IMG/VR virus record: IMGVR_UViG_3300012987_000001
Location: 1-64,000 of that record
From: a virus
Reading direction: 5' to 3' (one strand)
Length of the DNA stretch: 64,000 nt
Every line of letters starts with the position of its first letter. Position 1 is the first letter of the stretch. The notes beneath the pieces were generated by a model that did not search any database, had not been told where the DNA came from, and saw only the letters and a list, made by a program, of their open reading frames with translations. This document shows positions 1 through 64,000 of the stretch, piece after piece. The position numbers were made by a program, and so were the translations under genes.

Positions 1-120
1 CAGCACGCTCAACGCCGAGTCGCGGGAGACCAGCACGCTCAACGCCGAGTCGCGGGAGACCAGCACGCTCAACGCCGAGTCGTGGGAGACCAGCACGCTC
101 AACGCCGAGTCGCGGGGGTA
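1..120 (+). repeat. Tandem direct repeat, 30-bp unit (CAGCACGCTCAACGCCGAGTCGCGGGAGAC), about 4 copies, cut by the window edge
   Basis: Copies 1-30 and 31-60 are identical, 61-90 has one mismatch, and 91-120 diverges in its last 4 nt. The period is a multiple of 3 and in frame with the downstream ORF, encoding the decapeptide STLNAESRET. Confidence 0.95.
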
Positions 121-622
121 CTCGCGGATCTGTCTGCGTGGCTCAGCAAAGGCGACGGCTGACAAGTGCGTGTCGGTGCTGCTCATCGGCGACAAGCCAC
201 AGGTAATAGGGGGCGGATTCGTGCAGCGCGTGGTCGTCAACACAGCGCAGGCTTGGTGCGACTACTACGGCGTCGCGATCGAGACCGAGCACGCCATCTT
301 ATTCAAGAGCCTCGACGCGAACTTCGTCGCGAAGTGGCGAGGGTTTCGCTACGAGCCTGGCACAGCACCCGAGTGTGACGACTGGGATCCGAAGCGCGAA
401 TGCGGCGGCGGCTTGCATTTTTCGCCGACCCCGCGTCACGCGCTGGAGTTCTACGATTCTCCCGGACGCCGTTTCGTCGCGTGCCGTGTCGCGCTCTCCG
501 ATATCGTCGTACACCCAGACGGGGAATACCCGCATAAATGCAAGGCTCCTCGCGTAGCGGAAATTTGGGAAGTCGATATCAATGGGAGAAGAATTGGGTT
601 ATCCGGCGGAGCCGCAGGATGA
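2..622 (+). CDS. 5'-truncated repeat protein: decapeptide repeats followed by a Cys-containing globular C-terminal domain (CGGGLHF motif, possibly DUF7666-like)
   Basis: Frame 2 is open from the window edge through the track ORF 170..622 with no stop. The repeats translate as STLNAESRET x3-4, then GYSRICLRGSAKATADKCVSVLLIGD. The C-terminal domain call rests on recalled motifs only. Confidence 0.7.
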   Translation, partial: STLNAESRETSTLNAESRETSTLNAESWETSTLNAESRGYSRICLRGSAKATADKCVSVLLIGDKPQVIGGGFVQRVVVNTAQAWCDYYGVAIETEHAILFKSLDANFVAKWRGFRYEPGTAPECDDWDPKRECGGGLHFSPTPRHALEFYDSPGRRFVACRVALSDIVVHPDGEYPHKCKAPRVAEIWEVDINGRRIGLSGGAAG

Positions 623-831
623 CTGTCGCCGCCACCTCCGGCTGGATCATCGAACACCAACACCAGGACTCCACCTGGAGCCGCGTCACCAAGGGGCTAC
701 CTGACGAGCTCTCCCAGGAGCAGGCACAGGCTTACGCAGATGCGCTGAGTCGAGAGGAGACGCTATTTCGATTTCGTGAGGGTGGGCGGTGTCGTGCAAT
801 GCTTTTGGTGAAGGAGAATGGTGATGGTTGA
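619..831 (+). CDS. Hypothetical protein (70 aa)
   Basis: Internal ATG of track ORF 538..831 forms an ATGA overlap with the stop of the upstream gene (620-622). Confidence 0.6.
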   Translation: MTVAATSGWIIEHQHQDSTWSRVTKGLPDELSQEQAQAYADALSREETLFRFREGGRCRAMLLVKENGDG

Positions 832-1675
832 GCAGAAATTCTATCAGTCACAGCCCGAGGTGTTGCCGGCGACGTTGCCGGCAGGCGCACGCAACTGCAA
901 CGGCATCGTGTTCCTGTCCGAGATGCGTCTGAACGGTGAATGCTACAACGGGCGCGTACGCTTCGTGAGTGGCGCCGAGGAAGTGGGCGACGTGCATATA
1001 CGAACCGTCGATTGGGCCTCGGTTCCCGTTGCGCAGCTCGAGCCCGCAGACCGCCCAATTCAAGCCGGCGATTGGGTGGAGTGTGTGAACCAGGGGACAG
1101 CGACATTTCTTCGACAGGGTGAGAAGTATCTCATAGAGAGCGTCCAGGCGCTCGATGGCAATCGCCGTCTGCAGCTGCTAGGAAGCGCCATCTTTTGGCG
1201 GGAGTTCCGCTTCAAGCGCGTCGAAGGCCCGCATTCTGAATCTGCGCCAGAGCGCGAGCCGTGCTGCATGGCCGACGCTGGAGGCTATGCGTGCTCCTGC
1301 CCACGGCCACGCCTGCATCCGGATAAGCTCTGCGCTGGCTGCGAGCAGCCCGTCGGCTACTGCGCAGAGAATTGCCCAGACAGGTCGCGCGAAAACTCAT
1401 CCGTCCCCGTAGGGACCGGGAATGCTCAGTCGTCGGGGATGGGTGAGAAGTGCCGCAGCTGCTCGTCGGGTGTCGCCCTGCCAAAGCACGACTACTGCGT
1501 CTACTGCTCGAACCGCTTCGAGAAGGACGAGGGCGCGTTCAGCTTCGACGATGACGACTCGACTGCGCTGTTTGTAGGCCTGGCCTCCGAACAACCCCGC
1601 GTGAGTGCGGCTACCCGAAAGATGCTCGCTGGTGGGCACCCTTGGGAAGAGTTTGATGAATTGGAGAGCCGATGA
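818..1675 (+). CDS. Hypothetical Cys-rich protein (several CxxC pairs in the C-terminal half)
   Basis: Track ORF with G/C-rich third codon positions. Its start overlaps the upstream stop (alternative ATG at 824). Motifs include CAGCEQP..YCAENC and CRSC..YCVYC. Confidence 0.7.
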   Translation: MVMVEQKFYQSQPEVLPATLPAGARNCNGIVFLSEMRLNGECYNGRVRFVSGAEEVGDVHIRTVDWASVPVAQLEPADRPIQAGDWVECVNQGTATFLRQGEKYLIESVQALDGNRRLQLLGSAIFWREFRFKRVEGPHSESAPEREPCCMADAGGYACSCPRPRLHPDKLCAGCEQPVGYCAENCPDRSRENSSVPVGTGNAQSSGMGEKCRSCSSGVALPKHDYCVYCSNRFEKDEGAFSFDDDDSTALFVGLASEQPRVSAATRKMLAGGHPWEEFDELESR

Positions 1676-2298
1676 CCACTTCGACAGAGCCATCGCCAAT
1701 CGTGCGCGCGTTCGGCGGTGCAACGGTTGGCTTCGAATGCCCGTCCTGCAAACGGATCCAGGTTGTGCCGGAGGCTGGCTTCCACTGGCTCAACGGCGAG
1801 CAACCAATGGACTGGGCGAAGCGGCAGTCGGCCGAGTGCTGCGGCCCTTGGCGATGCGATACGCATGGCAAGGAGCTGAAACGCGGCCATTCCTGTTCTG
1901 AGTGCCGCACGGCAGAGGACGCCGCCAAGCTTCAGAAGAAGTACGAATCGGCGACCAAACTAGCGTTGAGCGAGTACGATGGCACGTACCTGTACAGAGA
2001 GGGCTTCGGTCGCGAAGGGTTCTTTCGGGTCGATGACCTCGACGACATGAAGCGCAGCGGGGCTGTGCCGGATTGGGCGTTCGGCTGCGACGTGCGCACC
2101 GTCACGGAAGACGACTGCGATCTTGAGGACCACGTTGCGGAAGGCGTCCTCTCCGATCATCACGAGGACGCCTATGATTGGGTGGACGACGAGAAAGTGA
2201 AGGCTGCGTCGAAGCTAATTTTCGAGGCGTGCGCGGATATCAAGACGTACGACACCGACTACAGCTGCGTGGTGCTGCTTTCGGGAGAGCAAGGATGA
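1672..2298 (+). CDS. Hypothetical Cys-rich, acidic protein
   Basis: Track ORF with an ATGA overlap with the upstream stop. Motifs include CPSC..CC..C..CSEC. Confidence 0.7.
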   Translation: MTTSTEPSPIVRAFGGATVGFECPSCKRIQVVPEAGFHWLNGEQPMDWAKRQSAECCGPWRCDTHGKELKRGHSCSECRTAEDAAKLQKKYESATKLALSEYDGTYLYREGFGREGFFRVDDLDDMKRSGAVPDWAFGCDVRTVTEDDCDLEDHVAEGVLSDHHEDAYDWVDDEKVKAASKLIFEACADIKTYDTDYSCVVLLSGEQG

Positions 2299-2762
2299 CC
2301 AATCCCACAACCCCCACCCAAGTCGAACTAGATGAGCTGGAGGCGACCGTCAAAGCCGGTACACCTGGCCCATGGCATCGCGAGATGATCGAACTAGGAC
2401 CCGGCGGCCCCATGACGCTCGGAGTCGGCGCCCAGACGGCGCCCATCTGCATCGTCAACGGCATCGTCGAGTCGCCTCTCGGAAACCGCAACGTCGCGGC
2501 AATCGTCGCCATGCGCAACAGCATCGAAGCTCTGATAGCCGAGGTACGGGCGCATCGGTGGATTCCGTGCAGTGAGCGGATGCCGGAGCCGCTGGTCCGG
2601 GTTCTGGTAGCCGTTGACAGCGAGACGCACATCGGGTGCTGGGAAAGTAGTGCGTGGTGGTCACCGACAGCTGGTGATTATGACGGCCGCGTGCCCGTTG
2701 GCGAAGTTACCCACTGGATGCCGCTCCCCGCCCCACCCGCAGTGAAGGAGCCGACGCCGTGA
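2295..2762 (+). CDS. Ea22-like N-terminal region plus DUF551-like C-terminal domain protein
   Basis: Internal ATG (M40 of ORF 2178..2762) in an ATGA overlap. The C-terminus WIPCSERMPE...THWMPLPAPP matches the recalled DUF551 pattern. Confidence 0.7.
   Translation: MTNPTTPTQVELDELEATVKAGTPGPWHREMIELGPGGPMTLGVGAQTAPICIVNGIVESPLGNRNVAAIVAMRNSIEALIAEVRAHRWIPCSERMPEPLVRVLVAVDSETHIGCWESSAWWSPTAGDYDGRVPVGEVTHWMPLPAPPAVKEPTP
2739..2754 (+). repeat. Gene-junction cassette copy 1 (GCAGTGAAGGAGCCGA)
   Basis: Encodes the C-terminal AVKEP of the upstream gene and carries an AAGGAG Shine-Dalgarno 8 nt before the GTG start at 2759. Confidence 0.9.
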
Positions 2763-3004
2763 GTAAATATGCGCCCGACTCGCCTACGTTAGAAGACCGT
2801 CCGTGTGATGTCTGCGGCCGCGACCCGGAAGATTGCATTTGCCCCGAGTGCTCAGCTTGCAACAGTCCCGGCGATCCGCTGTGTCTCGTCAGCGGTGGCC
2901 CTGGCTGCGAAAGCCTATCCGACGAGTCCAAGCAAGCGCTTCGCGCGGTGGCGCGCGCTGCCCTCGCTCGATTGGCAGTGAAGGAGCCGACTAGTGGAAG
3001 TTGA
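2759..3004 (+). CDS. Hypothetical small Cys-rich protein (81 aa)
   Basis: Track ORF with a GTG start 8 nt after AAGGAG. Motif CDVC..CICPECSAC. Confidence 0.7.
   Translation: MSKYAPDSPTLEDRPCDVCGRDPEDCICPECSACNSPGDPLCLVSGGPGCESLSDESKQALRAVARAALARLAVKEPTSGS
2975..2990 (+). repeat. Gene-junction cassette copy 2 (GCAGTGAAGGAGCCGA)
   Basis: Same 16-mer, encoding ..AVKEPT near the C-terminus. AAGGAG lies 7 nt before the GTG start at 2994. Confidence 0.9.
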
Positions 3005-3176
3005 ACCGAAACCAGACGTGTATCTGGAGCTCAAATGCTGCTGCGGAGCCCAACTGTTCATCGAAGCTCGCAACAAGGGCACATTCGAGAGTTACCTGAG
3101 ACAGGTCGCGATCGACTTCATCGCCGCCCACAAGCACACGTGCGCAGGACCGCCCGCAGTGAAGGAGCCGAGGTGA
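2994..3176 (+). CDS. Hypothetical small protein (60 aa)
   Basis: Track ORF with a GTG start after a cassette copy. It ends in PPAVKEPR. Confidence 0.65.
   Translation: MEVEPKPDVYLELKCCCGAQLFIEARNKGTFESYLRQVAIDFIAAHKHTCAGPPAVKEPR
3156..3171 (+). repeat. Gene-junction cassette copy 3 (GCAGTGAAGGAGCCGA; 19-nt identity with copy 1)
   Basis: Same 16-mer. AAGGAG lies 5 nt before the GTG at 3173 and 8 nt before the ATG at 3176. Confidence 0.9.
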
Positions 3177-3412
3177 TGGCTGAAGCGATGCCATGGGTTT
3201 TTGGTCACAAGCTTGAGCACCACGCGCCATCGGGGCTGTTTATAGCCGATATCGGCACGCTGCGAATCGGCATCGAGAAGCAGACTCACTCCTATGCCTG
3301 GTTCGTTGGCCACGTGGCGCACGGGGTGGCGAACAGTCGGCTGCTCGCGGTCGACGCAATCAAAGATGAGATTCGCAAGCTTCGGGACCAGCTGCAGGAG
3401 ATAACCAAATGA
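3176..3412 (+). CDS. Hypothetical protein (78 aa)
   Basis: M48 of track ORF 3035..3412. The start overlaps the upstream TGA and follows a cassette SD. Confidence 0.65.
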   Translation: MAEAMPWVFGHKLEHHAPSGLFIADIGTLRIGIEKQTHSYAWFVGHVAHGVANSRLLAVDAIKDEIRKLRDQLQEITK

Positions 3413-3846
3413 CCGACTCAACCAAGCCCGGAGCCGGTGCGGCGGTGACGCGAACAAGCCTAGCCGCAGAGGCGCTGGCTTTGCTGACGGGATTCAGTGG
3501 CGCCCCGTTGTCACATGGTGACCTGACGATTATTCGCGCTGCGCTGACCGCGGCGAGCGGAGAGCAGCAGAGCGCCGTGCTCGACCTGGCGGCGGAATAC
3601 GTTCGCGGCCAACGATCCCGCGACGCTGAGGTGGAGAGGCTGACTCGGGAGCTGGCGGAGACGAAGGCTGGGTTAGCCCAACACGAAGCCATTCCCATGC
3701 TCGCTGAGATGAGTCGCGATCGACTGGCGAAAGACCTGGAGCTGGTCAACGATGCCATCAACTACGACACGCACCCGACTGCGGTACTGGCCTTCCAGCG
3801 GATTGAGGATTGCATCACCGCAGCCCTGGCTCGAGGTGGCAAATGA
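3409..3846 (+). CDS. Hypothetical protein (145 aa)
   Basis: Track ORF with an ATGA overlap with the upstream stop. Confidence 0.7.
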   Translation: MTDSTKPGAGAAVTRTSLAAEALALLTGFSGAPLSHGDLTIIRAALTAASGEQQSAVLDLAAEYVRGQRSRDAEVERLTRELAETKAGLAQHEAIPMLAEMSRDRLAKDLELVNDAINYDTHPTAVLAFQRIEDCITAALARGGK

Positions 3847-4274
3847 CCGAGACGGTGGAGAGATGCCCTATCTGCCGCAGACAGCTCGGCACCAACCCGC
3901 CCACGGTTGTTGGTTGCTGCTACGTCCACCTTTTCGAAGGTGACGAAGGTACCGCGGGCGCGCATAGGTGGGACTGCTACGAGAGGGGCGTTGCCATTCG
4001 TGACGCCGAACTCGCCACCCTTCGCGAGCGGGAGCGGCTGGAACCAATCGAGCTTCCGCCTGTCGATTCTTTGCCGCCGCTGAACGTCGACCCCGACGCT
4101 TTGCCAAAGCTGCGTGAACATGCGCGCCTCGCCCGTGAAGAGCGAGAGCTGGAAACTGCGGTGGTCGAGGCTGCTGTTGACTACGTCGGCTCGTTGGATG
4201 CCGGTACACCGCTGGACCGCGCAATCGACGCGCTTGTCGCTCATCGACAGAGGAACAACGATGGAAACCGCTGA
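3843..4274 (+). CDS. Hypothetical protein with an N-terminal CxxC...CC motif and a helical C-terminal part
   Basis: M12 of ORF 3810..4274 gives an ATGA overlap with the upstream stop. Confidence 0.65.
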   Translation: MTETVERCPICRRQLGTNPPTVVGCCYVHLFEGDEGTAGAHRWDCYERGVAIRDAELATLRERERLEPIELPPVDSLPPLNVDPDALPKLREHARLAREERELETAVVEAAVDYVGSLDAGTPLDRAIDALVAHRQRNNDGNR

Positions 4275-4539
4275 AGAGTTTGCTGTACGCCTCGTAACGC
4301 ATCTGGCTGATACGCTGATCGCGTCGCGCATGAGCCCTCGTGAAGCGAAAGCACATGCCATAGCGCTCATCGAAGCAGACCGCGCCGCCGTGGCGCTGGC
4401 GGCGAAGCGAGAGGTTCTGGAAGAGATTCGAGACTACACGGCTTCCGCGTACCCGAACTCTGGTGACTGGCAGCGTCGCTACGAAGCTTTGCTGAGTTTT
4501 CTCGACGCCAAGTACACGCGACACGGAGGCGTGAGGTGA
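4261..4539 (+). CDS. Hypothetical protein (92 aa)
   Basis: M50 of ORF 4114..4539 (METAEEF...). It overlaps the upstream 3' end by 14 nt. Confidence 0.6.
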   Translation: METAEEFAVRLVTHLADTLIASRMSPREAKAHAIALIEADRAAVALAAKREVLEEIRDYTASAYPNSGDWQRRYEALLSFLDAKYTRHGGVR

Positions 4540-4754
4540 GCAAGCGACAAGTGTGGGTCGTGGAATACAAGGCTCGCAACGGATGCTGGATGACTCAAAT
4601 CCCAGCCCATTCGCGCAAGCAAGCTCATGAGTACCTGAGCGAGTTTCGTCGCGTGAACCCGAAATTGGAATCCCGAGTTGAGCGCTATGTCCCATCGTCG
4701 TCTGACGCGGCGGTAGCGGCTACGCTGAGGAGCTGGCAACATGAAACCGAGTGA
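4536..4754 (+). CDS. Hypothetical protein (72 aa)
   Basis: Track ORF with a GTGA overlap with the upstream stop. Confidence 0.65.
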   Translation: MSKRQVWVVEYKARNGCWMTQIPAHSRKQAHEYLSEFRRVNPKLESRVERYVPSSSDAAVAATLRSWQHETE

Positions 4755-5817
4755 ACGCATTGCACAGCTTGCCGATTCTCTGCGCCCTCATCTGAAGGGG
4801 ACGAGTCTGGAAACCAGTGAGGTCGAGTTGCGCCTTTGCTGCGTCATCACCTACCTCGACGAGGCGGAAGAGCGGCGGCATCCGATTGCGAAGGCTCGCC
4901 CGGAGAAAGCACCAGAGACAAAGCTTCTCGTGTCCGATTCGTGGCAGCGAAGCAAAATAGCCAGCGACCCGGAGGTCGACACCGAAGCAGGGCTACCGCT
5001 TCCGCTGAAGTTCGAGCCGACGCCGATGATATCAGAGCCACTCTCACCGGAGAGCTTCGCGGCAGCTGCGGCGTTTCATGCTCACCCAGCGCCACCATCG
5101 TCACCGGGTGAGGACAAGCCGGAGCGCGCGCTGGAAGGCTGCGCGAAGCACGGGCACATCCACTGCACCGAATGCCAACGAGAGCATGCCGTTCGCAGAA
5201 TTCGTGAAGAGCGCGACCACTATCGGGATAAGAAGCAGGAAGGTGACCAGCGAGAAGCGTCGCTGTTGGACGACATCGGTCAGTTTCGCGAGGAGCTAGA
5301 GCGGGTCAGGGCGGAGAAGGCGAGGCTGGAGACGAAGCTGCGCGAGCATGCAGACGCAGATGGTATCCGGGCCGAGCTTGCGAAGCGTGAGGCGGAGCTC
5401 AAAAGCTTGTTCGTGGTGGCTGAGGCCGCGCGAGAGTTGAGCGGCACCTGTCGGAAATTGCAGTCGGTTGTGGAGGCAGCACGCTACATCGTTCGCTTGA
5501 AGCATCACCCCATGGGCGAGCAGCACGACGAGAATGCTATGGCGAGCCTGATGTTGCGATTGGACGAGCTCGACGACGCTGCCCTAGAGCAGCCTCAAGC
5601 TGAGCCGGAGAGGGAGATTGTGGTGGGGTTGACCTGCCAGTGGCACGAGGAGCACGAAGCCGACGACGGCACCATAACAACGGGGCCCGATTGCGGTGAG
5701 CCGGCTACCTACCGTTCCTGCATTCCGTACATGAACACGCCCACCTGCGCGCAGCACAAGTGCCGATGCGCCAAGCCGATCGCCAGCGACCCGCCGGTCA
5801 GCGAGGGGGAGGGGTGA
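4741..5817 (+). CDS. Hypothetical coiled-coil protein with Cys clusters (358 aa)
   Basis: Track ORF. The central region has heptad-like charged repeats (LEELERVRAEKARLETKLRE). CTEC and C..C motifs flank it. Confidence 0.75.
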   Translation: MKPSERIAQLADSLRPHLKGTSLETSEVELRLCCVITYLDEAEERRHPIAKARPEKAPETKLLVSDSWQRSKIASDPEVDTEAGLPLPLKFEPTPMISEPLSPESFAAAAAFHAHPAPPSSPGEDKPERALEGCAKHGHIHCTECQREHAVRRIREERDHYRDKKQEGDQREASLLDDIGQFREELERVRAEKARLETKLREHADADGIRAELAKREAELKSLFVVAEAARELSGTCRKLQSVVEAARYIVRLKHHPMGEQHDENAMASLMLRLDELDDAALEQPQAEPEREIVVGLTCQWHEEHEADDGTITTGPDCGEPATYRSCIPYMNTPTCAQHKCRCAKPIASDPPVSEGEG

Positions 5818-6098
5818 TGCCTCAACCCCAAACAATCACCCACGTGGCCATCAGGTTCCGAGGCGCAGTCTACTCGCTCCCGGCTCCCAATCGCCACCAC
5901 GACGTAATCCGGATGATCGTTGAACAGACTGGCGCCGAATGCGTCGACGCGCGCGATGACGACCAGGGATTCTTGATCGACGGCGAGCGCTATTGTCGCC
6001 GTCGTCCAGCGTTGCGAATCGCGCTGGAGTCTGGCCAGTGCAAGCCCGACGCGCTTGGGGTTCGGCTGGGTCGGCTTTTCTCGGAGGACGTGTGGTGA
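5817..6098 (+). CDS. Conserved-looking phage hypothetical protein (93 aa; motifs RHHD, QGFL, SEDVW)
   Basis: M20 of ORF 5760..6098, with a TGATG overlap with the upstream stop. Confidence 0.65.
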   Translation: MPQPQTITHVAIRFRGAVYSLPAPNRHHDVIRMIVEQTGAECVDARDDDQGFLIDGERYCRRRPALRIALESGQCKPDALGVRLGRLFSEDVW

Positions 6099-6286
6099 TG
6101 GTCCTGCTCCAAGTGTGGGCCTCCGGCATGCCCATCGCGTTCGGCGTGTACGTTTGGGCGTGCGGCACGGAGTTCTTCACCGATAGCGTCGAGGGCTTTC
6201 TAACGCTCGCGGCGACCGTCGTGCTCTGGCCGCTGTTCTTTACGGTCATTGTTGCGACGATGCTCCTCGGATGCGGTGACGGCTGA
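6098..6286 (+). CDS. Small membrane protein (62 aa, two hydrophobic helices)
   Basis: M36 of ORF 5993..6286, with a TGATG overlap. Hydrophobic stretches are MVLLQVWASGMPIAFGVYVWA and FLTLAATVVLWPLFFTVIVATMLL. Confidence 0.6.
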   Translation: MVLLQVWASGMPIAFGVYVWACGTEFFTDSVEGFLTLAATVVLWPLFFTVIVATMLLGCGDG

Positions 6287-6362
6287 TGCTCTCCCTCCGC
6301 GAAAACTTCCTCGCAGTCCACGTTGACGTCGACTACGAGGACTGGGGCACAAAAGCGAAAAG

Positions 6363-6387
6363 GCCACCGACGCCGAAGCGTGGTGGC
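6363..6387 (+). terminator. GC-rich hairpin after the + strand early operon (GCCACC-G-ACGC CGAA GCGT-GGTGGC)
   Basis: A 10-bp interrupted stem with a CGAA tetraloop lies about 75 nt after the stop at 6286. There is no U-tract, so terminator function is uncertain. Confidence 0.4.
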
Positions 6388-6425
6388 TAGCTGTCAGACT
6401 TCGCTAACTGAAGCGTCATTGAGAC

Positions 6426-6974
6426 ATGAGAAGCCGAATGAAACGAGCCGACGCTGTGATCGCACTTGGGATCGCCGGGTACCATAATGACCAGCATGCT
6501 TTCGTTCGGATCTACGTCGAGAACCGAATCAGCAGGGAGGTCGCCGAAAGAGCATTCCGTCGCGGCGCCGCACTCAAGCTTGCTGGCGTCGGGTGCACAT
6601 GTTTCGAGTGCAGGGAGTCAAAAAACATCATGAACAAGCCAACGTACGAATCCGATAAGCATCACGCGGTCCTCTCGGGTATGGCCAATCAGGCCGCAGC
6701 CGACTACGCCGCCCGGCTTCAGCAACACCCGTCGCGCGGCGCACAGGTACTCACTTCCCTGGACCGCGCAAGCCACGTCTTGGCGCTCGACACCTGGGCA
6801 GCCATCCATGAGCTTGGCTCTGTTCACCTTCAGCATCGGCGCAACATGTCCACCACTGAATCGCTCTTCCAGGTCGTGCTCACCGCGCGCGACAGCTTGG
6901 ACCTAGAGTCTGGGTGGTTCTCGACAGCGGACGAGGCGCGAGCGGCGATGATAGCGGCCCTCCAGGGGGAATAG
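6426..6974 (+). CDS. Hypothetical protein (182 aa), stand-alone gene
   Basis: Track ORF preceded by a 140-nt gap and followed by a strong hairpin. No domain was recognised. Confidence 0.65.
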   Translation: MRSRMKRADAVIALGIAGYHNDQHAFVRIYVENRISREVAERAFRRGAALKLAGVGCTCFECRESKNIMNKPTYESDKHHAVLSGMANQAAADYAARLQQHPSRGAQVLTSLDRASHVLALDTWAAIHELGSVHLQHRRNMSTTESLFQVVLTARDSLDLESGWFSTADEARAAMIAALQGE

Positions 6975-6987
6975 GCCGACAAAACGT

Positions 6988-7029
6988 GGTGACGCCCGCC
7001 AGACCCTTTCGGATCCCGCGGGCGTCACC
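6988..7029. terminator. Bidirectional terminator-like hairpin between convergent genes
   Basis: A perfect 12-bp stem (GGTGACGCCCGC / GCGGGCGTCACC) with an 18-nt loop sits between the + gene ending at 6974 and the - gene ending at 7045. Confidence 0.6.
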
Positions 7030-7044
7030 GTGCGTGCGCAAGCA

Positions 7045-7272
7045 CTACCCCTGATTCCTGTTGAAGCACTCCTCGGCGTACTTGAGGATCCGCCCCTGGT
7101 CTTCGTTTGAAGAGCCCGCGTAGTACCTCACGAGAAGGGCGGCTAGGTGCTCAATCCCCTTCGGCGTAGTGGGCGCCTCGGGGTCTATGAAGCGGCCCGC
7201 TTCGTGGTTTGGAGGTGCGGACGGGAGCGGGCTGCGCTTGCGCGGCGGGAGTGGCGGTGGGTTGTCCGCCAC
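7045..7272 (-). CDS. Hypothetical protein (75 aa, Pro-rich N-terminus)
   Basis: Track ORF, the last gene of the minus-strand block. Confidence 0.6.
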   Translation of the reverse strand: MADNPPPLPPRKRSPLPSAPPNHEAGRFIDPEAPTTPKGIEHLAALLVRYYAGSSNEDQGRILKYAEECFNRNQG

Positions 7273-7274
7273 GG

Positions 7275-7874
7275 CTACTTCGTCCGCTCGTTGAAGCGCT
7301 CGCGGAGTCTGTCCTGCGAATCCTGCAAACGGTCGACCTTGGTCTCTAGCCCGTCTAGCCGGTGGACGCTCGCGGCGTTCTGCGTGGTGAGCTCAGCGCG
7401 GAGAGCGGCCATCTCGTCGCGTACGGCTTTCAGCGCGGGCGTGGGGTCTTCCGCTGCCGGCTTATTGATCCAGGCAGTCACGGCGCCGCCAACGCACGCG
7501 ATCAGCGCGAGAGCGACGGCGCTGGGCATCGACATCGACCACTTGCCCTTGCCGAGCACGACCTGACCAGTGGGCGGTGGCTCTGAGCGCGAGCCAATCA
7601 CCGGCCGCATTGACTCCGGCGGAGGCGGGTTAACGGGCTCTGGCCGGCGTTCTGCGGGCGGGGCGAGGCCGAGTAGGGTCGGCTCGTCCCGATGGCTCTC
7701 CAAGCGCGGCCGTGGCCCCTCGTAGCCCTTGGGCGGGGCCATGCGCATCGGGGCCGGCGGAGGCTCGGTGGGGGCCTCCTGGCTCGGGATGGGGGTGTGC
7801 AGCCCGCGGGCCGCGTTGACCTCGGTGACATCCGGCGGCCAGCCGCGCTTGGGTGGGTCCTTGGGCGGCGGCAT
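7275..7874 (-). CDS. Pro-rich membrane protein with a central TM helix and a C-terminal coiled coil (lysis-associated, spanin-like?)
   Basis: Track ORF. It has a ~110-aa Pro-rich N-terminus, then MPSAVALALIACVGGAVTAWI, then heptad-like AALRAELTTQ...LQDSQDRLRERF. It lies in the lysis cassette. Confidence 0.6.
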   Translation of the reverse strand: MPPPKDPPKRGWPPDVTEVNAARGLHTPIPSQEAPTEPPPAPMRMAPPKGYEGPRPRLESHRDEPTLLGLAPPAERRPEPVNPPPPESMRPVIGSRSEPPPTGQVVLGKGKWSMSMPSAVALALIACVGGAVTAWINKPAAEDPTPALKAVRDEMAALRAELTTQNAASVHRLDGLETKVDRLQDSQDRLRERFNERTK

Positions 7875-7877
7875 GGC

Positions 7878-8405
7878 CTACTTGACCGCGATCGATACGA
7901 CCGACATGGCCAGCGAAATCAGTGAAATCCCAAGCGGGACCCAAATGGCAATGGTCTCGATTTTTGCCATGCGCGCGGCGAGCGCGCGGGTGTCGTCGCG
8001 TAGCTCGCGCACGACCTCGACGGCCATCATTGCCGAGTCTGCCGAGCTGCGGCAGTGGTCCTTGATGGCTCGCACGTCGGAGAAATGCTGCCGCATTTCG
8101 GCCACGTCCAGGCACAGCTGGTCCATTGGAGAGAGGATATGCTTGACCGGGGTCTCCTCGCTCCGTCGGTGATCCTGCTCGTTGGGCGCGATCGGCGGCG
8201 CCCGATCCGTGTCGCCAACGTCAGATGGTACGTGCGGAGCGCGCGGGATTCTCGGGATCGAGGCGAACGGATCCACGGGATCGGTCACCGGTTTCGCGAC
8301 GGCGATCTTGGGGCGCGAGTCCCATGCCTCTGGCGGAGTCACCGCGCGCGGGTAGTCGCTCTCGTGTGGATCGAACCGGCTGGGCTCTTTCGGCTTGTCG
8401 GTCAC
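7878..8405 (-). CDS. Pro-rich tail-anchored membrane protein (C-terminal TM), lysis-associated
   Basis: Track ORF with a GTGA overlap with the endolysin stop. The C-terminus is IAIWVPLGISLISLAMSVVSIAVK. Confidence 0.6.
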   Translation of the reverse strand: MTDKPKEPSRFDPHESDYPRAVTPPEAWDSRPKIAVAKPVTDPVDPFASIPRIPRAPHVPSDVGDTDRAPPIAPNEQDHRRSEETPVKHILSPMDQLCLDVAEMRQHFSDVRAIKDHCRSSADSAMMAVEVVRELRDDTRALAARMAKIETIAIWVPLGISLISLAMSVVSIAVK

Positions 8406-9217
8406 GTGTTGGGCTCCGTGGGTTCGTCGTCGTCTCGGTGGGTGAGGTCGAGGCCGGCGTAGAGATTGGCCGTCAGGTCGTCCCAGCGCGCATCATTCCG
8501 TGCCTGCTCTTCAAGTCGCATCACGACGAGCGCAGGCTGGGTCGCTGGCGCCTCCGGAGCGATCGGCGCAATGGTGTCGGTCGGATTCGTTTTCGCGAGC
8601 GGCAGTGGACCGTCAGCTACGTTCTGATCGAGCAGCATGGGCTTGATGGCGCCGCCGGGGCCGCCCGGGTTGTAGGGGCCAACCGTGCGCTGCCAGATGG
8701 CGTAGGGCTTGTTCCCCGGCGTCGCCGGCTTCTCGGCGTTCACGTAGTGCGCCACCCATAATGGCCTATCCAAGATCCAGGCGGGCTTGCCGAGCCGGCC
8801 GAAATCTCGTTGAGTGATGTAGACCATCGCTTCGCCGAACTCGGTCAACAGGCCATCGACGAAGGCGCTGATGCTCGGCTCCCACGACGGGTCGAGCTTC
8901 GCGGTCAGGTCGTCCTCGACGTCGATCGCGGGCGCGATGTCACCCATCCCGACGCCACATGTGATGGCTTGAGCGCAGAAGGCGTCGAGCTGCTCACCGA
9001 CTGGCTGCGTCGATCTGAAAAAATGATACAGCCCGACCTGGAGGCGAGCGGAGCGCGCGTTTTTGATGTGGGCTGGCGCGCTCGCGTCCTTCGATGTGCC
9101 ATAGGTCGCGCGCACGATCGCGAACTTGCTGGCCTGCGCGATCGTCGCCCACGACACGCCAGCGGGGGCAGTCGTATTCTGGAACTTCGAGACATCGACG
9201 CCGTAGATGCGGGACAT
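8402..9217 (-). CDS. Endolysin, GH25-type muramidase with a C-terminal extension
   Basis: M34 of ORF 8402..9316. The sequence IYGVDVSKFQ...FAIVRATYGT...GLYHFF fits the recalled GH25 signature (DVS...YHF). The start overlaps the upstream stop (TGATG). Confidence 0.85.
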   Translation of the reverse strand: MSRIYGVDVSKFQNTTAPAGVSWATIAQASKFAIVRATYGTSKDASAPAHIKNARSARLQVGLYHFFRSTQPVGEQLDAFCAQAITCGVGMGDIAPAIDVEDDLTAKLDPSWEPSISAFVDGLLTEFGEAMVYITQRDFGRLGKPAWILDRPLWVAHYVNAEKPATPGNKPYAIWQRTVGPYNPGGPGGAIKPMLLDQNVADGPLPLAKTNPTDTIAPIAPEAPATQPALVVMRLEEQARNDARWDDLTANLYAGLDLTHRDDDEPTEPNT

Positions 9218-9408
9218 CAGCGCGCCTTCCCTTTCGGCTTCTCGATCGGCTTCGGCCAAAACGGGTTCTGGTTTCGAGCCGCCCCAACCAGACCAAGCGA
9301 GATCCCTTCGTCGCACATCGAGAACGCGATCAGCTCGGCGTCCGCTCGGAGCTCAGGCGGGAATTTCGCGATCTTGGCGCGCGCTTCGGCGGAGGAGATG
9401 GGTTTCAC
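9217..9408 (-). CDS. Hypothetical small protein (63 aa) upstream of the endolysin
   Basis: The GTG start makes a GTGA overlap with the upstream stop, and the stop overlaps the endolysin ATG. It is the C-terminal part of track ORF 9217..9615. Confidence 0.5.
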   Translation of the reverse strand: MKPISSAEARAKIAKFPPELRADAELIAFSMCDEGISLGLVGAARNQNPFWPKPIEKPKGKAR

Positions 9409-9872
9409 TCGCTGTCGCCCTTCAGCAACGCCTCGAAAGCCTCTCGAGTCAGATGCATATCGCAGAGCCAGAAGCGCTTGAATTGACCCATCTTTGCGAA
9501 CGACGCCGTGAACTCTCCGCAGCCGGTGGCCGCGCAACGGTGCAGCGTCGGCGCTGAGTCCTTCGATCGCGCCTCGAGCTCGAGTTCGTTGTCGAGTTGG
9601 TATCGACAATGACACTCGTGGGCTTCGGCGGCCGTAGCGTGACCATCCGTGTGGTACTTCGCCTGGTGAGCGCGCAGCGCTTCGGTGTCGGCGTCCATCT
9701 GTTTGACGAAGCCCTCTCCGAATTGGCGCACGAGGCGCTCTCTGGCTTCACCGCTGGCCGGCCCCCTCCAGCCGGCGCAGTAGCCGATCGGGTATGGGCT
9801 CGAGCTTCCGGTGCCCGACGTGTAGTCCCATCGGCCATCGGTTCGCTGTAGTGGTCGCAAATAGGTGGTCAT
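9405..9872 (-). CDS. Conserved-looking phage hypothetical protein (155 aa; MTTYLRP..., YHTDGH, Cys/His-rich)
   Basis: Track ORF 9405..9890, with ATG at 9872 preferred (alternative TTG at 9890). Confidence 0.65.
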   Translation of the reverse strand: MTTYLRPLQRTDGRWDYTSGTGSSSPYPIGYCAGWRGPASGEARERLVRQFGEGFVKQMDADTEALRAHQAKYHTDGHATAAEAHECHCRYQLDNELELEARSKDSAPTLHRCAATGCGEFTASFAKMGQFKRFWLCDMHLTREAFEALLKGDSE

Positions 9873-9891
9873 GATCTTTTTTCTCGGCAAC

Positions 9892-10092
9892 TCAGCCCGA
9901 TACGGGCCGACAATACTCAGCCGCGGCCGCTACCCGCTCAGCTCGGTGACGACCCGACCGCCGACCGGAGAGATGGGTCCGCCGCAGGCCTTTTTTCAGC
10001 TTTTTCCACGCCCCCTGCATAGCCATGATCCGAATCGCCACGCCGATACCGACGGCGATCGCCAGCTCGATGGCTTGCTCGGCGCGGCTCAC
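9892..10092 (-). CDS. Holin candidate (66 aa, one TM helix, strongly basic C-terminus)
   Basis: Track ORF with a GTGA overlap upstream. The helix AIELAIAVGIGVAIRIMAM is followed by KKLKKGLRR... Confidence 0.45.
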   Translation of the reverse strand: MSRAEQAIELAIAVGIGVAIRIMAMQGAWKKLKKGLRRTHLSGRRSGRHRAERVAAAAEYCRPVSG

Positions 10093-10268
10093 TTCTGCTC
10101 CTTGAATGGCACACGGATCGCCTCTTTCGCGGCGATGATCGCGGCTTGGCGCTCGGCCTCAGCGACTGGATCGTCGTGCCGCAAGAGCGCCGTTACGATC
10201 TTGGTGATGGCAGGCACGATCTCGGGGAACTGACCCAGCAGCGCAATGAGCTCTTTCACTGGCCACAT
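10089..10268 (-). CDS. Hypothetical small protein (59 aa)
   Basis: M15 of ORF 10089..10310 (MWPVKELIALLG...). Confidence 0.5.
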   Translation of the reverse strand: MWPVKELIALLGQFPEIVPAITKIVTALLRHDDPVAEAERQAAIIAAKEAIRVPFKEQK

Positions 10269-10681
10269 GCCTTCTCGATCGCGGTATCGCAATCGGCGAG
10301 CGTTTCGCACTCAGCCTCGGACTTGCCAGCGTTGGCGCATTGCTGAGACTTGACGACGCAGGAAGCGACAACACCAGCGAGCCGGGCCTCGTCACACGGC
10401 GGCTTCGGGTTCGAGCAAGCTGAGGCATGGAGAGATGCGGCCAACAGAAGCACAGCCGCACCCGCCCCCGGGAACATCGGCGGCAGCTTCGGTTCGTCGC
10501 CCTTGGGCTTCGGTGTCTCGCGCACATTCACCGAGAATTTCGCGTTTGCCGCATAGCTGGCCAACCGGGCGAAAAACTGCGCATATTTCGCAGGCAGCGG
10601 AAGGTGCGCGAGTACCGCGCTGATCACGCCAATGGCGCCGAGCGCGGAGGTGACGTCGGTGAGGATTTGTTCGATGGGCAT
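10256..10681 (-). CDS. Membrane protein with an N-terminal TM helix and an internal lipoprotein-like signal followed by a Cys-rich tail (spanin-like?)
   Basis: M77 of ORF 10256..10909 (MPIEQIL...). The helix is ALGAIGVISAVLAHL. The in-frame internal segment is MFPGAGAAVLLLAASLHASAC followed by SNPKPPC... Confidence 0.55.
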   Translation of the reverse strand: MPIEQILTDVTSALGAIGVISAVLAHLPLPAKYAQFFARLASYAANAKFSVNVRETPKPKGDEPKLPPMFPGAGAAVLLLAASLHASACSNPKPPCDEARLAGVVASCVVKSQQCANAGKSEAECETLADCDTAIEKACGQ

Positions 10682-10776
10682 GGTTTTTGGTTGGGTGAGA
10701 CTCGAGACGCAGCAGGGCAGCGTCCACCCGCCGGGAGGGGGACCACCAAGTGAACGCCGCTCTGCTACGTCTTGGG

Positions 10777-11115
10777 TTAGGTATTGTCGCAGTGCAGCCG
10801 AACCGTCTTGTCGCTGCCGAGTTCCGGAGAGCCGGATAGCGTGTACCGACAGCGAAGCCGGTAGGTGGTGCCCGGCGTTCCGCCAGTCGCGAGGAACGAC
10901 ACGCCCCAAAGCGTGTCGCTGATCTGACCGGGAATCACCGAACTGATAACGAGCGAATCGCCGACCAACGCAGTGTCGTTGTCGTCAACAGCGGTCACGG
11001 TTGCTAGGGCCAGCGAGTCGCCGCTGTCTACGGGGATCTCGATCGTGTAATCCATCGATTGCCCAGATGGGTCGTGGACCCAAGGGCACAACGGGAAGAG
11101 CACTCTTACGCTCAC
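10777..11115 (-). CDS. Small beta-rich virion protein, fibre-tail adaptor-like
   Basis: Track ORF. The GTG at 11115 follows GGAAGG (alternative ATG at 11055). The pattern DYTIEIP..GDSL....V......L.......I....V.F...GG.PG..Y.L.C resembles the recalled fibre-adaptor family. Confidence 0.55.
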   Translation of the reverse strand: MSVRVLFPLCPWVHDPSGQSMDYTIEIPVDSGDSLALATVTAVDDNDTALVGDSLVISSVIPGQISDTLWGVSFLATGGTPGTTYRLRCRYTLSGSPELGSDKTVRLHCDNT

Positions 11116-11118
11116 AGC

Positions 11119-13305
11119 TCAGGCCTTCCAGCGCCGAGCGGCGCGCGTTGCAGATGTGGTGCGGATGCGCCGCTCGAATGGCGATCGGACGAAGCCACTC
11201 GTGCAGATTCCGCTCAACGAGCCGACTCCACCGATCAAGCAGGCGATCGATGCCAGCGCGGATCCGGTTCCGGTGATGGTCCCGACGCCGACGCAGGTGG
11301 CTATCAATGCGCCAGCGGGCGCAGTTGTGCCGGACAGTGTTCCGACGCCCGACATCGAGCAGGCTGCCGAAAGAACCCGCGCTCCGGTTCCCGTCAGGGC
11401 TCCCGCGCCGGCACTAGTTACGTTCAGTGCGCCGGGGGCGGTCAGTGTCGCGTTGACGCCACCAATGCCGGCAGCCGATGCGCTAACTGATGCGAGAGCG
11501 CTCCACGTCCCGGAAATCCCGCCAACACCCGCACAGGTACCGGTCGCGCTCCCCTGGACCATCGATCCGGACAGGGCGCCGACACCGGCCGCGATACCCG
11601 CGAGAGCGCCGAGCGCAGAGCTTGTGACCGACAGCGCGCCGGCTCCCGGGATCGTCGACGCAAGAGCGCCGCCCGCCGAAACGGTTGCCGCAGTTCCTCC
11701 GGCGCCAGCTGCGGTTCCCGCGAGTGTCCCGCGAGCGCTCGCGGTGCAGCTGAGCGCACCAATGCCGGCGCACGAGGCCGAAGCCGCACCAGGCGCCGTG
11801 AGCGTTCCGGAAAGGCCGCCAGCGCCCGCACAGGTTGCGTTGTTGCCTGGCTGAAGAACGGTCCCGGACAGGGCGCCAGCGCCCGCACACGAACACGCCA
11901 GCGCGCCTGGGGCCGTTGCTGCGCCAGAGAATGCACCAACGCCGGCTATCGTCGCAGCGGCCGCGCCTTGGGCCTGCGCAGTGCCCGCTAGGGCGCCCGT
12001 CCCTGCCGTCGTGCACGCTAGCGTGCCGGGTGCCGAAATGATGCCTGTCTGAGCACCGACGCCAGCGCACGCAGAGGCGAGCGCGCCAGGAGCGCTCGCC
12101 GTGCCCGCCAGCGCCCCGACTCCGGCGCAAGATGCCGCCAACGCCCCGGGCGCCGTAGCAGTCCCAGAAAGCGCCCCCGCGCCGGCAGCTGTGCCACCGA
12201 GGGCACCGAGCCCGCTCGGCGTTCCTGTCTCTGCCCCAGCGCCCGCCAATGTGCCGGCAAGCGCGCCGCCGGCTGAGGGTATCGCGGAGACGCTGCCCAT
12301 GCCCGCGCAAGTAGAGGAAATCGGTCCCGCCGAGACCGGTGAGGTAATCAGCAGGCCGGAGCCGAGCGTGGGGCGGGGTGGGCCCGGGAAATGTGTGCCG
12401 AGCGCCGCGGCATAAGCCATCGGCTGCGGTTGCGGCATGGGGGCCGCGATCGCTATGGAGATCGATCCAGAAAGCGCCCCGATGCTTGCGAGCGTTGCGG
12501 ATATCGGTGCTGCTGAGATGGTAGCAGCGAGCAGTCCGACACCGAGACGCGCTATTCCAGGCAACGGAGCGCGCGGCGGAAAGCCCTTGGCGCGTTGCTG
12601 TACAGAGCCAAGCATTCCCGGATCGGGAATGCTCGCCCCGGCACTGGCTCCTAGCTCATCAAATACCGCAAACGCGACCAAGTGCTCGACGTTGGCGCTT
12701 GCGGTGAACGTCGCCGCTTGCGAACCGATCGCGCTGATCGCCTTCCACTCAGCGCGACCACCGATCCCGATCCCGAACGTGCCGCCGGTAGCAAGCGAAG
12801 TGAACCCAGTTCCCGCTGCGGGCGCGCCGGTGAACGTCGAGAACGCGAAGCCAAAAACACCAGCGGGCTGCTTGGTATTGCTCGCCGCAGTCGCGACAAC
12901 GCCATCCGCGCCGGTGCCCGGAGTCGCACGAGAAACTGGGCCAGTGCCCGCATCAAACGATGCGACCGCGGCGCCCGATATTTTGATGTACGCGATGCAC
13001 TTGTACACAGTCGACGCGCTGAACGTCGCCGTGATCGTTGTGCTGCCAGAGGCACAATTCTGCTTGTAGAAAGTGGTGAGGTCTTGGCCGTTGGCATCGG
13101 AGACCTTCGTGCCGAGCGCGGTGTAGTTGCCCGCGTTTACGTTGTCCGCGACCGTGATCGTTGGCGCGTTGGAGTTGTCGCTCCAGACGCCCACGTAGAG
13201 CGTGTCGCCGGCCGCAACCGTGACCGTGATCGCTTGCGTCGTGCCGGCTGTACCTGGGCCGGTCGAGCCGTCGTCCGCAAATGCGGCTGTTGCGGAGAGG
13301 GCCAT
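11119..13305 (-). CDS. Tail fibre / receptor-binding protein: lectin-like N-terminal domain, then ~18.5 x 20-aa Gly/Ala/Cys repeats, then a basic C-terminal tail
   Basis: Track ORF (728 aa) placed in the fibre cluster. The repeat consensus is AG(A/V)GALSGTxxAPGALAxxC. Confidence 0.75.
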   Translation of the reverse strand: MALSATAAFADDGSTGPGTAGTTQAITVTVAAGDTLYVGVWSDNSNAPTITVADNVNAGNYTALGTKVSDANGQDLTTFYKQNCASGSTTITATFSASTVYKCIAYIKISGAAVASFDAGTGPVSRATPGTGADGVVATAASNTKQPAGVFGFAFSTFTGAPAAGTGFTSLATGGTFGIGIGGRAEWKAISAIGSQAATFTASANVEHLVAFAVFDELGASAGASIPDPGMLGSVQQRAKGFPPRAPLPGIARLGVGLLAATISAAPISATLASIGALSGSISIAIAAPMPQPQPMAYAAALGTHFPGPPRPTLGSGLLITSPVSAGPISSTCAGMGSVSAIPSAGGALAGTLAGAGAETGTPSGLGALGGTAAGAGALSGTATAPGALAASCAGVGALAGTASAPGALASACAGVGAQTGIISAPGTLACTTAGTGALAGTAQAQGAAAATIAGVGAFSGAATAPGALACSCAGAGALSGTVLQPGNNATCAGAGGLSGTLTAPGAASASCAGIGALSCTASARGTLAGTAAGAGGTAATVSAGGALASTIPGAGALSVTSSALGALAGIAAGVGALSGSMVQGSATGTCAGVGGISGTWSALASVSASAAGIGGVNATLTAPGALNVTSAGAGALTGTGARVLSAACSMSGVGTLSGTTAPAGALIATCVGVGTITGTGSALASIACLIGGVGSLSGICTSGFVRSPFERRIRTTSATRAARRWKA
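11194..12306 (-). repeat. Intragenic tandem repeat, ~60-nt (20-aa) unit, 18 full copies plus 1 partial
   Basis: Counted by hand over aa 334-704: 16 units of 20 aa, two of 19 aa and one of 13 aa. Cys recurs at or near the last position of many units. Confidence 0.85.
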
Positions 13306-14697
13306 TTAGTCAAGCACCAAAACGACGTCGCTCGTGCCATCCACGCGCGCGGACGGCTGGGTGAAATTCTGCGTTCCCGTGTTCGTGAGCGAGGCGGAAA
13401 TCAGGGTAAAGGTGCCCGCGGTCGGATCGAACCAGCGTGCGCGTTTGGCGCTTGAAAACTGCGACATCGCTACCGTGATCGTTGCGGCGGCCCCGCTTGG
13501 AAAATAGGCCGCCAGGCACGCCGCTGACGCGCGCGCGCTCACGTAACTCGAAGACGTGTACGTGCCGCGCCCCGCGGTGACGAAGGTGTTGCTCGAGTCC
13601 GGCGCCATCGTGGCCCACGGCAGCGCGGACCATAGTGCCCAGGTGTACCCGTGCTCGGTCGTGCCGGTAGTGCCCGTGACGTTGGCCGCGTAAACCCATC
13701 CCGTCGGACTCGTTCCGCCCCGTGCGTAGCACAGAGAGGCGCTCCCCTCGCACATGCCCGAGTGCTGTTTGGCGCGCAGCTCGAGCGTGGTGCTTTGCGC
13801 TGGGTCTCCCTCGTAGGACTCGTCAAGGAGCAGCGTCGGACGAGTCGGCGAGTGGCCGTATCCCGTGCGGATCCGGGTGTAGACGAGCGCGCCGGGGTTG
13901 TAGCCGTAGTGCGACCAGAGAAGCTGCGAGTAGCCTGCGAACGTGGCCTGATCGAACGCCAGATCACCGCCGTTGCCGCTGCCCGTGTCGCCGTCCCAGT
14001 GGGCTACCCAGAGCTTGTTCGGATCGACCGAGATCACGCCGTCGACCACGTGCTGAAGTCGACTCTCGAGCGTCGAAGCAACGGTGGGCCGCGCGTCTCC
14101 ACCCATGCCGTAGATCACGTTCGTGCAGCCGAGTAGGAGATTCCCGACGTACTGCCCGTACGTCGTCATGTGGGCGTCGGTGTCCGCCTGCATGACATCG
14201 CCCCAGCCTTCGCTGGTACCGCCCGCCACTGCGTTGTATCCGAGGTACGCGACCTGGACGATCGCCAGCATCCCGATCGATTGCAGGTACTGGACGCACG
14301 CCAGCGCGTGAGCGAAGTAGGTCGCGTTTGGCGTCGAGAAGTTGCCCGCGCTCGTGAACGGCGCGACCGTGCTGCCGTTGTTCCAGTTGGGGGCGGCGAA
14401 GTGGTTCCCGCTCGTGCTCGGGAATCTCAGCTGATCGTTGCTGATCAGGGAGACATGCAGGGCGTTGAACCCGCGCGCCTTCTGCGCGTCAGCAAACGAA
14501 ACGAAGTCCGCGTAGCTGATCGCTTGGATGTAGTCCCATGCGGCGGCCGCTACGTTCAGCAGCAGCGGCGCCCCGCCGGCCGTGGTCAGGGCTCGCGAAT
14601 CCACGGACATGGCGATCGGGAATGGCGACGCGGGCGGAGTGGTAGAGAGCGTGCCCGCGCCCAGTCTCGGCGGAACCAACGCTGAGCGCGGCGGCAT
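13306..14697 (-). CDS. Glycoside-hydrolase-like tail protein (DUF4038/GH140-like catalytic region plus a C-terminal collagen-binding-like beta domain)
   Basis: Track ORF (463 aa). It has a TIM-barrel-like pattern and the C-terminal motif RWFDPTAGTF, recalled from the PF12904-type domain. The stop abuts the next start (TAAATG). Confidence 0.55.
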   Translation of the reverse strand: MPPRSALVPPRLGAGTLSTTPPASPFPIAMSVDSRALTTAGGAPLLLNVAAAAWDYIQAISYADFVSFADAQKARGFNALHVSLISNDQLRFPSTSGNHFAAPNWNNGSTVAPFTSAGNFSTPNATYFAHALACVQYLQSIGMLAIVQVAYLGYNAVAGGTSEGWGDVMQADTDAHMTTYGQYVGNLLLGCTNVIYGMGGDARPTVASTLESRLQHVVDGVISVDPNKLWVAHWDGDTGSGNGGDLAFDQATFAGYSQLLWSHYGYNPGALVYTRIRTGYGHSPTRPTLLLDESYEGDPAQSTTLELRAKQHSGMCEGSASLCYARGGTSPTGWVYAANVTGTTGTTEHGYTWALWSALPWATMAPDSSNTFVTAGRGTYTSSSYVSARASAACLAAYFPSGAAATITVAMSQFSSAKRARWFDPTAGTFTLISASLTNTGTQNFTQPSARVDGTSDVVLVLD

Positions 14698-14703
14698 GCG
14701 CTC

Positions 14704-15276
14704 TCAGAACATCTTCTGTTCGTGATCGATGTCGTAGATCTGGACACCGTTGCCGGCATTCGAGATCGAGAAACCGACCCAGAAATCCAGGATATTCGCG
14801 ATTGTCGAATCGAAGCCAGTGCCGACTGCCGGAGCGGTAGCGGGAACCGGGAACGAGCCGACGACAGTGGTCGAGTCCGCGCCAGCGCCGACCGTGAACA
14901 TGATGCCGTTCAGCGTGCCGCCACCGATCAGTTTCGCCGCGGTCCCAGCTCCGATGGAATCGACGCGATTGGTGATATCCAGCGTGAACGGGATCAGTGT
15001 GTGCGCAGTCGTTGACATCTGGATTGCGCCAGATGTCCAAGCGACGATCGAGCCCATCATGAGCTGAAACGTCACCGTGCCAGGAGTGGTCACGATGTTT
15101 GAAAGTCCACCCCAAACCCGAGTTCGGATTTTGCTACCGACGGTCAGATAGTTCGCTGGCAACGTCTGAAGTTCGGTCGCGTTGATGACGCTCTTCGCGG
15201 TCGTGTAGGTGTTGAATAGGGTGCCGGCCGCGCGTTGCGACTGGAGAACCTGAGGGAAAACAGGTACGCCGGACAT
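14704..15276 (-). CDS. Hypothetical virion/fibre-associated beta-rich protein (190 aa)
   Basis: Track ORF in the fibre cluster. No motif was recognised. Confidence 0.65.
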   Translation of the reverse strand: MSGVPVFPQVLQSQRAAGTLFNTYTTAKSVINATELQTLPANYLTVGSKIRTRVWGGLSNIVTTPGTVTFQLMMGSIVAWTSGAIQMSTTAHTLIPFTLDITNRVDSIGAGTAAKLIGGGTLNGIMFTVGAGADSTTVVGSFPVPATAPAVGTGFDSTIANILDFWVGFSISNAGNGVQIYDIDHEQKMF

Positions 15277-15279
15277 GGA

Positions 15280-15720
15280 TCAGTCCTCCGTCGCGACGAG
15301 CGCGCCGATTGCGAATTGCGGGGTGATGCCAGTCGAGACCAACAGCGAGGCACTGAGTGCGCCCGAGTAGAGGATCGCGGTTGCGCCGGAGGTTGCGACG
15401 CCGAGGGATACGTGGGTGATCGTGTTCGTGCCGCCCGTACACGCGGGGAATGCGATCAGTGCCGCGTTGACCGCCTGCGCCGGGCTCGTGCCGGAACACG
15501 TCCAGCCGCCGGTCGTGCGCGCAACCGACACGCGCGCGTAGCTCGTGTACGTGGCTTCGCTCGTGGCCTGCGTCCCGGAGTCACCAGGATCCGCGGTGTG
15601 GAGCGCCACGAAAAGGTTCGTGAGCGGGCTCGATGCTGCGTTGTCGGCGATGTTCGCCCACGCCGTCGCGTTGAACAGCAGCTTGAGCATGTTCAGCTCT
15701 GCCGTATCTGATTTAGACAT
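15280..15720 (-). CDS. Tail-fibre-associated protein (conserved LHTADPGD family)
   Basis: M16 of ORF 15280..15765. The sequence AELNMLKLLF...VALHTADPGDSG...YARV resembles a recalled phage fibre-protein family. Confidence 0.6.
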   Translation of the reverse strand: MSKSDTAELNMLKLLFNATAWANIADNAASSPLTNLFVALHTADPGDSGTQATSEATYTSYARVSVARTTGGWTCSGTSPAQAVNAALIAFPACTGGTNTITHVSLGVATSGATAILYSGALSASLLVSTGITPQFAIGALVATED

Positions 15721-15936
15721 ACGTGTCCCTTTGCAGCGCGTGGGCTGCGGTTGTCTGTCGTGCACCGAGCAGAGCTCGGCCCTTGCGGAGCGGGGTCCGC
15801 GGGTGGTCTTGATGGGCGCGTCAGGATCGCTAGCTACGCGACAGCGGGAAACCCCCGCATCGTAGCTACGCTGGACAGCGCTTTAGTTGTGACAGCTAAG
15901 GGCGTGTTTTAGTGGGCGCCCCGGGTCTTCAGCGCA

Positions 15937-16164
15937 CTAGCGGGCCAGCGATATGACGTATTGGCGCCGATGGCGAAGGGACAAGCTCTCGGCGAGTTCG
16001 CGCGCCTCTGCAATCGGCAGCGGCTCAGCATTCTCTCGCGCGCCGGTCGGAGCTGTAACGTTGAAGCGGTCGCTTGGGCCCGCGACGCCGGAGGCAGCGA
16101 ACGCAAGGGTGCGCTCCTGGAACAGCTGGTCTTGCTCGTGCTCTGTCAGGTGCGCCGTCGCCAT
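15937..16164 (-). CDS. Hypothetical small protein (75 aa)
   Basis: Track ORF filling the gap after the large upstream gene. Third codon positions are G/C-rich and the RBS is weak. Confidence 0.45.
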   Translation of the reverse strand: MATAHLTEHEQDQLFQERTLAFAASGVAGPSDRFNVTAPTGARENAEPLPIAEARELAESLSLRHRRQYVISLAR

Positions 16165-16180
16165 CCGGCAACCCTAGCCG

Positions 16181-19100
16181 CTAGTGCCCGTCGAGGCCAG
16201 ATGGCACCATCATTTGCGCAGGATCGTAGGCAAAAACGTTCGGGCAATTCTCGAGATAGGGCATCAGCGTCAGAAGTGTCGTCTGGATCCCAGTGAATGA
16301 CCACACGGCGCCATCGCGACCAGGGGCTACGGTTGCCTCCCATTGCTGGTAACCAACGGTCGTCGCAACAGTGGCTCCGGTGTCGTCGTAGAACTGAATG
16401 CCTGGGCCGGAATCAAAACTGAGCAGCACCTTCGTTGTGCCAAGCGGTACGTAGAAATAGATCCGGACCGCGCTGCCGTCGTAGTTCACGAAGGGCGCGT
16501 TGCCGTTGATCTGAACGAACGGGTTACGCTGCTGGAACAGCACCGACAGGCCTTCACCGGCCGACGGAATCAGGTCGAGTAGGTAGTTGCCCGCTGCCGC
16601 CGTAACAGTGCACGTCGTGTCCGTGTTGGAGAACTGAGCGCCAGCAGCGCTCACGGCAAAGTCGTTGACGATCACACCAGTCGTCGCGTTTCGAACGACG
16701 CACCGACTCGGCACACCGCTAGGCGATGCCGAGAATTGGAACGCCCGAAACGTGAAGGTCAGATCGGCAGCACCCTTGCGGAACACGTAGCTTTGCGGCT
16801 GCTGTGAGTTGGCGCACGACTGGACGAGCGTTGTTGATGCACTCGTCGTGAGCGGGACGAGTGTTTCGCTGAATTGGCGCCGCGCTTTGGCAGCGTCGAA
16901 CGGGTAGGCGGCGGCTCCGCTGGCGAGCACAGCCGCGATCGCCGCGGACGAAGGCTCGGCAACGCTGGCGAATCCGGAGCCCGGAGTCGAGCTGTTCCAT
17001 TTGTTGATCAGGAGCCAGTTGATCGCGAAAACGTAGGTCGTCGCGAAATTCACGAGCCCCGGGAACGTGACCGTGACGCCAGTGCCAGCGAGCGCGTTGC
17101 CAGCTGGGTTGGTGAGCACGCCGCTGGTCCAACTACCCCCCCCATCAGTGGACCAACGAAACTGCGCCGTACCAACGAGCCCGGCGGTAGTGACTTCGAT
17201 CCTGAGCTTGTCGACGACGGGCGTGCCCGCGATCGCTAGTAGCGTAGCGCCGGACGTGAAGTTCGTGATCCCGCCGCCGGCTACGCCGTTGACGAGTTCA
17301 TTGAACCACACGGAAAACGCTACGTGATTGCTGTGAATCGCGTTCGTCGTGGCGATGTTCCACGCCCACGACTGGCATGCATCGGCGGCAGTCCAAAAAG
17401 CTGCTTCGTTTGCCGTCGTGGGGCTGCGCTGAAATGCCCTGCGCGCCGAGCGGTGCTCGTACAGCACGCGAAACCACTGAAGATCGGCGATCACCTGATC
17501 GAAGCGGGACTGTGCGGCAGCATCGGGTGCCGCATTTAGCGCCGTCTGTGCGTCGGTGAGGTTTTTGAAACTCTGCGCGAGTTCGTTTGCGTTCAGCGTG
17601 AATTGGTCGAATTGCGCACGCGGTGGCGTGTACCACCAGCGTTCGAACATCGCCCGCGCGTTCGTGGCGGCGGCCCCGAGCTTCGAAAAAAGTTCGTCAA
17701 GATATCCGTCGATCGTTGTAGTCGAGTCCCAGACCAAGCGCGCGATCGCGGCAAACCCGATCCCAACAGAGAAGCTCGAGCACGACGTTTGCGCGATCAT
17801 CGAGGTCACGCCGGCAGCGATGTACGCCTTGGCTTCCGCGAACATCGTCCGCGGTGACATGCGGGGCAGGTCCAAGTTTGTTCCGCCCAGCAACCACGAC
17901 GGCTGCATGCCGAGCTCGAACGCGCCGAGTGGGTTCGTTGCGAGTTTGGCGGCCCAGTCCGCAAGGAACTCCTCGCGCAACCGCAGGTAAAATACCTGGT
18001 ACGTGTCGGGCAGCGCCATCACGAGCGCGTTGCTGTCGATCGGAATATTCGGCGGTGCCGCGTGCTCGCCGTACGCGAGCCAGCACGCTTTTGCGGTCGT
18101 GGTTCCGTGGAACCAGTATGCGAGATAGCTCGCCTGGAAGTTCGCCAGGTGCGTGACGCGATCGGAGATCGTCGAGTCCTGCGTTTGCTGCGCGGGGCTT
18201 AGGTAGGCGCTCCACGGTCCATTGCGCAGCAGATTGACGCACGACGTGCACGCGCAGTGCGAAGTCCCGTCGTTCGGCTCGGCTGAGACGTATTTGGCGA
18301 TCGGATGGTTCGGGCGATTCGTGTTGATCCTGACGCACAACACGTCACGCTTGAGCCGCGCTTCGTCGCGGGCGACACCAGAGAACGACACGTAGTCGGT
18401 TTGCACCAGATCGGCAGCGCTATCCGTGTTGGGGTCCGGGTCGAGCGCGCCGGCAGACAGACCCGAGATCGCCTCTTGATTTGCCTGCGTTGTCCCGGGG
18501 GCGGCAACCGTCACACCGACCCAAGGCGTTGAGCCAACACCAGCCGCGTCGCGCGCAACGCCCGGCGTACCGTGGTGGGTGTAGTTGACTTTGCAGAGCT
18601 GCTCGGCGGTGAAATATGCCGCGGGGTAATTGCCGCTCGTCGCGTTCCAGCCCCGTGGGTGACCAGCATTCCACGCAAGGCGCGTGTGGTCGTGACGGTC
18701 GAACCACTGCGAGTGGATGGTGAAGTTCTCGTCGCCGTCAAAGCCGGCTTGCCAGCTCGCAGGCCAGCGATTGCGCGCGTAGTAGTCGAACCAAAACGTC
18801 TGGCTCTGGGCCTGGTTCGGGATGTTCGGGGCGCCGGTTTTTGGCAGATAGTTGCCGTTGCCAGCGGCCGCGAACGTGCGGAACGCCGGCGCAACCACGC
18901 CCGAGTGCTGGAGCGCATTCACGTTCGTGCCCGAGGGTTGCACGATCCACGCGCTGTGGGGCAGGTACTGGCGATATCCGAGCGCGAAGAGCCAGTGATA
19001 CAGCCCAGAGCGCAGAGCCTCAGGCTCGGGCGCGACGATCCAAACATCGCCGCCGAGCACGGCGTCGAAAACGAAGCGATCGCCGTAAAACGGATCGATG

Positions 19101-19384
19101 GTTGCCGCATCCGTCACCACGCGGCTGGGCGCGCTGGACATGAGCGAGCTCGTGCTCAGGCAGACGTGCACCGTGCGCACGCCAAGCCGCGCCTGTCGCC
19201 GCACGACCGCGGAAGCGCGCGACACCATGCCGTTGATGGTCGGCAGGATGTAGGCGTCGACGAACGAGCTCAGCACCTGGCCGTCCGTGTAGAGAACCTG
19301 GCCCGCCGTGTCCGTCGGCAGCACCAGCTCATCGAACCGCGTAATCAGCCGGCTTGCGTCGCGGACTGGCACAATTGACGTCAC
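16181..19384 (-). CDS. Large tail-associated protein with a glycosidase-like region (DUF4838-like motif SAEPNDGTSHCACTSC)
   Basis: Track ORF 16181..19498. The GTG at 19384 forms a GTGA overlap with the upstream stop and gives 1067 aa. The function call rests on one recalled motif. Confidence 0.6.
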   Translation of the reverse strand: MTSIVPVRDASRLITRFDELVLPTDTAGQVLYTDGQVLSSFVDAYILPTINGMVSRASAVVRRQARLGVRTVHVCLSTSSLMSSAPSRVVTDAATIDPFYGDRFVFDAVLGGDVWIVAPEPEALRSGLYHWLFALGYRQYLPHSAWIVQPSGTNVNALQHSGVVAPAFRTFAAAGNGNYLPKTGAPNIPNQAQSQTFWFDYYARNRWPASWQAGFDGDENFTIHSQWFDRHDHTRLAWNAGHPRGWNATSGNYPAAYFTAEQLCKVNYTHHGTPGVARDAAGVGSTPWVGVTVAAPGTTQANQEAISGLSAGALDPDPNTDSAADLVQTDYVSFSGVARDEARLKRDVLCVRINTNRPNHPIAKYVSAEPNDGTSHCACTSCVNLLRNGPWSAYLSPAQQTQDSTISDRVTHLANFQASYLAYWFHGTTTAKACWLAYGEHAAPPNIPIDSNALVMALPDTYQVFYLRLREEFLADWAAKLATNPLGAFELGMQPSWLLGGTNLDLPRMSPRTMFAEAKAYIAAGVTSMIAQTSCSSFSVGIGFAAIARLVWDSTTTIDGYLDELFSKLGAAATNARAMFERWWYTPPRAQFDQFTLNANELAQSFKNLTDAQTALNAAPDAAAQSRFDQVIADLQWFRVLYEHRSARRAFQRSPTTANEAAFWTAADACQSWAWNIATTNAIHSNHVAFSVWFNELVNGVAGGGITNFTSGATLLAIAGTPVVDKLRIEVTTAGLVGTAQFRWSTDGGGSWTSGVLTNPAGNALAGTGVTVTFPGLVNFATTYVFAINWLLINKWNSSTPGSGFASVAEPSSAAIAAVLASGAAAYPFDAAKARRQFSETLVPLTTSASTTLVQSCANSQQPQSYVFRKGAADLTFTFRAFQFSASPSGVPSRCVVRNATTGVIVNDFAVSAAGAQFSNTDTTCTVTAAAGNYLLDLIPSAGEGLSVLFQQRNPFVQINGNAPFVNYDGSAVRIYFYVPLGTTKVLLSFDSGPGIQFYDDTGATVATTVGYQQWEATVAPGRDGAVWSFTGIQTTLLTLMPYLENCPNVFAYDPAQMMVPSGLDGH

Positions 19385-20130
19385 GACACGAACCCCGCCC
19401 AGCCGGTGAAAAGAGTCGAGCAGTAGGCGTCCAATTTGGCGATCAATTGATCGGCTGCAGTGGCGCTCGGAGCGGTGAATACCCCGCCGCACGACCACGC
19501 CGCGTTCGCAAACGTGCTTGCCGCTGCGTTACGGGAGAGAATCGAGAAGCCGCTTTGCGCCGCCGATGCCCCGCTCGCGCCCGTGGTGGTAGCCGCGCCC
19601 CATTGCATGCGGTCCGTCGATTGATTGCTGAACAGCGATACCGCGCGCTTGGGTGTGCCTTGCGTGTAGCCCGTCGTAACGGTCAGGGCGACACCGTTCG
19701 TGCACGTGATGCCAGCGCCGCTAAACCCAAGTAGACAACGCGGCGTGGTTCCGGAGCCAGCTGACCAAATCGTGTTGAATCCGGTTGCAGACGCGATGCC
19801 CTTGCCCACCCAGTAAACGAACACGACAGACAGCGGGGAATTGCTGATCGCAGGGAATGCGAACGATGTCTGAATCAAAGTCTTCGCGGTGCCATCGCCG
19901 ACCCATGCCGCGCGCCCGCCGACGGACGCAGCAGTGAGCGCCGGCCCGGTCGTGTTCCGGGCGAGGACGTCAGCCGGATTGCGCAGTGACGCGGCGGTGA
20001 GTACCTCACTACCGCTCAGCGTTTGCGCGCTCAGCACCGCGTCCCACCAGCCGAGGCAATTTGGGCTCGTCCAGGGCTTGAACGAGGGTGGCTTAGTGCC
20101 AATCGCGAGAGTGTTCAGCCCGAGGATCAT
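19381..20130 (-). CDS. Hypothetical fibre-cluster protein (249 aa, jelly-roll/LamG-like impression)
   Basis: M81 of ORF 19381..20370, with an ATGA overlap with the upstream stop. Confidence 0.6.
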   Translation of the reverse strand: MILGLNTLAIGTKPPSFKPWTSPNCLGWWDAVLSAQTLSGSEVLTAASLRNPADVLARNTTGPALTAASVGGRAAWVGDGTAKTLIQTSFAFPAISNSPLSVVFVYWVGKGIASATGFNTIWSAGSGTTPRCLLGFSGAGITCTNGVALTVTTGYTQGTPKRAVSLFSNQSTDRMQWGAATTTGASGASAAQSGFSILSRNAAASTFANAAWSCGGVFTAPSATAADQLIAKLDAYCSTLFTGWAGFVS

Positions 20131-21014
20131 CGGCCCACAGCAGCTCCGACGATGCCTACGCAGTTGGTCGTCCCTGCTTGCAGCATTTTGATCTGAAGAC
20201 ACAGTGCGGTACCGACGACGAACCACCGAGCGTCGAAATACGGACCGGAGCCATCGTCGATAATATCGACTGGGCTCGATGCTGCGGGAGCGCCCGCAGT
20301 CGGTGTCGCGCTGCACGTCATCACAACGCGCATGCGCGCTTCTGATTCTTTCGACCCATCGACGAGCCAAATCAGGGCATTGACCACGAGGCGCCCGGAG
20401 GTGTATCCGCGAGCGGGGAAGTCAAATGACCAAATCGTGTGGTAGCTGCCGTCATTCGTGAACGCTTGCTTCGGGATCCCCGGATTCGTGATCAATGGGA
20501 TACCGAGCGCATCGGGCGCGAAGTCGGTGAGCGTGTAGACGCCTTGGATCAGTCCCGAGCTGCCGCCTTGGGCGATCGAGATCGCTCCCGTGGTGTATTT
20601 CCACGTGGAGTTGAGGAGGTTGATCCCCTCGGTGACCGTGATGAGACCGTTCTCTGGGGGCTGAGTCGCCACTTCAGTGTAGACTGTGCCCGTGACGAGG
20701 TAGAGCTTGTTGTGCGCAGTATTCGACTGATTGGCGAGGGCGACGATCTTACCATTCAGCGACACGCCATCATTTGATGTGGGTCCCGATGCCAAGCTCG
20801 CCACTTCCGCGACGATGACTGTCGCGACGGGGGTCATTTGGAGCGGATCACCGCCGCTTCCGCCGCCGGAGCCAGATGGCTTCGATGTCACCACGACATC
20901 CAGCGGAGATCCTGGACCTGGGAATAGAGCGCCGACCCGATCAGGCTCTCCCGACAACCACACATAGAGCTGCCCATCGCTGGATGAGCGCGCCTGCATC
21001 TTATACTGCGCCAT
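20127..21014 (-). CDS. Hypothetical tail/fibre protein (295 aa)
   Basis: Track ORF, coupled to both neighbours. Confidence 0.65.
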   Translation of the reverse strand: MAQYKMQARSSSDGQLYVWLSGEPDRVGALFPGPGSPLDVVVTSKPSGSGGGSGGDPLQMTPVATVIVAEVASLASGPTSNDGVSLNGKIVALANQSNTAHNKLYLVTGTVYTEVATQPPENGLITVTEGINLLNSTWKYTTGAISIAQGGSSGLIQGVYTLTDFAPDALGIPLITNPGIPKQAFTNDGSYHTIWSFDFPARGYTSGRLVVNALIWLVDGSKESEARMRVVMTCSATPTAGAPAASSPVDIIDDGSGPYFDARWFVVGTALCLQIKMLQAGTTNCVGIVGAAVGR

Positions 21015-21421
21015 TAGACTCCAGCCGGTGCCGCGCGAAGGATGTGGCCGAAATAGCTTGCGCCGGAAGCGCCCACGACTTGCGCGTGCACTTGATAGCG
21101 ATGGTTGCCAATTACTGTGAATGTTGCAGAGAAGGCTTGGGCATCGAGCAAGCTGGTAATGTTCACCTCAGACCCAGCGACGGGCCCCTCGTGTCCGCTC
21201 GTGATATCGTAGAGCCTGACGGTTAAAGTGAGCGCGGCGTCCGAAACAGACCCAAGCACATCAAGTCGGATATCCGCGGTCGCAGGTATCGGGAACGCGC
21301 CGATCGCCTCCCAACCGGGCGCGGAGGTGACCGCATCGATCCGCTCTTCGGCGGTCGCGTAGACCGATAGGATCTCAATCGTCTCCTCTTTCGTTAGCGC
21401 GAGTCCTGAAAGTCCGGGCAT
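21014..21421 (-). CDS. Hypothetical tail/fibre-associated protein (135 aa)
   Basis: Track ORF with a 1-nt overlap with the downstream start. Confidence 0.6.
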   Translation of the reverse strand: MPGLSGLALTKEETIEILSVYATAEERIDAVTSAPGWEAIGAFPIPATADIRLDVLGSVSDAALTLTVRLYDITSGHEGPVAGSEVNITSLLDAQAFSATFTVIGNHRYQVHAQVVGASGASYFGHILRAAPAGV

Positions 21422-21425
21422 TAGC

Positions 21426-22703
21426 TCAGATCTCCCCTCCGGGCGCGCCCAGGATACCGCTACGAAACAGCTGACCTAGCCCCGTGGCATACACTCGGCC
21501 GTTGATTGATCGCAGGCACGACGTCACAAGCGAGCCCTTGATAAAATAGTGATAGTTCCAGCTGGACCCCTCGTTGAGACTGTATGCAATGCCGCTGAAT
21601 GTGCTGTAAGCGCTGGTGTAGCTCGTCGGTTTCACTAGTGCTGGCCCCACAGCCAGCAGGGTGCCGCGGCCGTTCAGGAATCCATTTGCTGCGGTCAACC
21701 CAGAGCGCACAAGCGTCCAAGATGCGCCGTCAACGGATGACACGAGTCCGCCGCCATCGTCCCAGTAAAAGAACTTACCGTGATGCTGGGAATACACGAC
21801 ATTGCAATGGGCAGCAGAGCCGCCGCTCGCTAGGCATAGCACCCACGTCGCACCGCCGTTGGTTGATCGATAGCAGGCGCAGCTACCGGAACCCGCATTA
21901 GTCCTTCCGGCGATCATGATCACCGAGCCATTGTCAGTGAACTCTACCTCGTCGTCGTCAAATGACAGACCTCCAGGCGTCGGGATAGTTCCTGTCGTTG
22001 GGGTTGCCAATAAGCTAGCGATCGAGTTGGCACGAATATAGAAGACAGAAGAGTTGGTGATCACCGCGTGATAGCCAGCCGCAGCACCAACCGGCACGTA
22101 GTGCACGGCCTGCACCTTGGGCGGCCCAGAAAGCGTGATCGTCGAAGCCGACCAGGTGTTGGTGCTAGTAGTCGAGTACGCAAGTACGTTGTTGTTGTTG
22201 AATAGTATCAACTCGCCGGGCGCTCCGGGGGCGGAGAACACCGGAGACACGAAAGAGGCGATCGAGTCGAGCCGCGGCGGCGACGGCTCTATGTATGATC
22301 CGTCGGTCGCGTGCGCTATGCGCGCCTTATTGGAGGCGCCGGCATCGCGACCTACCACTATCACCTCGCGCTGCGTGTCGTCCGTCAGACCAAACCCGCG
22401 TGCGATGCGCATGCCTACGACGCTTTCATAGGCATCAGTGCCAACGATCGGAATGGGTTGATTCGCCCACTGCGTAAGCGCTGCGTGCGCGAGCACCTGC
22501 GCGTGTAGCGCGAGCGAGTCGCCGATGGTTCCGAGTTTGTAATTTTCAACCTGTGCAGGCGGCTGCTGGTTCGGGGCAGCGCCCGCTGCCAGGTACGGAG
22601 AACCGGGGTTGATGCGCGTCAGCCCGCCGCTCCATGGGAGAGCGCCCGCGGGATAGGTTGGGTCAGTCGCCCATGGAGCGGGGTTGATTTTGATAGGATT
22701 CAT
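21426..22703 (-). CDS. Tail fibre with BNR/Asp-box beta-propeller-like repeats
   Basis: Track ORF (425 aa). Asp-box-like motifs are STNGGATW, SVDGASW and SLNEGSSW. The N-terminus (PWATDPTYPAG...) is typical of fibre attachment regions. Confidence 0.65.
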   Translation of the reverse strand: MNPIKINPAPWATDPTYPAGALPWSGGLTRINPGSPYLAAGAAPNQQPPAQVENYKLGTIGDSLALHAQVLAHAALTQWANQPIPIVGTDAYESVVGMRIARGFGLTDDTQREVIVVGRDAGASNKARIAHATDGSYIEPSPPRLDSIASFVSPVFSAPGAPGELILFNNNNVLAYSTTSTNTWSASTITLSGPPKVQAVHYVPVGAAAGYHAVITNSSVFYIRANSIASLLATPTTGTIPTPGGLSFDDDEVEFTDNGSVIMIAGRTNAGSGSCACYRSTNGGATWVLCLASGGSAAHCNVVYSQHHGKFFYWDDGGGLVSSVDGASWTLVRSGLTAANGFLNGRGTLLAVGPALVKPTSYTSAYSTFSGIAYSLNEGSSWNYHYFIKGSLVTSCLRSINGRVYATGLGQLFRSGILGAPGGEI

Positions 22704-23308
22704 GCGTAGGCGCTGGCGTAAACGCCACCGTAGGAGGTGCTGCCGTAGTGGCCGTAGCCAAGGCCCGCGACATCTGGGTCGCCGTAGTTGCTGTAGGTGA
22801 AGACGCTGTCGGCTTCGGTACCGGGCGGTGCGGCAACGAGAAGCAGCTGGACGCCCGCGGCGATCGCGAGCTTCGCTAGGTCGATCAGGATCAGCGGCGA
22901 CGTTGCGGGCCCATCGGTGTAATCGATCCGCGCCGACGCGGGGTAGTACTCAGTCCAGGCAGGGATCCCTGCGTCGACTAGCATTAGGACGTCGATCGCG
23001 TCGTCCGCGTGTCCCTGCGATCGGTTGATACGGATCCGCGCGGTGATGTAAGCCCTGTAGACCGAATCACTCTGGCCGCCGCGCGACTGACCGACGATCT
23101 TGCCGATGGTGTCGAGCTGCGCATTCTCGGCGTTGTCAATCATCCGCTTCAGGATCACGTCCCAAGCGGCGTTCTCGAGTTCTTGGCAGCGACGAACGTA
23201 CGAGAGGATTAGCGCGAGCAAGCGCGGCTTGTCGCGGTACTGGCTGATCGGGCGTTCGCTCGCCTCATCGGCGTAGTCGTCGATGTACGCGAGTTGCGGA
23301 AGTGTCAT
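22700..23308 (-). CDS. Baseplate wedge protein (DUF2612-like, Mu gp48 / P2 gpI position)
   Basis: Track ORF. It has the motif ...ISQYRDKPRL...AENAQLDTIGKIVGQSRGG and sits directly after the J-like gene. Confidence 0.65.
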   Translation of the reverse strand: MTLPQLAYIDDYADEASERPISQYRDKPRLLALILSYVRRCQELENAAWDVILKRMIDNAENAQLDTIGKIVGQSRGGQSDSVYRAYITARIRINRSQGHADDAIDVLMLVDAGIPAWTEYYPASARIDYTDGPATSPLILIDLAKLAIAAGVQLLLVAAPPGTEADSVFTYSNYGDPDVAGLGYGHYGSTSYGGVYASAYA

Positions 23309-23311
23309 GGG

Positions 23312-24538
23312 TCAGTGGTTGACGACGATTCGAACGCTGTCGAAGGTGGCGATTTGGCGAATGCCAATGGCTACATCGGAGCTCGACACTGGTGAGGCCG
23401 AAGTGCCGAACGTCAACACGGTCACCTTTGCGCCGAGACCCTGCGTCGCAAGCGTGATGTCGTAGGCGGTGACATCGGTGCCCGTCGCATACGGTTCGAG
23501 GATGACATCCCGGTTGCCTTGGTCGTCTGTAACGACGACGCCATCGGATAGGTAGCGCGCGACTGTCTGCGCGAACAGCGAGTCGCCGACATAGCCAGGG
23601 CGAGCCGCGACCGTCATCGTGATCCAGATGGGCACCACGGTCGCGCGGCTGAAGTTCACGAGTTGTATCGCGCCCGCCTTGTCGACGGCATTGCCGCTTA
23701 CGCTGCCGTAGGCGCGGATCCCCGCCGGCTTGCTGTCCCAGATCGTCTGGGCAATTTGGTCGTTCGTGATCGCGCCGGACGGGTCCCACACGACCATTTC
23801 AAACGAGTGCGGCGGGAGGCCGTTGCCATCAATCGCGTCGGTAACGTTGTTGAACGAGGCGACGCTAGCTCCCGGAATGTCCTCGAGCAGAACAACAAGC
23901 TTCGCGCGGATTGCATCGATAGTGCTCGAGCCCGCGCGCGTTAGCTCGCGCTGGCGCGTGAGGCGCAGCTGCGCGTCGCTGGCGACGTTGGCGCCGGGGT
24001 GAGCATCACCAGGATTGTTGACGGCGGCCCAACCAACGACAGGGGTTGCAATGATTGTCAGCTGATCATGTGGCGCTTGAATGGGCCCAGTGCTCTCAGC
24101 CTCGAAAAGCACATTCGGGTTTGCGCCGTCGATCGTCGCAGTGAAATTCTCGGCGGGAGTAAACTTCACATCTGGTTTGCCGCTCACGCTTGCGAAGTGC
24201 GTGCCCGCAAGCAGAACGGTCCCAAGGCTCGCTGTTACCGTAACCAGCACCGTGCTCTTGGTTGCTGCGGCTCGTGGTGTGCCGGTCAACTTTGCCAGCA
24301 TGGTCAGAAGCGTGTCCTCGGCCTTGTCCGGGTCGAAGCCGCTGTAGCAAGCAGCGAGTGCTTCCCAGCCTTGAGCCAGGTAGTTCGCAAAGATGCCGTT
24401 GTTCTGTCCGATCGGCGACTCGGCAGACACATCGAGCGCGGGCGAGATCCCGGCGAGCTGGTCGGCTTCGATCAGGTCGAGCAGGTCTCGAACGCTGGGC
24501 GCGACAAAGCCCTCTGGGGTGAGGCCAAAGGTGGGCAT
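23312..24538 (-). CDS. Baseplate J-like protein (Mu gp47 / P2 gpJ family)
   Basis: M28 of ORF 23312..24619. Its size, position and sequence pattern are typical of Baseplate_J. Confidence 0.75.
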   Translation of the reverse strand: MPTFGLTPEGFVAPSVRDLLDLIEADQLAGISPALDVSAESPIGQNNGIFANYLAQGWEALAACYSGFDPDKAEDTLLTMLAKLTGTPRAAATKSTVLVTVTASLGTVLLAGTHFASVSGKPDVKFTPAENFTATIDGANPNVLFEAESTGPIQAPHDQLTIIATPVVGWAAVNNPGDAHPGANVASDAQLRLTRQRELTRAGSSTIDAIRAKLVVLLEDIPGASVASFNNVTDAIDGNGLPPHSFEMVVWDPSGAITNDQIAQTIWDSKPAGIRAYGSVSGNAVDKAGAIQLVNFSRATVVPIWITMTVAARPGYVGDSLFAQTVARYLSDGVVVTDDQGNRDVILEPYATGTDVTAYDITLATQGLGAKVTVLTFGTSASPVSSSDVAIGIRQIATFDSVRIVVNH

Positions 24539-24578
24539 TCGTTTTTGACTCGGCGTCGAGCGCCGTTTCTTCGGTGGG

Positions 24579-25232
24579 CTAGTTGCAGATGTACTTGCAA
24601 TTAGAAGGGCAGACCCCACCAGGGGAGTCGTAGCTCTTCACTGTCGCCGTAGCGCCGACCTTGAGCAGGATCGTCGACGACTTGCTTGTGCTCGTCCAAG
24701 AAGCGCAGGTTGAACAGTGGTCGCGGGATACGATGCTGGAGGCTGAACACGTGGCGGCATCCGTTTGCTGCTCGTAGTCACCGGTCACCGCCAGACACGT
24801 ATTCACGGGCACGACGTATTCCGCGAACCCCGAGCACACCGCAGGCCCTGACCCGGCCTGCGCCGCGCCTGCCGATCCGCCCTGAGGCTCGCCGGCTGTG
24901 CCGCCCAAGCCGCCCTGCGCTCGACCACCAGCGCCTGCCAGCGCGCCGCCCGAACCAGCGTGACCCGCTCCGCCGCCGCTGCCAGCAACCGCAGGAGCCA
25001 CCGCGCGCGCCTGCTCGCCCGCGAGGCCAGCGCTGCCGGCTTCGCCCGCGGACGCCCCGCCGGTGGCCTGTAGCGCTCCGGCAAAGCCCGCCGAACCTCC
25101 ACCAGCCTGCGCTCCGCCAGACGCCGCTGCGACCCCGGCAGAGCCGCCCTGGTTGCCTTGCAGCGGCTCCTGAACCGCCGCCGACCCTGAGCACCCGAAC
25201 GCGAACACGACCAACAGACCCAGCCCTCGCAT
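24579..25232 (-). CDS. Secreted lipoprotein: lipobox signal, ~120-aa Gly/Ala/Ser-rich linker, 8-Cys C-terminal domain (moron inside the baseplate module)
   Basis: Track ORF. The N-terminus MRGLGLLVVFAFGCSG is a signal with Cys at +1. GGSAG-type low complexity follows, then a CxxxxxxxC-rich domain. It has short gaps on both sides instead of coupling. Confidence 0.75.
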   Translation of the reverse strand: MRGLGLLVVFAFGCSGSAAVQEPLQGNQGGSAGVAAASGGAQAGGGSAGFAGALQATGGASAGEAGSAGLAGEQARAVAPAVAGSGGGAGHAGSGGALAGAGGRAQGGLGGTAGEPQGGSAGAAQAGSGPAVCSGFAEYVVPVNTCLAVTGDYEQQTDAATCSASSIVSRDHCSTCASWTSTSKSSTILLKVGATATVKSYDSPGGVCPSNCKYICN

Positions 25233-25256
25233 CCTACCAAGGTACGAGGGCGCCGA

Positions 25257-25637
25257 TTAGGCCGCAAGGTCGAGAATGAAATCCTGGTCTTCGGGGGCGA
25301 CAGACACCACCCCGCCGGTCACCATGGCCTGAAACCGAAACGTCAACTGCCGAGCCGATTCGTCGAAGGAAAGCGAGTAGCTGGCTAGGGACAGCACGCC
25401 CGGGCAGCCCAGGATCACTTTTTTGAAAAGCGACCGAACCACGTCCAGATTGGGGTTCTTGGTGAAGACGTCGCGGTAGTAGGGGATGCCCTGTCGCTGG
25501 TCTAGGAACCACTCGGCGAGGAAAAACTTGAAGCGGGCGGAGAGCTTTTGGCGGATGGCGTCTGGGCCTTCGACCAGCTTCACTGTTCCGCCGAAGAGGG
25601 CTAGATCTCCGGCTGGTATCACGCGAAGGACTGCCAC
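25257..25637 (-). CDS. Baseplate protein, gp25/gpW-like
   Basis: Track ORF 25257..25682. The GTG at 25637 overlaps the upstream TAG by 1 nt. The motif is DAIRQKLSARFKFFLAEWFLDQRQGIPYY. Confidence 0.65.
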   Translation of the reverse strand: MAVLRVIPAGDLALFGGTVKLVEGPDAIRQKLSARFKFFLAEWFLDQRQGIPYYRDVFTKNPNLDVVRSLFKKVILGCPGVLSLASYSLSFDESARQLTFRFQAMVTGGVVSVAPEDQDFILDLAA

Positions 25638-26299
25638 TATTCGGCCTTGAGTTTGGTTGCGGCTACGGTCGGTCCGGGCCATGACGAGAGCGCGCCGTTG
25701 AGTGCGCTCATTCCGCCGAGCCCGCCCGCTCCGGATTCGGTTCCCGCTGCAGTCGTGATTGCCGACTTGAGCTGCGCGAGCGCTTGATCGACTTTCTGTG
25801 CGAGCGCAACGAGCGTCGCAGCCGGTCCACCCACACGGAAAACGCCGCCGCCTGGGACGCCGAACACCGCCTCTCCGCTCGCGGGCGCGTCAGACAGCTT
25901 GGCCTTGTCCGGTGCCGCTCCCGGCAGCGCGAAGGGATAGGAGAGCGAACCGCGTCGCAGATCGCCTGGGTCGGATACCTCACCGGTCGCCCGCCACTGC
26001 GCGATCGATGCCTCGTTGAACACGAGCCACACGTGGTCGCCGGCTGCGAGCGGAAGGTGCAGGTAGTAGCCGCCGCCGCGGGGCCACGCCACGGGGACAT
26101 TGGGGATTACCGGCAGATCCTCATGAATCGTCTCGCCCTCGGCATCCGGGATCGTGCCGCGCAAACAAGGCACAACGTCCGCGACCTGCTTAGCCGCGTC
26201 GTAGCTCTTCACGCGCCCAGGCATGCACGTGTGGAGCTCGCCCAGGATCGCCTGGCGATGGTCGTCGAGGACCTCTGCGAGTGTGGGCTCGAGCGGCAT
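25637..26299 (-). CDS. Baseplate central spike protein (Gp138_N / gpV-like)
   Basis: Track ORF. The sequence HTCMPGRVKSYD...VVP...LPVIPNVPVAWPRGGG...AGDHVWLVFNEASI fits the recalled Gp138 N-terminal pattern. Confidence 0.7.
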   Translation of the reverse strand: MPLEPTLAEVLDDHRQAILGELHTCMPGRVKSYDAAKQVADVVPCLRGTIPDAEGETIHEDLPVIPNVPVAWPRGGGYYLHLPLAAGDHVWLVFNEASIAQWRATGEVSDPGDLRRGSLSYPFALPGAAPDKAKLSDAPASGEAVFGVPGGGVFRVGGPAATLVALAQKVDQALAQLKSAITTAAGTESGAGGLGGMSALNGALSSWPGPTVAATKLKAE

Positions 26300-27144
26300 C
26301 AGTACCTGCTTGCGTTGATCTCACAGAACCAGTCGTCGCCGTGGCGCTCACCGGTCCAGGAGCATTTCTCGACGCGGTACGTTCCCTTCACGAAACGCGA
26401 GTCTACGGTGACGAGTGATCCGCAATGGAGCCCCGCGATCATGAGTGTCTTCGCAGTGAGCACACCTTTCTGATCGACCGTCGGTGATTCGATGAGCCCC
26501 GTGTCCGCGCTGAGTCTGACTGCTGTGCCGGCCGCCGCCTTGTTCAGGTCGAGAAACTGTAGGGCGCTATCCTGGATCGATACCTCGAGCCCAGCTGAGC
26601 GCGCGAGCTCGGTAAGGTGTGTCGAGGCGGCGCCCGATATCACCACGCCGTGCGAGAAGATAGCTGCGCCAGCTATCTTGAGTTTGCTGACCGTCTTGGC
26701 AAGGTTGCCCTCGCTCACTCCGAGCGCCCGAGCGATAGCGCGGAAAGCCGTGTCGATTGCTGTCTGCGGGCCGTAGCTGACGTGGATGCGGCCGTTCTGC
26801 CAGCCGCGCTCGCCGTCGCCCGATGTGAGCTTGGTCAGGAAGTCGGGGCCCTCGCGCGTGGTCTCGACCGTGCGCAAGTCGCCGAGCCAGATCTGCGAGA
26901 CGGAGTCCTTGTACCCAGCTTCGATCTTACAGGGGATCCCCTTGGTCGCTTGCGCCACCTTGGGATTCATCTGCTGGAGTTGCTGCCGGTGCTCCTCGTT
27001 GAGGTTCCACACCGTGAGTTCGCATGTGTTCGGCTGCGGCTTCAGCGTCTTGACGACGGTGAATTGAGCATCGAGCGCATCGAATTGGATCGTATCGAGG
27101 GTGATCCGGCACTGTCGATCGAACAGGGTCTCGGGCGTCGGCAT
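26299..27144 (-). CDS. Baseplate hub / tail protein (gpD / Mu gp44 position)
   Basis: Track ORF (281 aa), called from its position between the tape-measure-proximal genes and the spike. Confidence 0.6.
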   Translation of the reverse strand: MPTPETLFDRQCRITLDTIQFDALDAQFTVVKTLKPQPNTCELTVWNLNEEHRQQLQQMNPKVAQATKGIPCKIEAGYKDSVSQIWLGDLRTVETTREGPDFLTKLTSGDGERGWQNGRIHVSYGPQTAIDTAFRAIARALGVSEGNLAKTVSKLKIAGAAIFSHGVVISGAASTHLTELARSAGLEVSIQDSALQFLDLNKAAAGTAVRLSADTGLIESPTVDQKGVLTAKTLMIAGLHCGSLVTVDSRFVKGTYRVEKCSWTGERHGDDWFCEINASRY

Positions 27145-27145
27145 T

Positions 27146-27481
27146 TCACAGGGTCCCCGCTTCGAAGTAGATCAGCTGCACACGCAATCCTTCGCCGAGC
27201 TCGTTCAGCCCAGGCGGGCTATCGTCGGTCGTGAGCGTGCTCGCCATCAGTTCGCCGGGTGGCACACGCGGGTCGAACCGGTAGGCTTGCAAGAGCGGCC
27301 AATTCGTCACGAGCTTCAGCCCGGTCAGGATTGGCACCTCTTCGGCGTCGGCAATCGACAGGTACCAGCGATCCTCGCGTTGGCTGTGCCGAAAGCTGAG
27401 CACGTAGTCCACGCCATCAAGCCGCGTTTTCTGCGTGTAGAACGGCACACCTGGTGTGGTGGGAACCAACAGCGTCGCCAT
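27146..27481 (-). CDS. Small baseplate/tail assembly protein (111 aa)
   Basis: Track ORF. The motif FYTQKTRLDGVDYVLSFRHSQREDRWYLSIAD resembles a recalled conserved phage tail family. Confidence 0.6.
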   Translation of the reverse strand: MATLLVPTTPGVPFYTQKTRLDGVDYVLSFRHSQREDRWYLSIADAEEVPILTGLKLVTNWPLLQAYRFDPRVPPGELMASTLTTDDSPPGLNELGEGLRVQLIYFEAGTL

Positions 27482-28299
27482 CAGAATGAGCCAATTGCGT
27501 TACCGAGCGCGTCGTACATCACGTGCGCGACCGACTCATGCTCAGCCGCTTTGTTCGCTGGCTTGGTGCCCTGCGAGCCCTTCTTCTGCGTCGTGTTGGC
27601 GCGCGTGCTATCCGCGGCCGGCTTCGGAGCCGCTACCGTCTGCGAGCTGGCAATCCGAATCTGCTTGAAGTCGATTTGGAACTTCGCCGAGAGCCCGTCT
27701 TCGGTCGCGCGCGGCTGGCTCACCCGCGTCACCATCATGTCGGTGTAGTCGCGGTAAGCGGTCTGGATCAGGTCGAGGCGCACATGCTGGGACTTGAGCA
27801 GCAATAGCTTGTCGTAAACATCTCGCGGTCGATTGCGCGTAGCGTCTTGCTGATACGCGCGCGCGGTGACGTTGTTGGTTTGGCCGCTCGTAGGTCCAAG
27901 CGATGTCGCTTTGGGCGCGCCGAAGATGGCTTTCTTGAGCGCGCCAATTCCGGCCTGCACCAGACCAGATTCGCTGAACTGAATGGGCGGCGTCGGGATA
28001 TCTAGCGTGAATGTCTTCGTGCTCGGCGCGCTGCGTATGTCGACCTTGAGATCGACGCCACGCAGCGAAACGTCCGCGTCTAGCTGCGGGTTCGGCGTTT
28101 CAGAAACAACCGCCTCGATGCTCAGCATCGCCGGGTCATCACGCGCGTGGTCCGCAACGTTCGAGCCATCTTCGACCGGGTGATCGGTGACGGTTACCGT
28201 GTCGTCCTTTGTCTCGCCCGTGACAGCATCGAACTGCAGCGAAAGCGACTCGCCGCTGTCCGGGTCGGTCCAAAGCAGGCTCGTCTTGCTCAGAGCCAT
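27481..28299 (-). CDS. Tail/baseplate protein after the tape measure (Dit-like / DNA-circulation position)
   Basis: Track ORF with 1-nt overlaps on both sides. The motif is TVTDHPVEDGSNVADH. Confidence 0.6.
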   Translation of the reverse strand: MALSKTSLLWTDPDSGESLSLQFDAVTGETKDDTVTVTDHPVEDGSNVADHARDDPAMLSIEAVVSETPNPQLDADVSLRGVDLKVDIRSAPSTKTFTLDIPTPPIQFSESGLVQAGIGALKKAIFGAPKATSLGPTSGQTNNVTARAYQQDATRNRPRDVYDKLLLLKSQHVRLDLIQTAYRDYTDMMVTRVSQPRATEDGLSAKFQIDFKQIRIASSQTVAAPKPAADSTRANTTQKKGSQGTKPANKAAEHESVAHVMYDALGNAIGSF

Positions 28300-30065
28300 C
28301 AGCCGCCTTTCTTCGAGACCGCCGCCTGCGTCGCAAGTAGATCGCTACCCTTCTGCACGCCTTGCTTGGCGCCTTCGCTGGCTGCCTTCTGTATCTCTTC
28401 GGGCGTGTCCACGTAGAAATTCTGCTTGATTTCGGTGCGCACCGATTGATTGATCTCAGGCGCTTTGTCGGACGAAATGACGGGAGCAGTCGCGACGCTT
28501 GGCGCCAGCAGGTACGAAGCGTCACTCAGGTTGCTGCTGAGCGCCTCGGCAGCCTTCCCAGCTTTCTGCTTGATGCCCGAGTTCGCTGCATCCGCAACCT
28601 GCTGCGAGTCGATCCCGGTGAGCGCGCCGATCGCTTTCAGGTACCAGGGCTGATCGTAGTCTTCGGCTGCGGCGCGCCTACCTGGGTTACCGCGCAGCGC
28701 CGCGTCCCCGCGCGCCGCATCATTTGCTACTGTGTCACTCGCACTGAACAGTAGCTTGCCAATTGGATTGATGACCGCATTTTGCCCGACCCACTCGACC
28801 GCCCCGATAACCCACTTGAGCACCTTCGCCACCTTGTCGATGGCGACCGCGATGTCTCCGGCCGCGGCCACGATGGCGAGCATCGAATCAGCCATCTCGC
28901 CGAAGTCAGCTTTGAATTGCGGCTTCAGCGTGCCATTGATGTAGTCATTGAGCTGCTTCAGCTTCTCGTCGAGCGGCTTTCCATTCGTGAAGATCGAGAG
29001 CACCTCGCTGACGACAGGTCCGAAATCTTCGCTGAGTGCTTTCGCAAACGCCTGCACCTTGGCCACGGCGTCTGGCCCGAAGAATTTGGTGATCAGGTCG
29101 CCCGTGACCGACTTGCCACCGGTGAGGAACGTCCACACGTCCTCGATCGCCAGGAAGCCGAGCACGAGCGGAGCCAACTCGAGCAGGAGCCCGCGCAGGC
29201 CCGACTTCAGGAAGCCGGCTTTCTGGGCGAGCGCGACCATCGCCGAGATGGCCTTGGCTGCGCCTACCGCACCGAACACGAGCAGGCCAGCCTTAACAGC
29301 CTCCGAGTGGCGCTCGATCTCGATCAGCCACTTGATTAGCTCGACGCTCTTTTTGCTCATTTCGGTGAGCGTCGGGAGCAGTGGCTTGATCGCCTGAATG
29401 GCGAGTCCGCGGAATCCGCTAGTCAGGCGGTCTACGTTGTCGTTGACCTCCTGGGCGTCCGCGAGAAATGCATCGTCGAACGAGTTCCCTAGTTCATCAA
29501 CCTCGGCTCGGAGCTTCCGAACGCCATCCGCGCCCTCAAGTAGTAGCGGCGCTAGCCTATTGCCCGACTTGCCGAACAGCGCCATCGCCGCAGCGGTGCG
29601 CTTGGCCGGGTCCTCGACCTTGCCGAAGCCATCGGCAACAAGCTCGAGCGCCTCAGACGGCGACTTGTTCTTGACGTCTTGTGCCGTTACACCGAACAGC
29701 TTCAGCGCGTCGGCGGCAGGGCCTGCGCCCTTGGACGCCTCGGCCAGGTTTCGATTGAACTTGGTGAACGCCCCAGTGAACTCTTCCGCGCTCGATCCGG
29801 ATAGCTTGGCCGCCCACTGCCAGCCCTGCAGATCGGAAGTCGCCACGTTGAGCGACTGCGCTTGCTTGGCCAGGACGTCGGCGCTTTCGAGAACCTCTTT
29901 GGTGAAGTCGACGATCTTGTGGATGGCGAACGCGCCAACCAGCGCCTCGCCCATCTCGCCGAGCGTCTTCTTGAAAGACTCGACGCCGGCTTCGCCTTTC
30001 TTTAGGCCCGAGTCATCTACCTCGGTCCCAAAAATCGCCAATATTTCGCGGAGCGCGCCAGACAT
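28299..30065 (-). CDS. Tail tape measure protein
   Basis: Track ORF (588 aa), helical and Ala/Gly/Lys-rich. It lies immediately downstream of the frameshifted chaperone pair. Confidence 0.85.
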   Translation of the reverse strand: MSGALREILAIFGTEVDDSGLKKGEAGVESFKKTLGEMGEALVGAFAIHKIVDFTKEVLESADVLAKQAQSLNVATSDLQGWQWAAKLSGSSAEEFTGAFTKFNRNLAEASKGAGPAADALKLFGVTAQDVKNKSPSEALELVADGFGKVEDPAKRTAAAMALFGKSGNRLAPLLLEGADGVRKLRAEVDELGNSFDDAFLADAQEVNDNVDRLTSGFRGLAIQAIKPLLPTLTEMSKKSVELIKWLIEIERHSEAVKAGLLVFGAVGAAKAISAMVALAQKAGFLKSGLRGLLLELAPLVLGFLAIEDVWTFLTGGKSVTGDLITKFFGPDAVAKVQAFAKALSEDFGPVVSEVLSIFTNGKPLDEKLKQLNDYINGTLKPQFKADFGEMADSMLAIVAAAGDIAVAIDKVAKVLKWVIGAVEWVGQNAVINPIGKLLFSASDTVANDAARGDAALRGNPGRRAAAEDYDQPWYLKAIGALTGIDSQQVADAANSGIKQKAGKAAEALSSNLSDASYLLAPSVATAPVISSDKAPEINQSVRTEIKQNFYVDTPEEIQKAASEGAKQGVQKGSDLLATQAAVSKKGG

Positions 30066-30756
30066 CAGTTCTTTCTTTGTGCTTCAGCGCGGCGCTTGTT
30101 TTCGGCATGCACCTTTGTTGCCAGCTCATCCACTATGTCCAAACCCATATGAAACTTGGCTAGGTCCGGCAGGCTGTAGACGGTCTCAAGCTCGTGAAGC
30201 GTGCACTGCTGCCGCTCGTGCAAGATCGGTCTCCATATGTACCAATCGAGATCTTCTGGGATCTCGACCGTTACGCTGTCGGCTCCGGCTGGGCGGCGCT
30301 TGCCGCGCTGCCCAATTTGGCTAAAAAACCGTTCACCTTGAGGCACTGAAAGAGCCAGCCGATCATGTCGACGTACTTGCCAGCAAAGTGCTCATCGAAC
30401 AGGTCGGATAATTTCTGCGGCGTGGCTGGTTTCCCGGCCAACACCGTCGTCGATTGGCTGAACGTCTCGCACAGCTCCTCGAATAGGTCCTGCGGCAGGT
30501 CTTCGATCGTACGAATCAGGTAGGGTCCGACGATGGGCGCAACCGCGATAGCTAGCTTGTCGAACGTCTCTCCCTCGGGCAGCTCACCAATCAGCTTTTG
30601 CAGGTCTTTGAATACAGACCCTGAAACAGCATCACGCAGCAAGGGGCTCATCGCGGTCACGAACTTTTTGAAAAGCCCGCGTCCCGCGACAGCTCCGAGC
30701 TGCGTGATTGCGTATTGCGAGCCACCAATGGTGACTCGCTTCGTCTCTAGTGCCAT
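30065..30756 (-). CDS. Tail assembly chaperone frameshift product (gpGT analogue, -1 frameshift at 30328..30322)
   Basis: After T_TTT_TTA the -1 frame reads FFSQIGQRGKRR..., which is exactly the track ORF 30065..30346. Confidence 0.75.
30271..30756 (-). CDS. Tail assembly chaperone (gpG analogue)
   Basis: Track ORF between the tube and tape measure genes. It contains a slippery heptamer near its 3' end. Confidence 0.8.
   Translation of the reverse strand: MALETKRVTIGGSQYAITQLGAVAGRGLFKKFVTAMSPLLRDAVSGSVFKDLQKLIGELPEGETFDKLAIAVAPIVGPYLIRTIEDLPQDLFEELCETFSQSTTVLAGKPATPQKLSDLFDEHFAGKYVDMIGWLFQCLKVNGFLAKLGSAASAAQPEPTA
30322..30328 (-). other. Programmed -1 ribosomal frameshift slippery site T_TTT_TTA
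   Basis: The zero frame reads AAC GGT TTT TTA GCC (..NGFLA..). This is an X_XXY_YYZ heptamer. Coordinates were calibrated against both track ORFs. Confidence 0.75.
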
Positions 30757-30801
30757 CTAAACTCCCTCTCAATTCGTGGCAGGTGCTGGATCGGTCGCCG
30801 C

Positions 30802-31239
30802 TTAGTGCGATCCAGCAAAGGTGTCGGGGTCAGCCATTAGGAAGACCCACACCGTGACGCCGGCTTCCTTTGCCGCGCCCGTGTCGGGCATGCGAGTGAG
30901 CATTGCCGCGGGACTGAACTCCTTCGTGGTACCGAGTCCGTCCTTGGCGAACAGCGGCGCGGGCAGCCCGCCGGGTACCTTGCGACTCGCATTCAGGTAC
31001 GCGGAAAGGACCGCGTTGCCCTTCGACGTTTCGAGCAGGGTAAGCGTGCACTTCCGGATTCGCCCCGGGTTCACGCTGAACACGGCCTCGCCGTCGAGTC
31101 CGGACTTCGCCGTAACTTCGTCCTCCTGCTGCTCGAACTTGAGGAACTCGTCGGGACCCTTTCCGGTCGCGATGCTGAGTCCCGCGTAATTGAAAGACCA
31201 AGCGTCTGCGGAGTAGGTGGTAACTGCGCTGCCAGACAT
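30802..31239 (-). CDS. Tail tube protein (DUF3277-like)
   Basis: Track ORF (145 aa) directly after the sheath gene. The pattern is recalled for DUF3277. Confidence 0.75.
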   Translation of the reverse strand: MSGSAVTTYSADAWSFNYAGLSIATGKGPDEFLKFEQQEDEVTAKSGLDGEAVFSVNPGRIRKCTLTLLETSKGNAVLSAYLNASRKVPGGLPAPLFAKDGLGTTKEFSPAAMLTRMPDTGAAKEAGVTVWVFLMADPDTFAGSH

Positions 31240-31262
31240 CGTGTTTGCTCGCTTTCCTCAGA

Positions 31263-32588
31263 TCAGACCGACAGCGTTCCGCTGATGTTCACGCCGTGAA
31301 GCGCGCCCGATAGGCGACCAGTGAACTTAGCCGAGCGCATGATTCGATCCGCGCGGTCGGCGACCGCTTGCTCGCTGGGCGGCAGGATCGTGACGACCGG
31401 ATCGACATCCGTTGTCAGTCCGTTGTTTGGCTCGCGCTGCCCACGCTTCAGCGTGTCGAGCATCGCGCCTTCGACCAAAGAGAACCCGCCGCGGTCGTAT
31501 GCGACCTTTGGGTTCTGATAGAGCACGGTGAACACCGCGAGTTGCATGGTAGCTCGGAGCCAGTCGACGAACCGGGTGACGTCGATGAATCGCTTGCTCG
31601 GCGTGCGACCTTCGAAGGTGATATTGAGTCCGCCTTGCGGCATGTAGCGCGAGAGGCGCTTGGTCTTGATGCCAGCCTTTTGACCGGCGCTGAGCTTGTC
31701 TGCCGAGATACCGGCGAGCGTCTTGAATGCTGCTGTGGCGTTGCCCGGCTCGAAGCTCAGGATCGAGGATAGCCAAGCGGCATCGATCCACTCAGTGCCA
31801 GCGACGTAGCCGTGCCACATGACGGCCGTGCGGGTGTACGCGAGCGTGACCAGCTCGGTTCCGACATCGCCCGACGTGACGCTGGCATCGGCGGCGTTCC
31901 AGTCGGCTGTCTTGCCGATGAAAATCTTGCCGTTCGCTTCCGCGTAGGCGCCGGCCGCCTTCACGTACACGCGCGACTGCGGCGCAATCGCCATGGCGTA
32001 CCAGGCGTTGTCTTCGGCTGCGATTGCTGCGAGTTCTGCTGCGAGACCAGCATCCGCTGTCACGTCGAGAAGGTTGATTCCCTTGCCCGGAACGAAGGAG
32101 ATCAGCTTGCCGGGCGTGCCCGCTGTGCAGACGATCTTGGTGCCCGAGGCGCCGGTTGCCGTGGTGCCTGCAGTGAGTCCGTTGATGAGCGCCGCAATGG
32201 CCGTGCAGACGCTGGCGATCGTGGCCGAGCCAGGAACGGTGTACGTCCACGAAAGGCCACCGACCGAGCCGCCCTTGTAGACGAAACCCTGCGTGGCACT
32301 CGTCGGGACTAGCTCGATAACCTGCGTGTAGACATGTGTGAGCCGACCGATTTTCACGGTCTGCGGCGCGTTGGGCTGCGACTTGAACGCCTGCATCATC
32401 AGATACAGGTCGTCCGTCACCAGAAACCCGTCCGTCAGCATGTCTGCCGCGGTGTCGTAGTCGCGCACCAGGTCGTCGACCCAGGCTGTGTGGTAACCGC
32501 ACAGCAGAGCAGTGTCGAAACTGGGCGCGTCGGGAACCGTGTCCTGGACAACGATGTCCACGCCTACGATGTCGTCGATATCGGACAT
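31263..32588 (-). CDS. Contractile tail sheath protein (DUF3383-like)
   Basis: Track ORF (441 aa) upstream of the tube gene. The pattern is recalled for DUF3383. Confidence 0.75.
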   Translation of the reverse strand: MSDIDDIVGVDIVVQDTVPDAPSFDTALLCGYHTAWVDDLVRDYDTAADMLTDGFLVTDDLYLMMQAFKSQPNAPQTVKIGRLTHVYTQVIELVPTSATQGFVYKGGSVGGLSWTYTVPGSATIASVCTAIAALINGLTAGTTATGASGTKIVCTAGTPGKLISFVPGKGINLLDVTADAGLAAELAAIAAEDNAWYAMAIAPQSRVYVKAAGAYAEANGKIFIGKTADWNAADASVTSGDVGTELVTLAYTRTAVMWHGYVAGTEWIDAAWLSSILSFEPGNATAAFKTLAGISADKLSAGQKAGIKTKRLSRYMPQGGLNITFEGRTPSKRFIDVTRFVDWLRATMQLAVFTVLYQNPKVAYDRGGFSLVEGAMLDTLKRGQREPNNGLTTDVDPVVTILPPSEQAVADRADRIMRSAKFTGRLSGALHGVNISGTLSV

Positions 32589-32651
32589 GCTTCTCCGTTC
32601 GCGTCGGCGCGATGGCCAACGCTCTTGAATCGCTCAGGCGCGAATGGGCGC

Positions 32652-33278
32652 TCAGGGCGTAGTGACTGTTGTGGTGAAGTTCGGCGGCTGCGGCATCACC
32701 GCTCCGTCCGTGTCTTCGAGTAGGCTAGTGATTTCGACCTTGGCGAGGACGCCGGTCACGACTGGATCACGGTCGCTCGCGACCATTGTCAGCAACACGT
32801 CCATGTTCGCGCGCGAGAGCGTATGCGCGCGCGCCTTACTCGAGATGTCTCGGGCCGCGAGGATGTCGATCACACCCACGTTCAGGTCCAGCAATCGGTC
32901 AGTGACGCGCCCTCGCGACATCCGCGTGCGAATGCGCTCCAGGATCGACATGGGCCACTGGGCGTCGCTAGGCTGGCTCGACTCGCATTGCAGGTTGAGC
33001 GTCACCTTGCGCAGGCCGTAGATGGTCTCCTGTAGGTCCTGGCCGGCTTCCTCGTAGCGAATCTCGTCCCCGCTGCCGACGCCGACGATCGTGGTGATTC
33101 TCAGGGTGAGCGTGACGCCGTGGAGCAGGCCAGAATTTGTGGCGGCCTTACGCGGTCCGTCCTGCCACTCCGCCTTCCACTCGGGCGCCTGGATCCCGCG
33201 CGGGTTCTGCGCGAGCTCAGTGAACAGCTCGATCAGCCCGGGACGGATCTCACTCCAGCAAGGGCCGCTGTCGTTCAT
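32652..33278 (-). CDS. Neck / tail-completion protein (hypothetical)
   Basis: Track ORF (208 aa) between the head-completion genes and the sheath gene. Confidence 0.6.
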   Translation of the reverse strand: MNDSGPCWSEIRPGLIELFTELAQNPRGIQAPEWKAEWQDGPRKAATNSGLLHGVTLTLRITTIVGVGSGDEIRYEEAGQDLQETIYGLRKVTLNLQCESSQPSDAQWPMSILERIRTRMSRGRVTDRLLDLNVGVIDILAARDISSKARAHTLSRANMDVLLTMVASDRDPVVTGVLAKVEITSLLEDTDGAVMPQPPNFTTTVTTP

Positions 33279-33814
33279 TCGGAGCTTTCGCTACTGCCCG
33301 TCGTGACTTGGTGGGTGATGCTGGACAAGAGCTGCCCCTGATCGATCAGTGGCGTCGACGAGCCCTTGCGAGCGATCGTGCTCTCCGCGTTCTCGGGCTC
33401 GATGCCGGCGATCATGCGTTTCTGCACGTCACCGACGAAACGCAGACCGAGGCGCTCGAGCGCAACTTCCGTGCTTGGGAGCGTGCCCTTGATCACAGCC
33501 TTCTGCGATCGCCGGAGTAGCTCCTTGTGCTCGTCGGCGTTCTCGTCCGCCCAATCAGCGACGAAGCTGCGGCGGGGCGGATTGCCGTTCTCGCCACCGA
33601 ACTCATTGAAGATGGCGACGTCGAGCACGGTGGTCTCCCCGTCTTCCGACTGCGCGCCCTCGGCCTCGTGCACGCCTACGGACAGGCGCGCTGCGGCGGC
33701 CTTGCCAATGCGAGCTTTGAGCGCCTCGAATCCGCGATCGGTATCCTTGAAGCGGACGCCGCCCTTACCACCGGACCCCTTGATGAAGCGGCCGCTGGAG
33801 TCGCGCTGGGCCAC
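33275..33814 (-). CDS. Head-tail joining protein, HK97 gp10-like
   Basis: Track ORF 33275..33934. The GTG at 33814 overlaps the upstream TAG by 1 nt. The motif is FNEFGGENGNPPRRSF. Confidence 0.65.
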   Translation of the reverse strand: MAQRDSSGRFIKGSGGKGGVRFKDTDRGFEALKARIGKAAAARLSVGVHEAEGAQSEDGETTVLDVAIFNEFGGENGNPPRRSFVADWADENADEHKELLRRSQKAVIKGTLPSTEVALERLGLRFVGDVQKRMIAGIEPENAESTIARKGSSTPLIDQGQLLSSITHQVTTGSSESSE

Positions 33815-34092
33815 TACAGCACCATGAACTTCGGCGCACACTCCCGGCGAATGCGCTGGAACTTCGTCAGGAAGTCGCTGGTGCCCGCCTGATCCGACTC
33901 TCCGCGAAGCGGCATCCCAGCCGGACTCACCCACAGCTCGTGCGCCGTCAGCGCACCGTGAGCGGCATCGAGCCTCGCCCCGTAAACCGTGGCATCGAGC
34001 CCAAGCAGGGTTTCCGCTAGCTGTGCCTCAACGATATCCGGGTCCAGCGTGCTGAACTGCGAATAGAGGGTGAGGAAGGCGTCGCGGGTCAT
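33814..34092 (-). CDS. Head-tail connector (DUF4054-like)
   Basis: Track ORF (92 aa), called from the pattern F..LYSQFS.......AQL........A..ALTAHEL. Confidence 0.6.
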   Translation of the reverse strand: MTRDAFLTLYSQFSTLDPDIVEAQLAETLLGLDATVYGARLDAAHGALTAHELWVSPAGMPLRGESDQAGTSDFLTKFQRIRRECAPKFMVL

Positions 34093-34098
34093 GGCGGG

Positions 34099-34455
34099 TC
34101 AGTGCTGTTTGCCGTCGTCGATCGGAAGCTTCGGGGCCGTCCAGGAGTGAGCCTTGCCCTCGCCGTCGATCCGTTCGACCTTGATCACCTCGTCGGCGAT
34201 CAGTTTCGCGTAGACCTTGGCCACCTCTTCGGGCACGTCGCCCTCGAAGTGGTTGGCTCCCTCGACGAGCGACCAGGCGGCGTTGGGGCTGTCGATGCGC
34301 CGCTTGTCGGCGCTCGTCACCTTGATCAGCTTCAGCTTGGTCTTGGCGTCCTGGGCCTCCTTAGCGGCGGCCTCGGCGTCCGCTTTGGCTTTCGCCGCGG
34401 CGGGGTCTTCGGCTGCCACGGGCGGCGCTTCGCACTTGGTGGCCACGGTGGTCAC
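34099..34455 (-). CDS. Hypothetical head-module protein (118 aa, Ala/Lys-rich N-terminus)
   Basis: Track ORF with a GTGA overlap with the upstream stop. Confidence 0.6.
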   Translation of the reverse strand: MTTVATKCEAPPVAAEDPAAAKAKADAEAAAKEAQDAKTKLKLIKVTSADKRRIDSPNAAWSLVEGANHFEGDVPEEVAKVYAKLIADEVIKVERIDGEGKAHSWTAPKLPIDDGKQH

Positions 34456-34802
34456 CGTCGCTGCTCACCACGCTTGGCCTGTTCCGGATCCTTGGCGGGT
34501 TCCGGAGCGGACTGGGCGGGTTGCGACTGCGTGAGGCTTTCCAGCGTAGCCGCCGGTGGCTTCACGGAGGACTTGCGCGGGAAGTGCTTGTCGGCTGCGT
34601 CGGCGAGCGCGGTGCTCGGCTTGTAGCCCGAGATTGGGGCCGGGATTGGCGTCCCGGTTGCGTCGATCCCCGGCTTGCTCAAGTGCAACAGCTTGGCGTG
34701 CGCCGAGAGCGGGATCTTGTTCTCGTCGATCTCGTTCTCGCCAACAGCGAGCGCGAAGCCGAGGTGGGGCCACACGTACGGAAATGCGGATACGATCTTC
34801 AT
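34452..34802 (-). CDS. Hypothetical head-module protein (116 aa)
   Basis: Track ORF just downstream of the capsid gene. Confidence 0.6.
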   Translation of the reverse strand: MKIVSAFPYVWPHLGFALAVGENEIDENKIPLSAHAKLLHLSKPGIDATGTPIPAPISGYKPSTALADAADKHFPRKSSVKPPAATLESLTQSQPAQSAPEPAKDPEQAKRGEQRR

Positions 34803-34828
34803 GGTTCAGGTCCTCGCGGCGACTGGGC

Positions 34829-35818
34829 TCACGGCTGGAAGTCGGCGTAGCGAACAGCTGCCGGCTGGTAGATCTTCACGCCACCGCAGCGCGCGCGGCA
34901 CGGCACCACGAACTCTAGGTTGCGGGCCTGCGGGGCCTCCTGGCGGAAATCCATCGGAATGACTGCCTCGAGCACGCTCTTGTCGCGCTTGTAGATGACG
35001 GCGCGATCCGTCGTGCCGCCAGCGCCAGCGCCCGTGAGGCGATACCACTGGTCGATGTTCTTGATGTACGGGTTGTTCAGCAAGAAGCTGCGCAGCACCG
35101 TCATCTGATTGTTGTCGGTGCCAACCGGGGTCGACGCCAACAGTGAGAACTGCGCGGGGGCGAACAGGATCGTGTCCGGGATGAACGACTGACTGTTCGC
35201 GTTCACGATGGTGTTCATCATCGTGTTGAGATCCGCAAGCATCTCAGCAGCCGTAGGAGTGGTACTCCACGGGTCGTTCGCCGGGTTGATGATGCCTTGC
35301 GACACCACGTCCGCGTTGTTGAGTAGACCCGTGATACCGAAGTCCTTGCCGACCTGACTCGGGTGCGTCGTGGTCCCGAGGCAGAGCACCTCGTCGATCG
35401 CGCGCTCGATGGCTTCGCGGGCAGCCTCGGCTTTTTGGGCCGAGAGCGGTCTGCCGACGCGGGCCGCTTCGGCCATCTCGTCCAGGTCCCACCCGTACGA
35501 GTCGCCGATGCGACGCACCTTGCCGTCACGCTCGGTAGAGCTCACGTCGATGCGTGGAAGATCGTCGGTCCCGTTGGCGATGATCTTCGCCTTACCAACC
35601 GTGTCCGCCACGAAATAGACGTACGAGTCCGCCGTCTCGGGGATGTCGTTTGCCACCGGCAGGTAGCTGCGGGCTTTCAGATCGGGGTAAACGATCTTGA
35701 AAGTCTCGGCGCGAACGAACTCGAGCTGTCGCGCGAGGAATGCGGTTTCGTTCGCATCGAAGCGCGTCGCAAGTTGCTGCTGGGTGATCTGGTTGATCAC
35801 TGCATTTCGATTCTTCAT
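34829..35818 (-). CDS. Major capsid protein (DUF2184-like, HK97 fold family)
   Basis: M10 of ORF 34829..35845, preceded by GGAGAAAG. Called from its size, position and recalled DUF2184 pattern. Confidence 0.8.
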   Translation of the reverse strand: MKNRNAVINQITQQQLATRFDANETAFLARQLEFVRAETFKIVYPDLKARSYLPVANDIPETADSYVYFVADTVGKAKIIANGTDDLPRIDVSSTERDGKVRRIGDSYGWDLDEMAEAARVGRPLSAQKAEAAREAIERAIDEVLCLGTTTHPSQVGKDFGITGLLNNADVVSQGIINPANDPWSTTPTAAEMLADLNTMMNTIVNANSQSFIPDTILFAPAQFSLLASTPVGTDNNQMTVLRSFLLNNPYIKNIDQWYRLTGAGAGGTTDRAVIYKRDKSVLEAVIPMDFRQEAPQARNLEFVVPCRARCGGVKIYQPAAVRYADFQP

Positions 35819-35918
35819 TTGGTGCTTTCTCCGAACTTCGGGCACACGCCCGCGTGAGCGCGCGCAGCGAGGCGCGAACCCGAAGGAGCCCTGATGGGCT
35901 CAGTCAGCTATTGGGCGA

Positions 35919-36407
35919 TCAGGTGCCCTTGGGGTGGTTGACGGTGACGACGGCCAGGCCTGCGCCCGTCACGCCGATGAAGTAGTTGCAGCCCGGGGCC
36001 GCTACGGCGTTTGCGGTATCGGCGTCCGCTCGGAACGCGCCCTTCACCTCGGTCGTGGCGATGAGTCCACGAACGAAGGCCGGGTCGGACTGCGCAACCG
36101 TCTGCTCGGTCTGCACCCATACGCGGCCGCGCACGAGTACGCGAATTGCGTCACCCGCTAGGTAGCCGACGCCGCTCTTGGCCGTCGCGTCGATGAGGGC
36201 CACACCGCCATCGTTCGCCGTGATCTCGGCCAAAGAATCAGGCAGCTCCCAATCGCCTTCGGCGCTTCGCACCACGTAGCGTCCAAACGGAATGTCTTCC
36301 GCGGCACGCCCGCTCACGACGTCGTTGAAGCCGCAGTCGTACTCCTGACCGGGAGCACCAGCCGCAGGCCCCGTAGAGACAACGGAACTTTGAATTGCAG
36401 TAGCCAT
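35919..36407 (-). CDS. Head decoration / cement-like protein
   Basis: Track ORF (162 aa) between the protease-scaffold and capsid genes, the usual position for cement proteins in DUF2184-type head modules. Confidence 0.55.
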   Translation of the reverse strand: MATAIQSSVVSTGPAAGAPGQEYDCGFNDVVSGRAAEDIPFGRYVVRSAEGDWELPDSLAEITANDGGVALIDATAKSGVGYLAGDAIRVLVRGRVWVQTEQTVAQSDPAFVRGLIATTEVKGAFRADADTANAVAAPGCNYFIGVTGAGLAVVTVNHPKGT

Positions 36408-36434
36408 GTTGGTTTCTCCGTCCGGGTTGGAGCC

Positions 36435-38198
36435 TCAGCCCCGCGCCTGGTCCTTGCTGGCGGCGAGCGGCTTGTTGAACATCTCGCGGTTGTTCTTCTT
36501 CATCTCCGCCTCGGCCTGCGAGACGATGTCATCCGCGGCGTCGACACGGGACACGGCCTTGTGCGCAGCCACGACGGAATCGATCCCGTCGGTGCGCGTG
36601 AACGTCTTGGACACGCTATCGAAGAGCGCCTGGACGTAATCGTCGGACTTGCCGTCGAACTTCTCTTCTTTCCAGTTCGCATCGGCGTTGATGCACTTGA
36701 TCATGATCTCGCGATCAGTCAGGCCATCGCACTTTTCTTCCGGGTCCTCGTCGTCCATCAGGAACTTAGCGGCGCGCTGGAGCAAGCGCAGGCGGGCGCG
36801 TACGCGGGCCTTTCCCTTCTCGCCCTTCTCCTGCTCGAGCTCGTCCTCGGCCATCTTCTTGGCCTTGGCGGCGGCGTCGAACTTGGCCTCGGCCTCATCC
36901 TTGGCCTTGATCGCGTCGGCTGCCTTCTTGTCGGCCTCCGCTGCATCGCTCTTGAACTTGGCGATCTGCGCGTTGTGCAGCTCGTCGATCTTGGCGAGGT
37001 GAGCGTCCGAGCCGACCTCGAAGTCTTTACCATCCAGGCGGATAGTCTTCATGATTTGGGTTTCCTCGTTGTCGACGCAGAAGGCGTCATGTGAATCCAA
37101 ACGGACCCCGACATCGGTGCCGGCGCGTCCTCGTCCCTTGGGCAGCACCGCTACATGGTTGTAGCGAATGTCCCGTTGAATCGCGTCGTAGCGCTCGCCG
37201 TCGAACACCCCTGGCGTGAAGTCGAGTTTGCACTCGTACCCACACGAGATGTCGGAGAGCTTCCCGTTCTCGACGTCGGCGACGGTAGCCGCGTCGTTGA
37301 TCACGAGCTCGCCTTCGACGTACCGCGCATCGGAGCGGACATTCTCGGTGTGCCCGAGGTTCGCCTCTTTCCAATTGTGCGGACCGATCAGCGATCGGTG
37401 GTGCGCCAGGTCGGTGACTGGTGCGCTCTGCAGCGTGGCCAGCGAGTCGGCGTTGAATACTTCGTCGGGGTGCCGCAGCTCGCGCCGGACTGAGCCATCG
37501 GCGAGCGTGTAGGGCAGGACGCCGATGCGGGTCAGGCGGGCATCGACACGGACGCCACCGACTTGGGTACGACGCACGCGGCCAGCGCGGCCCATCACGT
37601 CGAAGCGCTGAACAGCCTCGTCCGCGTCGGACTTACCGTATCGGTGCATGCTGAGAGCGCGCCCGGCCTCACTGGCCTTCTTGCGGCGCGCGGCCTCGGC
37701 TTCTTCCGGGCTGGGCTCAGTCGCGACAGCTGGATCCTGCGTTGCTAGCGCGCCAGCGTCCGCTGGCACGGTCACCACGCTAACTTCGGCGAGTTCGTTG
37801 TCTCGAAAGACAGCGACGCCGTTTTCTTCGGATTGATCGCCGTAGTCGAATCCGACCGAAATCCCGCGGACCTGCTTGGTGCGAACCAGGTCCCACACTT
37901 CCTCCGCGCGCGCGTTGCGCTCGTTGGCGAACGGGAACTGAATCCACAGCTCTAGCCCGCCATCGTTGGTGGGCTTGATGTCGACGCCTTTGCCGATCGG
38001 CGGCTTCTTGTCTTCGTGCGCCCAGAGAATTACTGGGTTGTCGAGAAACCGCTGAAGCTTCCAGCCGCGGAGCGACTCCAGCCGTTGCTGCCCATTGTCG
38101 TCGAACCCTTTGACGGGATCGCTCGTCGAGGCCACGACGTGGACGCGCCGCTGCCCCTCGTCGATACCTTCGAGGTTGAATGTTCGGCGTTTGGCCAT
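36435..38198 (-). CDS. Prohead protease (S78/HK97-like) fused to a DUF2213-like domain and a coiled-coil scaffold tail
   Basis: Track ORF (587 aa). The N-terminus has ..ILWAHEDKKPPIGKG..RGISVGF... The middle has ISCGYECKLDFTPGVFDGERYDAIQRDIRYNHVAVLPKGRGRAG. The C-terminal ~180 aa are charged and heptad-like. Confidence 0.75.
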   Translation of the reverse strand: MAKRRTFNLEGIDEGQRRVHVVASTSDPVKGFDDNGQQRLESLRGWKLQRFLDNPVILWAHEDKKPPIGKGVDIKPTNDGGLELWIQFPFANERNARAEEVWDLVRTKQVRGISVGFDYGDQSEENGVAVFRDNELAEVSVVTVPADAGALATQDPAVATEPSPEEAEAARRKKASEAGRALSMHRYGKSDADEAVQRFDVMGRAGRVRRTQVGGVRVDARLTRIGVLPYTLADGSVRRELRHPDEVFNADSLATLQSAPVTDLAHHRSLIGPHNWKEANLGHTENVRSDARYVEGELVINDAATVADVENGKLSDISCGYECKLDFTPGVFDGERYDAIQRDIRYNHVAVLPKGRGRAGTDVGVRLDSHDAFCVDNEETQIMKTIRLDGKDFEVGSDAHLAKIDELHNAQIAKFKSDAAEADKKAADAIKAKDEAEAKFDAAAKAKKMAEDELEQEKGEKGKARVRARLRLLQRAAKFLMDDEDPEEKCDGLTDREIMIKCINADANWKEEKFDGKSDDYVQALFDSVSKTFTRTDGIDSVVAAHKAVSRVDAADDIVSQAEAEMKKNNREMFNKPLAASKDQARG

Positions 38199-38214
38199 AT
38201 ATAATTGCGGCTAT

Positions 38215-38300
38215 CCCGCGCCGTGAGAGCAGGGGGTTGGTTGCCCCTGGACTAGGCAAAATACGTAAGCCCCATCGGTTCGAATCCGAGGCGGCGCGGG
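38215..38300 (+). other. tRNA-like structured element (acceptor-like closing stem plus T-arm with a TTCGAAT loop), not a canonical tRNA
   Basis: CCCGCGCCG (38215-23) pairs with CGGCGCGGG (38292-300). The internal hairpin is CAGGGG-GTTGGTTG-CCCCTG (38230-49). The T-arm-like part is ATCGG-TTCGAAT-CCGAG (38274-90). There is no D-arm and no convincing anticodon arm. Confidence 0.45.
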
Positions 38301-38303
38301 GCT

Positions 38304-39170
38304 CTACTCGCTGTCGTCTTCGAGCTCAGGGACAACGAAGTACGGAACGCACCTGCAGCTGTAATCTTCGCCGGGTAGGTTCGTGTCGCCCGCTTCGTTG
38401 GTCACAGGCGGATCGTCGATGTCGAATGTCTGACCATCGAGGTCGTCATGCATAGGGCGCACGCGCTCATCACCCGCCGTTGTCCAAACGAACTGCGTAA
38501 CGCCAGCCGACTGCGCGCGCCCTACCGCGATCTGCGAGTTGAGCCGGTTGCCCTGGCTCCGCGCGATCGTCTCGGCGTGCCGAGTCGTGATGTCGAAGCG
38601 ATCCTCGATATCCTTCGCCAGCGCTTCGTACGTGCGGCCCGCGCCGTCACGCAGCAGCGCCTCAAGCTTGGCCTGCTCGGACTTGAACATCGTCTTGGTG
38701 AGAGCGACGTTCTCCTTGCGCCACTTGGGCACGTACTTGGCGACGCCAGGAGCCGAGTCCTTGAGCTTGATCCCGATACGCTTGAACTGCGCGTCGGAAT
38801 GCCGCTCAACGTCGGTTGCGACCCCACCGAGGCGCTTGGTGAACCAATCGGCTTCGGCCGTTGAGCTGTAGTCGCTCAGGTTAGCGTCGATTGATTCGGG
38901 CGCCTCATCCTTGGCATCCGCGCGGTCCTCGGGCTTGGCGATCTTCTTGGCGAGCGCGAGAGCTTGGGGTCCTACCCGCTTCCACCACTGCGCGACCAGT
39001 TGCCGCATGGCGACGCGATAGCGAATGACCGGGCCGTCTGGCGGCTGGACCGCTTTGGCGTAGCGAGCGGCGCGCGGGAGCTTGCGGCGGAGTTTGCGGG
39101 TGGGCTTTCGAATCGCCTTCCGCGTGAGCGCCTGAGACTTGGCAAGCGGCCGGCGGCGAGCGACCGCCAC
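38304..39170 (-). CDS. Head morphogenesis protein (Mu F / SPP1 gp7 family)
   Basis: Track ORF. The C-terminal motif TAGDERVRPMHDDLDGQTF......PGEDYSCRCV is typical of Phage_Mu_F. Confidence 0.8.
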   Translation of the reverse strand: MAVARRRPLAKSQALTRKAIRKPTRKLRRKLPRAARYAKAVQPPDGPVIRYRVAMRQLVAQWWKRVGPQALALAKKIAKPEDRADAKDEAPESIDANLSDYSSTAEADWFTKRLGGVATDVERHSDAQFKRIGIKLKDSAPGVAKYVPKWRKENVALTKTMFKSEQAKLEALLRDGAGRTYEALAKDIEDRFDITTRHAETIARSQGNRLNSQIAVGRAQSAGVTQFVWTTAGDERVRPMHDDLDGQTFDIDDPPVTNEAGDTNLPGEDYSCRCVPYFVVPELEDDSE

Positions 39171-41575
39171 TATTCCACCTCGGGTTCTTCGTGGTTTTCG
39201 ATCGCTACAGACAGAGCCTTTTCGCGTTCTACGAGCTCTGCATGGCGCTGCGTTGCCTCGGCCGCCTTACGTTCGCTGTGCTGCAACGCCTTTTCGCGAA
39301 TGGCGACTCTGCGCTCAGCTTTGACCACAGACTCTCGTGCCTTGGCGGCGTCTTGGATTGCGGTCGACGTGTGATCGACTTCCCCAAGGGAAGAGCCACC
39401 GAAGGACGGCTCTTCCGGCAAGCCTTCGAGATCCGTGTTGTTGGCCAGGTGCGAGATGAGCGGCGTTGCGCGGTTGAACTTGGCCTCGAGTTTGGCGGCC
39501 GTCTTGAAGTCGCCCTTCTCGGCTGCCTCGCGCGCCTGGGTAAGAATGGGGCCGATCTTGTCCGACTTTTTGAGCTCTTTCTCGATGGCCTTCCGATCGT
39601 ACCGGAGATCGTTTGCCCTCTCGAGCGCTGCGGCGCGGCTCTCGTATGTTCCGTTGCTGTCCTTCGCCGCTGCTCTAGATTCATCCTCTGCGCTCTTCAG
39701 CTCGGAAATCTTAGCCGTGGCCAACTGGCGCGCCTTCGCGTCGTTTGCGAAGTGCTCGCGCTCAGACTCAACAAGATCCCGCGTAGCCGCGGCACGCGCT
39801 TGCTCCTCAGCGTGCGCTTCAGTTTGGAGCATCTCGTGCTCCTCGCGGGCCTCGGATAGGCTATCCCTGGCCTCTTCAAGACGATCCCGAGAAACCTCTA
39901 CGCGCTCGCGCGCTGCGTCGGCTGCGTAGTCAGCTTTATGGGCTGCTTCCGAAACCTCTTCGTGCTGAGACTCGAGGTGCTCAAGCGTTGGCGCGCTTGA
40001 TACTCCACTGCCTTTTCCTGATGCGCCAGAGTCGCCACCTCCGTCGGAAGAGGCGAAGCGTCCATTGTCATCGCGGGGTTGGTCGTCAGCGTCGGAACGG
40101 CCGAAGCCGCCTCCGCCACCAAACCCACCACCGCCGTCATTCGGCGGCGGAGCACGCTCTTCGGGCGGCTTGGACAGGTCCTCCAGGTCACCCTTGAGTT
40201 CGGCCTCGCGTGCGGCTTTGCCCTCGTCGGTGAGTTGGATCTCGGAGTCGAATCCGTTGGGTTCGCCGAAGCGCTTGTTGGCCACCTCAGACGCGACCAG
40301 GATGCCGTTGGTCGTTGCAACCGCGTCGCCTTCCAGGATCGTCTTGCGAGTCTGCGCCGCAGTAAGCGGCGGCTCGGTCCAGAGCGGCGGGAAGCGAATA
40401 TCGATCCGCTCCGGCTTGGCGTTGAAGGCCTTGGTGGCCAGCATCACCTTGACGATGCGGCGGATCTTCGGCGCGAGCTTGCGGGTCTGCTCGCTGCGGA
40501 TGCGGTCGTAGAACCAGCGGAAGTCGCTGTCGCCGGTGGCGTTCATGCCCGCGGGCGACTGGCCCATCAGGATCGTGACCGGGATCTGAACGGCTGCGGC
40601 GAGGCGCAGCATGAACTTGTCGAGCGTCGCCGGGATGTCCGAGAACGACACCGATTGGCGGGTGAAGTCTTCTTTTGCCGAACCATCAGCGTCACCAGCG
40701 TCGACGACGATCGCGCGCATGACCGATCGACATAGGTCGATCATCTGCATGCGCTTTCGCATCTCCGTTTCGCCGTTCGCGCCGAGCAACTCAGCGAGCC
40801 CGGACATCTTGAAGACGGCCTGATTGGCGTCGGTGAGCAGGAGCTCGACCGCCTTCCAGCCGGTGTTGAACGCGGCGAGCGGCTGTACCGCGCGCTGTAG
40901 GACCGAGTGGTCCCAAGAGTTGTTTTGCTCGCGCTCGAGCGAGCCCGTGGTCGCGCCGCCGAAGAGCACTAGGCGGCTCTCATGCACGACCGCGATACCC
41001 ATGCCCGACGCATGCGAGGACACGGCCGAGACCATGTACGTCTCGGGCTGTCCAAGCTTCGGGCTGGCGGGGTCGGTGTAGTACGTGAGCGGCCACAGGT
41101 AGCGCCGATCGAGCACGTGCACGAACGCCAGCGACTTGGCCTTCTCTGGCACCAGCGGCGTCGCGGCAGAGCGGCCGTCGTCAGCCCCGAGCACGAGCGC
41201 GGCGCCACCGTAGAGGCGCCCCCAGCGCCAGGCGTCGGCTAGTTTGGCGTCGATTCCGAGCGCTTCGAGCTGGTCGGAGAATTCGGAGTTTAGGCCAGCG
41301 TCGCCCAGGTCGAGCGTGAAGCCCTCGCGCAGGAGCTCGTCCGGCACGATATCGATCATGCGCGCGGCTAGATCATCGCCGTGATACAGGTTCGAAAGAG
41401 CCTGATCGGAGAGGCGAATGCTGCCGACGTACTGCGTATACGTCGTTTTATCGATCGACGTGCCGAAGCCGGTGACCTGGTTCTGCCAGTCGTCGAGGCG
41501 GGTCGTCACGTCAGAGAGCTTCGTGATTGCTTCACGGCTCAGGCCTCGGAGGGCTTGGATCAGCTTCGAGGACAT
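39170..41575 (-). CDS. Portal protein (DUF1073-like core) with a ~350-aa Gly-rich and coiled-coil C-terminal extension
   Basis: Track ORF (801 aa) immediately after TerL. A portal-like core covers aa 1-450, followed by GGGGFGGGGGFG and a long charged helical region. Confidence 0.8.
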   Translation of the reverse strand: MSSKLIQALRGLSREAITKLSDVTTRLDDWQNQVTGFGTSIDKTTYTQYVGSIRLSDQALSNLYHGDDLAARMIDIVPDELLREGFTLDLGDAGLNSEFSDQLEALGIDAKLADAWRWGRLYGGAALVLGADDGRSAATPLVPEKAKSLAFVHVLDRRYLWPLTYYTDPASPKLGQPETYMVSAVSSHASGMGIAVVHESRLVLFGGATTGSLEREQNNSWDHSVLQRAVQPLAAFNTGWKAVELLLTDANQAVFKMSGLAELLGANGETEMRKRMQMIDLCRSVMRAIVVDAGDADGSAKEDFTRQSVSFSDIPATLDKFMLRLAAAVQIPVTILMGQSPAGMNATGDSDFRWFYDRIRSEQTRKLAPKIRRIVKVMLATKAFNAKPERIDIRFPPLWTEPPLTAAQTRKTILEGDAVATTNGILVASEVANKRFGEPNGFDSEIQLTDEGKAAREAELKGDLEDLSKPPEERAPPPNDGGGGFGGGGGFGRSDADDQPRDDNGRFASSDGGGDSGASGKGSGVSSAPTLEHLESQHEEVSEAAHKADYAADAARERVEVSRDRLEEARDSLSEAREEHEMLQTEAHAEEQARAAATRDLVESEREHFANDAKARQLATAKISELKSAEDESRAAAKDSNGTYESRAAALERANDLRYDRKAIEKELKKSDKIGPILTQAREAAEKGDFKTAAKLEAKFNRATPLISHLANNTDLEGLPEEPSFGGSSLGEVDHTSTAIQDAAKARESVVKAERRVAIREKALQHSERKAAEATQRHAELVEREKALSVAIENHEEPEVE

Positions 41576-41581
41576 TGGTGA

Positions 41582-42922
41582 TTACTTGGTTCCGCTCGCT
41601 TTCTGCAGAGCGGCGAACATGCGGCTCATGCGACCGGCTGCGTGATTTGCGAGCATCAGAGCCCAGGCGCGATCGGCGTGACCTGCAGCTGTGCGCGGCG
41701 CGTCGTAGCGAACATTTCCCGCGGCAGTGACGAGCCGCCGAATCGCGTACACGTCGTCACGGAGTAACGGGATCTCGTCGACCCCGTTGAAGATGTAAGA
41801 TGCGGGAAGCTCAAGTTCCTCCGACTGAATCACGTCGTAGAGCCCGGTGGCTAAGTCTTCTTTGGCACCAAGAGAGAAGTCGACTTGCTCGATCTTGGAT
41901 CCGTAGGTGTTACGGATGCGCTTTGACGGGAACAGCCCGAGCCCGGTCTTATCGATCGCGAGACGCTGGCACTTGTATATGCCGATCGCCTTGGCTGAGA
42001 GGTCGTCTAGCAGCTTGTCGTCGGTGAGCTTGTGCGACTCGAGGTGGACCAGCCTACGGCGGTCACCGATTCGCTTCACTACGGCAAGTGTCGTGCGGTC
42101 GCGTGACTCGCCAATGTCGAGCCCGCCATACGCGATACCTTCGTCGACAATCGCTGCGACGAATCGCTTCGCGAATAGGTCGCTCGGGATGTACTGCAGA
42201 TCATTGTCGAGGAACTTGCAGCGAAACCACTGGTCGAAGATGCGCGCGTCGCCCTTCGCCATCGCCCAACACTTGGCGAGGTCGACGGGGTATCCCTGCG
42301 CGATCGCATCGTCGATCGAGACTTCGAAATGCTTCCAGCCCTTGATCTTGCCCTTGAGGACACCGACCCAAAGCTGCTCGAATTCGTTCCCGATGCCGTT
42401 GGGCGTGGAGACGACTCGGAGGCGCCCGCCGAGCATCGTGACAGCGGCGGCCGCGTCCCAAACCTTGCCCGCGTGCTGCTGGTAGGCGTACTCGTCTAGG
42501 AAAACGTTTCCAGAGAAGCTTCGACCGCCGCTCGCCGGCAGGGCCTTGATGCGGCCACCCGACGCAAAGACGATCTCCTCAGCGTTCTCGCGAACGATGA
42601 TGGCCATCTTCGATCCCAGTGCAACAAGTACCTGGGCATGGAGCTTGGCCTTAAGCAGAACCTCTTTCGACTCGCGGTCACCAACACTGATGACGGTGGT
42701 CAGCTCGCCGTGGAACGCGCCCCACAACACGGCAACCGCCGCCGTCGTGTGACTAAATCCGGTCTGGCGAGCCTTGAGGCAAATCGCATAGGCGCAGAGC
42801 TCGAGCAGCCATTCGAGCTGGAACTTTTTGAACGTTGAAAACCACGCGGCTAGCGCGGAAAACTCATTCTGGGGGAGACTCTTCCGGTATCGCGGGAGGC
42901 TCGGATGAGTCTTCAGATCCAC
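41582..42922 (-). CDS. terL: Terminase large subunit
   Basis: Track ORF with a GTG start. Walker A-like is LKARQTGFS and Walker B-like is NVFLDEYA. It sits between TerS and the portal. Confidence 0.85.
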   Translation of the reverse strand: MDLKTHPSLPRYRKSLPQNEFSALAAWFSTFKKFQLEWLLELCAYAICLKARQTGFSHTTAAVAVLWGAFHGELTTVISVGDRESKEVLLKAKLHAQVLVALGSKMAIIVRENAEEIVFASGGRIKALPASGGRSFSGNVFLDEYAYQQHAGKVWDAAAAVTMLGGRLRVVSTPNGIGNEFEQLWVGVLKGKIKGWKHFEVSIDDAIAQGYPVDLAKCWAMAKGDARIFDQWFRCKFLDNDLQYIPSDLFAKRFVAAIVDEGIAYGGLDIGESRDRTTLAVVKRIGDRRRLVHLESHKLTDDKLLDDLSAKAIGIYKCQRLAIDKTGLGLFPSKRIRNTYGSKIEQVDFSLGAKEDLATGLYDVIQSEELELPASYIFNGVDEIPLLRDDVYAIRRLVTAAGNVRYDAPRTAAGHADRAWALMLANHAAGRMSRMFAALQKASGTK

Positions 42923-43355
42923 CGATCACCTTGTCTCCAAATGCTTCACGAACGAGGCGAGACGCGGCGGCTGGGCTGGCGGCAGTTACGCCAAGCTCTT
43001 GCTTGATCGGTGCCTTAGCCCCAGCTACGTCTGCCCAAAGATCGCCCATCATCTTAGCAGCCTTGGCGTCGCCGTTGTTTACGGCGTCGATGTACAGGCG
43101 ACGGGCGCCGACGCTGATGTCCCTGACTGCTTCATCTCGGTCGGCCACCATGCGCCGGTGAGCTTCAGCCGAATAGTTCTCGACCGTCGAGACCGAGCAT
43201 CCCCATGTCTTCGCAAGTTCTCGCGCCGACTTGCCGCGCTGCCATTCGAGTCGCTCCATCATTCCCGCGATGTGGTCGACTCGCTCGGCTACCGACATCG
43301 GCGCCTCGCGCGCGGGTGACTCCGAGGATTCGGGGGCTGACTGGTCCGCTGTCAT
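42864..43355 (-). CDS. terS: Terminase small subunit (HTH-containing)
   Basis: M5 of ORF 42864..43367 (ATGA overlap upstream). The HTH-like segment is SARELAKTWGCSVSTVENY. It lies upstream of TerL. Confidence 0.65.
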   Translation of the reverse strand: MTADQSAPESSESPAREAPMSVAERVDHIAGMMERLEWQRGKSARELAKTWGCSVSTVENYSAEAHRRMVADRDEAVRDISVGARRLYIDAVNNGDAKAAKMMGDLWADVAGAKAPIKQELGVTAASPAAASRLVREAFGDKVIGGSEDSSEPPAIPEESPPE

Positions 43356-43600
43356 CGCCTCGCCCACTTCCGAGCGTCCCGAAACTCCTCTTCGACCTCG
43401 GCCTGCCGACTCAGCCGCGACCGCTCAACCGGGGTTGCCGGCGGGCTTGCGAACACTCGCTCCAGCGCTCGCGACACCGCGCGATCGAATTCGATCCGCT
43501 CCAGCAACCCAGAGGGCACGCTGGCCTGCCGTCGGAGCGGCAACTGTAGTGGCGCGTCTTGTCGCCGGATTGGGCCCGTAGTCGTAGCGGATGACTGCAC
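43352..43600 (-). CDS. Hypothetical protein (82 aa)
   Basis: Track ORF with a GTG start, coupled to the TerS start. Confidence 0.45.
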   Translation of the reverse strand: MQSSATTTGPIRRQDAPLQLPLRRQASVPSGLLERIEFDRAVSRALERVFASPPATPVERSRLSRQAEVEEEFRDARKWARR

Positions 43601-43642
43601 TGTCGATCGATTCAGCGTGTAACAGCGGCATGTTCCGTTCGG

Positions 43643-43960
43643 TCAGGCCGCGGCGGACTCGCCCGTTGGCGGCGTCGCGATGGGTAGGTCTTGCGGGCTC
43701 GGGAGGCAGGGTCGACTCGGGTCGAACACCTGCCCGTCGCGGTAGCCCGCTGGCACCGTGTGCACGCCGCGTTCTGCGCAGGCTTCACACAGCACCGTAT
43801 GGCAGTCGGGACAGGCGAACCCAGACCCGATCGGCGCTTCGCATTCTCCACACGCCCATTTGCCGGCCAGCGGATGCTCGACCGGAAGCAGCGTGGGTGC
43901 GCGCGACACTAAGAGTATGCCGCGCCCCCTGGCACGCCGTGACACAGTTTCCCTACACAT
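43643..43960 (-). CDS. Hypothetical zinc-ribbon protein (CGEC...CPDC...CEAC)
   Basis: M10 of ORF 43643..43987. Confidence 0.5.
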   Translation of the reverse strand: MCRETVSRRARGRGILLVSRAPTLLPVEHPLAGKWACGECEAPIGSGFACPDCHTVLCEACAERGVHTVPAGYRDGQVFDPSRPCLPSPQDLPIATPPTGESAAA

Positions 43961-44264
43961 GAACGCCGACTTTCTTCCCGATGGCATGAACCCCGCGGAA
44001 GAGCCTTTCCAGCACGAGTTTCAGCCCCTGCAGTTCGTCACCGATCCCCTGTAATTCTGGGATGATTGGCAGTTCCCCGTATCGGTCGTTCGCGATGATT
44101 TTGAACACCCGCGCGGAGTCCACTTCAAGGCGCCCTTTTGACCCGTCAGAAAAAACCGCAAACTGGCGCAGCCGACGGTACGCTGTGCGCCTGGAGCAGC
44201 CCATGATTTTGGCCGCGGCCGCCAATCGGATCCGTGTCGGGGTCACGTGCTTCTTGGTGCTCAC
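43953..44264 (-). CDS. HTH DNA-binding protein (103 aa)
   Basis: Track ORF. The HTH-like segment is RLAAAAKIMGCSRRTAYRRLRQ. Confidence 0.6.
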   Translation of the reverse strand: MSTKKHVTPTRIRLAAAAKIMGCSRRTAYRRLRQFAVFSDGSKGRLEVDSARVFKIIANDRYGELPIIPELQGIGDELQGLKLVLERLFRGVHAIGKKVGVHV

Positions 44265-44791
44265 GTCCCGAACTCCCGGTCGAAGCGGGCCATGAGGGCA
44301 GCTGTTCTGCGCGGGCGCTCCCGCGGCGCCACCTGCTGCGCCGCCTCCAGGTACGCCGCCTTGGCCGCCTTGAGCAGGTGCTCGCCTCCTGGGGCAGAGT
44401 CGTCGTACTTGCAGGCCTGGTTGCCGTACGCAGCGCGCAGCACCTGGCTCGCGCTTGGCCGATCCCTCCCGAGCGGGACCTGTGCATCAATCTTGGACGG
44501 GCCCCAGATGGTAGGCGTCTCGACCACATGTAGCTCGTAGCGCACGGTCTGCATCGGCATTATTTGATCGGCCACGCGGAACCGATCGAGCACCGTGCCC
44601 ATCGTGGTGGCATCCGCCCCGGGCGAGTAGCTCAGCATCTTCGATTCAAACCCACCGCCTCCGTTTGAGTCGAGGTTACAGCTTGCGGTTCCAGGCTCGT
44701 GCCAACAATAGTGCGCAACCTCGGGCTCGACGTCGGACCACGTTTGCGGTTGATGGGGGGCGCGAGTCTTTTGGGCTGTTTGTCCAGACAT
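44261..44791 (-). CDS. Hypothetical protein (176 aa)
   Basis: Track ORF, coupled downstream. Confidence 0.6.
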   Translation of the reverse strand: MSGQTAQKTRAPHQPQTWSDVEPEVAHYCWHEPGTASCNLDSNGGGGFESKMLSYSPGADATTMGTVLDRFRVADQIMPMQTVRYELHVVETPTIWGPSKIDAQVPLGRDRPSASQVLRAAYGNQACKYDDSAPGGEHLLKAAKAAYLEAAQQVAPRERPRRTAALMARFDREFGT

Positions 44792-44866
44792 GGGCGTGCT
44801 ACTCCTTGTGAATCGGCGGCAATCGATCCAAGGAGCTCTCGGCGCGAGTCGGGGGCTTTTTGCGTC

Positions 44867-45259
44867 TCAGTGGTCCGGCTTCGGGGCTTCTCGAAACGGG
44901 TTCTCGGGATCGCCGACGCCGCAATCGCCTATGCGTTGACCAGAGCAGCACGAGGCTTGCTCGAGCTCTTTCCGGAACGCCTGCACACCGAGATCGAACC
45001 CGATGCTCAACACCGATCGGTAGTGCTCCTCGGCGTAGAGCGGGACGGTGAGGTTCACGTCGCGCAGAGTGCGGGACTTGTCGCGCGCTTCGTTGGCCTC
45101 GTCGATCGCTCGCAACGCTTCCCCGATTTCAACACTATACGCTTTCCCCTCCTCGAGGGTGAACCCATGTCCGGTTTGCGCAAGCAACCCAATCTCGAGC
45201 AGCCTGCGCACTTTGGCCCTGATGATCTCAGTCTCGGTCGGTTTCTTCTCTTCACCCAT
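44867..45259 (-). CDS. Hypothetical protein (130 aa)
   Basis: Track ORF. Confidence 0.6.
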   Translation of the reverse strand: MGEEKKPTETEIIRAKVRRLLEIGLLAQTGHGFTLEEGKAYSVEIGEALRAIDEANEARDKSRTLRDVNLTVPLYAEEHYRSVLSIGFDLGVQAFRKELEQASCCSGQRIGDCGVGDPENPFREAPKPDH

Positions 45260-45269
45260 GTTCGCCTCC

Positions 45270-45572
45270 TCAGATTGAAATAGTGCCTTCGATCACGACC
45301 CGCTCAGCCCAGTCGCGAGCGAGAAACCCGTCTCGAACGGAGCGCGCCAGCGATTCGGCAATCAACTTGCCGATGTCGACCTGAACGTTGCGCAGATTGC
45401 CTTCCGCATCGATCAGAAAATCGCCGTCATGATCTCGCCGCCGATCGTCCAACACCGGCTCCCACACGTACTGCTCAGGCCTCGCCCAAATGAACGAATA
45501 CACCCGCCGCGGCTCGACGATCGCCGCAGGGACGAACAGGGCACCGAGGCGGAGGAAGTTGCGGCGGTTCAC
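45270..45572 (-). CDS. Hypothetical protein with a twin-arginine (Tat)-like N-terminus
   Basis: Track ORF 45270..45590. The GTG at 45572 makes a GTGA overlap with the upstream stop and yields (M)NRRNFLRLGALFVPAAIV... Confidence 0.55.
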   Translation of the reverse strand: MNRRNFLRLGALFVPAAIVEPRRVYSFIWARPEQYVWEPVLDDRRRDHDGDFLIDAEGNLRNVQVDIGKLIAESLARSVRDGFLARDWAERVVIEGTISI

Positions 45573-45775
45573 GACGTCCACCCATCGCACTCGGTGACCA
45601 CGTTCAGCTGCAGCGGCTCGGCACTCATGCGCTCAACCGAGAACTCGCGCTTCGCGTCCGATGCCTTGAAGAGCGCGAGTGCTATCTCGATCGCGGCGTC
45701 CTTGGTCGGCGCCTCGACGAACACAGCCTCGGAGCCATTGCCCATCCAACCTGAGAAGACTAGCCAGGTGGTCAT
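45569..45775 (-). CDS. Hypothetical small protein (68 aa)
   Basis: Track ORF, coupled on both sides. Confidence 0.55.
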   Translation of the reverse strand: MTTWLVFSGWMGNGSEAVFVEAPTKDAAIEIALALFKASDAKREFSVERMSAEPLQLNVVTECDGWTS

Positions 45776-46467
45776 TCTTCGGACTCCACTGGATCGGCGT
45801 CGTAGCGGCTGGTGCCTGGATCAGTGATCGGCATAGCGAGCCCAAACCCGCTCGGCTTTGGGTTCGTCCAGTCGAGCGGCCCAATCGCCGGTAGCGCCTT
45901 CAGCGCCCAACTCGGCGTGGACTCGTCCGGATCGGCGACCCCGCGCGCGCGCCGGATCGCGCACTCGCTCGACGCAAACTCGTTGCGCAATTCGTGCGGT
46001 AGGTTGCACCACATCTCAAGCGTTCGCCCGGGCGCCATCGCAATCCACTTGTCGGCGGCGATGGTCCAATCGACCGAGAACCAGGCGCGTGGACCGATTG
46101 GGATATCGACAATAACCAGAGGTCCCGGAGCGTTGCCTACTTGCTCCGTATCGGCTGCATTCTTCTGCCGACCCCATGCCTGCACAAACGCAACTTCCTG
46201 CCAGTCTGGGTCGCACACTGTGTCACCGATCGGCCATTCGAAGACTGATGCCTGCCTGATGCTCCACCCGTCACGCTCGAAGTCGTACTCGATGCGGATG
46301 TCATCGGCCGCGCGCACGTCGACCAGGCCGACTATCACTGCGACCGGGTTATCGAAGCTCCGCGGGCTGTCGGGATCGTTCTTGCTTCTCGGGTACCACA
46401 GATCAACCGAGAGCGTGTCGTCTCGGAAGCGAAGGTCACCTGGTGCCGTTGGCTTTTCTTTCATCAT
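45772..46467 (-). CDS. Hypothetical protein (231 aa)
   Basis: M23 of ORF 45772..46533, with an ATGA overlap with the DnaB stop. Confidence 0.6.
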   Translation of the reverse strand: MMKEKPTAPGDLRFRDDTLSVDLWYPRSKNDPDSPRSFDNPVAVIVGLVDVRAADDIRIEYDFERDGWSIRQASVFEWPIGDTVCDPDWQEVAFVQAWGRQKNAADTEQVGNAPGPLVIVDIPIGPRAWFSVDWTIAADKWIAMAPGRTLEMWCNLPHELRNEFASSECAIRRARGVADPDESTPSWALKALPAIGPLDWTNPKPSGFGLAMPITDPGTSRYDADPVESEE

Positions 46468-47906
46468 CTCTCCCTCCAATCGTCGGGTGGTTCGTGGCTC
46501 TGCTGCTGCTGATAATCGAAGCTTGCGCCCCACTCGTCGTGCTCGTCCGCCGGCTCTTGCGTGTCGACGTACTTCGTCGCTTTCGGAATGAACTCGACGT
46601 TCACGGTGCCAGATCTGCCCGCGCGCGCCTTCGCGACAATCAGTTCGCCCTTGTTGTCCTTGGTGTCGCCGGGCTTTCGGTACTGATCTTCGCGGTACAG
46701 GAAAATCACGTTGAACGAGTCCTGCTCAATCGCTCCGGAAGAGCGCAAATCGCCAAGGTTAGGCCGCTTATCAGCGCGCTTCTCGACTTCGCGATTCAGC
46801 TGCGAGAGTAGCACGATGGGCACGTCGAAGTCCTTCGCCACCGCGCACAATCCGCGCATGACGTGCTCAAGCTGGTCGTTCGTGTTCATGCCTCGCGGCA
46901 GATCTCCGAAGCCCATCAACTGCAGGTAGTCGATCGCGACGATCCCCAATCGCACCGGAAACAGTGATCGCTGGTGGCGCCTCAGCGCAGATCGGATCTC
47001 GGTCACCGTGATCGATGCCTTGTCATCGATGATGATCGGCATCTGCCGAATCGCGTTCGCTGAGTCCATAACCTTCACGAGATCCGGACCGCTGATGACG
47101 CCGGTGTCGATGCTGCGCGTATCGACCAAAGACCACTGCGCCATGAGCTTGTTGCCGATCTGATCCTTCGGCATCTCGAGCGAGAACATCACGCCGCCCG
47201 TGGCCTCGCTGTTGTCGCTTGCGCCTTGGACGAGCAGCTCGGTGACGAACGAAGTTTTGCCCATGCCAGGACGGGCGGCGACCGTCGTCACTGTGCCGCG
47301 CTTCAGGCCGGCAATGAGCCGGTTCAGCCCCTTGTAAGGTGTGAGTTTGCCGCTTGGGATCTCACCGCGGCGCTTGCGGTGCAGGTCCGCAATGCAGCCG
47401 GTCAAGATGTCTTTGACGCGCGCGCCAGTCTCCGTGCGCACGCTATCCTGGCTGATGGCGTACATCTGCGATTCGGTCGCCTCGATGAACGCCTGCACGT
47501 CTCCGACGTCCGGCCCGTATCCCGTGGCCTCGACGCGCTGGCAAAGGGCGATCAACTGCCGAAGGCGGTACTTCTCGCGGATGCGTTTGGCGTGCGGCGC
47601 GACGTTGGCCACCGACGGCACGCAGTCCGACAGCATCGCGATGTAGGGCGTGCCGCCGATCTGATCCAGCCGGCCGGCGTCCCGAAGCCAGCCGGCGACG
47701 CTCACGTAGTCGACCGGCTTGCCCGTCGCCTGCAGTGCGAGCGCCGCTTCGTAGATCCGCCGGTTGGCGTCGGCGTAGAAGTGCTCGGGGCCCAAGATCT
47801 CGGAGGCAACCAACAGGGAGTCGGGGTCGAGCAGGGCAGCCGAGAGCACGGCGGCTTCGGCGTCGAGGTCCGAAGGCGGGACGCGACCGGGGGCGGGGGC
47901 GCTCAT
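46464..47906 (-). CDS. dnaB: Replicative DNA helicase DnaB
   Basis: Track ORF (480 aa). The N-terminal motif is PPSDLDAEAAVLSAALLD. Walker A is ARPGMGKTSF, followed by DYLQLM and RSSGAIEQD. Confidence 0.93.
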   Translation of the reverse strand: MSAPAPGRVPPSDLDAEAAVLSAALLDPDSLLVASEILGPEHFYADANRRIYEAALALQATGKPVDYVSVAGWLRDAGRLDQIGGTPYIAMLSDCVPSVANVAPHAKRIREKYRLRQLIALCQRVEATGYGPDVGDVQAFIEATESQMYAISQDSVRTETGARVKDILTGCIADLHRKRRGEIPSGKLTPYKGLNRLIAGLKRGTVTTVAARPGMGKTSFVTELLVQGASDNSEATGGVMFSLEMPKDQIGNKLMAQWSLVDTRSIDTGVISGPDLVKVMDSANAIRQMPIIIDDKASITVTEIRSALRRHQRSLFPVRLGIVAIDYLQLMGFGDLPRGMNTNDQLEHVMRGLCAVAKDFDVPIVLLSQLNREVEKRADKRPNLGDLRSSGAIEQDSFNVIFLYREDQYRKPGDTKDNKGELIVAKARAGRSGTVNVEFIPKATKYVDTQEPADEHDEWGASFDYQQQQSHEPPDDWRER

Positions 47907-48793
47907 TGGAGCCTCGCTGGCGCTGGCGGCGGCTCGGAACGGCGCTCGGGTCGTCCGGCACCGAGATCGCTCGCTGGTGGGGCAGCCAGTGGCCCGCGCT
48001 GTGCCAGCCTAGCGATCCTTTGCGCCTCAGCTCGTTGCTCAGCCGCTAGAGCGCTCGCGCGCCGTCGCGCAATCTCGTCGGGATTGGGAGCAGCGACCGA
48101 GAGAGTTTGCTGATGACCGCCGCCGCGCTCTTTGCGCCACTTCACCGCGTTGACCAACCGCGTCGTGAACGTGCCGTTCCAACTCGCCGCGGTGCGACCT
48201 TCCGCCCAGGCGACCAGGCCAACGACCTCAAGGTCCAGATCCAGCCCATGCTGCGCGCAGAACGCGCGGTGCTTGTCCGTTGGCACGAACGGGTTTGGGA
48301 TCGGGAGCTCTGGAAGTACCGGTCGTCTTTTTCGCCCCTTGGGGGGCTTAGGGGGATCCTCTGCTAGGCTAGGCTTGGCTAGGCTAGGAGTGACAGGTTG
48401 TGACTCGCTGTGACTAGAGGTGACATCTGTCACGTTTTCACCAAGCGCGTCACCACGCCTTTTGTCTCGTGATTCCCGCTGCCTAGCGCGATCTGAGCGC
48501 CGACAACTCTGCGCGTGAACGAACTTCGGCCAGACCAACTTGCCATCGCGGAGCACCCACGTGCGGGACTTAAGTAGTCGTTCTAAGCCAACCGTCGTGA
48601 CGTGCTCAGGTACGCCAGTGACGAGTGTGACAGCCTGTGACGGATCGTGACCGTCGCAGTCGAACACACCGGCACGATCGAACTTCCCGTGAAGCATCAA
48701 CGCGAGGACGGTCTGACCTTCCCACCCGAGGGCGCGCCAACTCACGGTGTCCCGTGTGTAGTAGCGAACGTAGTCTTCGTCTTCGTAATTCAC
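47903..48793 (-). CDS. Replication initiator / replisome organiser-like protein containing iteron clusters
   Basis: Track ORF 47903..48823. The GTG at 48793 gives a GTGA overlap upstream. It lies directly upstream of dnaB and carries phased GTGAC repeats. Confidence 0.6.
   Translation of the reverse strand: MNYEDEDYVRYYTRDTVSWRALGWEGQTVLALMLHGKFDRAGVFDCDGHDPSQAVTLVTGVPEHVTTVGLERLLKSRTWVLRDGKLVWPKFVHAQSCRRSDRARQRESRDKRRGDALGENVTDVTSSHSESQPVTPSLAKPSLAEDPPKPPKGRKRRPVLPELPIPNPFVPTDKHRAFCAQHGLDLDLEVVGLVAWAEGRTAASWNGTFTTRLVNAVKWRKERGGGHQQTLSVAAPNPDEIARRRASALAAEQRAEAQRIARLAQRGPLAAPPASDLGAGRPERRSEPPPAPARLQ
48390..48433 (+). repeat. Iteron cluster A: GTGAC x4 at exact 10-bp spacing plus one inverted copy
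   Basis: GTGAC occurs at 48390, 48400, 48410 and 48420, with GTCAC at 48429. Positions were calibrated against codons of the overlapping ORF. Confidence 0.7.
48618..48651 (+). repeat. Iteron cluster B: GTGAC x4 at 9-10-bp spacing
   Basis: GTGAC occurs at 48618, 48627, 48637 and 48647. Confidence 0.7.
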
Positions 48794-49032
48794 GTGACTT
48801 CCGCCCCTTCCGTCTTCGACCACCCCATCCGATCACCAGGCGCCGCGTTCGCCTTCAGCTCCTCCGCCAGCGCCCGCATACCCTTCTGAATCACCGCGAT
48901 CTCGACACCGCGACGGCACGCGGACGGCTCCTCGCGATGCGCCAGCGCATACTCGGTGACGAGGCGATCGAGAGCCAGCTCGAGCCCCGGCGGCACTTCG
49001 ATCGTGGTCTTTTCTTCGATTTTCGCGTTCAC
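48790..49032 (-). CDS. Hypothetical small protein (80 aa)
   Basis: Track ORF, coupled to both neighbours. Confidence 0.55.
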   Translation of the reverse strand: MNAKIEEKTTIEVPPGLELALDRLVTEYALAHREEPSACRRGVEIAVIQKGMRALAEELKANAAPGDRMGWSKTEGAEVT

Positions 49033-49391
49033 GCCGCACCTCTCTTCGCCTCAAAAACAGCCACCAACGCCTCGCTGATCGAGCGCACCACCGCGTGCTT
49101 CGCGCCGTTCACTCGCGCCCACTGCTCCCAGAGCAGCTGCTCCTTTGACTGCTTGCTGGTCTTCGTTTTGACCTCAAGCCACACATGCTCGGCGCGGAAT
49201 CCTGGAATGATCACGAGCAGATCTGGCGTGCCCTTCGGAGCGCAATGCACGTACGCCGTCTTGCCGCCCTTGAGCACGGGCAGAACCCCAGACTGGATCC
49301 TCACGACTCGACAACCATTTGCGGTGAGAACCTGTTGGACAGCCTTGGAGAGACTCGTTTCCTCGGCTCTGCGTTTGCGTCTCGTCGGCAT
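49029..49391 (-). CDS. VRR-NUC domain nuclease
   Basis: M24 of ORF 49029..49460. The motif is GTPDLLVIIPG...VWLEVKTKTSKQSKEQLLW...GAKHAVVRS. Confidence 0.7.
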   Translation of the reverse strand: MPTRRKRRAEETSLSKAVQQVLTANGCRVVRIQSGVLPVLKGGKTAYVHCAPKGTPDLLVIIPGFRAEHVWLEVKTKTSKQSKEQLLWEQWARVNGAKHAVVRSISEALVAVFEAKRGAA

Positions 49392-49762
49392 CACGCCGCC
49401 CTTTCGCAGTGCCCGCAGGATACGTGCCCGACGAGAAAGAAACTCGCGCCACACGAGCACTTGCGCTCGGTGACGACCGTGCTCGTCGGTGGCAGCTTCT
49501 TGCGCAGCGACGGTGCGTATTGCTGACCGAGATCGGTCAAGGTCACGGTGCGGCTTTGGGCGTGACCTCGGTGCCTTCGCGGACCGTTCCGCAGCACAAG
49601 CCCTTTGCGCTCGAGCGCAGACAAGTGATCGCGCACGGCGTTGAGTGACACGCGGGCGATGCCGAGCGCATCGCAGGCCTCCCTAACGGAAGGCGGGTAC
49701 CCGCGCGCGTCGATGAAGTCGCGCCAGAACCCGAGAAGCTCGAGCTGTCGCTTGGTCGACAC
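49391..49762 (-). CDS. LexA-type winged-helix DNA-binding domain protein with a C-terminal zinc ribbon and no peptidase domain
   Basis: Track ORF. The sequence STKRQLELLGFWRDFIDARGYPPSVREACDALGI..SLNAVRDHLSALERKGLV matches the recalled LexA_DNA_bind pattern. The C-terminus is CSCG...CGHC. Confidence 0.65.
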   Translation of the reverse strand: MSTKRQLELLGFWRDFIDARGYPPSVREACDALGIARVSLNAVRDHLSALERKGLVLRNGPRRHRGHAQSRTVTLTDLGQQYAPSLRKKLPPTSTVVTERKCSCGASFFLVGHVSCGHCERAA

Positions 49763-49977
49763 TACTCAATCCCTCCCACCACAACCTCAATCCTCCGAAA
49801 CGCCTCCGCCAAGTCTTCGCGGCCGTGACGACGCCACTCGTTCTGCCGCTGTCGGAGCTCGAAGGTGGTGAGTTCGATGGCGAGGGAGAGGGCCTCGTTT
49901 CCGCTCCGTTGTGCCTGTGCGGCGGTAATGCGACCACGTGAACGGATGTTTTCCGTGGGGCAAAAAAGGGGCGTCAT
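49762..49977 (-). CDS. Hypothetical small protein (71 aa)
   Basis: Track ORF, coupled on both sides. Confidence 0.5.
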   Translation of the reverse strand: MTPLFCPTENIRSRGRITAAQAQRSGNEALSLAIELTTFELRQRQNEWRRHGREDLAEAFRRIEVVVGGIE

Positions 49978-50276
49978 CGGGGCGCCGCCTCGCTCGACGC
50001 CGGGAACGCAAGTACCGACAACCGCTCCGATTCCCTGAACGACCGAGTAATCTCGTCATGCTTTGCGAGCCACGCTTCTCGACCGGCGTTGGTCTTGGTG
50101 TCGATGCTGTCGGCCTCGCTTTCGAGCCTTTTTCGCTTGTCGCTATTCTCTTGCAGCAAGCGCCTCGCGGCTTCGATTTCTGCCGCGGCGCGAATCAGGC
50201 CCCATGCCTTTTTGCCATCAGTAAAGTGATGATCGAGCGCCTTCTCGTAGTCGCAGTCTTGGATCGCGATCTTCAT
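49974..50276 (-). CDS. Hypothetical protein (100 aa; start uncertain)
   Basis: M112 of ORF 49974..50609 (MKIAIQDCDYEK...). The upstream part of the track ORF looks like low-complexity read-through. Confidence 0.45.
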   Translation of the reverse strand: MKIAIQDCDYEKALDHHFTDGKKAWGLIRAAAEIEAARRLLQENSDKRKRLESEADSIDTKTNAGREAWLAKHDEITRSFRESERLSVLAFPASSEAAPR

Positions 50277-50403
50277 CTCCGCCCCCGCAACGCCTTCGCC
50301 AACGCCCGAAACTCCGCCAGCAACCGCCTCGACGCACGCATCACCTCCCCAGCTATTGAGAGGGCTAGGGAGTGGTGGGGGAGGCGCAACGGAATCGGAA
50401 CTG

Positions 50404-50631
50404 TCACCATTCCGGCCTCTCGGCGTCGTCAGCCATGCATCCGCCGCAGCGCCAATGGGTGTCGCCGTCGTAGCAAGTGGTCCATCGCCACCCCTTCCGG
50501 TGCGCGGATCGCTCGGACCACGAAGTTTCGCGGCACACGACGCAGATAGGTCCGCACAGCACCTGAAGCGCGCAGACGAAGCCCCACCAGACGAATCCGA
50601 GCTTGTCACAGAAATGGTCCCAGCGGCTCAT
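50404..50631 (-). CDS. Small Cys-rich membrane protein (75 aa)
   Basis: Track ORF. The hydrophobic segment is LGFVWWGFVCALQVLCGPICVVC, followed by C...CGGC. It has an ATGA overlap upstream. Confidence 0.55.
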   Translation of the reverse strand: MSRWDHFCDKLGFVWWGFVCALQVLCGPICVVCRETSWSERSAHRKGWRWTTCYDGDTHWRCGGCMADDAERPEW

Positions 50632-50975
50632 GATTTCCTCCCCAGCTCGCCACCCGCCCGCTTGCTCGAGACTTGAGAGCGGAGAGCGCGATCGGTCATC
50701 TTTTCCGAGTGCCTTCGAACAGCCTCCGCCGCCCGCGGGCTATCGGGGGGAACGAATACCCCTCGGCCGACTCCGATCATGCACGAGGGGCCGGGCCGGA
50801 GCGCGAGCGATTCAGTTGGGACGTATCGAGTTGACCCAGCCTCGAACCACTTCCGGCTCCAGCGAAGCCGGTGAACGAGTCTCACACGGGAGCGCTTGGG
50901 ACCTCGGGAGAGGACACGCACCGGGGTGGCTAGGCCGCCAAAGAGTCCGTCCATGTGGAGCCAGGCGCTGGTCAT
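50628..50975 (-). CDS. Hypothetical basic protein (115 aa)
   Basis: Track ORF, coupled on both sides. Confidence 0.5.
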   Translation of the reverse strand: MTSAWLHMDGLFGGLATPVRVLSRGPKRSRVRLVHRLRWSRKWFEAGSTRYVPTESLALRPGPSCMIGVGRGVFVPPDSPRAAEAVRRHSEKMTDRALRSQVSSKRAGGELGRKS

Positions 50976-51148
50976 GATTTCATCCCGCGGTTAGCGCGCC
51001 GCTCTTCCTTAATTGCCGTCAGCGGCGCGAGAACCAAGCAAGCCGCGAGCAACACGGCGTAAACAGCGGCGCGCGCCCAGGCGTGGACAATCACTGCGGA
51101 AGTGAGACACACGGACCAGCAAAACGTCTGAAACAACAGGTAGCTCAT
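50972..51148 (-). CDS. Small two-TM membrane protein (58 aa, below the track cutoff)
   Basis: Hand translation gives MSYLLFQTFCWSVCLTSAVIVHAWARAAVYAVLLAACLVLAPLTAIKEERRANRGMKS. It has ATGA overlaps at both ends with track ORFs. Confidence 0.55.
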   Translation of the reverse strand: MSYLLFQTFCWSVCLTSAVIVHAWARAAVYAVLLAACLVLAPLTAIKEERRANRGMKS

Positions 51149-51582
51149 CGGCTGGCCTCTCTCCCGCGGGGCTTCAGGTCGGCCCCGAGCTCCCGCTTGT
51201 ACTTGCGCGGGCTGAGCTTCTTCAGCATCGCGATCCCTGGATTCGAGACGTGGAAGTAGACGAGGCCGCTACTCGAGTCACCGCGGCCGTGATTGGCGAG
51301 TCCGAGCCCGACCAGCAGCTCCCACGATTCCCAGTCGGGCCCGTGCGGCTCAGCCGCGAAGTAGTTGCGGTGGCCGCGTTTGCCGACCGCATGGCGGAGC
51401 AGTTCCAGCATCTCGGCGCCGCTCTTCTCTGTGTACACGCGGTCCGCTTCGTCGAGCAGCTCCAGCACCGTCTCCCAGCCGAAGCAGGCCTGGAGGTGGC
51501 GCAACGCTTCCGGAGTTGTTCCCGGCGCCGCGTCTCGGACGCGCTCCGCGGCTTGGCGGAGTAGGGACTTGTCGAGGGTCAT
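51145..51582 (-). CDS. Hypothetical protein (145 aa)
   Basis: Track ORF. Confidence 0.6.
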   Translation of the reverse strand: MTLDKSLLRQAAERVRDAAPGTTPEALRHLQACFGWETVLELLDEADRVYTEKSGAEMLELLRHAVGKRGHRNYFAAEPHGPDWESWELLVGLGLANHGRGDSSSGLVYFHVSNPGIAMLKKLSPRKYKRELGADLKPRGREASR

Positions 51583-51953
51583 TCGGCGGCCTGCGCTTTC
51601 TGGCTGAGCAATTTCAGTACTCGTTCACGAAAGCCGGCTGGATCTGCGTTTGGATCCTTGCGAATGAGCCGTAGGTCATTCTTGTTCGAGCGCTGAAGCG
51701 CCAAGCACCGGTCGCACTTGACGCTTCCTGCGGCCCGTTGACGTTTGCCACACATCGAGCACAGGCCGGCGGTCTCGAGTCGAACAAGGCGCTTCGCTCG
51801 CCAGATCTTCCAAGAACTCTGGGCGCGTTCGATTGCTTCGGTTCGGTCGTTGGCCTCGACGTAGCAGATGAGGGCTCCGTCTTTTAGGTGGCTCTCAACC
51901 TCGGAACACGAAGCAACTGACCCATCCTTGCGAAACTCTACTCGGTAGATCAC
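51579..51953 (-). CDS. Hypothetical protein with a zinc ribbon (CSMC...CDRC)
   Basis: Track ORF, coupled. Confidence 0.6.
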   Translation of the reverse strand: MIYRVEFRKDGSVASCSEVESHLKDGALICYVEANDRTEAIERAQSSWKIWRAKRLVRLETAGLCSMCGKRQRAAGSVKCDRCLALQRSNKNDLRLIRKDPNADPAGFRERVLKLLSQKAQAAE

Positions 51954-52225
51954 GACCGACCTCCAGCCGAGCCATCAGCCCGAAGCTCACCCGATCCGCC
52001 GCAGCGCCAGCAGGGAACCGGAAAGCGATCGAAAAGGTCTCCAGACCCTTTGCATTCCGGACAATCGTGGTTGCGCTCAGGCGCCCCGAGAGCGCCGCTA
52101 GACTTCGCTCGGGCTTCGATGGGGAGCTCGGTGCGGAGACAGTTGCAGAGCGGATAGTGAACGAAGTGGCGGACGAGCGGGTTGACGTAGCAAGTCCGCA
52201 GGCCAGTCGAGCGTTCGGCGGTCAC
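51950..52225 (-). CDS. Small protein with two DnaJ-type CxxCxGxG zinc-finger motifs
   Basis: Track ORF. The motifs are CPECKGSG and CWRCGGSG. Confidence 0.6.
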   Translation of the reverse strand: MTAERSTGLRTCYVNPLVRHFVHYPLCNCLRTELPIEARAKSSGALGAPERNHDCPECKGSGDLFDRFPVPCWRCGGSGELRADGSAGGRS

Positions 52226-52518
52226 TTGGGGGCCGCCTCTCCGAACTCGGGCGCGGCGATCTTCGGGACGAATCCGCCAGTGTCGAGCGCGGCGACAAGG
52301 CCGAGGTCAGCCGCCAACCGATCGATGCCCTCGTCGGGAGCGTGGAACCAAGCGGTCGATGCCTCGACGACAGGACGCATTCGGGCGATGGTCAGCTGGG
52401 CGCACTTGAGCTGGTGCGTGATTGGCCCCCGGCCGCTCGCGCACCGCTCGCCGGGGTTTTCCCCGAACGGAATCCACTTGGGCCGCCCGAAATCCGGGCA
52501 GGTGTCCGGGGTGGTCAT
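52222..52518 (-). CDS. Hypothetical protein (98 aa)
   Basis: M9 of ORF 52222..52542, with an ATGA overlap upstream. Confidence 0.55.
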   Translation of the reverse strand: MTTPDTCPDFGRPKWIPFGENPGERCASGRGPITHQLKCAQLTIARMRPVVEASTAWFHAPDEGIDRLAADLGLVAALDTGGFVPKIAAPEFGEAAPK

Positions 52519-52895
52519 TTGGATACCGCCTCTTCTGGCCACTCGGCGGCCATGGCCTCGGCTACCTGCTCAGGGTCGATTCCGAGCTCGAGCTCGAGGT
52601 AGCCGGCCATCATGGGGCGTTCTGCGTTCGGCAGCGTGCGTATGAAGCCGATCAGCCGGTGCATCTCCTCCACGTCGATCGGGATGTCGTTGTCTTGCTC
52701 TGGGCGCTGCGGCTTCCAGTAGCCGGGGCTCTCCTTGGCAGCCGTTCGGACATCGGCCAGCGGGGCCGCGGCGGTCTCAGCTAGCCCCGCCTTTCGCAGC
52801 GCGCAGACGAAGCGCCCGAGTACGCACGATGCGCGCAGACAAGAGACGCACACCGTCACTGGATCATTGAACGGGACTTGGGCGGGGAGTTTCAC
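52515..52895 (-). CDS. Hypothetical protein (126 aa)
   Basis: Track ORF. Confidence 0.6.
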   Translation of the reverse strand: MKLPAQVPFNDPVTVCVSCLRASCVLGRFVCALRKAGLAETAAAPLADVRTAAKESPGYWKPQRPEQDNDIPIDVEEMHRLIGFIRTLPNAERPMMAGYLELELGIDPEQVAEAMAAEWPEEAVSK

Positions 52896-53509
52896 GCTCC
52901 ACCTCCCACCCCAGCCACGAACCCGGTGGGGTGGCCGCGCAGTCCGTCCGAAGCTGCTTCACTGAGCGCGATGGCGAAAGCTTCAGCTTCTGGATCGGGG
53001 AAGTTGAGAGCGGCGAAGGGTCCGAAGACTTCCAGCGCCTTGTGGTCGTAGGCGCGCGCGGCCTCTACCGGATCGGTGAAGACTCCAAGGTAGAGCTGGC
53101 GCCGCTTCCCGTTGGCTTTGATCTCGCCGCCGCAGATCGAGGCCTGCCATTTGGCGGCCGCTTTGTTCCACGTAACCCCCTTGTAGCCGCCGAGCTTCTG
53201 GCGCTTGGAGCTGGTGACGTTGGTCGCGTTCTCGCGGTGGGTGGCGAAGCGGAGATTGCTCCGACGGTTGTCGAGCCCGTCACCGTTCTCGCGGTCGACC
53301 CATTGGCTCGATTCCACGCCAAGAATGAAGTGGTGCAGCGCCTGCTTCGAGCGTCGCCCGGGCAGATCGCGCTGGGCGTAGCAGCGGCCCGGATCGGACG
53401 GCTTGCGCTTTACGTGCCACTTGAGCGCCAGCACGCGTTCGGCGTCGGCAGCATCGACTAGGGCGAACAGGCCGGTGCGCCCGAGGCGGACCTGGATCGG
53501 CCCGGTCAC
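52892..53509 (-). CDS. HNH_3-like plus AP2 DNA-binding domain protein (homing-endonuclease-like; first HNH His replaced by Arg)
   Basis: Track ORF with a GTGA overlap with the integrase stop. The motifs are WVDRENGDGLDNRRSNLRFATHRENATN and YKGVTWNKAAAKWQASI...YLGVFTDPVEAARAYD. Confidence 0.7.
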   Translation of the reverse strand: MTGPIQVRLGRTGLFALVDAADAERVLALKWHVKRKPSDPGRCYAQRDLPGRRSKQALHHFILGVESSQWVDRENGDGLDNRRSNLRFATHRENATNVTSSKRQKLGGYKGVTWNKAAAKWQASICGGEIKANGKRRQLYLGVFTDPVEAARAYDHKALEVFGPFAALNFPDPEAEAFAIALSEAASDGLRGHPTGFVAGVGGGA

Positions 53510-54795
53510 TTGACGCCCCCGATCCGCTGGCCTTCGATCGCGACCAGTTCGAGCACCCTGGCGCGGGCCAGCCGGTCGGTGCCCATCCGGTAGGCGAGCC
53601 GTGTGGCCTCCAAAACATTGGCCGCCTGCTCGCTGGATTCACCCGTGGAACGCTTGTGGAATTCCTCTACCGCAAGCCCCGAGAACCCTTGCAAGTTCCG
53701 AGGATTCGTAAACCGCAGGTCTCGAGTTCGAATCTCGAAGTCGGCTCTGGAGTTACGCGACTCCGTAACCTCGCCGTGGAATCCCGTGCCGGCGCCCGCT
53801 TTCTTGAGGGTCTCGGCGAGGAAGTGCGCGTAGCGCTCAGTGACTTTCACGCTCGAGTGACCGAGCATTTGGCAAACCTCGTCGAGCGACCACTTGCGGC
53901 CCCACCAGCCGGCAAGCAGTGATGTCGCGCACGTGTGGCGCAGGTCGTACCAACGAACCGGACGCTTGATGCCGGCCGCCTTGAGCCAGCGTGACCAACC
54001 GCTCGGGTGACTGTCGTGCCAGCGAGCCTCATTCGTTCGCGGGGAAGGGAAGGCGAGGAGGCATTTGCGCTTTTGGCGATCGACCGCTTCCCGGGCGGCT
54101 TCGAAGCCCACGCCGAACAGTGGGACCCGGCGGATCTTCTTGTTCTTCGTCTTGCGGAAAATGACCTCGCGCCGATCTAGGTCTACGTCGGACAGCAGCA
54201 GGCGCCACTGCTCGGAATTGCGGGCGCCGCAGCCGAGCGCGAACGCAGCCGTATGCCACTCCTCGACCGGGACCGCGTTGAGAAGCGAGAGTTGTTCGTC
54301 CGGATAGAGGATGGTCCAGGACTCTTCTTCCTGGGCTTCTTTGCGGCGACCTACCCGGACTGTGCTCGCGACGTTCTCGGTCACCAGTTCGCGGTCGAGT
54401 GCCTCGGTGAGCGAGACGCGCAGGAGCGACAACGCGTTCTTGCGCGTTTGGTGATCCAGGGCGAGGGATGTCTCGAGCCACTCCAGCCAATCTAGAACGT
54501 GGACGCGACGAAGATCGCGAAGCGGCGCAGGGCCGAGGGCGCTGCCGTCGATGTAGAGCTTCCAGCGGTTCTCATCGTTCGACCAATCGGATACTTTCAG
54601 ACGGCGGCGCGTTAGGAACGCGGTGCCGAACTCGGACAGCGAAAGCCCGCCCTTTTTGGGTAGCGGCCGCGTGAGTGCGAGCTCTGCCTCTTCTTTGGTC
54701 GGGAAGGTGCCGAGCGGCACGTACCGCTTGGTAAGCGGATCCTTTTTGCGCGCGCGCCACCGACCAGACGGAAGTTCTTCAAGTGCTCCGCTCAT
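53506..54795 (-). CDS. int: Tyrosine integrase with a ~107-aa extension after the catalytic Tyr
   Basis: Track ORF (429 aa). The N-terminal arm-type segment is GRWRARKKDP..LGTFPTKEEAE. The catalytic region is WYDLRHTCAT...LGHSSVKVTERYAHF. Confidence 0.9.
   Translation of the reverse strand: MSGALEELPSGRWRARKKDPLTKRYVPLGTFPTKEEAELALTRPLPKKGGLSLSEFGTAFLTRRRLKVSDWSNDENRWKLYIDGSALGPAPLRDLRRVHVLDWLEWLETSLALDHQTRKNALSLLRVSLTEALDRELVTENVASTVRVGRRKEAQEEESWTILYPDEQLSLLNAVPVEEWHTAAFALGCGARNSEQWRLLLSDVDLDRREVIFRKTKNKKIRRVPLFGVGFEAAREAVDRQKRKCLLAFPSPRTNEARWHDSHPSGWSRWLKAAGIKRPVRWYDLRHTCATSLLAGWWGRKWSLDEVCQMLGHSSVKVTERYAHFLAETLKKAGAGTGFHGEVTESRNSRADFEIRTRDLRFTNPRNLQGFSGLAVEEFHKRSTGESSEQAANVLEATRLAYRMGTDRLARARVLELVAIEGQRIGGVK
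53705..53746 (+). other. attP-core candidate: 3' half of a tRNA-Thr(CGU)-like sequence, antisense inside the int ORF
   Basis: TTCGTAA / ACCGC / AGGTC / TCGAG-TTCGAAT-CTCGA / AGTCGGC / T corresponds to anticodon loop, stem 3' strand, variable loop, a perfect T-arm, acceptor 3' strand and discriminator. The 5' acceptor partner is absent. Coordinates were calibrated on int codons. Confidence 0.6.
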
Positions 54796-55037
54796 TCGCC
54801 TTCGCTTTCTAAAACCGAGAGCGCCTTTCGGCAGTCAGTCAGCACCAGCCCCGCCGCGCTCGTGGGTGAGCTGGCTATTTCGCCCAGCTTCACGATCGCA
54901 TCGACCAGCGGAGCCTTGGCGGCGTGGACTCTGCGCTGGAGGTCCAAGTGATCGTCGCAGCCGCAGCGACGCGAGTCGATCAGGCGCGATGCGGCGCGGC
55001 TCGCGGGAAGTGGGGACGCGCGGTTCACTGGATCCAC
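54792..55037 (-). CDS. Hypothetical small protein upstream of int (81 aa; excisionase role not supported by motifs)
   Basis: Track ORF with an ATGA overlap with the int start. Confidence 0.5.
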   Translation of the reverse strand: MDPVNRASPLPASRAASRLIDSRRCGCDDHLDLQRRVHAAKAPLVDAIVKLGEIASSPTSAAGLVLTDCRKALSVLESEGE

Positions 55038-55291
55038 TTCCCGTCATCGAGCTTTGCAAACTCAGCATCGAGTAAAGGAGCCAGAGAGCCCGGCCTATCA
55101 CCGGTGTCCGGAGACAGGAGCACCGCCGCAAGGTGCGCGCGAGCAGCGTTTTCGCAGCCGGCGACGCCTGCCTCGATGATTATCTGGCACATTGCCGAGA
55201 TGAATGTGTTGATTACGTCGGCAGCGCTCTCGCCCAAAATGACGGCGTTCACGCGCTCCCAGATCTTCTTGTTTGGCTTGAACCCGCGCAT
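55025..55291 (-). CDS. Hypothetical protein (88 aa)
   Basis: M20 of ORF 55025..55348, with a TGATG overlap upstream. Confidence 0.5.
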   Translation of the reverse strand: MRGFKPNKKIWERVNAVILGESAADVINTFISAMCQIIIEAGVAGCENAARAHLAAVLLSPDTGDRPGSLAPLLDAEFAKLDDGKWIQ

Positions 55292-55617
55292 CAGGTGCCG
55301 ACCTTTTTGCCATCGAGCTGCAACTCGCCCGGACTTTCGGGAACCCAAGTGAATTCGCCGTCAGCTCCGACGGGGAAGTGTCCGCGGCAGGCAACGCAAA
55401 ACGTGCCCGAGTAGAAGAAGGGATTCGCGGCGTAGGTCTCAGCAAGCGCCTGACCCATTGTGGTGACGGTGCCGCACTTGTCGTGGCGGTACGCGCGACA
55501 CACGGGCCGCACGAAACCCTTCGCGCGCTCTTCATCCGAAAGCACGAGGTAGTTCTTCTGCATGCCATCGGCGCCGATGGTTGTGTCGAGGTCTTTGCGA
55601 TCGCTGACTACGGACAT
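55291..55617 (-). CDS. Conserved-looking phage hypothetical protein (108 aa; CG..T...C..C motif)
   Basis: Track ORF. The pattern LSDEERAKGFVRP..RAYRHDKCGTVTTM...ETYAANPFFYSGTFCVAC is recalled from other phages. Confidence 0.6.
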   Translation of the reverse strand: MSVVSDRKDLDTTIGADGMQKNYLVLSDEERAKGFVRPVCRAYRHDKCGTVTTMGQALAETYAANPFFYSGTFCVACRGHFPVGADGEFTWVPESPGELQLDGKKVGT

Positions 55618-56205
55618 TTAGAGAGCCCTCCGAACCCGCGCCAGCAGTTGCATCCGCATCTCTTCCCCGCTGTACGGCGCCATACAGCCCCGACCCGAAA
55701 GCACCCTGAACATCCCGACCTCAGGCTGCACCCCGCGAAACTTGCGGCACTCAGCCAACGCGCCGAGCTGCATCGCACGCGCGGCTCGAGCTTGCGTCAG
55801 CAGGTCGTCGGAGCCCCACACGTCTGCGTTGTGCAGCGACTTGTGCTGCTGCCAGGTGCCCCAAGCCCGATGAACGCGAACACCGTCGCGGTTCACGTAG
55901 GCGTCGCCCTGGTGCGGCAAGTACTCGGAGCGGGCGACGGCGGAGGAAAGCCCCGACTCCGCGATCGCCATCGTCACCAGCCGAGCGACACACTCGCGGT
56001 CGTGCTTGCACGCGGTGTCGACGGCTTCGGCGAACTCGTTAGCGTCTACCGGATCGACCTTCTTGGAGGCGTAGCGCGGGACCAGGGCGGCGATGCGGGC
56101 GGTGAGGGGTGGGGTATCACCCCGAGCAGCAGCAGAGAACGCGAGCGCGATGGCGACGCAGCCACCGATCACGAGCCAGCCGATGGTGTTTGCCGACACC
56201 CTCAC
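55618..56205 (-). CDS. Membrane-anchored or secreted protein, possibly lytic transglycosylase-like
   Basis: Track ORF with a GTG start. The N-terminal hydrophobic segment is IGWLVIGGCVAIALAFSAAA. The AIAESGL motif is only weakly reminiscent of the SLT E-S motif. Confidence 0.45.
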   Translation of the reverse strand: MRVSANTIGWLVIGGCVAIALAFSAAARGDTPPLTARIAALVPRYASKKVDPVDANEFAEAVDTACKHDRECVARLVTMAIAESGLSSAVARSEYLPHQGDAYVNRDGVRVHRAWGTWQQHKSLHNADVWGSDDLLTQARAARAMQLGALAECRKFRGVQPEVGMFRVLSGRGCMAPYSGEEMRMQLLARVRRAL

Positions 56206-56375
56206 ACGGCACCCGCGATGCGTTCGAGCTGTCCACGCAGTTCACCGAGCTTCGCCGCAAGTGCAGTCTTTGCGATCCGCTCGGTGAGGCCCGACGCCTC
56301 GACGTCACCAAGGCGTGCAGTCCAAACGAGCGTTGGTCGATCGAATGAAGTCGACCAGGCGTTTTGAGTTTTCAT
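56202..56375 (-). CDS. Hypothetical small protein (57 aa, below the track cutoff)
   Basis: Hand translation gives MKTQNAWSTSFDRPTLVWTARLGDVEASGLTERIAKTALAAKLGELRGQLERIAGAV. It has an ATGA overlap upstream and a GTGA overlap downstream. Confidence 0.5.
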   Translation of the reverse strand: MKTQNAWSTSFDRPTLVWTARLGDVEASGLTERIAKTALAAKLGELRGQLERIAGAV

Positions 56376-56785
56376 TTCTTCGCATCCCTTTCAGCCAACG
56401 CATCGACGAACGACGCGAGAAACGCAGCGGCCGCATCGGGCCCTTTCGTGCGAACGATCTCCCGCAGCATCGACACCCAATCGCGCAGCGGGCCGAGATC
56501 GACTTGTCCCCGTTCGCGACGCCCGAGCGTGATCGGATGCGTATCAACGAGGGACGCCGTGCGCTCCTGCGTGATGTCGAGCTCATTGCGTGACTGGCGC
56601 AGCAAAGTCGTTGCGATGCGGTGACAAGAATCCGGGGCATCGGAATCAAGCGCGGGCGCTCTGTTGCGAATCACCCCCGTGGGTAGACTCTTCCCATGGT
56701 CACGAGAAAGATATTTCGGGCGCTCGTGTTGAAGCGGCGACGGAGAAGAAGAGGCGACTAGCGAAGGGGGGCTCGAGGACTTCAT
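56372..56785 (-). CDS. XRE-family HTH transcriptional regulator
   Basis: Track ORF. The HTH segment is RQSRNELDITQERTASLVDTHPITLGRRERGQ. The start is uncertain. Confidence 0.6.
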   Translation of the reverse strand: MKSSSPPSLVASSSPSPLQHERPKYLSRDHGKSLPTGVIRNRAPALDSDAPDSCHRIATTLLRQSRNELDITQERTASLVDTHPITLGRRERGQVDLGPLRDWVSMLREIVRTKGPDAAAAFLASFVDALAERDAKK

Positions 56786-56812
56786 GAAAACCAGAAGAGT
56801 GAGAGAAACCGA

Positions 56813-57040
56813 CTACGCCTGAAGATTTGAACGCACCGCTGGTCGCACTCGAATGCGCCAAGCGGGCTGCGAGAGCGCGATCCCAGCGGCGACACGCGCC
56901 CTGTATTCGCTGATCGCCATCACCTGAACCTCGACGCTCGGCCGCGCGACGTCGTACGCAACCCAGGCCTGCTCTTGGTAAGCCAAGTGCTGCTCGTGGA
57001 GCTGCGGCGAGCCGATGCGGGACGGGCGGAGGGTGGGCAT
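56813..57040 (-). CDS. Hypothetical small protein (75 aa)
   Basis: M20 of ORF 56813..57097, with a TAATG overlap upstream. Confidence 0.5.
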   Translation of the reverse strand: MPTLRPSRIGSPQLHEQHLAYQEQAWVAYDVARPSVEVQVMAISEYRARVAAGIALSQPAWRIRVRPAVRSNLQA

Positions 57041-57573
57041 TACGCGGCGCCTCGCAGAGGAGCGCCAGTTGCACGCTCTTCGCCTGTCACCAACCACTCA
57101 ACGGAGCACTCCAGCGCCCTGGCGATCATCACCGCGGTTTCGGCGGATACGTGCGGCCGATTGCCGGTTTCGAGCCTACACAATTGACCCTGCGACAGGC
57201 CAATGCGGCGGCTAACATCCAACTGGCTCAGGCCGAGCGCGGTGCGGCGATCGAGACACCGCTTTCCGATTCCAGGAAAGCGAGGCTGTCGAGGCTTAGA
57301 GCGACGGGTGTCGACGCTAACGCTACCATTCAGCAATCCCGGAGACAGCCGCTTGACCCATTCCTGCTCCAACACTGCGCATTCGGTTTGGTCTTCTGTT
57401 TGCGCCAAAATGCGCAAGGTCACTCGGCCCGACATTCCGGCAATCCACGCGCGGACCGGTGCGGCTGCGGACGCCGATCGATGGCTATCCAGACGACGCG
57501 CAGGATTCGTGCTCTTCCCTACGTAACGTATCGGGCCGTCGTCCTCAGCGAGACCGTAGACGTAGTGAGTCAC
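57040..57573 (-). CDS. GIY-YIG-like N-terminal domain fused to a C-terminal XRE-type HTH
   Basis: Track ORF with a GTG start. The N-terminal motifs are HYVYGL..DGPIRYVGKSTNPARRLDSH...EQEWV...LLN. The C-terminal HTH is RTALGLSQLDVSRRIGLSQGQLCRLETG. Confidence 0.65.
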   Translation of the reverse strand: MTHYVYGLAEDDGPIRYVGKSTNPARRLDSHRSASAAAPVRAWIAGMSGRVTLRILAQTEDQTECAVLEQEWVKRLSPGLLNGSVSVDTRRSKPRQPRFPGIGKRCLDRRTALGLSQLDVSRRIGLSQGQLCRLETGNRPHVSAETAVMIARALECSVEWLVTGEERATGAPLRGAA

Positions 57574-57815
57574 GCCGCCTCCGGATCCGGCGCAGAAGCC
57601 GGTTCGGCCAGTGGCTCCTCATCCCACCAAGCCGAAGCGATCCCGACCTTGGCCAGCGCGTTAGCTGTCTTTCGGCCCGGGGAGCGCTTCAGGTTGACCA
57701 ACAGGCTGAGCACCGCCTGTGGGACGCCTGTCTCAGCCGCGAGCTCTTGCTGCGTCTTCTTCGACAGCACTTCCGACAGGGCTTGCGAGCCTCGTGTCTT
57801 TCGTACGGGTTGCAC
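57570..57815 (-). CDS. Cro-like HTH protein, first gene of the leftward block
   Basis: Track ORF. The HTH-like segment is KKTQQELAAETGVPQAVLSLLVN. The GTG start lies 8 nt after a TATAGT hexamer. Confidence 0.6.
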   Translation of the reverse strand: MQPVRKTRGSQALSEVLSKKTQQELAAETGVPQAVLSLLVNLKRSPGRKTANALAKVGIASAWWDEEPLAEPASAPDPEAA

Positions 57816-57858
57816 CCGGCCAAACTATAACGATTCGAATATATTGCAAGGATAATAA
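57816..57858. promoter_or_regulatory. Divergent AT-rich control region between the Cro-like and repressor-like genes
   Basis: A 43-nt gap that is much more AT-rich than its surroundings. It contains ATTCGAAT, TTGCAATATATTCGA (minus strand, 57849-57835) and TATAGT (57829-57824). Confidence 0.6.
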
Positions 57859-58326
57859 ATGGGCAGCGGTAGCCTGCGCAAAGGGAACGCCACGAAATCA
57901 TTCGGGATGCCGCGCGCGAAAAAAATCAAACAGGTGCCGCTCACTACTGGCGAGGGCGTACCTCCTGAAATGCAAGAACTCGCGCAGCGAGTTGATCGGG
58001 CAATGCGCCGGCGCAAGCCGCGAAAGTGGACGCAGGACGAGCTCATGGCGAAGTCCGGGGTCTCACAGCCAACGATCAGCAATCTGCTCAACGGAGCCGA
58101 CCCCAAAGCCAGTACGGTTGCGCGCATCGCGCTGGCACTCGGCGTCTCTACCGACTGGATGCTGCTCGGCTCAGGTGACTCTATTCCCCTGCTACTACCA
58201 CCAGTCGGCGCTCCCCAGATCCGGATCGCCGAGGGGAAGGACGAGTTGCCCGAAGCCCCGGAGAAGCCACCCGAGGCGCCGTCTGAACGCCCCACCGCTG
58301 CTGGCAAATCGAAACGGCGTGGGTGA
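57859..58326 (+). CDS. XRE/CI-type HTH repressor-like protein without a peptidase domain
   Basis: Track ORF. The HTH segment is WTQDELMAKSGVSQPTISNLLNG. The C-terminal tail is Pro/Glu-rich. Confidence 0.7.
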   Translation: MGSGSLRKGNATKSFGMPRAKKIKQVPLTTGEGVPPEMQELAQRVDRAMRRRKPRKWTQDELMAKSGVSQPTISNLLNGADPKASTVARIALALGVSTDWMLLGSGDSIPLLLPPVGAPQIRIAEGKDELPEAPEKPPEAPSERPTAAGKSKRRG

Positions 58327-58466
58327 CGTAGGCGCGCGACCCGCGAGCCTCAAGAACGGCTCTCGGCTCGATGCCGCCCTCCACCACGTACACGCGGGCA
58401 ACCCAGTTCGCTCCCGCCCCAGTAACGCTCGCCACGATCATTAAGCCTCCCAGCTACGCAACGCTC

Positions 58467-58481
58467 TAGCCACCGTGGCTA
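58467..58481. promoter_or_regulatory. Perfect 15-bp palindrome TAGCCAC-C-GTGGCTA in a non-coding gap
   Basis: Hand-read. It is followed by ATTCG and the hairpin CCCCTA-CGCC-TAGGGG (58489-58504). Confidence 0.5.
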
Positions 58482-58620
58482 TTCGGAACCCCTACGCCTA
58501 GGGGCGTCGGAGGGGTAGTCCATTCGCAGGGGGCTATGACATTGATCGTCGCTCTGTCGATTTTGCGCGCGTCGTAAGCATGCGTAACCGCTACGGCTTT
58601 CGCCGCTCTGGCTCGGGTTC

Positions 58621-58680
58621 GCTAATTCGAGCGAATAATTCGTCTTGTAATATATTCGACTTCGAATAATAGTGCCTCTC
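58621..58680 (+). promoter_or_regulatory. AT-rich promoter/operator region for the rightward early operon
   Basis: Contains TTGTAATATATTCGA (58645-59), the palindromes ATTCG-AG-CGAAT (58625-36) and TATTCGA-CT-TCGAATA (58653-68), and TAATAG 8 nt before the ATG at 58681. Confidence 0.6.
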
Positions 58681-59193
58681 ATGAACAGCGCAGCCCTCCC
58701 GCCCGCCCTGCTTCCGGCGGCCGCCAACGACGCCCGCCCCTTCCGCGCCGTCTACCAAACCCACGACGGCGCCCGCTCAGCCGCCCAGCGCGCCGCCCGC
58801 GCCGAGTCCCCGGTCAACCTGTGCGAGCGGGTGATCGACCTCGGTGGCATCGAAGTCTGGGCCGCCATCGACGGTGACGCCCGGTTCATCGTCGAGCTCG
58901 ACACCATCGGCGGCGACATGATCGCCCGCCCGATCTCGCTGACCGAGGTCGCGCGACGCCAGCAAGCCCACCTGCGCAGCGAAGCCGCCGGGTACCTGGA
59001 AGAGGCGGCCCGGTGCACGGCTGAGGCGCTAAAGCGGCCCGAGACGAGCGCTGTCCGTCGCGAGCTCCTGCGGCGCGCGGTCGAGATGCGGGACTGGGCG
59101 CGGCGCACTGAGCTGAAGGTGATTCTGGGCACGGTGATCGACTGCGAGCTCACGTCGAGTGAGCGCGACTCGCGCGCGGAGGCGAGCCGATGA
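58681..59193 (+). CDS. Hypothetical protein (170 aa)
   Basis: Track ORF 58672..59193, with the ATG at 58681 preferred (alternative GTG at 58672). Confidence 0.6.
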   Translation: MNSAALPPALLPAAANDARPFRAVYQTHDGARSAAQRAARAESPVNLCERVIDLGGIEVWAAIDGDARFIVELDTIGGDMIARPISLTEVARRQQAHLRSEAAGYLEEAARCTAEALKRPETSAVRRELLRRAVEMRDWARRTELKVILGTVIDCELTSSERDSRAEASR

Positions 59194-59636
59194 AGATCGC
59201 GATTAACACCTGCTACGGCGGTTTTAGCCTCTCGCCGGAGGCAACGCTGGAGCTTTGGAAGCGCGGCGGCCCAGTCGAGGCTACGCCGATCGACGAGTAT
59301 TTCGGCGTCGACAAGGGCAAAAGCCCGGGTGAGCCGTGTGGGAAAAACGAATCACTCGCTCGGTGGCGTGAGTACCTCGCGTCGGATCGCAAGCGTTCAT
59401 CTTTTGTCACGGTGTTCTCGCCAGACGAATCACTTGCGCTGTACGCGGGCCGCTTGAGCGGCGATGCGATGCGCGCCGATCCGATCCTGGTGAAGCTCAT
59501 CGAGGAGATGGGCGACGCGGCGAACGGAGACTGTGCCGAGATCAAAATCGTCGATGTCCCGGATGGTGTCGATTGGGAGATCTCCGAATACGACGGACTC
59601 GAACACGTGGCCGAGAAACACAGGAGCTGGTCATGA
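59190..59636 (+). CDS. Conserved-looking phage hypothetical protein (NTCYGGFSLS ... IVDVPDGVDWEISEYDGLEHV)
   Basis: Track ORF with an ATGA overlap upstream. Confidence 0.65.
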   Translation: MKIAINTCYGGFSLSPEATLELWKRGGPVEATPIDEYFGVDKGKSPGEPCGKNESLARWREYLASDRKRSSFVTVFSPDESLALYAGRLSGDAMRADPILVKLIEEMGDAANGDCAEIKIVDVPDGVDWEISEYDGLEHVAEKHRSWS

Positions 59637-60004
59637 CCCACCACGAAGACTCACCGCCCGCCACTCCCTACCGCTCGGTCTTCGAGCGCGCCCAAGACAT
59701 CTGCATGGCCGCACGCAAAGCCCGCGCGCGTCACGCCTACAACGTTTTCGGAGCCGCTGTTGAGGCCGAGCGCAAAGCCGCACTGGCCTGCCCGTATCAG
59801 GTTCACCACGGGCTCTACCAGGGCAAGGTCGAGGGGTTCGCCGAGTTCGCGGATGCGTTGGCCTGTTTCATCGACCACCTCGCAGATGGAGGCGGCTCGG
59901 CCTGGTACGCGCCGAAGCTGCTCGGCGAAAGCCACGATGACAAGTCGACCGGGCTGACCGACGACGAAAACGAAGCGGCCGAGCTGGCGCAGGCGGTCGG
60001 CTGA
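59633..60004 (+). CDS. Hypothetical protein (123 aa)
   Basis: M21 of ORF 59573..60004, with an ATGA overlap upstream. Confidence 0.6.
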   Translation: MTHHEDSPPATPYRSVFERAQDICMAARKARARHAYNVFGAAVEAERKAALACPYQVHHGLYQGKVEGFAEFADALACFIDHLADGGGSAWYAPKLLGESHDDKSTGLTDDENEAAELAQAVG

Positions 60005-60177
60005 TGGACAGCGAGACCGAACTGAAGCACTTGCGCGAAGCCGCGCGCTTGCTCTCGCTATGCGTCCGCATCGATTCCGGCGACGTGCCGGATCAAGAGC
60101 TGCTGACCTACTCGCTCGACCTGGCGAACTGGCTCGACGCCGAAGATAAGCGGCAGAAGGCGGGGGTGCTGTCATGA
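60004..60177 (+). CDS. Hypothetical small protein (57 aa, below the track cutoff)
   Basis: Hand translation gives MDSETELKHLREAARLLSLCVRIDSGDVPDQELLTYSLDLANWLDAEDKRQKAGVLS. It has a TGATG overlap upstream and an ATGA overlap downstream. Confidence 0.5.
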   Translation: MDSETELKHLREAARLLSLCVRIDSGDVPDQELLTYSLDLANWLDAEDKRQKAGVLS

Positions 60178-60410
60178 ACGCCGCCCTGGAAATCCAACTC
60201 GACACGGCAGAGGACGTCACCGAAGCCTACGACGCGCTAGCCCGCAACCCAAGCATCGAAATGAAGGTCCGCGAGACCGGACTTGGCGCCACCATGGTAC
60301 TGCTGTTTCAGCACGGTCAGCAGATCGCGGTCGGGCGTGGGCGTGGGCTGGTCAATGCGCTCGCGAACGCGCTGGAAGAGGTGGGGAGTGCGGGGGAGGA
60401 ACCGAGATGA
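60174..60410 (+). CDS. Hypothetical small protein (78 aa)
   Basis: Track ORF, coupled. Confidence 0.55.
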   Translation: MNAALEIQLDTAEDVTEAYDALARNPSIEMKVRETGLGATMVLLFQHGQQIAVGRGRGLVNALANALEEVGSAGEEPR

Positions 60411-60664
60411 ACGCATGGCAAGCAAAGGACGTAGTGGTCGCGCGCGAGATTCAGTTGCAACTGGTTCGCGTGCTGAAGAGTAGCGGATGCGATCATGCAC
60501 AGTGCGCGACAGCCGCGATCGTAGCCGCAGCTCAGGTGTGCTCAGAATTCTCCGGCGAGCCGATGTCGGTCAGTTTGATGCACGTATCGAACGCTGCCAG
60601 CGCGATGTCAGAGGCCCAGGCGCAAGCCGAGGCAAAGACGAAGCTCGGAGGGCGACCGTCGTGA
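60407..60664 (+). CDS. Hypothetical small protein (85 aa)
   Basis: Track ORF, coupled. Confidence 0.55.
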   Translation: MNAWQAKDVVVAREIQLQLVRVLKSSGCDHAQCATAAIVAAAQVCSEFSGEPMSVSLMHVSNAASAMSEAQAQAEAKTKLGGRPS

Positions 60665-60834
60665 TCTGCTCCTGTGGCCTCCAAGTCGAGTTCACGTCGG
60701 CAACTGCGGTCGGACCGATGCTCTCGGACTTCGCATACCTGTTCTTGGTGAACTGCAAACACTGCCACAGCACCAGGGCGGCATTGCTTTGGGAAGCGGC
60801 GGACGACGACGAGCAGCCGATCGCGGCGGAGTAG
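60661..60834 (+). CDS. Small zinc-ribbon-like protein (57 aa; CSC...CKHC)
   Basis: The GTG at V59 of ORF 60487..60834 forms a GTGA overlap with the upstream stop. Confidence 0.5.
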   Translation: MICSCGLQVEFTSATAVGPMLSDFAYLFLVNCKHCHSTRAALLWEAADDDEQPIAAE

Positions 60835-60930
60835 CGAAACACGTTTGCGGCAGCCTGGCTGGCGGTTTCCCAAACCCCATCCCGTTAGTCAGGCTGCCTC
60901 AAGCGCGCATCGCGCTAGATGGGAGAATTG

Positions 60931-61665
60931 ATGTCCGATTTCAAAACGTATTGGGATTTCGAAGAAGCGGAACGTGCGGCGCTGACTCGCGAAGAGGTAG
61001 AGCGCTTCCTCGATGCTGAGCTCATGACGAAAGGCGTGCTCAAAGTCGCGCCGCTCGCACTCGACGAAGAGCCGCAGATCGATGATTTGGCCACAACCGC
61101 CTACTGCTGGGTCGACGGCTTCCCGAACGTCCTGTTCGCCACGTCGGAAGCCGCATCGGCGTTCGTGGCGCTCAAACCGACCCAGCTGGGCTCCGAGTAT
61201 CTTTGCGGCGACTACCGTCAGTCGGTGAAATTCGCGAAGCTGCCCGAGGGCACCGACATCAATCAGGTCAGCGTCGCAACGCAAGACGAATTCATGCGGT
61301 GCCGGTCGAACCTCGAGAAGCGCGCCACTGTCCGATCCTCGAACAGCAAGCGGCGTGAGCAGTACGATAACGACACCAAGGCCCAAAGCAAGGTTCTGGC
61401 TGGCGTGTGGGAGGACTGGGCGCGCTGCCGCAACATCGATCAGGCCCACCGCCGCGTCGTCACTACGTTCCGCGACTACGTGAAGACGGCTGGCGATGAG
61501 CTGACCGCTGCACGCTTTCTCGTCAAGGTGTTCACGTTCGAACAGATCGACGAGGCGCGGAAGTGGCTCGGAGCTGACATTCCGGACGTAATCGCCGATA
61601 GCGAGTTCGCGGAAGTCGAGCCGGCGCCCACGAAGAAAGAGGCGCCCGAGGAGTTGTGTTTCTGA
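60931..61665 (+). CDS. Hypothetical protein (244 aa)
   Basis: Track ORF 60919..61665. The ATG at 60931 follows GGGAGA by 5 nt. It runs in the same direction as the operon. A full-length antisense ORF was rejected. Confidence 0.6.
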   Translation: MSDFKTYWDFEEAERAALTREEVERFLDAELMTKGVLKVAPLALDEEPQIDDLATTAYCWVDGFPNVLFATSEAASAFVALKPTQLGSEYLCGDYRQSVKFAKLPEGTDINQVSVATQDEFMRCRSNLEKRATVRSSNSKRREQYDNDTKAQSKVLAGVWEDWARCRNIDQAHRRVVTTFRDYVKTAGDELTAARFLVKVFTFEQIDEARKWLGADIPDVIADSEFAEVEPAPTKKEAPEELCF

Positions 61666-61904
61666 TGACCAACCTCCTAACCCCAATCCTCGACGACCTC
61701 GATTACGAGATCGACGAGAAGCTCGACGAAACGATCAGCGCTATTCAGGGCATCGTTCGCCGCCAACGTGAGCTCCTCAACGCCCGTATCGCCCTGGCCC
61801 AAACCAACATCCTCGCTGAGTTCGCTGGCGTTGCCGCGGTCGCTGCTCCGCGCGTGTACCCGCGGGCGAAGAGCAAGGCGAAGAAACTGGGGAGGGCGCG
61901 GTGA
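61665..61904 (+). CDS. Hypothetical small protein (79 aa)
   Basis: M4 of ORF 61656..61904, with a TGATG overlap upstream. Confidence 0.55.
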   Translation: MTNLLTPILDDLDYEIDEKLDETISAIQGIVRRQRELLNARIALAQTNILAEFAGVAAVAAPRVYPRAKSKAKKLGRAR

Positions 61905-62131
61905 CACGCCGCAACCGAGAGCCCGTCCGCGTTGATTGCGCGGAGGTAAGGCGTGCCAAGTACCTCAACGTGCAGGCCATCCGCGAGTCGGATTTCGCGG
62001 TCACACCGGCCATCCTGCGCGCCCCATTCCCCCAGTCGAGTGCGGAGCTGCGGGCGGCTGCTGATCGCGCGCTGAAGGCGGAGCTCGAGGCGGCGGTTGC
62101 GGTTGCAGCGGCGATGGAGCCGAAGAAATGA
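61901..62131 (+). CDS. Hypothetical small protein (76 aa)
   Basis: Track ORF with a GTGA overlap upstream. Confidence 0.55.
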   Translation: MTRRNREPVRVDCAEVRRAKYLNVQAIRESDFAVTPAILRAPFPQSSAELRAAADRALKAELEAAVAVAAAMEPKK

Positions 62132-62781
62132 TCAAGTTCTTCAATACACCATGGGCCTCGGTCCCAATCATTTCGATCGACACCGAGTGCACCGGCAAAC
62201 AACCGGGCAAGGACCGAGCGGTGTCGGTGGGGCTCTCCCGCTTCGAAAACGGCATCTGCGTCGGCACCTTTGAACAGTTCGTGAACCCGGGAATGCCGAT
62301 CTCAGAAGAGGCGATCGGTGTCCACAAGATCACTGACGCAATGGTGGCGAGCGCGCCGACGATTCACGAGGTTTTCTCCATGCCCTCAGTCGTAGAACTG
62401 CTCGCTGGCGCGCAGCCGTGCGGCTACAACTCAGCCTTCGATCGGCACTTCGTCCCGCCGTTCGGTGATGACTGGACGTGGCCCTGGCTCGACGCGCTTG
62501 CGCTCGTCCGCAAACAGGACCGGTACGCGAAGGGCAACGGACGCCACAAGCTCGAAGCCGCGTGCGCGCGCCACGGTGTGACGCTACTCGAAGCGCACAG
62601 CGCTGGGGCCGATGCCCGGGCGGCGGGTGAGCTACTGATCAAACTCGGGCGCGAGCTGTTCCCGAAAGGCTACACGCTTGGTGATGCGCTCGGCTGGTGT
62701 CGACGCGCCGAGGCCGAAGAGTGGTTTCGGTTCAACGCGTGGCTTTCGGTACAGCCGCAGCGAGAGGCTGGCGCAGCGTGA
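62128..62781 (+). CDS. DnaQ-like 3'-5' exonuclease (DEDDh family)
   Basis: Track ORF. The motifs are ISIDTECTG, GYNSAFDRHF and EAHSAGADA. Confidence 0.8.
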   Translation: MIKFFNTPWASVPIISIDTECTGKQPGKDRAVSVGLSRFENGICVGTFEQFVNPGMPISEEAIGVHKITDAMVASAPTIHEVFSMPSVVELLAGAQPCGYNSAFDRHFVPPFGDDWTWPWLDALALVRKQDRYAKGNGRHKLEAACARHGVTLLEAHSAGADARAAGELLIKLGRELFPKGYTLGDALGWCRRAEAEEWFRFNAWLSVQPQREAGAA

Positions 62782-63641
62782 GTGGCCGTCTCTACACGCG
62801 CAAGGAGTGCTCCTACTCCGATCTCAAGGGGGTACACATCACCGGCCTAAAGGAGATGCGCAAGTCGCCCAAGCACTACAAGCACCGGCTTGCCAAGCCA
62901 CGAAAAATCACCAACGCGCTCGCGTTCGGCTCAGCCGCGCACGTGGCGGTTCTGGAGCCCGAACGCTTCATTCGAGACTACGCGATCTGGGAGAGCAAAT
63001 ACGATCATGGTGGCGCGCGACCGCGCAACGGAGGAGCGTGGGAGGAGTTCAAGAAGCTGAACGCTGGGCGCTCGATCATTCTCGATACCGAGTTCGACGA
63101 GGCGTGCGCGTTCAAGGATGCCGTGCGCCAAGACGCGGTGGCAATGCGCTACCTCGCAACTGGGCGCCCTGAGATCGCGATGACATGGAAGGACGCCGAG
63201 ACAGGGGTCGATTGCGTGGGTCGAATCGATTGGGAGACAAAGGTCGACAGGCATCCCGCCGTGGTTGATCTCAAGTCGACGCGCGATGCTGGCGAAACCT
63301 GGTTTTCGCGTGACGTCGCGAAGCTCGACTATCACCTACAACTGGCGTTCTACGCGGACGGATATCAAGCCATCACTGGTAAGATGCCGCGCATGGTGGT
63401 GGTCGCGGTCGAGTCGGTCGAGCCGTACGACGCCGTGACCTACATCGTGCCTGAAGAGGTTCTCGAGATCGGCAGAGACGCTTATCGCGAGCTGCTGATC
63501 AAGTTCAAGCAGTGCACCGAGGCGGACGAGTGGCCCGGCCAGGGCGGCACCGAAGAGAAGATCTTGCAGCTGCCCAGCTGGGCAGTCCCGGAAGAAGAGA
63601 GCGACGACATGTCCGATCTGGACTGGAGCGAATCAGCATGA
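62778..63641 (+). CDS. PD-(D/E)XK nuclease (RecE / Cas4-like recombination exonuclease family)
   Basis: The GTG at V28 of ORF 62697..63641 forms a GTGA overlap. The motifs are GSAAHVAVLEP, GRIDW...VVDLKST and YHLQLAFYADG. Confidence 0.7.
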   Translation: MSGRLYTRKECSYSDLKGVHITGLKEMRKSPKHYKHRLAKPRKITNALAFGSAAHVAVLEPERFIRDYAIWESKYDHGGARPRNGGAWEEFKKLNAGRSIILDTEFDEACAFKDAVRQDAVAMRYLATGRPEIAMTWKDAETGVDCVGRIDWETKVDRHPAVVDLKSTRDAGETWFSRDVAKLDYHLQLAFYADGYQAITGKMPRMVVVAVESVEPYDAVTYIVPEEVLEIGRDAYRELLIKFKQCTEADEWPGQGGTEEKILQLPSWAVPEEESDDMSDLDWSESA

Positions 63642-64000
63642 GCAACGATGAAAAACAGGTGAAGCGCCCGAGTAGCTGGGACGAGATGTTCCCGGGTCGG
63701 TTCCTGAAAGCGGGGCTATTCAAGGGCAAGGCCGTGACGCTCGAAATCAGCGACGTCACACTGGAGGAGCTGCCGAGCGACAAGGGACCGGATCAGACCC
63801 GCGGCGTGCTCTCTTTCAAGCAGACGCCGTTGCAGCTGGCGATCAATAAGACGAACGGCCTGTGCCTGCGCAAGATGTTTGGAACCAAGCCGGTCGAGTG
63901 GATCGGTAAGCGCGTTACTTTCGTGCCAGAGCTGGACAAGTTCGGCAAGGAGACGGTCGACGCGATCCGCATCCAAGGCAGCCCCGACATCGAGAGCGCG
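63638..64000 (+). CDS. 3'-truncated hypothetical protein (runs off the window)
   Basis: An ATGA overlap with the upstream stop. The frame is open for 121 codons to the window end (MSNDEKQVKRPSSWDEMFPGRFLKAG...). It is not in the track because no stop is reached. Confidence 0.6.
   Translation, partial: MSNDEKQVKRPSSWDEMFPGRFLKAGLFKGKAVTLEISDVTLEELPSDKGPDQTRGVLSFKQTPLQLAINKTNGLCLRKMFGTKPVEWIGKRVTFVPELDKFGKETVDAIRIQGSPDIESA

Follow-up and report, generated by a model that had tools for sequence, protein, structure and literature searches.

A 20-residue Gly/Ala repeat protein in the fibre cassette of a myovirus-like prophage: a candidate rope for a bead-chain fibre

The repeat gene and its cassette

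The stretch of viral DNA analysed here (‘the window’; 64,000 nucleotides, positions 1 to 64,000 of IMG/VR record IMGVR_UViG_3300012987_000001) includes the fibre region of a myovirus-like prophage, and within that region, between the baseplate and lysis genes, lies an open reading frame for a protein of 728 residues (11119..13305, minus strand). Four parts can be distinguished in its product, a candidate ‘rope’ or scaffold protein: an N-terminal beta-sandwich, a linker, an array of 19 repeat units and a basic C-terminal tail. This architecture is common to the homologous proteins P0001, P0003 and P0004.

The N-terminal domain comprises residues 1-232 (12610..13305, minus strand), of which residues 1-222 are confidently predicted by AF2 as a beta-sandwich (pLDDT ~95). 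The original prediction had termed this domain ‘lectin-like’; the likeness is a generic one to beta-sandwiches, and comparison with the PDB yielded weak jelly-roll or CBM-like matches only (best E >= 0.03). The fold is found in many phage proteins in BFVD, including ‘minor tail proteins’ of actinophages. A representative search returned 656 matches to the protein and, among the matches listed, many are standalone proteins of 230-245 residues that align with the N-terminal domain. The linker that follows (residues 233-333; 12307..12609, minus strand) is predicted with low confidence (pLDDT below 50) and contains a conserved motif twice, as VQQRAKGFPPRAPLPGIARLGVGLL (residues 235-259; nt 12529-12603, minus strand) and as PQPQPMAYAAALGTHFPGPPRPTLGSGLLI (residues 291-320; nt 12346-12435, minus strand); the motif is kept in P0001, P0003, P0004 (three copies) and P0011 (two copies). 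At the other end of the protein, the basic tail described earlier, FVRSPFERRIRTTSATRAARRWKA (11122..11193, minus strand), is indeed present in the translated reading frame; in the AF2 model residues 701-717 have a pLDDT below 50 and a short helix is formed at 719-727. A ‘PF’ strand after the repeats is also found in gp79 of phage GP4, in gp61 of Bcep22 and in P0004, with weak similarity.

The cassette to which the gene belongs runs along the minus strand from 15720 to 10777, in the order Gp80-like protein, p190, apiosidase-like hydrolase, repeat protein, Gp77-like protein. Three further loci (L001, L003 and L009) and the surroundings of P0010 show the same order, and in Bcep22 gp60-gp63 and GP4 gp80-gp77 the gene order is parallel. 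The first gene (15280..15720, minus strand) encodes 146 residues beginning with MSKSD, in a frame that is open to 15765. Its product belongs to the Gp80 family of fibre ‘bead’ proteins, an identity that is solid: it matches PF23140 (E = 3.6e-18) and, by sequence (phmmer), chain 8jou_a of GP4 fibre I (E = 1.8e-5), and its AF2 model (pLDDT 92.5) retrieves the same chain as the best Foldseek match (E = 6.9e-6, TM 0.61/0.65), with further matches to the whisker of Bas63 (9mt4_K, 8.2e-4) and the neck of Sf14 (9c39_K, 4.5e-3).

The second gene, p190 (14704..15276, minus strand), encodes a conserved 190-residue protein for which Pfam, PHROG and the PDB offered no match. Its homologues (59-69% identity) are confined to L001, L003, L009 and L011, the very loci that carry the linker motif; the motif, in turn, is restricted to loci with a p190 homologue. 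The third (13306..14697, minus strand), which abuts the repeat gene at 13306, encodes an apiosidase-like glycoside hydrolase (PF13204, E = 1e-20; PF12904, E = 2e-10) with a C-terminal ‘collagen-binding-like’ domain. This enzyme is probably a component of the same fibre: a glycoside hydrolase gene stands before the repeat gene in L001, L002, L003, L009 and L011, and in P0010 repeats, an apiosidase and further repeats are fused in a single chain.

Downstream of the repeat gene lies a small Gp77-like gene (10777..11115, minus strand), named after the Ig-like fibre-tail adaptor (collar) family. Its product scores 26.7 bits against PF23148 (E = 8.2e-6), just under the gathering cut-off of 27; its positional counterparts in L001, L002 and L011 match that family clearly (E = 5.7e-14 in L001 and 2.2e-13 in L002), and in a direct BLASTP comparison the window protein matches its L002 counterpart weakly (E = 0.006). 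A PDB sequence search with the window protein found no match. Its true start is probably the ATG at residue 21, which would leave a protein of 92 residues. Read-through from the repeat gene into this frame was considered, the two sharing a frame and being separated by a TGA and one codon; in relatives the two genes mostly overlap out of frame, and the arrangement in the window was put down to chance. Scans for promoters, terminators and Rfam families around the cassette gave nothing above expectation.

The repeat gene had been described as a tail-fibre gene. Its location in the fibre region agrees with that description, whereas the label of a classical tail fibre is weakened by the flanking genes, which encode a homologue of the GP4 bead (Gp80) and a probable homologue of its adaptor (Gp77) and so point to a bead-on-rope fibre mounted on an Ig-like collar. 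The protein might also be no virion component at all, and instead the secreted or cell-surface product of a prophage moron, a reading suggested by the host-like MAG label ‘Polyangiaceae bacterium’. This seems very improbable: the gene sits inside a structural operon, on the same strand as its neighbours and with intergenic gaps of 0 and 3 nt, the flanking genes are homologous (the Gp77-like one probably so) to genes for proteins solved in virions, and the fold of its N-terminal domain matches phage minor tail proteins.

The array of 20-residue units

The repeats occupy residues 334-704 (11194..12306, minus strand) and were delimited by autocorrelation and unit parsing. Self-identity across this region reaches maxima of 0.40 at lag 20 and 0.39 at lag 40, with half-peaks of 0.27 and 0.26 at lags 10 and 30, against 0.07-0.14 at the adjacent odd lags. 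For the reading frame as a whole, the lag-20 periodicity score is 0.44, and every unrelated window reading frame of at least 150 residues scores at most 0.118; the periodicity is thus far above chance. A parse anchored on G-x-G places unit starts at residues 335, 355, 375, 395, 415, 435, 455, 475, 494, 514, 534, 554, 574, 593, 613, 633, 653, 673 and 693, and agrees exactly with the hand parsing first proposed (16 units of 20 residues, two of 19 and one partial unit).

By column, the consensus of the unit is G-(V/A)-G-A-L-S-G-T-x-S-A-P-G-A-L-A-x-T-C-A, which divides into two unlike halves of ten residues each, G-x-G-A-L-S-G-T-x-x and A-P-G-A-L-A-x-x-C-A. The register is strict: unit positions 1 and 3 are always G (17/17 units), and position 8 is T or I in 16/17. 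Alanine (27%), glycine (23%), threonine (11%), serine (11%) and leucine (9%) dominate the composition, Gly, Ala, Ser and Thr together making up 72% of the array; there is no Asp and a single Glu. The array holds 13 cysteines and, as had been noted from the sequence at the outset, they recur towards the end of about half of the units (position 17 or 19 is Cys in 10/19). Such frequent cysteines are confined to the arrays of this protein and of P0001, P0003 and P0006, the other homologous arrays being nearly devoid of them.

In being a glycine-rich, beta-forming short tandem repeat in a host-recognition organelle, the array recalls the collagen G-X-Y repeat, the beta-helices of T4 gp5, gp12 and gp37, the adenovirus shaft and the RTX beta-roll. 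It differs from these classical shaft repeats, its period being 10/20 rather than 9/18. The collagen-like period of 3 is absent (identity at lag 3 is 0.10, equal to background), and the RTX nonapeptide GGxGxDxUx, with its calcium-binding Asp, has no counterpart in an array with this period and without Asp. The early impression that the unit resembles no standard shaft repeat is upheld by searches of Pfam, PHROGs and PDB sequences with the 728-residue protein and its halves, which gave no match. Against 50,697 phage records, neither tblastn with the protein nor megablast with the 16 kb around its gene found a match.

At the level of DNA, the near-repeats of about 60 nt had been proposed as a ready substrate for changes in copy number. 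This proposal does not survive closer inspection, because the 60-nt units share a mean pairwise identity of only 49.5% (maximum 70%), exact direct repeats reach at most 16 nt and Tandem Repeats Finder reported no tandem repeat in the array. The same protein encoded by random synonymous codons would be expected to give an identity of 0.495 +/- 0.006 and a longest repeat of 14 nt on average (maximum 21 nt), and the observed values fit that expectation; the units are as diverged as synonymous randomisation permits. An evolutionarily old array, rather than a slippage hot spot, is what these values describe. The accompanying suggestion that repeat number be compared among relatives proved fruitful: the number differs, and within one related group it does so by exact units, the candidate ropes being separated by indels of exactly 20 residues.

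The structure predicted for the array is less regular than its sequence. In the AF2 monomer model (77 sequences; pTM 0.47) the array has a pLDDT of 63-79, with two strands per unit in its first half and strands of up to 28 residues later, so that predicted strand lengths range irregularly from 5 to 28 residues. Of the best 50 Foldseek matches of this model in the PDB, none is a solved beta-helix or solenoid, and none reaches E <= 0.001. These observations, together with the scarcity of Cys in most homologous arrays, weaken the notion of a beta-solenoid with a ‘Cys ladder’ with which the description of the repeats began.

A broader form of that notion is the main rival of the rope reading: the array might fold on its own, as a monomer or trimer, into a shaft of the beta-solenoid or beta-roll-like type in which every 20 residues make one two-strand coil. 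The protein would then build a fibre of its own, joined to the same Gp77-like adaptor as a distinct Gp80 fibre, much like GP4 gp78 (fibre II). The two strands per unit in the AF2 model, and a pLDDT that does not denote disorder, speak for such a shaft, as does the position of the gene, which is that of GP4 gp78, directly before the adaptor gene. A turn of a beta-roll consists of two nonapeptides, which the two ten-residue halves recall, and Cys, Ile or Ala at unit position 19 could form a core with Leu at positions 5 and 15. The moderate confidence of the model, its pTM of 0.47, the irregular strands, the absence of a solved solenoid among the Foldseek matches and the lack of conservation of Cys across homologous arrays all tell against self-folding, which is judged unlikely, also in view of the genomic evidence that follows.

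Gp80 genes and 20-residue periodicity across loci

A search with the Gp80 profile identified 78 IMG/VR loci, at each of which a periodic neighbour was defined as a reading-frame region with a lag-20 score of at least 0.15 within 6 kb of the Gp80 gene. Such a neighbour is present at 42 of the 78 loci, and at 35 of those 42 it lies within 3 kb; in 208.7 kb of control DNA only two sequences passed the threshold, the focal gene itself and a DNA tandem repeat unrelated to it. At the other 36 loci, many of which are truncated, none was found. Gp80 genes are thus linked in the genome to genes with a 20-residue period. The periodic neighbours are diverse in sequence, often small proteins of about 300 residues without another domain, and all have the 20-residue period and a high content of G, A, S and T, with from 9 to more than 45 units; the period is held across families whose unit sequences are unrelated.

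Bead gene and repeat gene occur together in the window, in L001, L003, L009 and L010, and in the context of P0010. A natural negative control is provided by L002, in which the array and Gp80 are absent together: its protein P0002 has the same N-terminal domain (72-79% identity) with hydrolase and Gp77 neighbours, but no Gly/Ala array, and the 22-kb locus contains neither Gp80 nor p190. In the protein P0006 the repeats are the only part held in common with the 728-residue protein, and its gene directly follows a Gp80 gene. (A fused Gp77-like Ig domain at the C-terminus of P0006, as in Bas63, was considered and finds no support in Pfam.)

An array that folds by itself into an independent shaft would leave unexplained the clustering of periodic genes beside Gp80 genes (42/78 loci) and the joint loss of Gp80 and array in L002, and would leave the Gp80-like beads of the window prophage without a rope. 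The same data bear on yet another possibility, namely that the array serves as a flexible spacer, silk-like or mostly unstructured, that only holds the N-terminal binding domain at a distance from the virion, with the Gp80 linkage reflecting a common cassette rather than one-to-one docking. The predominance of Gly, Ala, Ser and Thr, the lack of any family or PDB match and the variable copy number among relatives are what such a spacer would predict. However, the strict register (G at positions 1 and 3, T or I at position 8), the exact 20-residue indels between relatives and the maintenance of the exact period in families with unrelated unit sequences argue for a structural constraint on every unit, and AF2 does not call the array disordered; a mere spacer is accordingly considered improbable.

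The candidate rope and the solved bead-chain fibres

Fibre I of the Ralstonia podophage GP4 (PDB 8jou) reportedly consists of five gp80 dimers on an elongated ‘rope’ protein, and its anchor is said to be a 15-mer of the Ig-like fibre-tail adaptor gp77. Likenesses of the window to GP4 fibre I include a bead gene of the Gp80 family, identified by Pfam and by structure, and a putative Gp77-like gene directly after the repeat gene. In the bead-chain fibres that have been solved, dimers of a small protein are arranged end to end on an extended polypeptide, which threads through a groove of each bead monomer and donates a missing strand, so that the rope completes the incomplete sandwiches of the beads (PMC12609058). 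In GP4 this rope is a protein of its own, whereas in Bas63 rope and Ig collar are fused; the whisker dimers of Bas63 are strung ‘like beads on a string’ (PMC12609058).

With these systems as a guide, the best reading of the 728-residue protein, at a probability of about 0.55, is that it forms the rope, or scaffold, of a fibre in which several proteins build a bead chain, as in GP4 fibre I, Bas63 and Sf14. The 19 units would be docking sites for the Gp80-like protein encoded upstream in the cassette, one unit per dimer and half a unit per monomer, as in Bas63; the unlike halves of the unit could then arise because the two monomers, related by the two-fold axis of the dimer, would face a directional rope in opposite orientations. 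At the proposed virion-proximal end, the basic C-terminal tail would hold the rope on a ring formed by the Gp77-like Ig adaptor, whose gene lies 3 nt downstream, and the N-terminal beta-sandwich would form the distal tip. The linker motifs may dock p190, the apiosidase-like hydrolase may be carried on the same fibre, and the length of the fibre would be set by the number of units.

The rope reading is favoured by the order of the cassette, the identity of the bead protein, the linkage of Gp80 genes to the 20-residue period, the L002 control and the periodicity of the proteins GP4 gp79 and Bcep22 gp61 (see below), and further by the exact 20-residue indels, the only moderate pLDDT and irregular strands of the array and the absence of a solenoid match. 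It is weakened by the failure of the unit HMM to detect gp79 or gp61, by a gene position that is that of gp78, by stoichiometries that disagree, by the beta structure of its own that AF2 gives the array, by the score of the Gp77-like protein below the family cut-off and by the 36 of 78 loci without a periodic neighbour.

In GP4, the gene beside gp80 encodes gp79, a protein of 325 residues with about ten glycine-rich units of roughly 20 residues and a 20/10 period, and in Bcep22 the gene for gp61 likewise adjoins the bead gene; database records call both proteins virion proteins. Identity peaks at lags 20 and 10 are 0.21 and 0.17 for gp79 and 0.18 and 0.12 for gp61, over a background of about 0.08. 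On this reading gp79 would be the rope of GP4. The HMM of the window unit gave no signal with gp79 (-3.2 bits, shuffles -7.3 +/- 7.8, z = 0.5) and scored gp61 not above shuffles (-16.7 bits, z = -1.2), and tblastn between the window candidate, gp79 and gp61 produced no cross-hits, periodicity alone being held in common. The link between the window array and the putative GP4 rope is one of period, composition and gene position, and not of homology. Sequence searches of the PDB with gp79 of GP4 and with gp61 and gp62 of Bcep22 found no match, and Pfam has no family for GP4 gp79 or gp78.

Other differences from GP4 fibre I are evident. The window candidate is 728 residues long, with 19 far more regular units; its repeats are fused to an N-terminal beta-sandwich of 230 residues and to a linker with a separate conserved motif; and p190 and the glycoside hydrolase are inserted in the cassette. 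By gene position, the 728-residue protein takes the place of gp78, which belongs to a different fibre, and p190 that of gp79. GP4 is, moreover, a podovirus, whereas the window carries a myovirus-like prophage. A disulfide between rope cysteines and Cys94 of the bead was also entertained and set aside, because Cys94 is nearly invariant and is kept whether or not the rope has Cys.

The collar-whisker complexes of the myophages Bas63 (PDB 9mt4) and Sf14 (PDB 9c39) offer a second comparison, since the whisker fold is that of the window Gp80-like protein, and the order rope-then-Ig in Bas63 parallels the order of the repeat gene and the Gp77-like gene. In Bas63, however, the rope is an N-terminal stretch of fewer than ~50 residues within the collar protein gp4 and carries two dimers only, whereas in the window it would be a separate protein with about 370 residues of repeats; nor does the Bas63 rope have an obvious Gly/Ala repeat. 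The length of rope per bead monomer is ~11-12 residues in Bas63 and would be ~22 residues in GP4 gp79, if that protein is filled by ten gp80 chains.

Were the rope reading correct, a puzzling low-complexity protein would become interpretable, with fibre length and bead count predictable from the number of 20-residue units, and for thousands of uncultured phages the cassette, whose components all now carry the name ‘hypothetical protein’, could be annotated. The Gp80 family alone has at least 7,889 metagenome members. The 728-residue protein would represent an unusual design, in which a single extended chain organises beads, p190, a hydrolase and a collar, and would be of interest for the engineering of phage host range and of protein fibres of defined length. 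The rope reading also corrects a tempting mis-annotation of the gene product as a trimeric beta-helical tail fibre. A more general proposal, which is tentative and falls somewhat short of even odds, is that 20-residue glycine-rich repeats constitute a ‘rope code’ of tailed phages, each unit docking one dimer of the Gp80 family by donor-strand complementation and the number of units setting fibre length. One chain might then serve as a programmable scaffold that brings together units that dock Gp80, the QQRAKGFPPRAPLPG motif as the site for p190, a tail that meets the Gp77 collar, and a tip domain or hydrolase; the sequence by itself would then suffice to read a whole class of fibres.

Bead chains can also be built in other ways. 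The neck fibres of the Anabaena myophage A-1(L) are long, flexible, multi-copy bead chains of ~100 nm, with a 15-fold collar anchor and a distal carbohydrate-binding module (PMC10966104). They differ from the fibre proposed here in that other proteins (trimers of gp80, gp81 and gp82) are stacked head to tail, with no rope (PMC10966104). That the number ‘gp80’ is used in both A-1(L) and GP4 is a coincidence.

The repeat array in protein and DNA

The 728-aa repeat protein is the product of an open reading frame on the minus strand (11119..13305), in which positions 11194-12306 encode residues 334-704. Within those residues, self-identity peaks at lags of 20, 40, 60 and 80, reaching 0.40 and 0.39 at the first two, with secondary peaks of about 0.26 at lags 10, 30 and 50 and values of 0.07-0.14 at nearby odd lags. 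The periodicity score of the frame is 0.44, versus at most 0.118 in each unrelated frame of at least 150 aa in the window; the protein-level repeat is therefore real and far from chance. Anchoring on G-x-G yields 19 units, the first starting at residue 335 and the last at residue 693, with lengths of 20 aa (sixteen units) and 19 aa (two units) and a partial final unit, which reproduces the parse made by hand in the original prediction. Glycine occupies unit positions 1 and 3 in all 17 full-length units, and T or I occupies position 8 in 16 of the 17. The two half-units (G-x-G-A-L-S-G-T-x-x and A-P-G-A-L-A-x-x-C-A) are related yet distinct, and the array contains 13 cysteines, with one at position 17 or 19 in 10 of its 19 units. 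The basic C-terminal tail is likewise present in the translation as it had been described.

A further claim, that the array offers a ready DNA substrate for copy-number change, does not hold. TRF found no DNA tandem repeat in the array, and the mean identity of its 60-nt units (49.5%, with a maximum of 70%) equals that obtained when the same protein is redrawn with synonymous codons (0.495 +/- 0.006); exact direct repeats reach at most 16 nt, in line with the redraws (mean longest repeat 14 nt, at most 21 nt). The array is old, its conservation is confined to the protein level, and its DNA lends itself poorly to slippage or homologous recombination.

An AF2 monomer model, built from a 77-sequence alignment, predicts a beta-sandwich for residues 1-222 (pLDDT ~95), a linker with pLDDT below 50 (residues 225-325), an array with pLDDT 63-79 that displays two strands per unit in its first half and later irregular strands of up to 28 residues, and a further stretch below 50 (residues 701-717); the pTM of the whole model is 0.47. 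A Foldseek search of this model against the PDB gave no match at E <= 1e-3; the top 50 matches contain no beta-helix, and the best of them, all weak, are jelly-roll or CBM-like folds. In BFVD, matches to the N-terminal domain include many phage proteins of 200-250 aa that are uncharacterised, as well as mycobacteriophage ‘minor tail proteins’, in agreement with a sequence search (656 matches) in which many of the proteins listed are standalone domains of ~235 aa. The initial picture of a tail-fibre beta-solenoid with a Cys ladder and DNA prone to slippage finds only partial support: its repeat is real and striking, and the model lacks the regular, confidently predicted solenoid that this picture calls for. 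As a prediction for a monomer, the model cannot separate a trimeric shaft from a chain that would fold only on a partner.

The fibre cassette and its known relatives

The repeat gene is the fourth in a minus-strand cassette that begins with a Gp80-like protein (15720-15280), matching PF23140 ‘Podophage GP4 fiber I protein gp80’ with E = 3.6e-18. It continues with p190, a conserved 190-aa protein with no family or PDB match (15276-14704), an apiosidase-like glycoside hydrolase with a collagen-binding-like C-terminal domain (14697-13306), the repeat protein itself (13305-11119) and, 3 nt past it, a Gp77-like protein (11115-10777), whose match to PF23148 ‘GP4 fiber-tail adaptor protein gp77’ is marginal (E = 8.2e-6, 26.7 bits against a cut-off of 27). 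The AlphaFold model of the Gp80-like protein (pLDDT 92.5) finds its best solved match in 8jou_a, ‘Fiber I and fiber-tail-adaptor of phage GP4’ (E = 6.9e-6), followed by the Bas63 whisker chains of 9mt4 and the Sf14 neck 9c39. The same gene order surrounds three homologues of the repeat protein (P0001, P0003 and P0004, at loci L001, L003 and L009), and a fourth, P0010, in which the hydrolase is fused between two repeat blocks. The latter is a single 909-aa protein in which an apiosidase domain stands between stretches of Gly-rich 20-aa repeats; its gene (8001-10730) is preceded by a Gp80 gene and one encoding 163 aa. This ‘Rosetta-stone’ fusion points to a single assembly that includes both the repeat protein and the hydrolase of the window.

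Two features of the cassette DNA were also noted. A gap of ~460 nt (15721-16180), unusually long for a tightly packed operon, separates the 1105-aa gene (16181-19498) from the likely Gp80-like start (MSKSD), 5' of which the frame stays open for only 15 codons; promoter, terminator and Rfam scans of this gap gave nothing beyond expectation. At 11113-11124 the repeat and Gp77-like frames are in-frame, a TGA and one codon apart (…AAG GCC TGA GCT GTG…), and their hypothetical fusion would resemble the Bas63 rope-Ig collar protein; because the arrangement is not kept in relatives, this is probably coincidence.

In phage GP4, 15 copies of a 93-aa Ig-like adaptor ring the head-to-tail adaptor and anchor the fibres (PMC11445570), and fibre I, according to PMC12609058, has a separate ‘rope’ protein carrying five gp80 dimers. 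In Bas63 the rope is an N-terminal extension of the collar protein (PMC12609058), which we assign to gp4 of MZ501086 because its Cys52, Cys69 and Cys90 agree with that paper; this rope holds four monomers on fewer than ~50 aa. GP4 gp80-gp77 and Bcep22 gp60-gp63 follow a parallel order of bead, gp79 or gp61, large fibre protein and adaptor. The genes for gp79 and gp61 adjoin the bead gene, both are labelled virion proteins in their records, and each product comprises about ten Gly-rich units of ~20 aa. Peaks at lags 20 and 10 are common to these two and the repeat protein, whose units have no detectable sequence similarity to either; by position, the repeat gene is the counterpart of GP4 gp78, not gp79. 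In the Open Access literature searched, ‘rope protein’ was found only in the Bas63 paper, and the 20-aa periodic signature of Gp80-adjoining genes therefore appears not to have been described there.

Linkage of the 20-aa period to Gp80 genes

A Gp80 profile search of IMG/VR returned at least 570 loci, 80 of which were kept, and neighbours were called periodic at a periodicity score of at least 0.15. A same-strand periodic frame lies within 6 kb in 30 of the 50 loci having at least 3 kb downstream, and just upstream of Gp80 in five more; with both sides considered, a periodic region is found within 6 kb in 42 of 78 loci (within 3 kb in 35). In 208.7 kb of control DNA, the threshold was reached only by the focal gene itself and by an unrelated DNA tandem repeat of 30 nt. 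The units are very diverse (for example GTGALAGTIAGVGAQTGALR, VGSAAGTSTAxAVGxxIxxx, GAGALTGVGRSTFSAVLASS and LNGTGSLxxDIxGxL), and the 20-aa period is kept in all of these proteins, whose unit number ranges from 9 to more than 45; bare chains of ~300 aa like gp79 occur among them, and others bear N-terminal domains like the repeat protein. In the homologue P0006, encoded directly 3' of a Gp80 gene, the repeats are the sole part in common with the repeat protein. The related ropes of loci L038, L044, L048 and L089 differ by two separate indels, each of exactly 20 aa (L038 versus the others), and thus the unit behaves as an evolutionary module. These rope-like proteins (L038 4468-5379 and its counterparts) are of ~340 aa, share the second unit quoted, and close with a module that is rich in Trp and repeats every 10 aa (…W..I.PP….W…).

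The homologue P0002 is a natural control for this linkage. Its N-terminal domain (72-79% identity), its hydrolase (78%) and a Gp77-family gene in the same position after it are retained; its C-terminal half is rich in Pro and Arg and repeats about every 33-35 aa, and Gp80 and p190 are both absent from the 22-kb locus, L002. Unrelated genes of 203 aa and 163 aa stand in their place, and the RRPRAPLP-like repeats of P0002 (L002 10001-11875) resemble degenerate copies of a motif from the linker of the repeat protein. That motif, QQRAKGFPPRAPLPG(I/V)ARLG, occurs twice in the window (12346-12435 and 12529-12603), three times in P0004 and twice in P0011. Homologues of p190 (59-69% identity) are found only where the repeat protein has QQRAKGFPPRAPLPG (the window, L001, L003, L009 and L011) and are absent from L002 and L010, a co-occurrence which suggests a specific interaction between p190 and the motif and hence that the chain carries two independent docking modules.

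Locus L011 (4843-5250, 7430-10546) combines genes for p190, apiosidase and Gp77 with one for a 1038-aa protein whose 20-aa repeat is of another kind (‘GSGTSAxSPFAxxGxxxExF’). The Gp80 HMM has no match there, and a 135-aa frame of the locus resembles whiskers in its N-terminal pattern (…RVYDSTQPTDADT…); the type of bead may therefore co-vary with that of the repeat.

A proposed rope and its prophage

The best-supported reading, to which we assign a probability slightly above one half (about 0.55), is that the repeat protein represents a long variant, with several modules, of the bead-on-rope fibres whose structures were recently solved in GP4, Bas63 and Sf14. Its C-terminal tail would dock on a ring of Gp77-like adaptors, the order of repeat gene then Gp77-like gene mirroring that of rope then Ig in the Bas63 collar protein. 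The 19 units would each hold Gp80-like beads via strand donation, p190 would dock on the linker motifs, the N-terminal beta-sandwich would form the distal tip, and the hydrolase would be part of the same fibre, as the P0010 fusion hints. Two unlike half-units would suit a directional chain running across a bead dimer of two-fold symmetry, and one dimer per 20 aa would give ~38 beads; alternatively, one monomer per 20 aa, as ten gp80 on the candidate rope gp79 would imply, would give ~19. Rope length per monomer disagrees between the known systems (~11-12 aa in Bas63 versus ~22 in GP4 with gp79 as the candidate rope). Fully extended, the array of this putative rope (~370 aa at 3.4 Å) would span ~125 nm.

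The cassette belongs to a myovirus-like prophage of ~46 kb (8402-54795), which takes up most of the window. Its integrase (53506-54795) is followed by a DnaB-like helicase, terminase, portal and protease, the major head protein (34829-35845), sheath (31263-32588), tape measure (28299-30065), a Dit-like protein, baseplate hub and baseplate J, several large proteins of unassigned function, the fibre cassette and, at the prophage end, small membrane proteins and a GH25 endolysin (8402-9316). Tail-region proteins of 1105 aa (16181-19498), 425 aa (21426-22703) and 329 aa (19381-20370) have no family match. INPHARED contains no isolated phage similar to the cassette region, and the Gp80-like protein is 100% identical to an NCBI protein encoded on a 66.9-kb contig from a MAG labelled ‘Polyangiaceae bacterium’. 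Outside the prophage, window positions 1-116 contain a near-perfect 30-nt tandem repeat (3.9 copies, 97% matches, unit CAGCACGCTCAACGCCGAGTCGCGGGAGAC) that reads in one frame as four copies of STLNAESRET.

Follow-up and report, generated by a model that had tools for sequence, protein, structure and literature searches.

A gene for a predicted lipoprotein is inserted in the middle of the baseplate operon of a temperate myovirus, in the 64,000-nucleotide stretch of viral DNA analyzed here (hereafter the window). Judging from the sequence, its product would be exported and held in the host envelope by a lipid anchor, with a long flexible tether carrying a cysteine-rich β domain. The best explanation of the findings as a whole is that this exported, lipid-anchored accessory protein acts on the envelope to stop phage entry, a reading to which we assign a probability of about 40%.

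A gene for a predicted lipoprotein between two baseplate genes

The lipoprotein gene is a complete reading frame on the minus strand (positions 24579 to 25232), which the list of open reading frames and the sequence show to run from an ATG start through 217 codons to a TAG stop. The original prediction had placed a 217-aa ORF between a gp25-like gene and a Baseplate_J gene, and we could confirm both neighbors, which lie on the same strand. The upstream one encodes a gp25-like sheath initiator or baseplate wedge protein (25257 to 25637; phrog_120 at 6e-19, with PF10934 in the orthologues). It most likely starts at the GTG at 25637 and not at the ATG at 25682; from this GTG, the frame overlaps the stop codon of the spike gene by 1 nt (TAGTG) and encodes 126 aa, as in all relatives. 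The downstream neighbor is Baseplate_J (23312 to 24538; PF04865, phrog_6), which is 66 to 78% identical over its full length in relatives from the same subclade. Further neighbors encode a spike N-terminal-domain protein, an E217_gp41-type hub, a Pam3_gp18-type plug, and a DUF2612 wedge protein, and it is Baseplate_J and the DUF2612 wedge gene that separate the lipoprotein gene from the first fiber-like ORF (21426 to 22703). The coupling proposed among the surrounding genes is borne out by their spacing (−4 to +3 nt, abutting or overlapping), and the lipoprotein gene is indeed flanked by short gaps. On one side, 24 nt on the minus strand (25233 to 25256) separate the gp25 stop codon from the lipoprotein ATG, with the motif GTAnCTTGGnAGG abutting the latter; on the other, 40 nt (24539 to 24578) separate its stop codon from the start of Baseplate_J, at a place where most relatives carry a reverse-strand accessory gene. 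The claim that the protein has no baseplate counterpart also holds, as it matches no entry in Pfam or PHROGs, nor any in NCBIfam or PADLOC.

The sequence evidence indicates that this ORF is a real gene and not an artifact of high GC content, since it is conserved in eight phage lineages, shares the GC3 bias of the phage’s genes (GC3 of 0.76 versus GC1 of 0.45 in the C-terminal domain), and differs far less at non-synonymous than at synonymous sites. Specifically, when C-terminal domains of the lipoprotein family were compared in 15 pairs, every pair had a pN (0.17 to 0.36) well below its pS (0.52 to 0.81); synonymous sites are near saturation, which makes the ratios rough but leaves their direction unambiguous. 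The conserved frame, with pN far below pS, rules out a spurious ORF, and it likewise rules out that the true gene is one of the antisense or alternative-frame ORFs that overlie the linker (for example, 24686 to 25279 on the plus strand). The elevated GC content of the ORF (about 0.70, compared to 0.63 for the window) is due to the Gly and Ala codons of the linker, and the C-terminal domain alone is at about 0.60.

Three-part architecture of the predicted protein

The original prediction had described a lipoprotein signal, a low-complexity linker of about 120 aa, and a globular C-terminal domain with eight cysteines, and all three parts were recovered. The signal peptide (25191 to 25232, minus strand) ends in a lipobox, MRGLGLLVVFAFG-C14, with Ser at position +2. 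We used a rule-based regular expression only, which asks for a positively charged n-region, an uncharged h-region, the pattern [LVI..][ASTVI..][GAS]-C, and a Cys within about the first 35 residues. The N-terminus, MRGLGLLVVFAFGC followed by SG, fits this PROSITE-type (PS51257-type) lipoprotein rule with Arg2, an uncharged h-region of 10 residues, A-F-G-C, and Cys14, giving the layout MR-GLGLLVVFAF-G-C14. When every ORF of the 64-kb window was read from every start codon, the lipoprotein ORF was the sole strict lipobox match among the coding-like frames.

The signal peptide is followed by a tether of 118 aa (residues 15 to 132; 24837 to 25190, minus strand), recognizable by its length and its Gly/Ala/Ser-rich composition (33% G, 29% A, and 9% S, with one aromatic residue) and predicted to be disordered. 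In the full-length AlphaFold model, residues 7 to 130 have pLDDT values below 50 and lack secondary structure. We estimate that this segment has a contour length of about 40 nm and, as a random coil, spans roughly 8 nm. No tandem repeats were found in the DNA that encodes the linker, so that slipped-strand variation was rejected.

The remaining 85 residues (133 to 217; 24582 to 24836, minus strand) contain the eight cysteines and are modeled by AlphaFold as an all-β globular domain of seven strands with pLDDT values of about 80 to 88. When the domain was modeled alone with AF2, the pLDDT was 77 and the pTM 0.66. The predicted mature lipoprotein comprises 204 aa, or about 20 kDa.

A very small protein family

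An exhaustive phmmer (HMMER) search of 1.84 billion representatives retrieved the family as six clusters, all of them with lipobox, tether, and Cys-rich domain. One of these clusters is a near-identical copy of the window protein (P0001), whose five differences all fall in the linker. Scans of IMG/VR and of metagenomes added two further lineages and nothing beyond, and a metagenome scan with the Cys-rich domain returned solely loci already found otherwise. In total, the family counts nine sequences from eight phage lineages, that is, the window and seven others. It surfaced only in the exhaustive HMMER search; a word-indexed homology search with the C-terminal domain gave no match. No homologue was found in bacterial genomes outside the phage locus among the 1.84 billion representatives.

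The three-part layout is common to all nine sequences, each of which satisfies the lipobox rule with the lipobox Cys at position 12 to 19, followed by the linker and a Cys-rich domain of 80 to 85 aa. The residue after the lipobox Cys is Ser, or Ala in one family member, and never Asp or Lys. The linker ranges from 107 to 153 aa and is Gly/Ala/Ser-rich and net acidic throughout, with a poorly conserved sequence. The lipobox itself was kept although identity elsewhere is 32 to 66%. Six Cys positions are conserved family-wide, while in the two divergent members the CxxC pair is reduced to a single Cys and the C-terminal Cys is missing, a pattern that fits one extra disulfide in the eight-Cys members. 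More generally, the retained Cys pattern fits a domain that is disulfide bonded and extracytoplasmic.

Structural comparison did not link the β domain to any described protein: the best Foldseek hits had E values of 0.26 against the PDB (entries to April 2026) and 0.12 against BFVD, neither of them significant, and a profile search of PDB sequences returned unrelated proteins (best E value, 1.1). Taken together, the searches indicate that the lipoproteins form a very small, previously undescribed family that is unrelated to the known exclusion lipoproteins.

Insertion at the gp25/Baseplate_J junction across relatives

In all eight lineages, the lipoprotein gene lies between the gp25-like gene and Baseplate_J. 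Seven more distant loci (L012 to L018; Baseplate_J 27 to 43% identical) have otherwise the same baseplate gene order but no lipoprotein gene, and their gp25 genes end 0 to 53 nt before Baseplate_J. Because gp25 abuts Baseplate_J in these more distant relatives, the comparison supports the proposed insertion into the baseplate module and indicates that the lipoprotein gene is lineage specific, having become fixed in one uncultured myovirus subclade.

The upstream junction is conserved in most loci. Among the seven loci with a forward-oriented gene, the spacer after gp25 is 24 nt long in five (the window, L001, L002, L007, and L008), 22 to 25 nt in L005, and 48 nt in L004. Four of the seven (the window, L001, L002, and L008) share the motif GTAnCTTGGnAGG abutting ATGCGAGGG, and L005 and L007 retain it in part. 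The remaining locus, L003, carries the gene in inverted orientation: the gp25 stop codon is followed after 1 nt by the lipoprotein stop codon on the other strand, and the starts of the lipoprotein gene and Baseplate_J diverge across about 60 nt. Being inverted, the L003 copy cannot be cotranscribed with the baseplate genes and must be read separately from them.

The downstream side is variable. In relatives, 359 to 882 nt lie between the lipoprotein gene and Baseplate_J and hold a reverse-strand ORF; such a second, opposite-strand gene is present in six other lineages and differs by lineage, whereas the window has none and only its 40-nt gap. In L001, L002, and L005, the second gene encodes a membrane-anchored PF12869 OB-fold protein, a type II inner-membrane protein with a periplasmic domain; L007 has a 273-aa lipoprotein, L008 a 105-aa signal-anchored protein, and L004 a 67-aa ORF. 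Thus, judging from its gene content, the gp25/Baseplate_J junction appears to act as a slot in which accessory genes for envelope-targeted products accumulate, the forward lipoprotein gene being the one constant occupant.

The position of the gene amid the baseplate operon, its shared strand, and its fixation in the subclade might suggest that its product is part of the virion, as a baseplate-associated adhesin or a decoration protein whose hydrophobic N-terminus is not used for export. This would be hard to square with a lipobox retained in nine of nine sequences despite 32 to 66% identity elsewhere and with six to eight conserved cysteines, which imply oxidative folding outside the cytoplasm. 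Furthermore, the gene is missing from relatives that otherwise share the baseplate gene order and is inverted in L003. Three to four disulfides would call for an oxidizing compartment, and together with the Sec/lipobox signal they appear incompatible with tail assembly in the cytoplasm; a virion role is thus very unlikely, and with it the virion-associated adhesin that the original prediction had offered as an alternative.

The phage and its host

The window represents a temperate myovirus of 63% GC that encodes an integrase, a portal, a major capsid protein, a terminase, a DnaB protein, and a GH25 endolysin. Its temperate lifestyle follows from the integrase (53506 to 54795), which lies about 29 kb from the lipoprotein gene. 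A blastn search of the baseplate region against cultured phages returned no match, and tblastn searches with the portal and Baseplate_J returned only matches at or below about 32% identity, so that the phage has no cultured relative and no host could be assigned. No tRNA genes were found in the window, and no tRNA fragment or other meaningful Rfam match near the integrase, hence no host clue from attP. A scan of GTDB species representatives with the Baseplate_J alignment found no prophage, and when genomes were scanned with the hub alignment, the only prophage-like loci retrieved were distant (21 to 38% identity) and lay in metagenome-assembled genomes labeled delta proteobacterium, Polyangiaceae, Opitutales, and Gammaproteobacteria. 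These loci, together with the E217- and Pam3-type baseplate families, suggest a diderm host and nothing firmer.

Lipoprotein toxins of the SitA type, which are shared between cells by outer-membrane exchange, have been described (PMC5562445), and the prophage-like loci in Polyangiaceae and “delta proteobacterium” genomes bring such an effector to mind, with the variable reverse-strand neighbor acting as its immunity gene. The succession of lipobox, linker, and C-terminal domain would match, and a variable small gene does adjoin the lipoprotein gene in most relatives. However, the window has no adjacent gene that would qualify for immunity, the C-terminal domain shows conservation instead of polymorphism, and a disulfide-rich β domain of 85 aa does not resemble nucleases that act in the cytoplasm. 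We regard a SitA-type effector as highly improbable.

Transcription signals and the moron hypothesis

The original prediction had proposed that the gene is a moron, possibly expressed from the prophage. One part of this proposal stood: there is extra DNA at a gene junction that is otherwise conserved, gp25 directly abutting Baseplate_J in L012 to L018. As to a transcription unit of its own, the scan of the window found no σ70-like promoter for the lipoprotein gene, with the proviso that the host may use another consensus, and no terminator-like site on the coding strand downstream of the ORF. When the window and L003 were scanned, no promoter or terminator signal rose above chance, and neither did a hairpin with a T-run on the plus strand (24551 to 24575). 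Nor would a promoter fit into the 24 nt upstream of the ORF. Thus, of the moron definition of Hendrix and Juhala, only the comparative part was recognizable for the lipoprotein gene. Given that the gene lies on the same strand as the baseplate genes, 24 nt from gp25, with neither a promoter-like nor a terminator-like site, the window copy looks from its sequence as if it were cotranscribed with the late genes rather than expressed from the prophage. Its distribution is not sporadic either; the gene is fixed across the whole subclade, which is more typical of a gene needed in the lytic cycle than of a dispensable moron.

Late expression would also suit a role in release, in which an outer-membrane lipoprotein is produced together with the tail genes and disrupts or remodels the envelope at lysis, as an o-spanin or another accessory of outer-membrane disruption would. 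The gene lies on the late-operon strand, at a conserved distance of 24 nt and with no terminator found, and its presence is fixed in the subclade; its product has the topology of an outer-membrane lipoprotein and a tether long enough to span the periplasm; and in L001, L002, and L005 it adjoins the gene of a type II inner-membrane protein with a periplasmic domain. On the other hand, the GH25 endolysin (8402 to 9316) and its cluster of transmembrane ORFs (together at 7.2 to 10.9 kb) are about 15 kb away, and neither a transmembrane nor a coiled-coil partner resembling an i-spanin was found beside the lipoprotein gene in the window, while the partner in the reverse slot varies among relatives. 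The gene is inverted in L003, and its product has a folded, disulfide-rich domain. o-Spanins are short, Pro-rich, and largely unstructured; they are encoded with an i-spanin in a lysis cassette and act by membrane fusion. They share with the window protein that they are outer-membrane lipoproteins of phages, made late, with cysteines that form disulfides (for example, λ Rz1), yet they differ from it in that it is predicted to have a folded β domain. We therefore consider a function in release distinctly unlikely.

Alternatively, the protein might serve the lysogen rather than block phages, as a conversion or host-fitness factor that alters a property of the envelope (for instance, adhesion, the binding of nutrients or glycans, or kin or surface recognition) from a tethered position on the cell surface or in the periplasm. 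The signs of export and the accessory slot would speak for this just as they do for a role in entry blocking, and the phage is temperate. Long Gly-rich tethers are common in surface-displayed lipoproteins, and the window protein has one, carrying a small β-sandwich that weakly, though not significantly, resembles CUB, CBM, and cupin-like binding domains. However, all structural matches are insignificant (E ≥ 0.12), no promoter of its own was detectable in the window, and, while many conversion genes have bacterial relatives (PMC3594210), no bacterial homologue of this gene was found outside the phage locus. A conversion factor thus appears possible but rather unlikely.

Proposed function

We infer lipidation and localization from the established rules of the Sec/Lgt/LspA/Lol pathways. 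In diderms, the Sec/Lgt/LspA(/Lnt)/Lol sorting route directs lipoproteins with Ser at +2 to the outer membrane. By these rules, the protein would be exported, lipid modified at Cys14, and cleaved by the Sec/Lgt/LspA(/Lnt) pathway and, with its Ser at +2, would most likely reach the outer membrane of a Gram-negative (diderm) host by way of Lol. There, the flexible Gly/Ala/Ser tether of about 110 to 150 residues could hold the β domain, probably stabilized by three to four disulfides, up to tens of nanometers from the membrane. A single insertion at the gp25/Baseplate_J junction in the ancestor of the subclade, followed by retention, would account for the distribution of the gene, and its product would be an accessory protein of the phage and not part of the virion.

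The most likely job of such a protein would be to stop further phage entry at the envelope of an infected or lysogenic cell, and an exclusion function is plausible by analogy with known systems. Its target might be a conserved secondary receptor, which it would block, or the tail tip of the incoming phage, which it would intercept; a different benefit might be that progeny are not wasted on lysing cells and debris. The divergence of the surrounding genes bears on the target. Across relatives, the lipoprotein domain is 52 to 65% identical, compared to 64 to 84% for core baseplate proteins, while the first fiber-like ORF is 24 to 32% identical and more distal tail proteins gave no match. A mask for a fiber-specific receptor would be expected to be exchanged along with the fibers, so that the retention of the lipoprotein while fibers were replaced argues against such a mask, as far as these sequences tell, and points to a conserved target, for example, a secondary receptor or the tail tip of the arriving phage.

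It is tempting to speculate that the gene serves self-exclusion fixed in the clade, the protein being a tethered periplasmic decoy that is made together with the baseplate and binds a conserved part of the clade’s own tail tip (spike, tape measure, or Baseplate_J) during its passage through the envelope of a cell that is already infected, with genetic linkage keeping blocker and target coevolving. This would explain the long tether, which would reach into the periplasm and not to an outer-membrane receptor, and the retention of the gene despite fiber swaps; it would also explain an evolutionary rate intermediate between those of the core baseplate and the fibers and the conserved 24-nt junction with gp25. 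We nevertheless consider this specific form of entry blocking unlikely.

Comparison with known exclusion systems

The original prediction had likened the gene to exclusion factors of the Llp and Cor type. The comparison holds insofar as Llp of T5, Cor of T1 and φ80, and Rtp45 of Rtp are likewise phage-encoded superinfection-exclusion lipoproteins with a lipobox, that is, exported proteins of the same general kind; it fails for sequence and fold, in which there is no similarity, as well as for size and for adjacency to a receptor-binding protein (RBP). The coliphage proteins have about 6 to 8 kDa, essentially no tether, and one disulfide, whereas the window protein, with about 20 kDa in its mature form, is three times larger and has a 118-aa tether and three to four predicted disulfides. 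The genes of Llp, Cor, and Rtp45 belong to siphoviruses and lie directly beside the RBP gene, while the window gene lies between gp25 and Baseplate_J of a myovirus. In addition, the window lipoprotein was retained while fibers changed and thus lacks the covariation with the RBP that marks these three. Llp, Cor, and Rtp45 sit directly on their outer-membrane receptor (PMC9586334, PMC12685063); the tether of the window protein, in contrast, would let its domain reach well away from the plane of the membrane.

Two other systems resemble the window gene in single respects. The first is Ltp of the Streptococcus thermophilus phage TP-J34, in which a Ser-rich spacer links a lipid anchor to a globular domain; it does not interfere with adsorption but blocks the injection of DNA (PMC3952083). 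The window protein shares the order of anchor, low-complexity spacer, and globular domain, a resemblance in design only: Ltp acts in a Gram-positive bacterium, its gene belongs to the lysogeny module and is expressed from the prophage, its effector is a helical repeat domain, and it is not homologous to the window protein. The second is gp15 of HK97, an exclusion moron inside the tail operon whose product, an envelope protein, blocks entry without masking the surface receptor (PMC3594210). As in HK97, the window has an extra gene inserted into the tail-morphogenesis operon of a temperate phage. However, HK97 gp15 is a small protein of the inner membrane that has bacterial homologues (YebO) and whose gene is served by a promoter and a terminator of its own; we found neither such homologues nor such signals for the window gene.

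Implications

The theme of a phage lipoprotein that acts on the host envelope is a known one; what is new is an unrelated family that combines a long tether with a disulfide-rich β domain and is fixed in a myovirus baseplate operon. Its practical value is limited for now, as no member of the clade has been cultured and no host could be assigned. The known infection-blocking envelope lipoproteins of phages are mainly a handful of small proteins from coliphages (Llp, Cor, and Rtp45) and Ltp in Gram-positive bacteria. If entry blocking is indeed its function, the family would add a structural solution of a new kind and might also have a new target, in that it would act on a conserved step of entry rather than on the receptor of the fibers. 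In this group of phages, moreover, the gp25/Baseplate_J junction appears to be a hotspot for envelope-targeted genes and may be a useful place to find more such factors.

Accessory genes between the lipoprotein gene and Baseplate_J

In six relatives that carry the lipoprotein gene at the junction of the gp25-like gene and Baseplate_J (J), we found a second accessory gene, encoded on the reverse strand between the lipoprotein gene and J, whose type varies. It encodes a TM-anchored PF12869 (tRNA_anti-like OB) protein in L001 (2593-3102), L002 (5474-6010) and L005 (8690-9154), a 273-aa lipoprotein in L007 (8612-9433), a 105-aa signal-anchored protein in L008 (8646-8963) and a 67-aa ORF in L004 (3016-3219). 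In L001, L002 and L005, the convergent lipoprotein and accessory genes overlap at their stop codons (CTAG), and no terminator lies between them. On the + strand, which does not carry the genes, the 40-nt lipoprotein/J gap of the window contains a hairpin with a T-run (24551-24575), a feature that shows no excess over chance (3 found versus 2.8 expected). Since the reverse-strand gene of the relatives occupies the same position, this hairpin may be a remnant of such a gene.

Another observation was that the same baseplate module holds further, different insertions in L022 (7786-10608), a distant relative locus in an Opitutales MAG. Here, the spike/gp25 interval holds an integrase-like ORF and the gp25/J interval an HNH-like ORF, while an unrelated reverse-strand lipoprotein (MRLILAAALLTTSC followed by A; Pro/Asp/Ala linker, then a Cys-rich C-terminus) is encoded immediately upstream of gp25.

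Upstream spacer and gp25 start codon

The gp25-like gene and the lipoprotein gene are separated by a 24-nt spacer (window 25233-25256, -; L001 1919-1942; L002 4767-4790; L007 and L008 7977-8000), in which the motif GTAnCTTGGnAGG directly abuts the lipoprotein ATG. This motif is SD-like (GGnAGG), and its zero spacing to the ATG makes it odd as a ribosome-binding site. Given a TTGCnG 17 nt further upstream, within the 3' end of gp25, it is tempting to speculate that the two elements form a weak promoter giving a leaderless lipoprotein mRNA. The longest gp25-like ORF starts at ATG 25682 (-), which places its first 46 nt within the spike gene. The true start is probably GTG 25637 (-), because it shares a single nucleotide with the spike stop (TAGTG) and yields 126 aa, as in all relatives.

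Probable lysis region and distal tail region

The region around the GH25 endolysin (8402-9316, -) is probably the lysis region (7275-10909, -). It includes three ORFs with a single TM segment (9892-10092, -; 7878-8405, -, where it is C-terminal; and 7275-7874, -, with a coiled coil) and a small ORF that is rich in Cys and has a lipobox-like ASAC motif (about 10256-10474, -; MFPGAGAAVLLLAASLHASAC followed by SNPKPPC...); none of these TM and Cys-rich ORFs had a family match.

Glycan-active proteins are encoded in the distal tail region (window 11119-14697, -; L007 14057-16615). In the window, 13306-14697 (-) codes for an apiosidase-like GH that includes a collagen-binding-type domain, and 11119-13305 (-) for a 728-aa repeat protein rich in Ala, Gly, Ser and Thr. 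Relatives encode a GDSL lipase and a Pel9A-like beta-helix instead. These differing glycan-active proteins suggest that the primary receptor is a surface polysaccharide and that distal tail genes are swapped between lineages.

Follow-up and report, generated by a model that had tools for sequence, protein, structure and literature searches.

The stretch of DNA analysed here, hereafter the window, comprises 64,000 nt of a phage genome whose complete length is 66.8 kb. On its minus strand lie two adjacent genes, which encode a 296-aa protein of the replisome-organiser type and a DnaB-type replicative helicase (Table 1). The GTG start of the first gene overlaps the stop of the upstream ORF in a GTGA, and its own stop overlaps the dnaB start in an ATGA. 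No loader gene is present between the two, and the 253-aa ORF that follows dnaB has no family match in Pfam or PHROG. The same order of initiator gene and dnaB is found in the related phages L012, L013 and L016.

Table 1. Genes, predicted protein domains and repeats of the initiator locus, with positions in the window
Feature	Position	Strand	Description
Initiator (replisome-organiser-type) gene, 296 aa	47903..48793	-	GTG start; stop coupled to dnaB
dnaB-type replicative helicase gene	46464..47906	-	Pfam DnaB (E 3e-26) and DnaB_C (E 5e-71); translationally coupled to the initiator gene
Winged-helix N-terminal domain, residues 17-96	48506..48745	-	AF2 model mdc9d8aef5ca2, pLDDT > 90, order H-H-E-H-H-E-E
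Basic helix, residues 101-116, RRSDRARQRESRDKRR	48446..48493	-	Helix in AF2 model; directly upstream of array A
Disordered linker, residues 117-165	48299..48445	-	Houses array A and the pentamer tract; no secondary structure in AF2 model, pLDDT 53-78
C-terminal three-helix domain, residues 173-222	48128..48277	-	AF2 models (mean pLDDT 79); DnaT-like by transitive sequence similarity
Array A	48390..48473	+	Direct GTGAC at 48390, 48400, 48410, 48420; inverted GTCAC at 48429, 48449; degenerate GTGAT at 48469
Array B	48597..48651	+	GTGAC at 48597, 48618, 48627, 48637, 48647
Pentamer tract	48364..48388	+	CTAGG CTAGG CTTGG CTAGG CTAGG; coding strand CCTAG..., peptide PSLAKPSLA

The 296-aa protein has no Pfam or PHROG match of its own, and its separate domains have no Pfam match even at E values up to 10. 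Its homologues match PHROG families of the 'replication initiation protein' type, and one of them, P0071, matches phrog_1408 over its full length. The family of the N-terminal domain comprises at least 2,441 clusters at 50% identity (E<=1e-3) and has no Pfam model; a Foldseek search with the full model gave as best hits the winged helices of CRP/FNR, MarR and GntR, which are generic regulators, at weak E values (0.08-0.6). The region of the basic helix is the most conserved stretch of the family, with Q95, D101, R104 and R109 invariant or nearly so, whereas in the linker the alignment shows no conservation beyond the footprint peptides VT, [GS]H and S[QH].

The C-terminal domains are swapped among relatives just past the linker/array region. 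That of the window can be aligned with a segment of P0071 which scores 24.3 bits (cut-off 25) against Pfam PF17948 DnaT; this model is matched by 9 of the 74 homologues (P0027 at 26.7 bits against the cut-off of 25), and the window's own C-domain has no direct match to it. Foldseek comparison of the C-domain model with the PDB, for a small domain with a shallow alignment, returned no DnaT chain and nothing significant, and sequence searches of solved structures gave no match for the whole family or for the C-domain. With its predicted winged helix, disordered linker and DnaT-like C-domain, and with dnaB next to it, the gene agrees, as far as sequence and models can tell, with a phage replisome organiser in both architecture and gene neighbourhood.

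Within this gene, two arrays of GTGAC/GTCAC lie about 200 bp apart. The first-pass annotation had placed two GTGAC clusters in the ORF directly upstream of dnaB, four sites at exact 10-bp spacing followed by an inverted GTCAC at 48429, and four sites from 48618 to 48647; all these positions and their location in the ORF were verified, and the stop of the ORF overlaps the dnaB ATG. The list of sites was nevertheless incomplete, for it overlooked the GTCAC at 48449, the GTGAC at 48597 and the one-mismatch GTGAT at 48469, which is 20 bp in phase. The ORF contains 11 exact phased sites and one degenerate one. On the coding strand, array A reads GTGAC-N4-GTCAC and then three further GTCAC, with all sites in 10-bp phase, and codes for the beginning of the disordered linker (NVTDVTSSHSESQPVT). 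Array B is GTCAC on the coding strand at gene nt 143-197, within the winged-helix coding region (peptide GHDPSQAVTLVT...HVT).

The enrichment of GTGAC at this place, on which the first-pass annotation had made its origin reading depend, was borne out. The window holds 174 GTGAC/GTCAC sites, about one per 368 bp, and 11 of these words fall in the 262 bp from 48390 to 48651, where fewer than one is expected; the densest 262-bp stretch in 300 whole-genome Markov simulations had at most six. The phased pair GTGAC-N5-GTGAC occurs five times in the window (0.18 expected; at most two in 100 shuffles), each time in the arrays and never elsewhere. Among the 512 5-mer pairs of the genome, GTCAC/GTGAC ranks first in clustering (Poisson 3e-10), followed by CCTAG/CTAGG at 48364.

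The latter belongs to the direct repeat that had been noticed near 48363-48388, which is a run of five tandem CTAGG-type pentamers and lies one base past the last iteron. This short-period tract occupies the position of the AT-rich tract of lambda. No AT-rich unwinding element was found in the gene region, where the 60-bp G+C listed in 20-bp steps goes down to 0.50, the mean of the genome being 0.63; the lowest-G+C spots of the genome are at 57.8 and 58.6 kb. There is no promoter-like site within or just upstream of the arrays, and single-strand hairpins over array A and the tract are no better than those of shuffled sequences (z -1.85). The cumulative GC skew has its minimum near 50-52 kb, which possibly reflects gene orientation only and was left out of the evidence. 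A 30-bp tandem array of about seven copies, located at the record junction, accounts for the 76-bp 'terminal repeat' of the record; it was considered as a rival origin and rejected, and is in frame in an unrelated ORF.

The repeats appear as elements of the DNA and not of the protein. The 72 phased units found in 11 genes are distributed over reading frames 0, 1 and 2 as 28, 20 and 24, with spacings of 10 bp (51 times) or 9 bp (4 times), an invariant core and weak flanks; repeats that use all three frames at 10-bp spacing must be DNA elements. Synonymous resampling of the window's gene yielded 3.07 GTCAC against nine observed and 0.4 phased pairs against six, with at most four in 5000 trials. 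Where the amino acid is the same, the codons over array B are identical in 54 of 61 cases (89%), against 181 of 403 (45%) elsewhere in the N-domain. Four codons of array B (GGT, TCA, CCG and GTC) are the same in 7/7 to 8/8 of the relatives; TCA and GGT have a synonymous share of only 8.8% and 17% in the genome, yet they are frozen over array B. The codon patterns indicate that the repeats are kept by selection on the DNA.

The arrays are also present in the relatives of the window's gene. An array of at least three sites occurs in the linker of all 16 relatives for which this region is available, from 88% to 31% identity, and also in L013, a phage of 44% G+C. Array B is found at gene nt +143/+153/+163 in L002, L003, L008-L012 and L014. 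In 164 of 197 family proteins (about 83%), the peptide footprint of at least three phased GTCAC is recognizable, and in none of the shuffled controls. A tract of period 4-7 follows at the same place in 15 of the 16 loci (by our reading, with L014 corrected by eye), the exception being L002. Searches of cultured phages by blastn and tblastn with the window's region or protein gave no match, and the same was true of tblastn against INPHARED phage records and of plasmids. No related loci came from a single-protein scan of viral contigs or from a scan of genome contigs; the 27-sequence family alignment is too diverse as a search profile.

The exchange of gene parts among relatives was informative as to which part the repeats belong to. 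In the sister phage L016, DnaB is 93% identical and the upstream protein 87% identical to those of the window, and the N-terminal 164 residues of the initiator are unrelated. This gene is without the GTCAC array; instead, it carries CTCGCG(AG) clusters at +173/+184 and +365/+386/+407 (CTCGCGAG repeats). The gene of L020, with an HTH_36 N-domain and the same C-domain, has ACCAGTGTC repeats, and that of L019, with another N-terminal part, has GTGGAC repeats, neither with a GTCAC array. These other repeats sit at the same place in the gene in the three phages, with modest support (uncorrected P 1e-4 to 2e-6). YdaU of the Rac prophage, whose N-domain we take, by its name only, to be of the DUF1376 type, has a single GTCAC word and no array; the accessible literature gave no sequence detail of Rac oriJ. 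Across the genes compared, the iteron sequence co-varies with the N-terminal module of the initiator.

The GTCAC arrays extend far beyond the close relatives. At least 119 contigs of IMG/VR carry four or more phased GTCAC, E. coli phage Evi included. Eighteen contigs that were picked up through the DNA pattern alone have a DnaB-like ORF on the strand of the array, with its start 56-1753 bp downstream. Of 44 non-redundant array-bearing ORFs, 86% show a very basic stretch ahead of the array. The window's gene fits the layout of this group, which is at least three GTCAC at 9-11 bp on the coding strand, after a basic helix and in the linker-coding part. Distant relatives, too, have two arrays, separated by 200-290 bp and with a repeat tract after them. 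The N-terminal sequences are diverse: the HMM of the window-type N-domain matches directly only 11 of 117 array-bearing ORFs, and in two small families (L101-type and L074-type) the array has only about 35 N-terminal residues and a basic stretch before it. A short HMM of the basic helix, built to link the array-bearing families, was insensitive and had no match outside the window-type family.

Phage Evi shares the N half of the L024-type gene and carries two arrays; its 'Primosomal protein I' has, like the window's protein, the GTCAC core and the two-array plan (+129 to +160 in the N-domain and +389 to +430 after the basic helix), with a short-period tract (GATACAGATAAA repeats) after the array. 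In E. coli prophages, RefSeq names the Evi-type gene 'phage replisome organizer'. The alignment of the two N-domains by hhalign (84.6% probability, E 6.8e-6, 79 columns) indicates that they are probably remote homologues. The C-terminal domains differ, and so do the hosts, which are enterobacteria for the Evi type and probably a myxobacterium for the window. No paper that pairs GTCAC with iterons or describes GTCAC arrays was found in the open-access literature.

Origins within initiator genes are known from well-studied phages, ori of lambda lying within O (PMC7466680) and oriL of SPP1 within gene 38 (PMC6316719). In lambda and its Stx-phage relatives, as in the window, the iterons are in the middle of the initiator gene and specificity shifts with the N-terminal module. 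The N-terminal part of O is the reader, with several protomers on the array, and the window appears to follow the same genetic logic. The likeness does not extend to the protein: neither the window's protein nor any of its 74 homologues matches the Pfam family Phage_rep_O, and by every sequence test run it is not a homologue of lambda O. As iterons, lambda has four O-binding sequences of greater length with an AT-rich tract after them, whereas the window has a 5-bp core repeated head to tail at one helical turn, in two arrays about 200 bp apart, and no AT-rich tract. Lambda requires P to bring the host DnaB, while the phage of the window encodes its own DnaB right after the initiator, with no loader in between.

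The organiser of SPP1, gp38 (G38P), binds direct repeats that are placed in its own gene, and a DnaB-family helicase gene comes just downstream (PMC6316719), a layout like that of the window. SPP1 has, however, an AT-rich unwinding element, a separate loader (gp39) and a second origin 13 kb away, whereas in the window dnaB follows directly without a loader and both arrays are in one gene. The Pfam family Phage_rep_org_N (PF09681) is not matched by the window's protein or the 74 homologues; two Evi-type relatives reach sub-threshold scores of 20.1 and 17 bits (cut-off 23.3). A third comparison concerns DnaT of the E. coli replication-restart primosome, which has a small three-helix domain C-terminal of a flexible linker, as is predicted for the window's protein. 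On single-stranded DNA, the C-domain of DnaT assembles into a filament in which each interface takes up two bases, and it is proposed to assist in the recruitment of DnaB/DnaC (PMC4132743, PMC13377028). In the window, the similar domain, matched by transitivity only, is fused to a putative sequence-specific reader of double-stranded DNA and not to the N-domain of DnaT.

The repeats are real, selected as DNA and travel with one part of the gene; hence they very probably mark the origin of this phage inside its own initiator gene. The proposal of the first-pass annotation, origin iterons of the lambda-O style within the gene of their own initiator, is thus supported by DNA-level selection, presence in relatives, co-variation with the N-module and the replisome-organiser context. 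We consider it likely that they are origin iterons in the manner of lambda O and SPP1 G38P, read by the N-terminal part of the gene's own product. The design is a familiar one, and here it is found in a large unnamed initiator family.

We infer that the protein binds the repeats and that the origin fires here, and propose the following for the site of melting and the mode of DnaB loading. The origin would consist of both GTCAC arrays and the short-period tract that follows array A, and the gene in which it lies would encode the very initiator by which it is recognized. The 5-bp core would be read by the winged helix and the basic helix of the N-terminal part. Because the sites are one helical turn apart, four to five protomers per array would line one face of the DNA in head-to-tail order; array A opens with the palindromic pair GTGAC-N4-GTCAC. 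Bridging of the two arrays, about 200 bp apart, could give a wrapped, O-some-like complex. The flexible linker would allow the DnaT-like C-terminal domains to act on DNA close by and to deliver the DnaB of the phage itself, supplied by the next, translationally coupled gene without a helicase-loader gene between them.

A bolder version of this mechanism, which we regard as unlikely, would have the initiator work like DnaA, but within one chain. Docking on the phased GTCAC sites would keep the protomers in register, and their C-domains would form a DnaT-like filament on one strand of the adjacent tract (CNNAG x5), thereby melting the G+C-rich origin and loading DnaB without a loader. The tract would then be a single-strand element read by sequence, comparable to DnaA-trios or to the 13-mers of plasmid origins, and the basic helix, instead of the winged helix, might read the GTCA(C) core.

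Against the origin reading, the arrays might bind the gene's own product for regulation, be it as a roadblock or autorepressor within its own coding sequence or, in the manner of gp38 at SPP1 oriR, as a fork barrier or switch; replication would then start elsewhere. That no AT-rich unwinding block adjoins the arrays would agree with this, as would the proposal that gp38 stalls forks at oriR (PMC6316719) and the existence of a second strong repeat array in the genome, the one of about seven 30-bp copies at the record junction. That array, however, is in frame in an unrelated ORF, and no promoter-like site accompanies the GTCAC arrays. Moreover, experiments on lambda and SPP1 tie origins to this layout, in which the iterons occupy the part of the initiator gene that codes for the linker and the helicase gene is adjacent, and the plan of two arrays and a tract recurs in distant relatives, so that we judge a purely regulatory role improbable.

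Slightly less probable still is that GTCAC is read by another factor, either a different protein of the phage or a conserved one of the host, and that the arrays hitch-hike with the N-module. An equal core and spacing with very different N-terminal sequences, even with about 35 residues before the basic stretch in two families, and in hosts from enterobacteria to a probable myxobacterium, would be explained in this way. The sister phage L016 speaks against it: both neighbour genes are retained there and the arrays vanish with the N-module, which excludes the products of these two neighbours as GTCAC readers. The window-type and Evi-type N-domains are, in addition, probable remote homologues, and no host factor is known to us whose sites are GTCAC in 10-bp phase.

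It is quite improbable that the repeats have no binding function and arose as by-products of replication slippage or as a recombination 'linker' at the junction of the N and C modules. The swap of C-terminal domains just after the array region, the varying period of the tract, as in slippage products, and the persistence of GATCCCCCTAAGCCCCCCAAGGGG across an N-domain swap (identical in L012 and one base different in L019) are in line with such an origin of the repeats. Slippage, however, yields identical units, whereas here only the 5-bp core is invariant and the 5-bp spacers differ; the core persists where protein identity is down to 31% and where the genome has 44% G+C, synonymous sites are frozen over the cores only, and array B is well away from the junction, in the coding region of a folded domain. 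That the repeats arose by chance, or merely accompany a repetitive peptide, is refuted by the tests run: VT dipeptides alone yield about three GTCAC in the gene, but a period of 10 bp is not divisible by 3 and the sites occur in every frame, the observed phasing was never reached in shuffles, Markov simulations or codon resampling, and at least 119 viral contigs have four exact phased copies where our own rough estimate of the chance expectation is well under one.

For annotation, these results suggest a simple rule, by which a probable origin is indicated where a basic helix is followed on the coding strand by at least four GTCAC spaced 10 bp apart. It may serve to locate initiators and their origins in prophages and uncultivated phages, over a range that extends from phages of soil myxobacteria to those of E. 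coli. The sister phage L016, with its swapped N-module, is a natural experiment on origin specificity. With neither an AT-rich element nor a loader gene, the locus raises the question of how such origins melt, and the answer would bear on how DnaT-like domains act outside replication restart.

Reading of the sequence confirmed the two clusters of GTGAC repeats proposed in the first-pass annotation and added sites that it had overlooked (see the table). The virus record from IMG/VR has 66,839 bp, is rated complete, and the window is its first 64 kb. GTGAC/GTCAC is enriched in the arrays, with 11 copies in 262 bp against a background of about one per 368 bp (174 GTGAC/GTCAC sites in the window and 182 in the whole genome), and the densest 262 bp in Markov simulations of the genome contained at most 6. 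All five GTGAC-N5-GTGAC of the window are within the arrays, against 0.18 expected. Among all 5-mers, GTCAC is the most clustered, followed by CCTAG, from the pentamer tract.

Repeats in the probable initiator gene and regions of its product
Feature	Position	Remark
Pentamer tract (CTAGGCTAGG-type repeat)	48364-48388	five tandem pentamers; one base from last iteron
Array A	48390-48473	+ strand GTGAC at 48390, 48400, 48410, 48420; inverted GTCAC at 48429
Inverted GTCAC, second copy	48449	overlooked earlier
GTGAT, one-mismatch site	48469	20 bp in phase; overlooked earlier
Array B	48597-48651	GTGAC at 48618, 48627, 48637, 48647
GTGAC, fifth of cluster B	48597	overlooked earlier
Winged helix	residues 17-96	AlphaFold, confident
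Basic helix (RRSDRARQRESRDKRR)	residues 101-116	AlphaFold
Disordered linker	residues 117-165	AlphaFold
Three-helix domain	residues 173-222	AlphaFold
Long C-terminal helix	after three-helix domain	AlphaFold

A tandem array of about seven copies of a 30-bp unit (CAGCACGCTCAACGCCGAGTCGCGGGAGAC) runs across the record junction (window 1-116 and genome 66734-66839, beyond the window). Its units keep the reading frame of a roughly 280-aa ORF with ESRETSTLNA-type peptide repeats, which is preceded by an ORF with a DPAWKF motif, by eye an MT-A70-like methylase. Since the 76-bp 'direct terminal repeat' of the record is wholly within this in-frame tandem repeat, it may reflect only the assembly of a circular or permuted genome.

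Both clusters are located, as had been claimed, inside the ORF directly upstream of dnaB (ORF 47903-48793), which is on the minus strand, so that the gene itself contains the motif as GTCAC. This ORF begins at a GTG that overlaps the stop of an 80-aa ORF (GTGA) and ends in an overlap with the start codon of a clear dnaB (ATGA; Pfam DnaB and DnaB_C). The 296-aa product itself has no match in Pfam, PHROG or NCBIfam, and an AlphaFold model was built on 74 homologues. Array A and the pentamers are in the part of the gene that codes for the linker, and array B is in the part that codes for the winged helix. Foldseek placed the N-terminal domain weakly among the CRP/FNR, MarR and GntR winged helices. 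Homologues hit PHROG 'replication initiation protein' families, one of them (P0071) matching phrog_1408 across its whole length. Pfam DnaT is matched in the C-terminal domain by 9 of the 74 homologues, and the window's domain aligns to the same stretch; Foldseek with a separate model of this domain found no DnaT structure, so its assignment to DnaT remains indirect. The N-terminal domain family comprises 2,441 clusters at 50% identity (E<=1e-3) and is a large initiator family without a model in the profile libraries. Between the arrays, the conserved peptide GLERLLK (48569-48589) uses the rare A/T-ending codons TTA, CTA and CTT (TTA accounts for 0.9% of the phage's Leu codons), which lower the G+C locally to about 43%. 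This patch might act as a weak unwinding spot, but its A/T-richness is not shared consistently by relatives.

With their period of 10 bp, which is not a multiple of 3, the repeats cannot stem from a repetitive peptide and are elements of the DNA. Across 11 genes with 72 phased units, the core occupies the three reading frames 28, 20 and 24 times, giving the recurring peptides VT, (G/S)H and S(Q/H). Of the spacings, 51 are exactly 10 bp and 4 are 9 bp, and invariance is limited to the five letters of the core. When synonymous codons of the window's gene were drawn from the phage's own codon usage, 3.07 GTCAC were obtained against 9 seen, and 0.4 phased pairs against 6 seen (at most 4 in 5000 trials). 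Among eight relatives, codons for the same amino acid are identical in 54 of 61 cases over array B and in 181 of 403 elsewhere in the N-terminal domain, a contrast still plain although its Fisher P of 4e-11 is overstated because the relatives are not independent. Two codons over array B are each kept in 8/8: GGT, which makes up 17% of the codons for Gly, and TCA, with 8.8% of those for Ser.

Conservation was followed in 21 loci, ten from IMG/VR and JGI metagenomes and eleven by exact protein look-up. Every gene with the N-terminal domain and an available linker region presents a linker array, an unbroken run of 3-10 sites kept from 88% to 31% identity and also in a phage of 44% G+C (L013); the most distant match (L021) has eleven sites at a constant 10-bp spacing. 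Only a sub-clade has array B, and other members present longer or doubled linker arrays. Array A often starts with the palindrome GTGAC-N4-GTCAC (peptide VTDVT) and ends with GTCAC-TC(C/T)T, after which comes a short-period tract that scores far above the 99th percentile of background. By reading, eight loci have a tract of period 5, four have period 4, two have period 6 and one has period 7; by eye L014 is a ninth locus of period 5, and in L002 there is no such tract. As a protein-level proxy for the array, the peptide footprint of at least three phased GTCAC was found in 164 of 197 family proteins (median residue 122) and in none of the shuffled controls.

The sister phage L016 (L016:3001-3903; JGI 3300072492, contig Ga0642625_01380) has an upstream 78-aa protein 87% identical and a DnaB 93% identical to those of the window. 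Its initiator ends in the same 18 residues as that of the window, but its N-terminal 164 residues are unrelated. The L016 gene has no GTCAC array, only one inverted copy, and carries CTCGCG(AG) at +173/+184 and +365/+386/+407, two clusters in much the same places as the arrays; judged by sequence, L016 is a natural specificity swap. Two other loci combine the window's type of C-terminal domain with other N-terminal domains: L020, with linker repeats ACCAGTGTC and then (GAAGAGATCCAA)x3, and L019, with GTGGAC repeats and then a purine-rich repeat. In Klebsiella phage vB_Kpn_RAH1 (L022:1743-2462, annotated 'DNA replication protein O') the linker repeats by eye are CCCCTATGCCA(T/C)C x3, and in Salmonella phage S107 (L023:1587-2297, 'primosomal protein I') CCCCTGTGCCGCC x4 (CCCCTGTGCC). 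Their N-terminal parts are HTH_36-like by eye and their C-terminal domains match the DnaT-like region of P0071 (tblastn), which shows the same design with other iterons. In all these genes it is the N-terminal module that the repeats follow, rather than the neighbouring genes or the C-terminal domain. Just after the pentamer tract, the window has a 24-nt stretch (48335-48358; minus strand GATCCCCCTAAGCCCCCCAAGGGG) that L012 has unchanged and L019 with a single base altered (…CCCAGGGGG), despite the other N-terminal domain of the latter; the stretch may mark the exchange junction of the two modules.

At least 119 contigs of IMG/VR match the exact pattern of four GTCAC spaced by 10 bp, where the chance expectation, roughly estimated, is well under one. 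Among the matches listed, 117 arrays are inside an ORF (L024-L142), all with GTCAC on the coding strand; 11 of these 117 ORFs hit the HMM of the window-type N-terminal domain, and most belong to families beginning WLRLWHDMPNDPKW or WFRWHHGSVNDPKF, including that of Escherichia phage Evi. Also among the matches listed, 48 of 119 contigs have two arrays, mostly 240-320 bp apart, and in 18 a DnaB-like ORF starts 56-1753 bp downstream of the array on the same strand. The common orientation is explained by the stop codon TGA, which GTGAC at 10-bp phasing puts in every frame, so that a gene can contain an array of at least three only if its coding strand reads GTCAC. In 86% of 44 non-redundant ORFs the array comes after a very basic stretch, and profile-profile comparison of the window-type and Evi-type N-terminal domains, including the basic helix, gave 84.6% probability (E 6.8e-6). 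The Evi gene, of a type named 'phage replisome organizer' or 'DnaT-like ssDNA-binding domain-containing protein' in RefSeq, contains two GTCAC arrays, from +129 to +160 and from +389 to +430, then a GATACAGATAAA repeat. Rac YdaU has its C-terminal half in common with an L024-type gene of this class, a different N-terminal domain and no array, only one GTCAC word. A literature search found no paper pairing GTCAC with iterons.

A replication origin of the lambda-O / SPP1-gp38 design (PMC7466680; PMC6316719) is the best-supported reading of these sequence patterns, and it supports the origin inside the initiator gene suggested by the first-pass annotation. The repeats are kept by selection on the DNA and are conserved; such arrays occur nowhere else in the genome, and they are specific to their module. 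It is unlikely that the arrays serve regulation or a fork barrier and not an origin. Slightly less probable is the reading of the sites by another factor, since their co-variation with the N-terminal module is the key evidence for self-recognition and makes this module of the gene the candidate reader. A by-product of slippage, or a recombination linker, is improbable beside the codon choice over array B, and chance is negligible beside the simulated genomes.

Protein binding, origin firing, the place of melting and the way of loading DnaB are inferred. In the scheme proposed here, protein molecules would occupy the phased cores through their N-terminal part, lined up head to tail along a single face of the DNA. 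Both arrays would take part in a larger complex, close to which the DnaB made from the following gene would be loaded. Lambda has an AT-rich tract, whereas no AT-rich element was found at the arrays and the short-period tract is in the corresponding position. The C-terminal domain of DnaT assembles into filaments on single-stranded DNA (PMC4132743, PMC13377028), which makes conceivable a DnaA-like two-step model, with docking on the double-stranded sites and then a filament on one strand of the tract.

The core could be read by the winged helix or by the basic helix. The basic helix is favoured by two small families that retain the array although their proteins have only about 35 residues ahead of the basic stretch. 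On the other hand, the winged helix as targeting module is favoured by a natural fusion at locus L145 (2892-4348, JGI 3300085376), where the 176-aa protein P0058 joins the window-type winged helix alone to an HNH nuclease and lacks both the basic helix and the arrays. The gene after it encodes a different initiator, with GTGAC x5 on the coding strand of its linker at 11-12 bp spacing (12 bp in four gaps and 11 in one), and a DnaB_C helicase comes next. The HNH fusion resembles the origin-directed nuclease Odn of phage ICP1 (PMC8263062), and by analogy might target rival origins.

The element is of a known kind, in a large initiator family, and its design is textbook. The natural module swap and the missing AT-rich element are of interest beyond that design, as is the fixed grammar of a 5-bp core at 10-bp spacing, common to phages from soil through those of E. 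coli.
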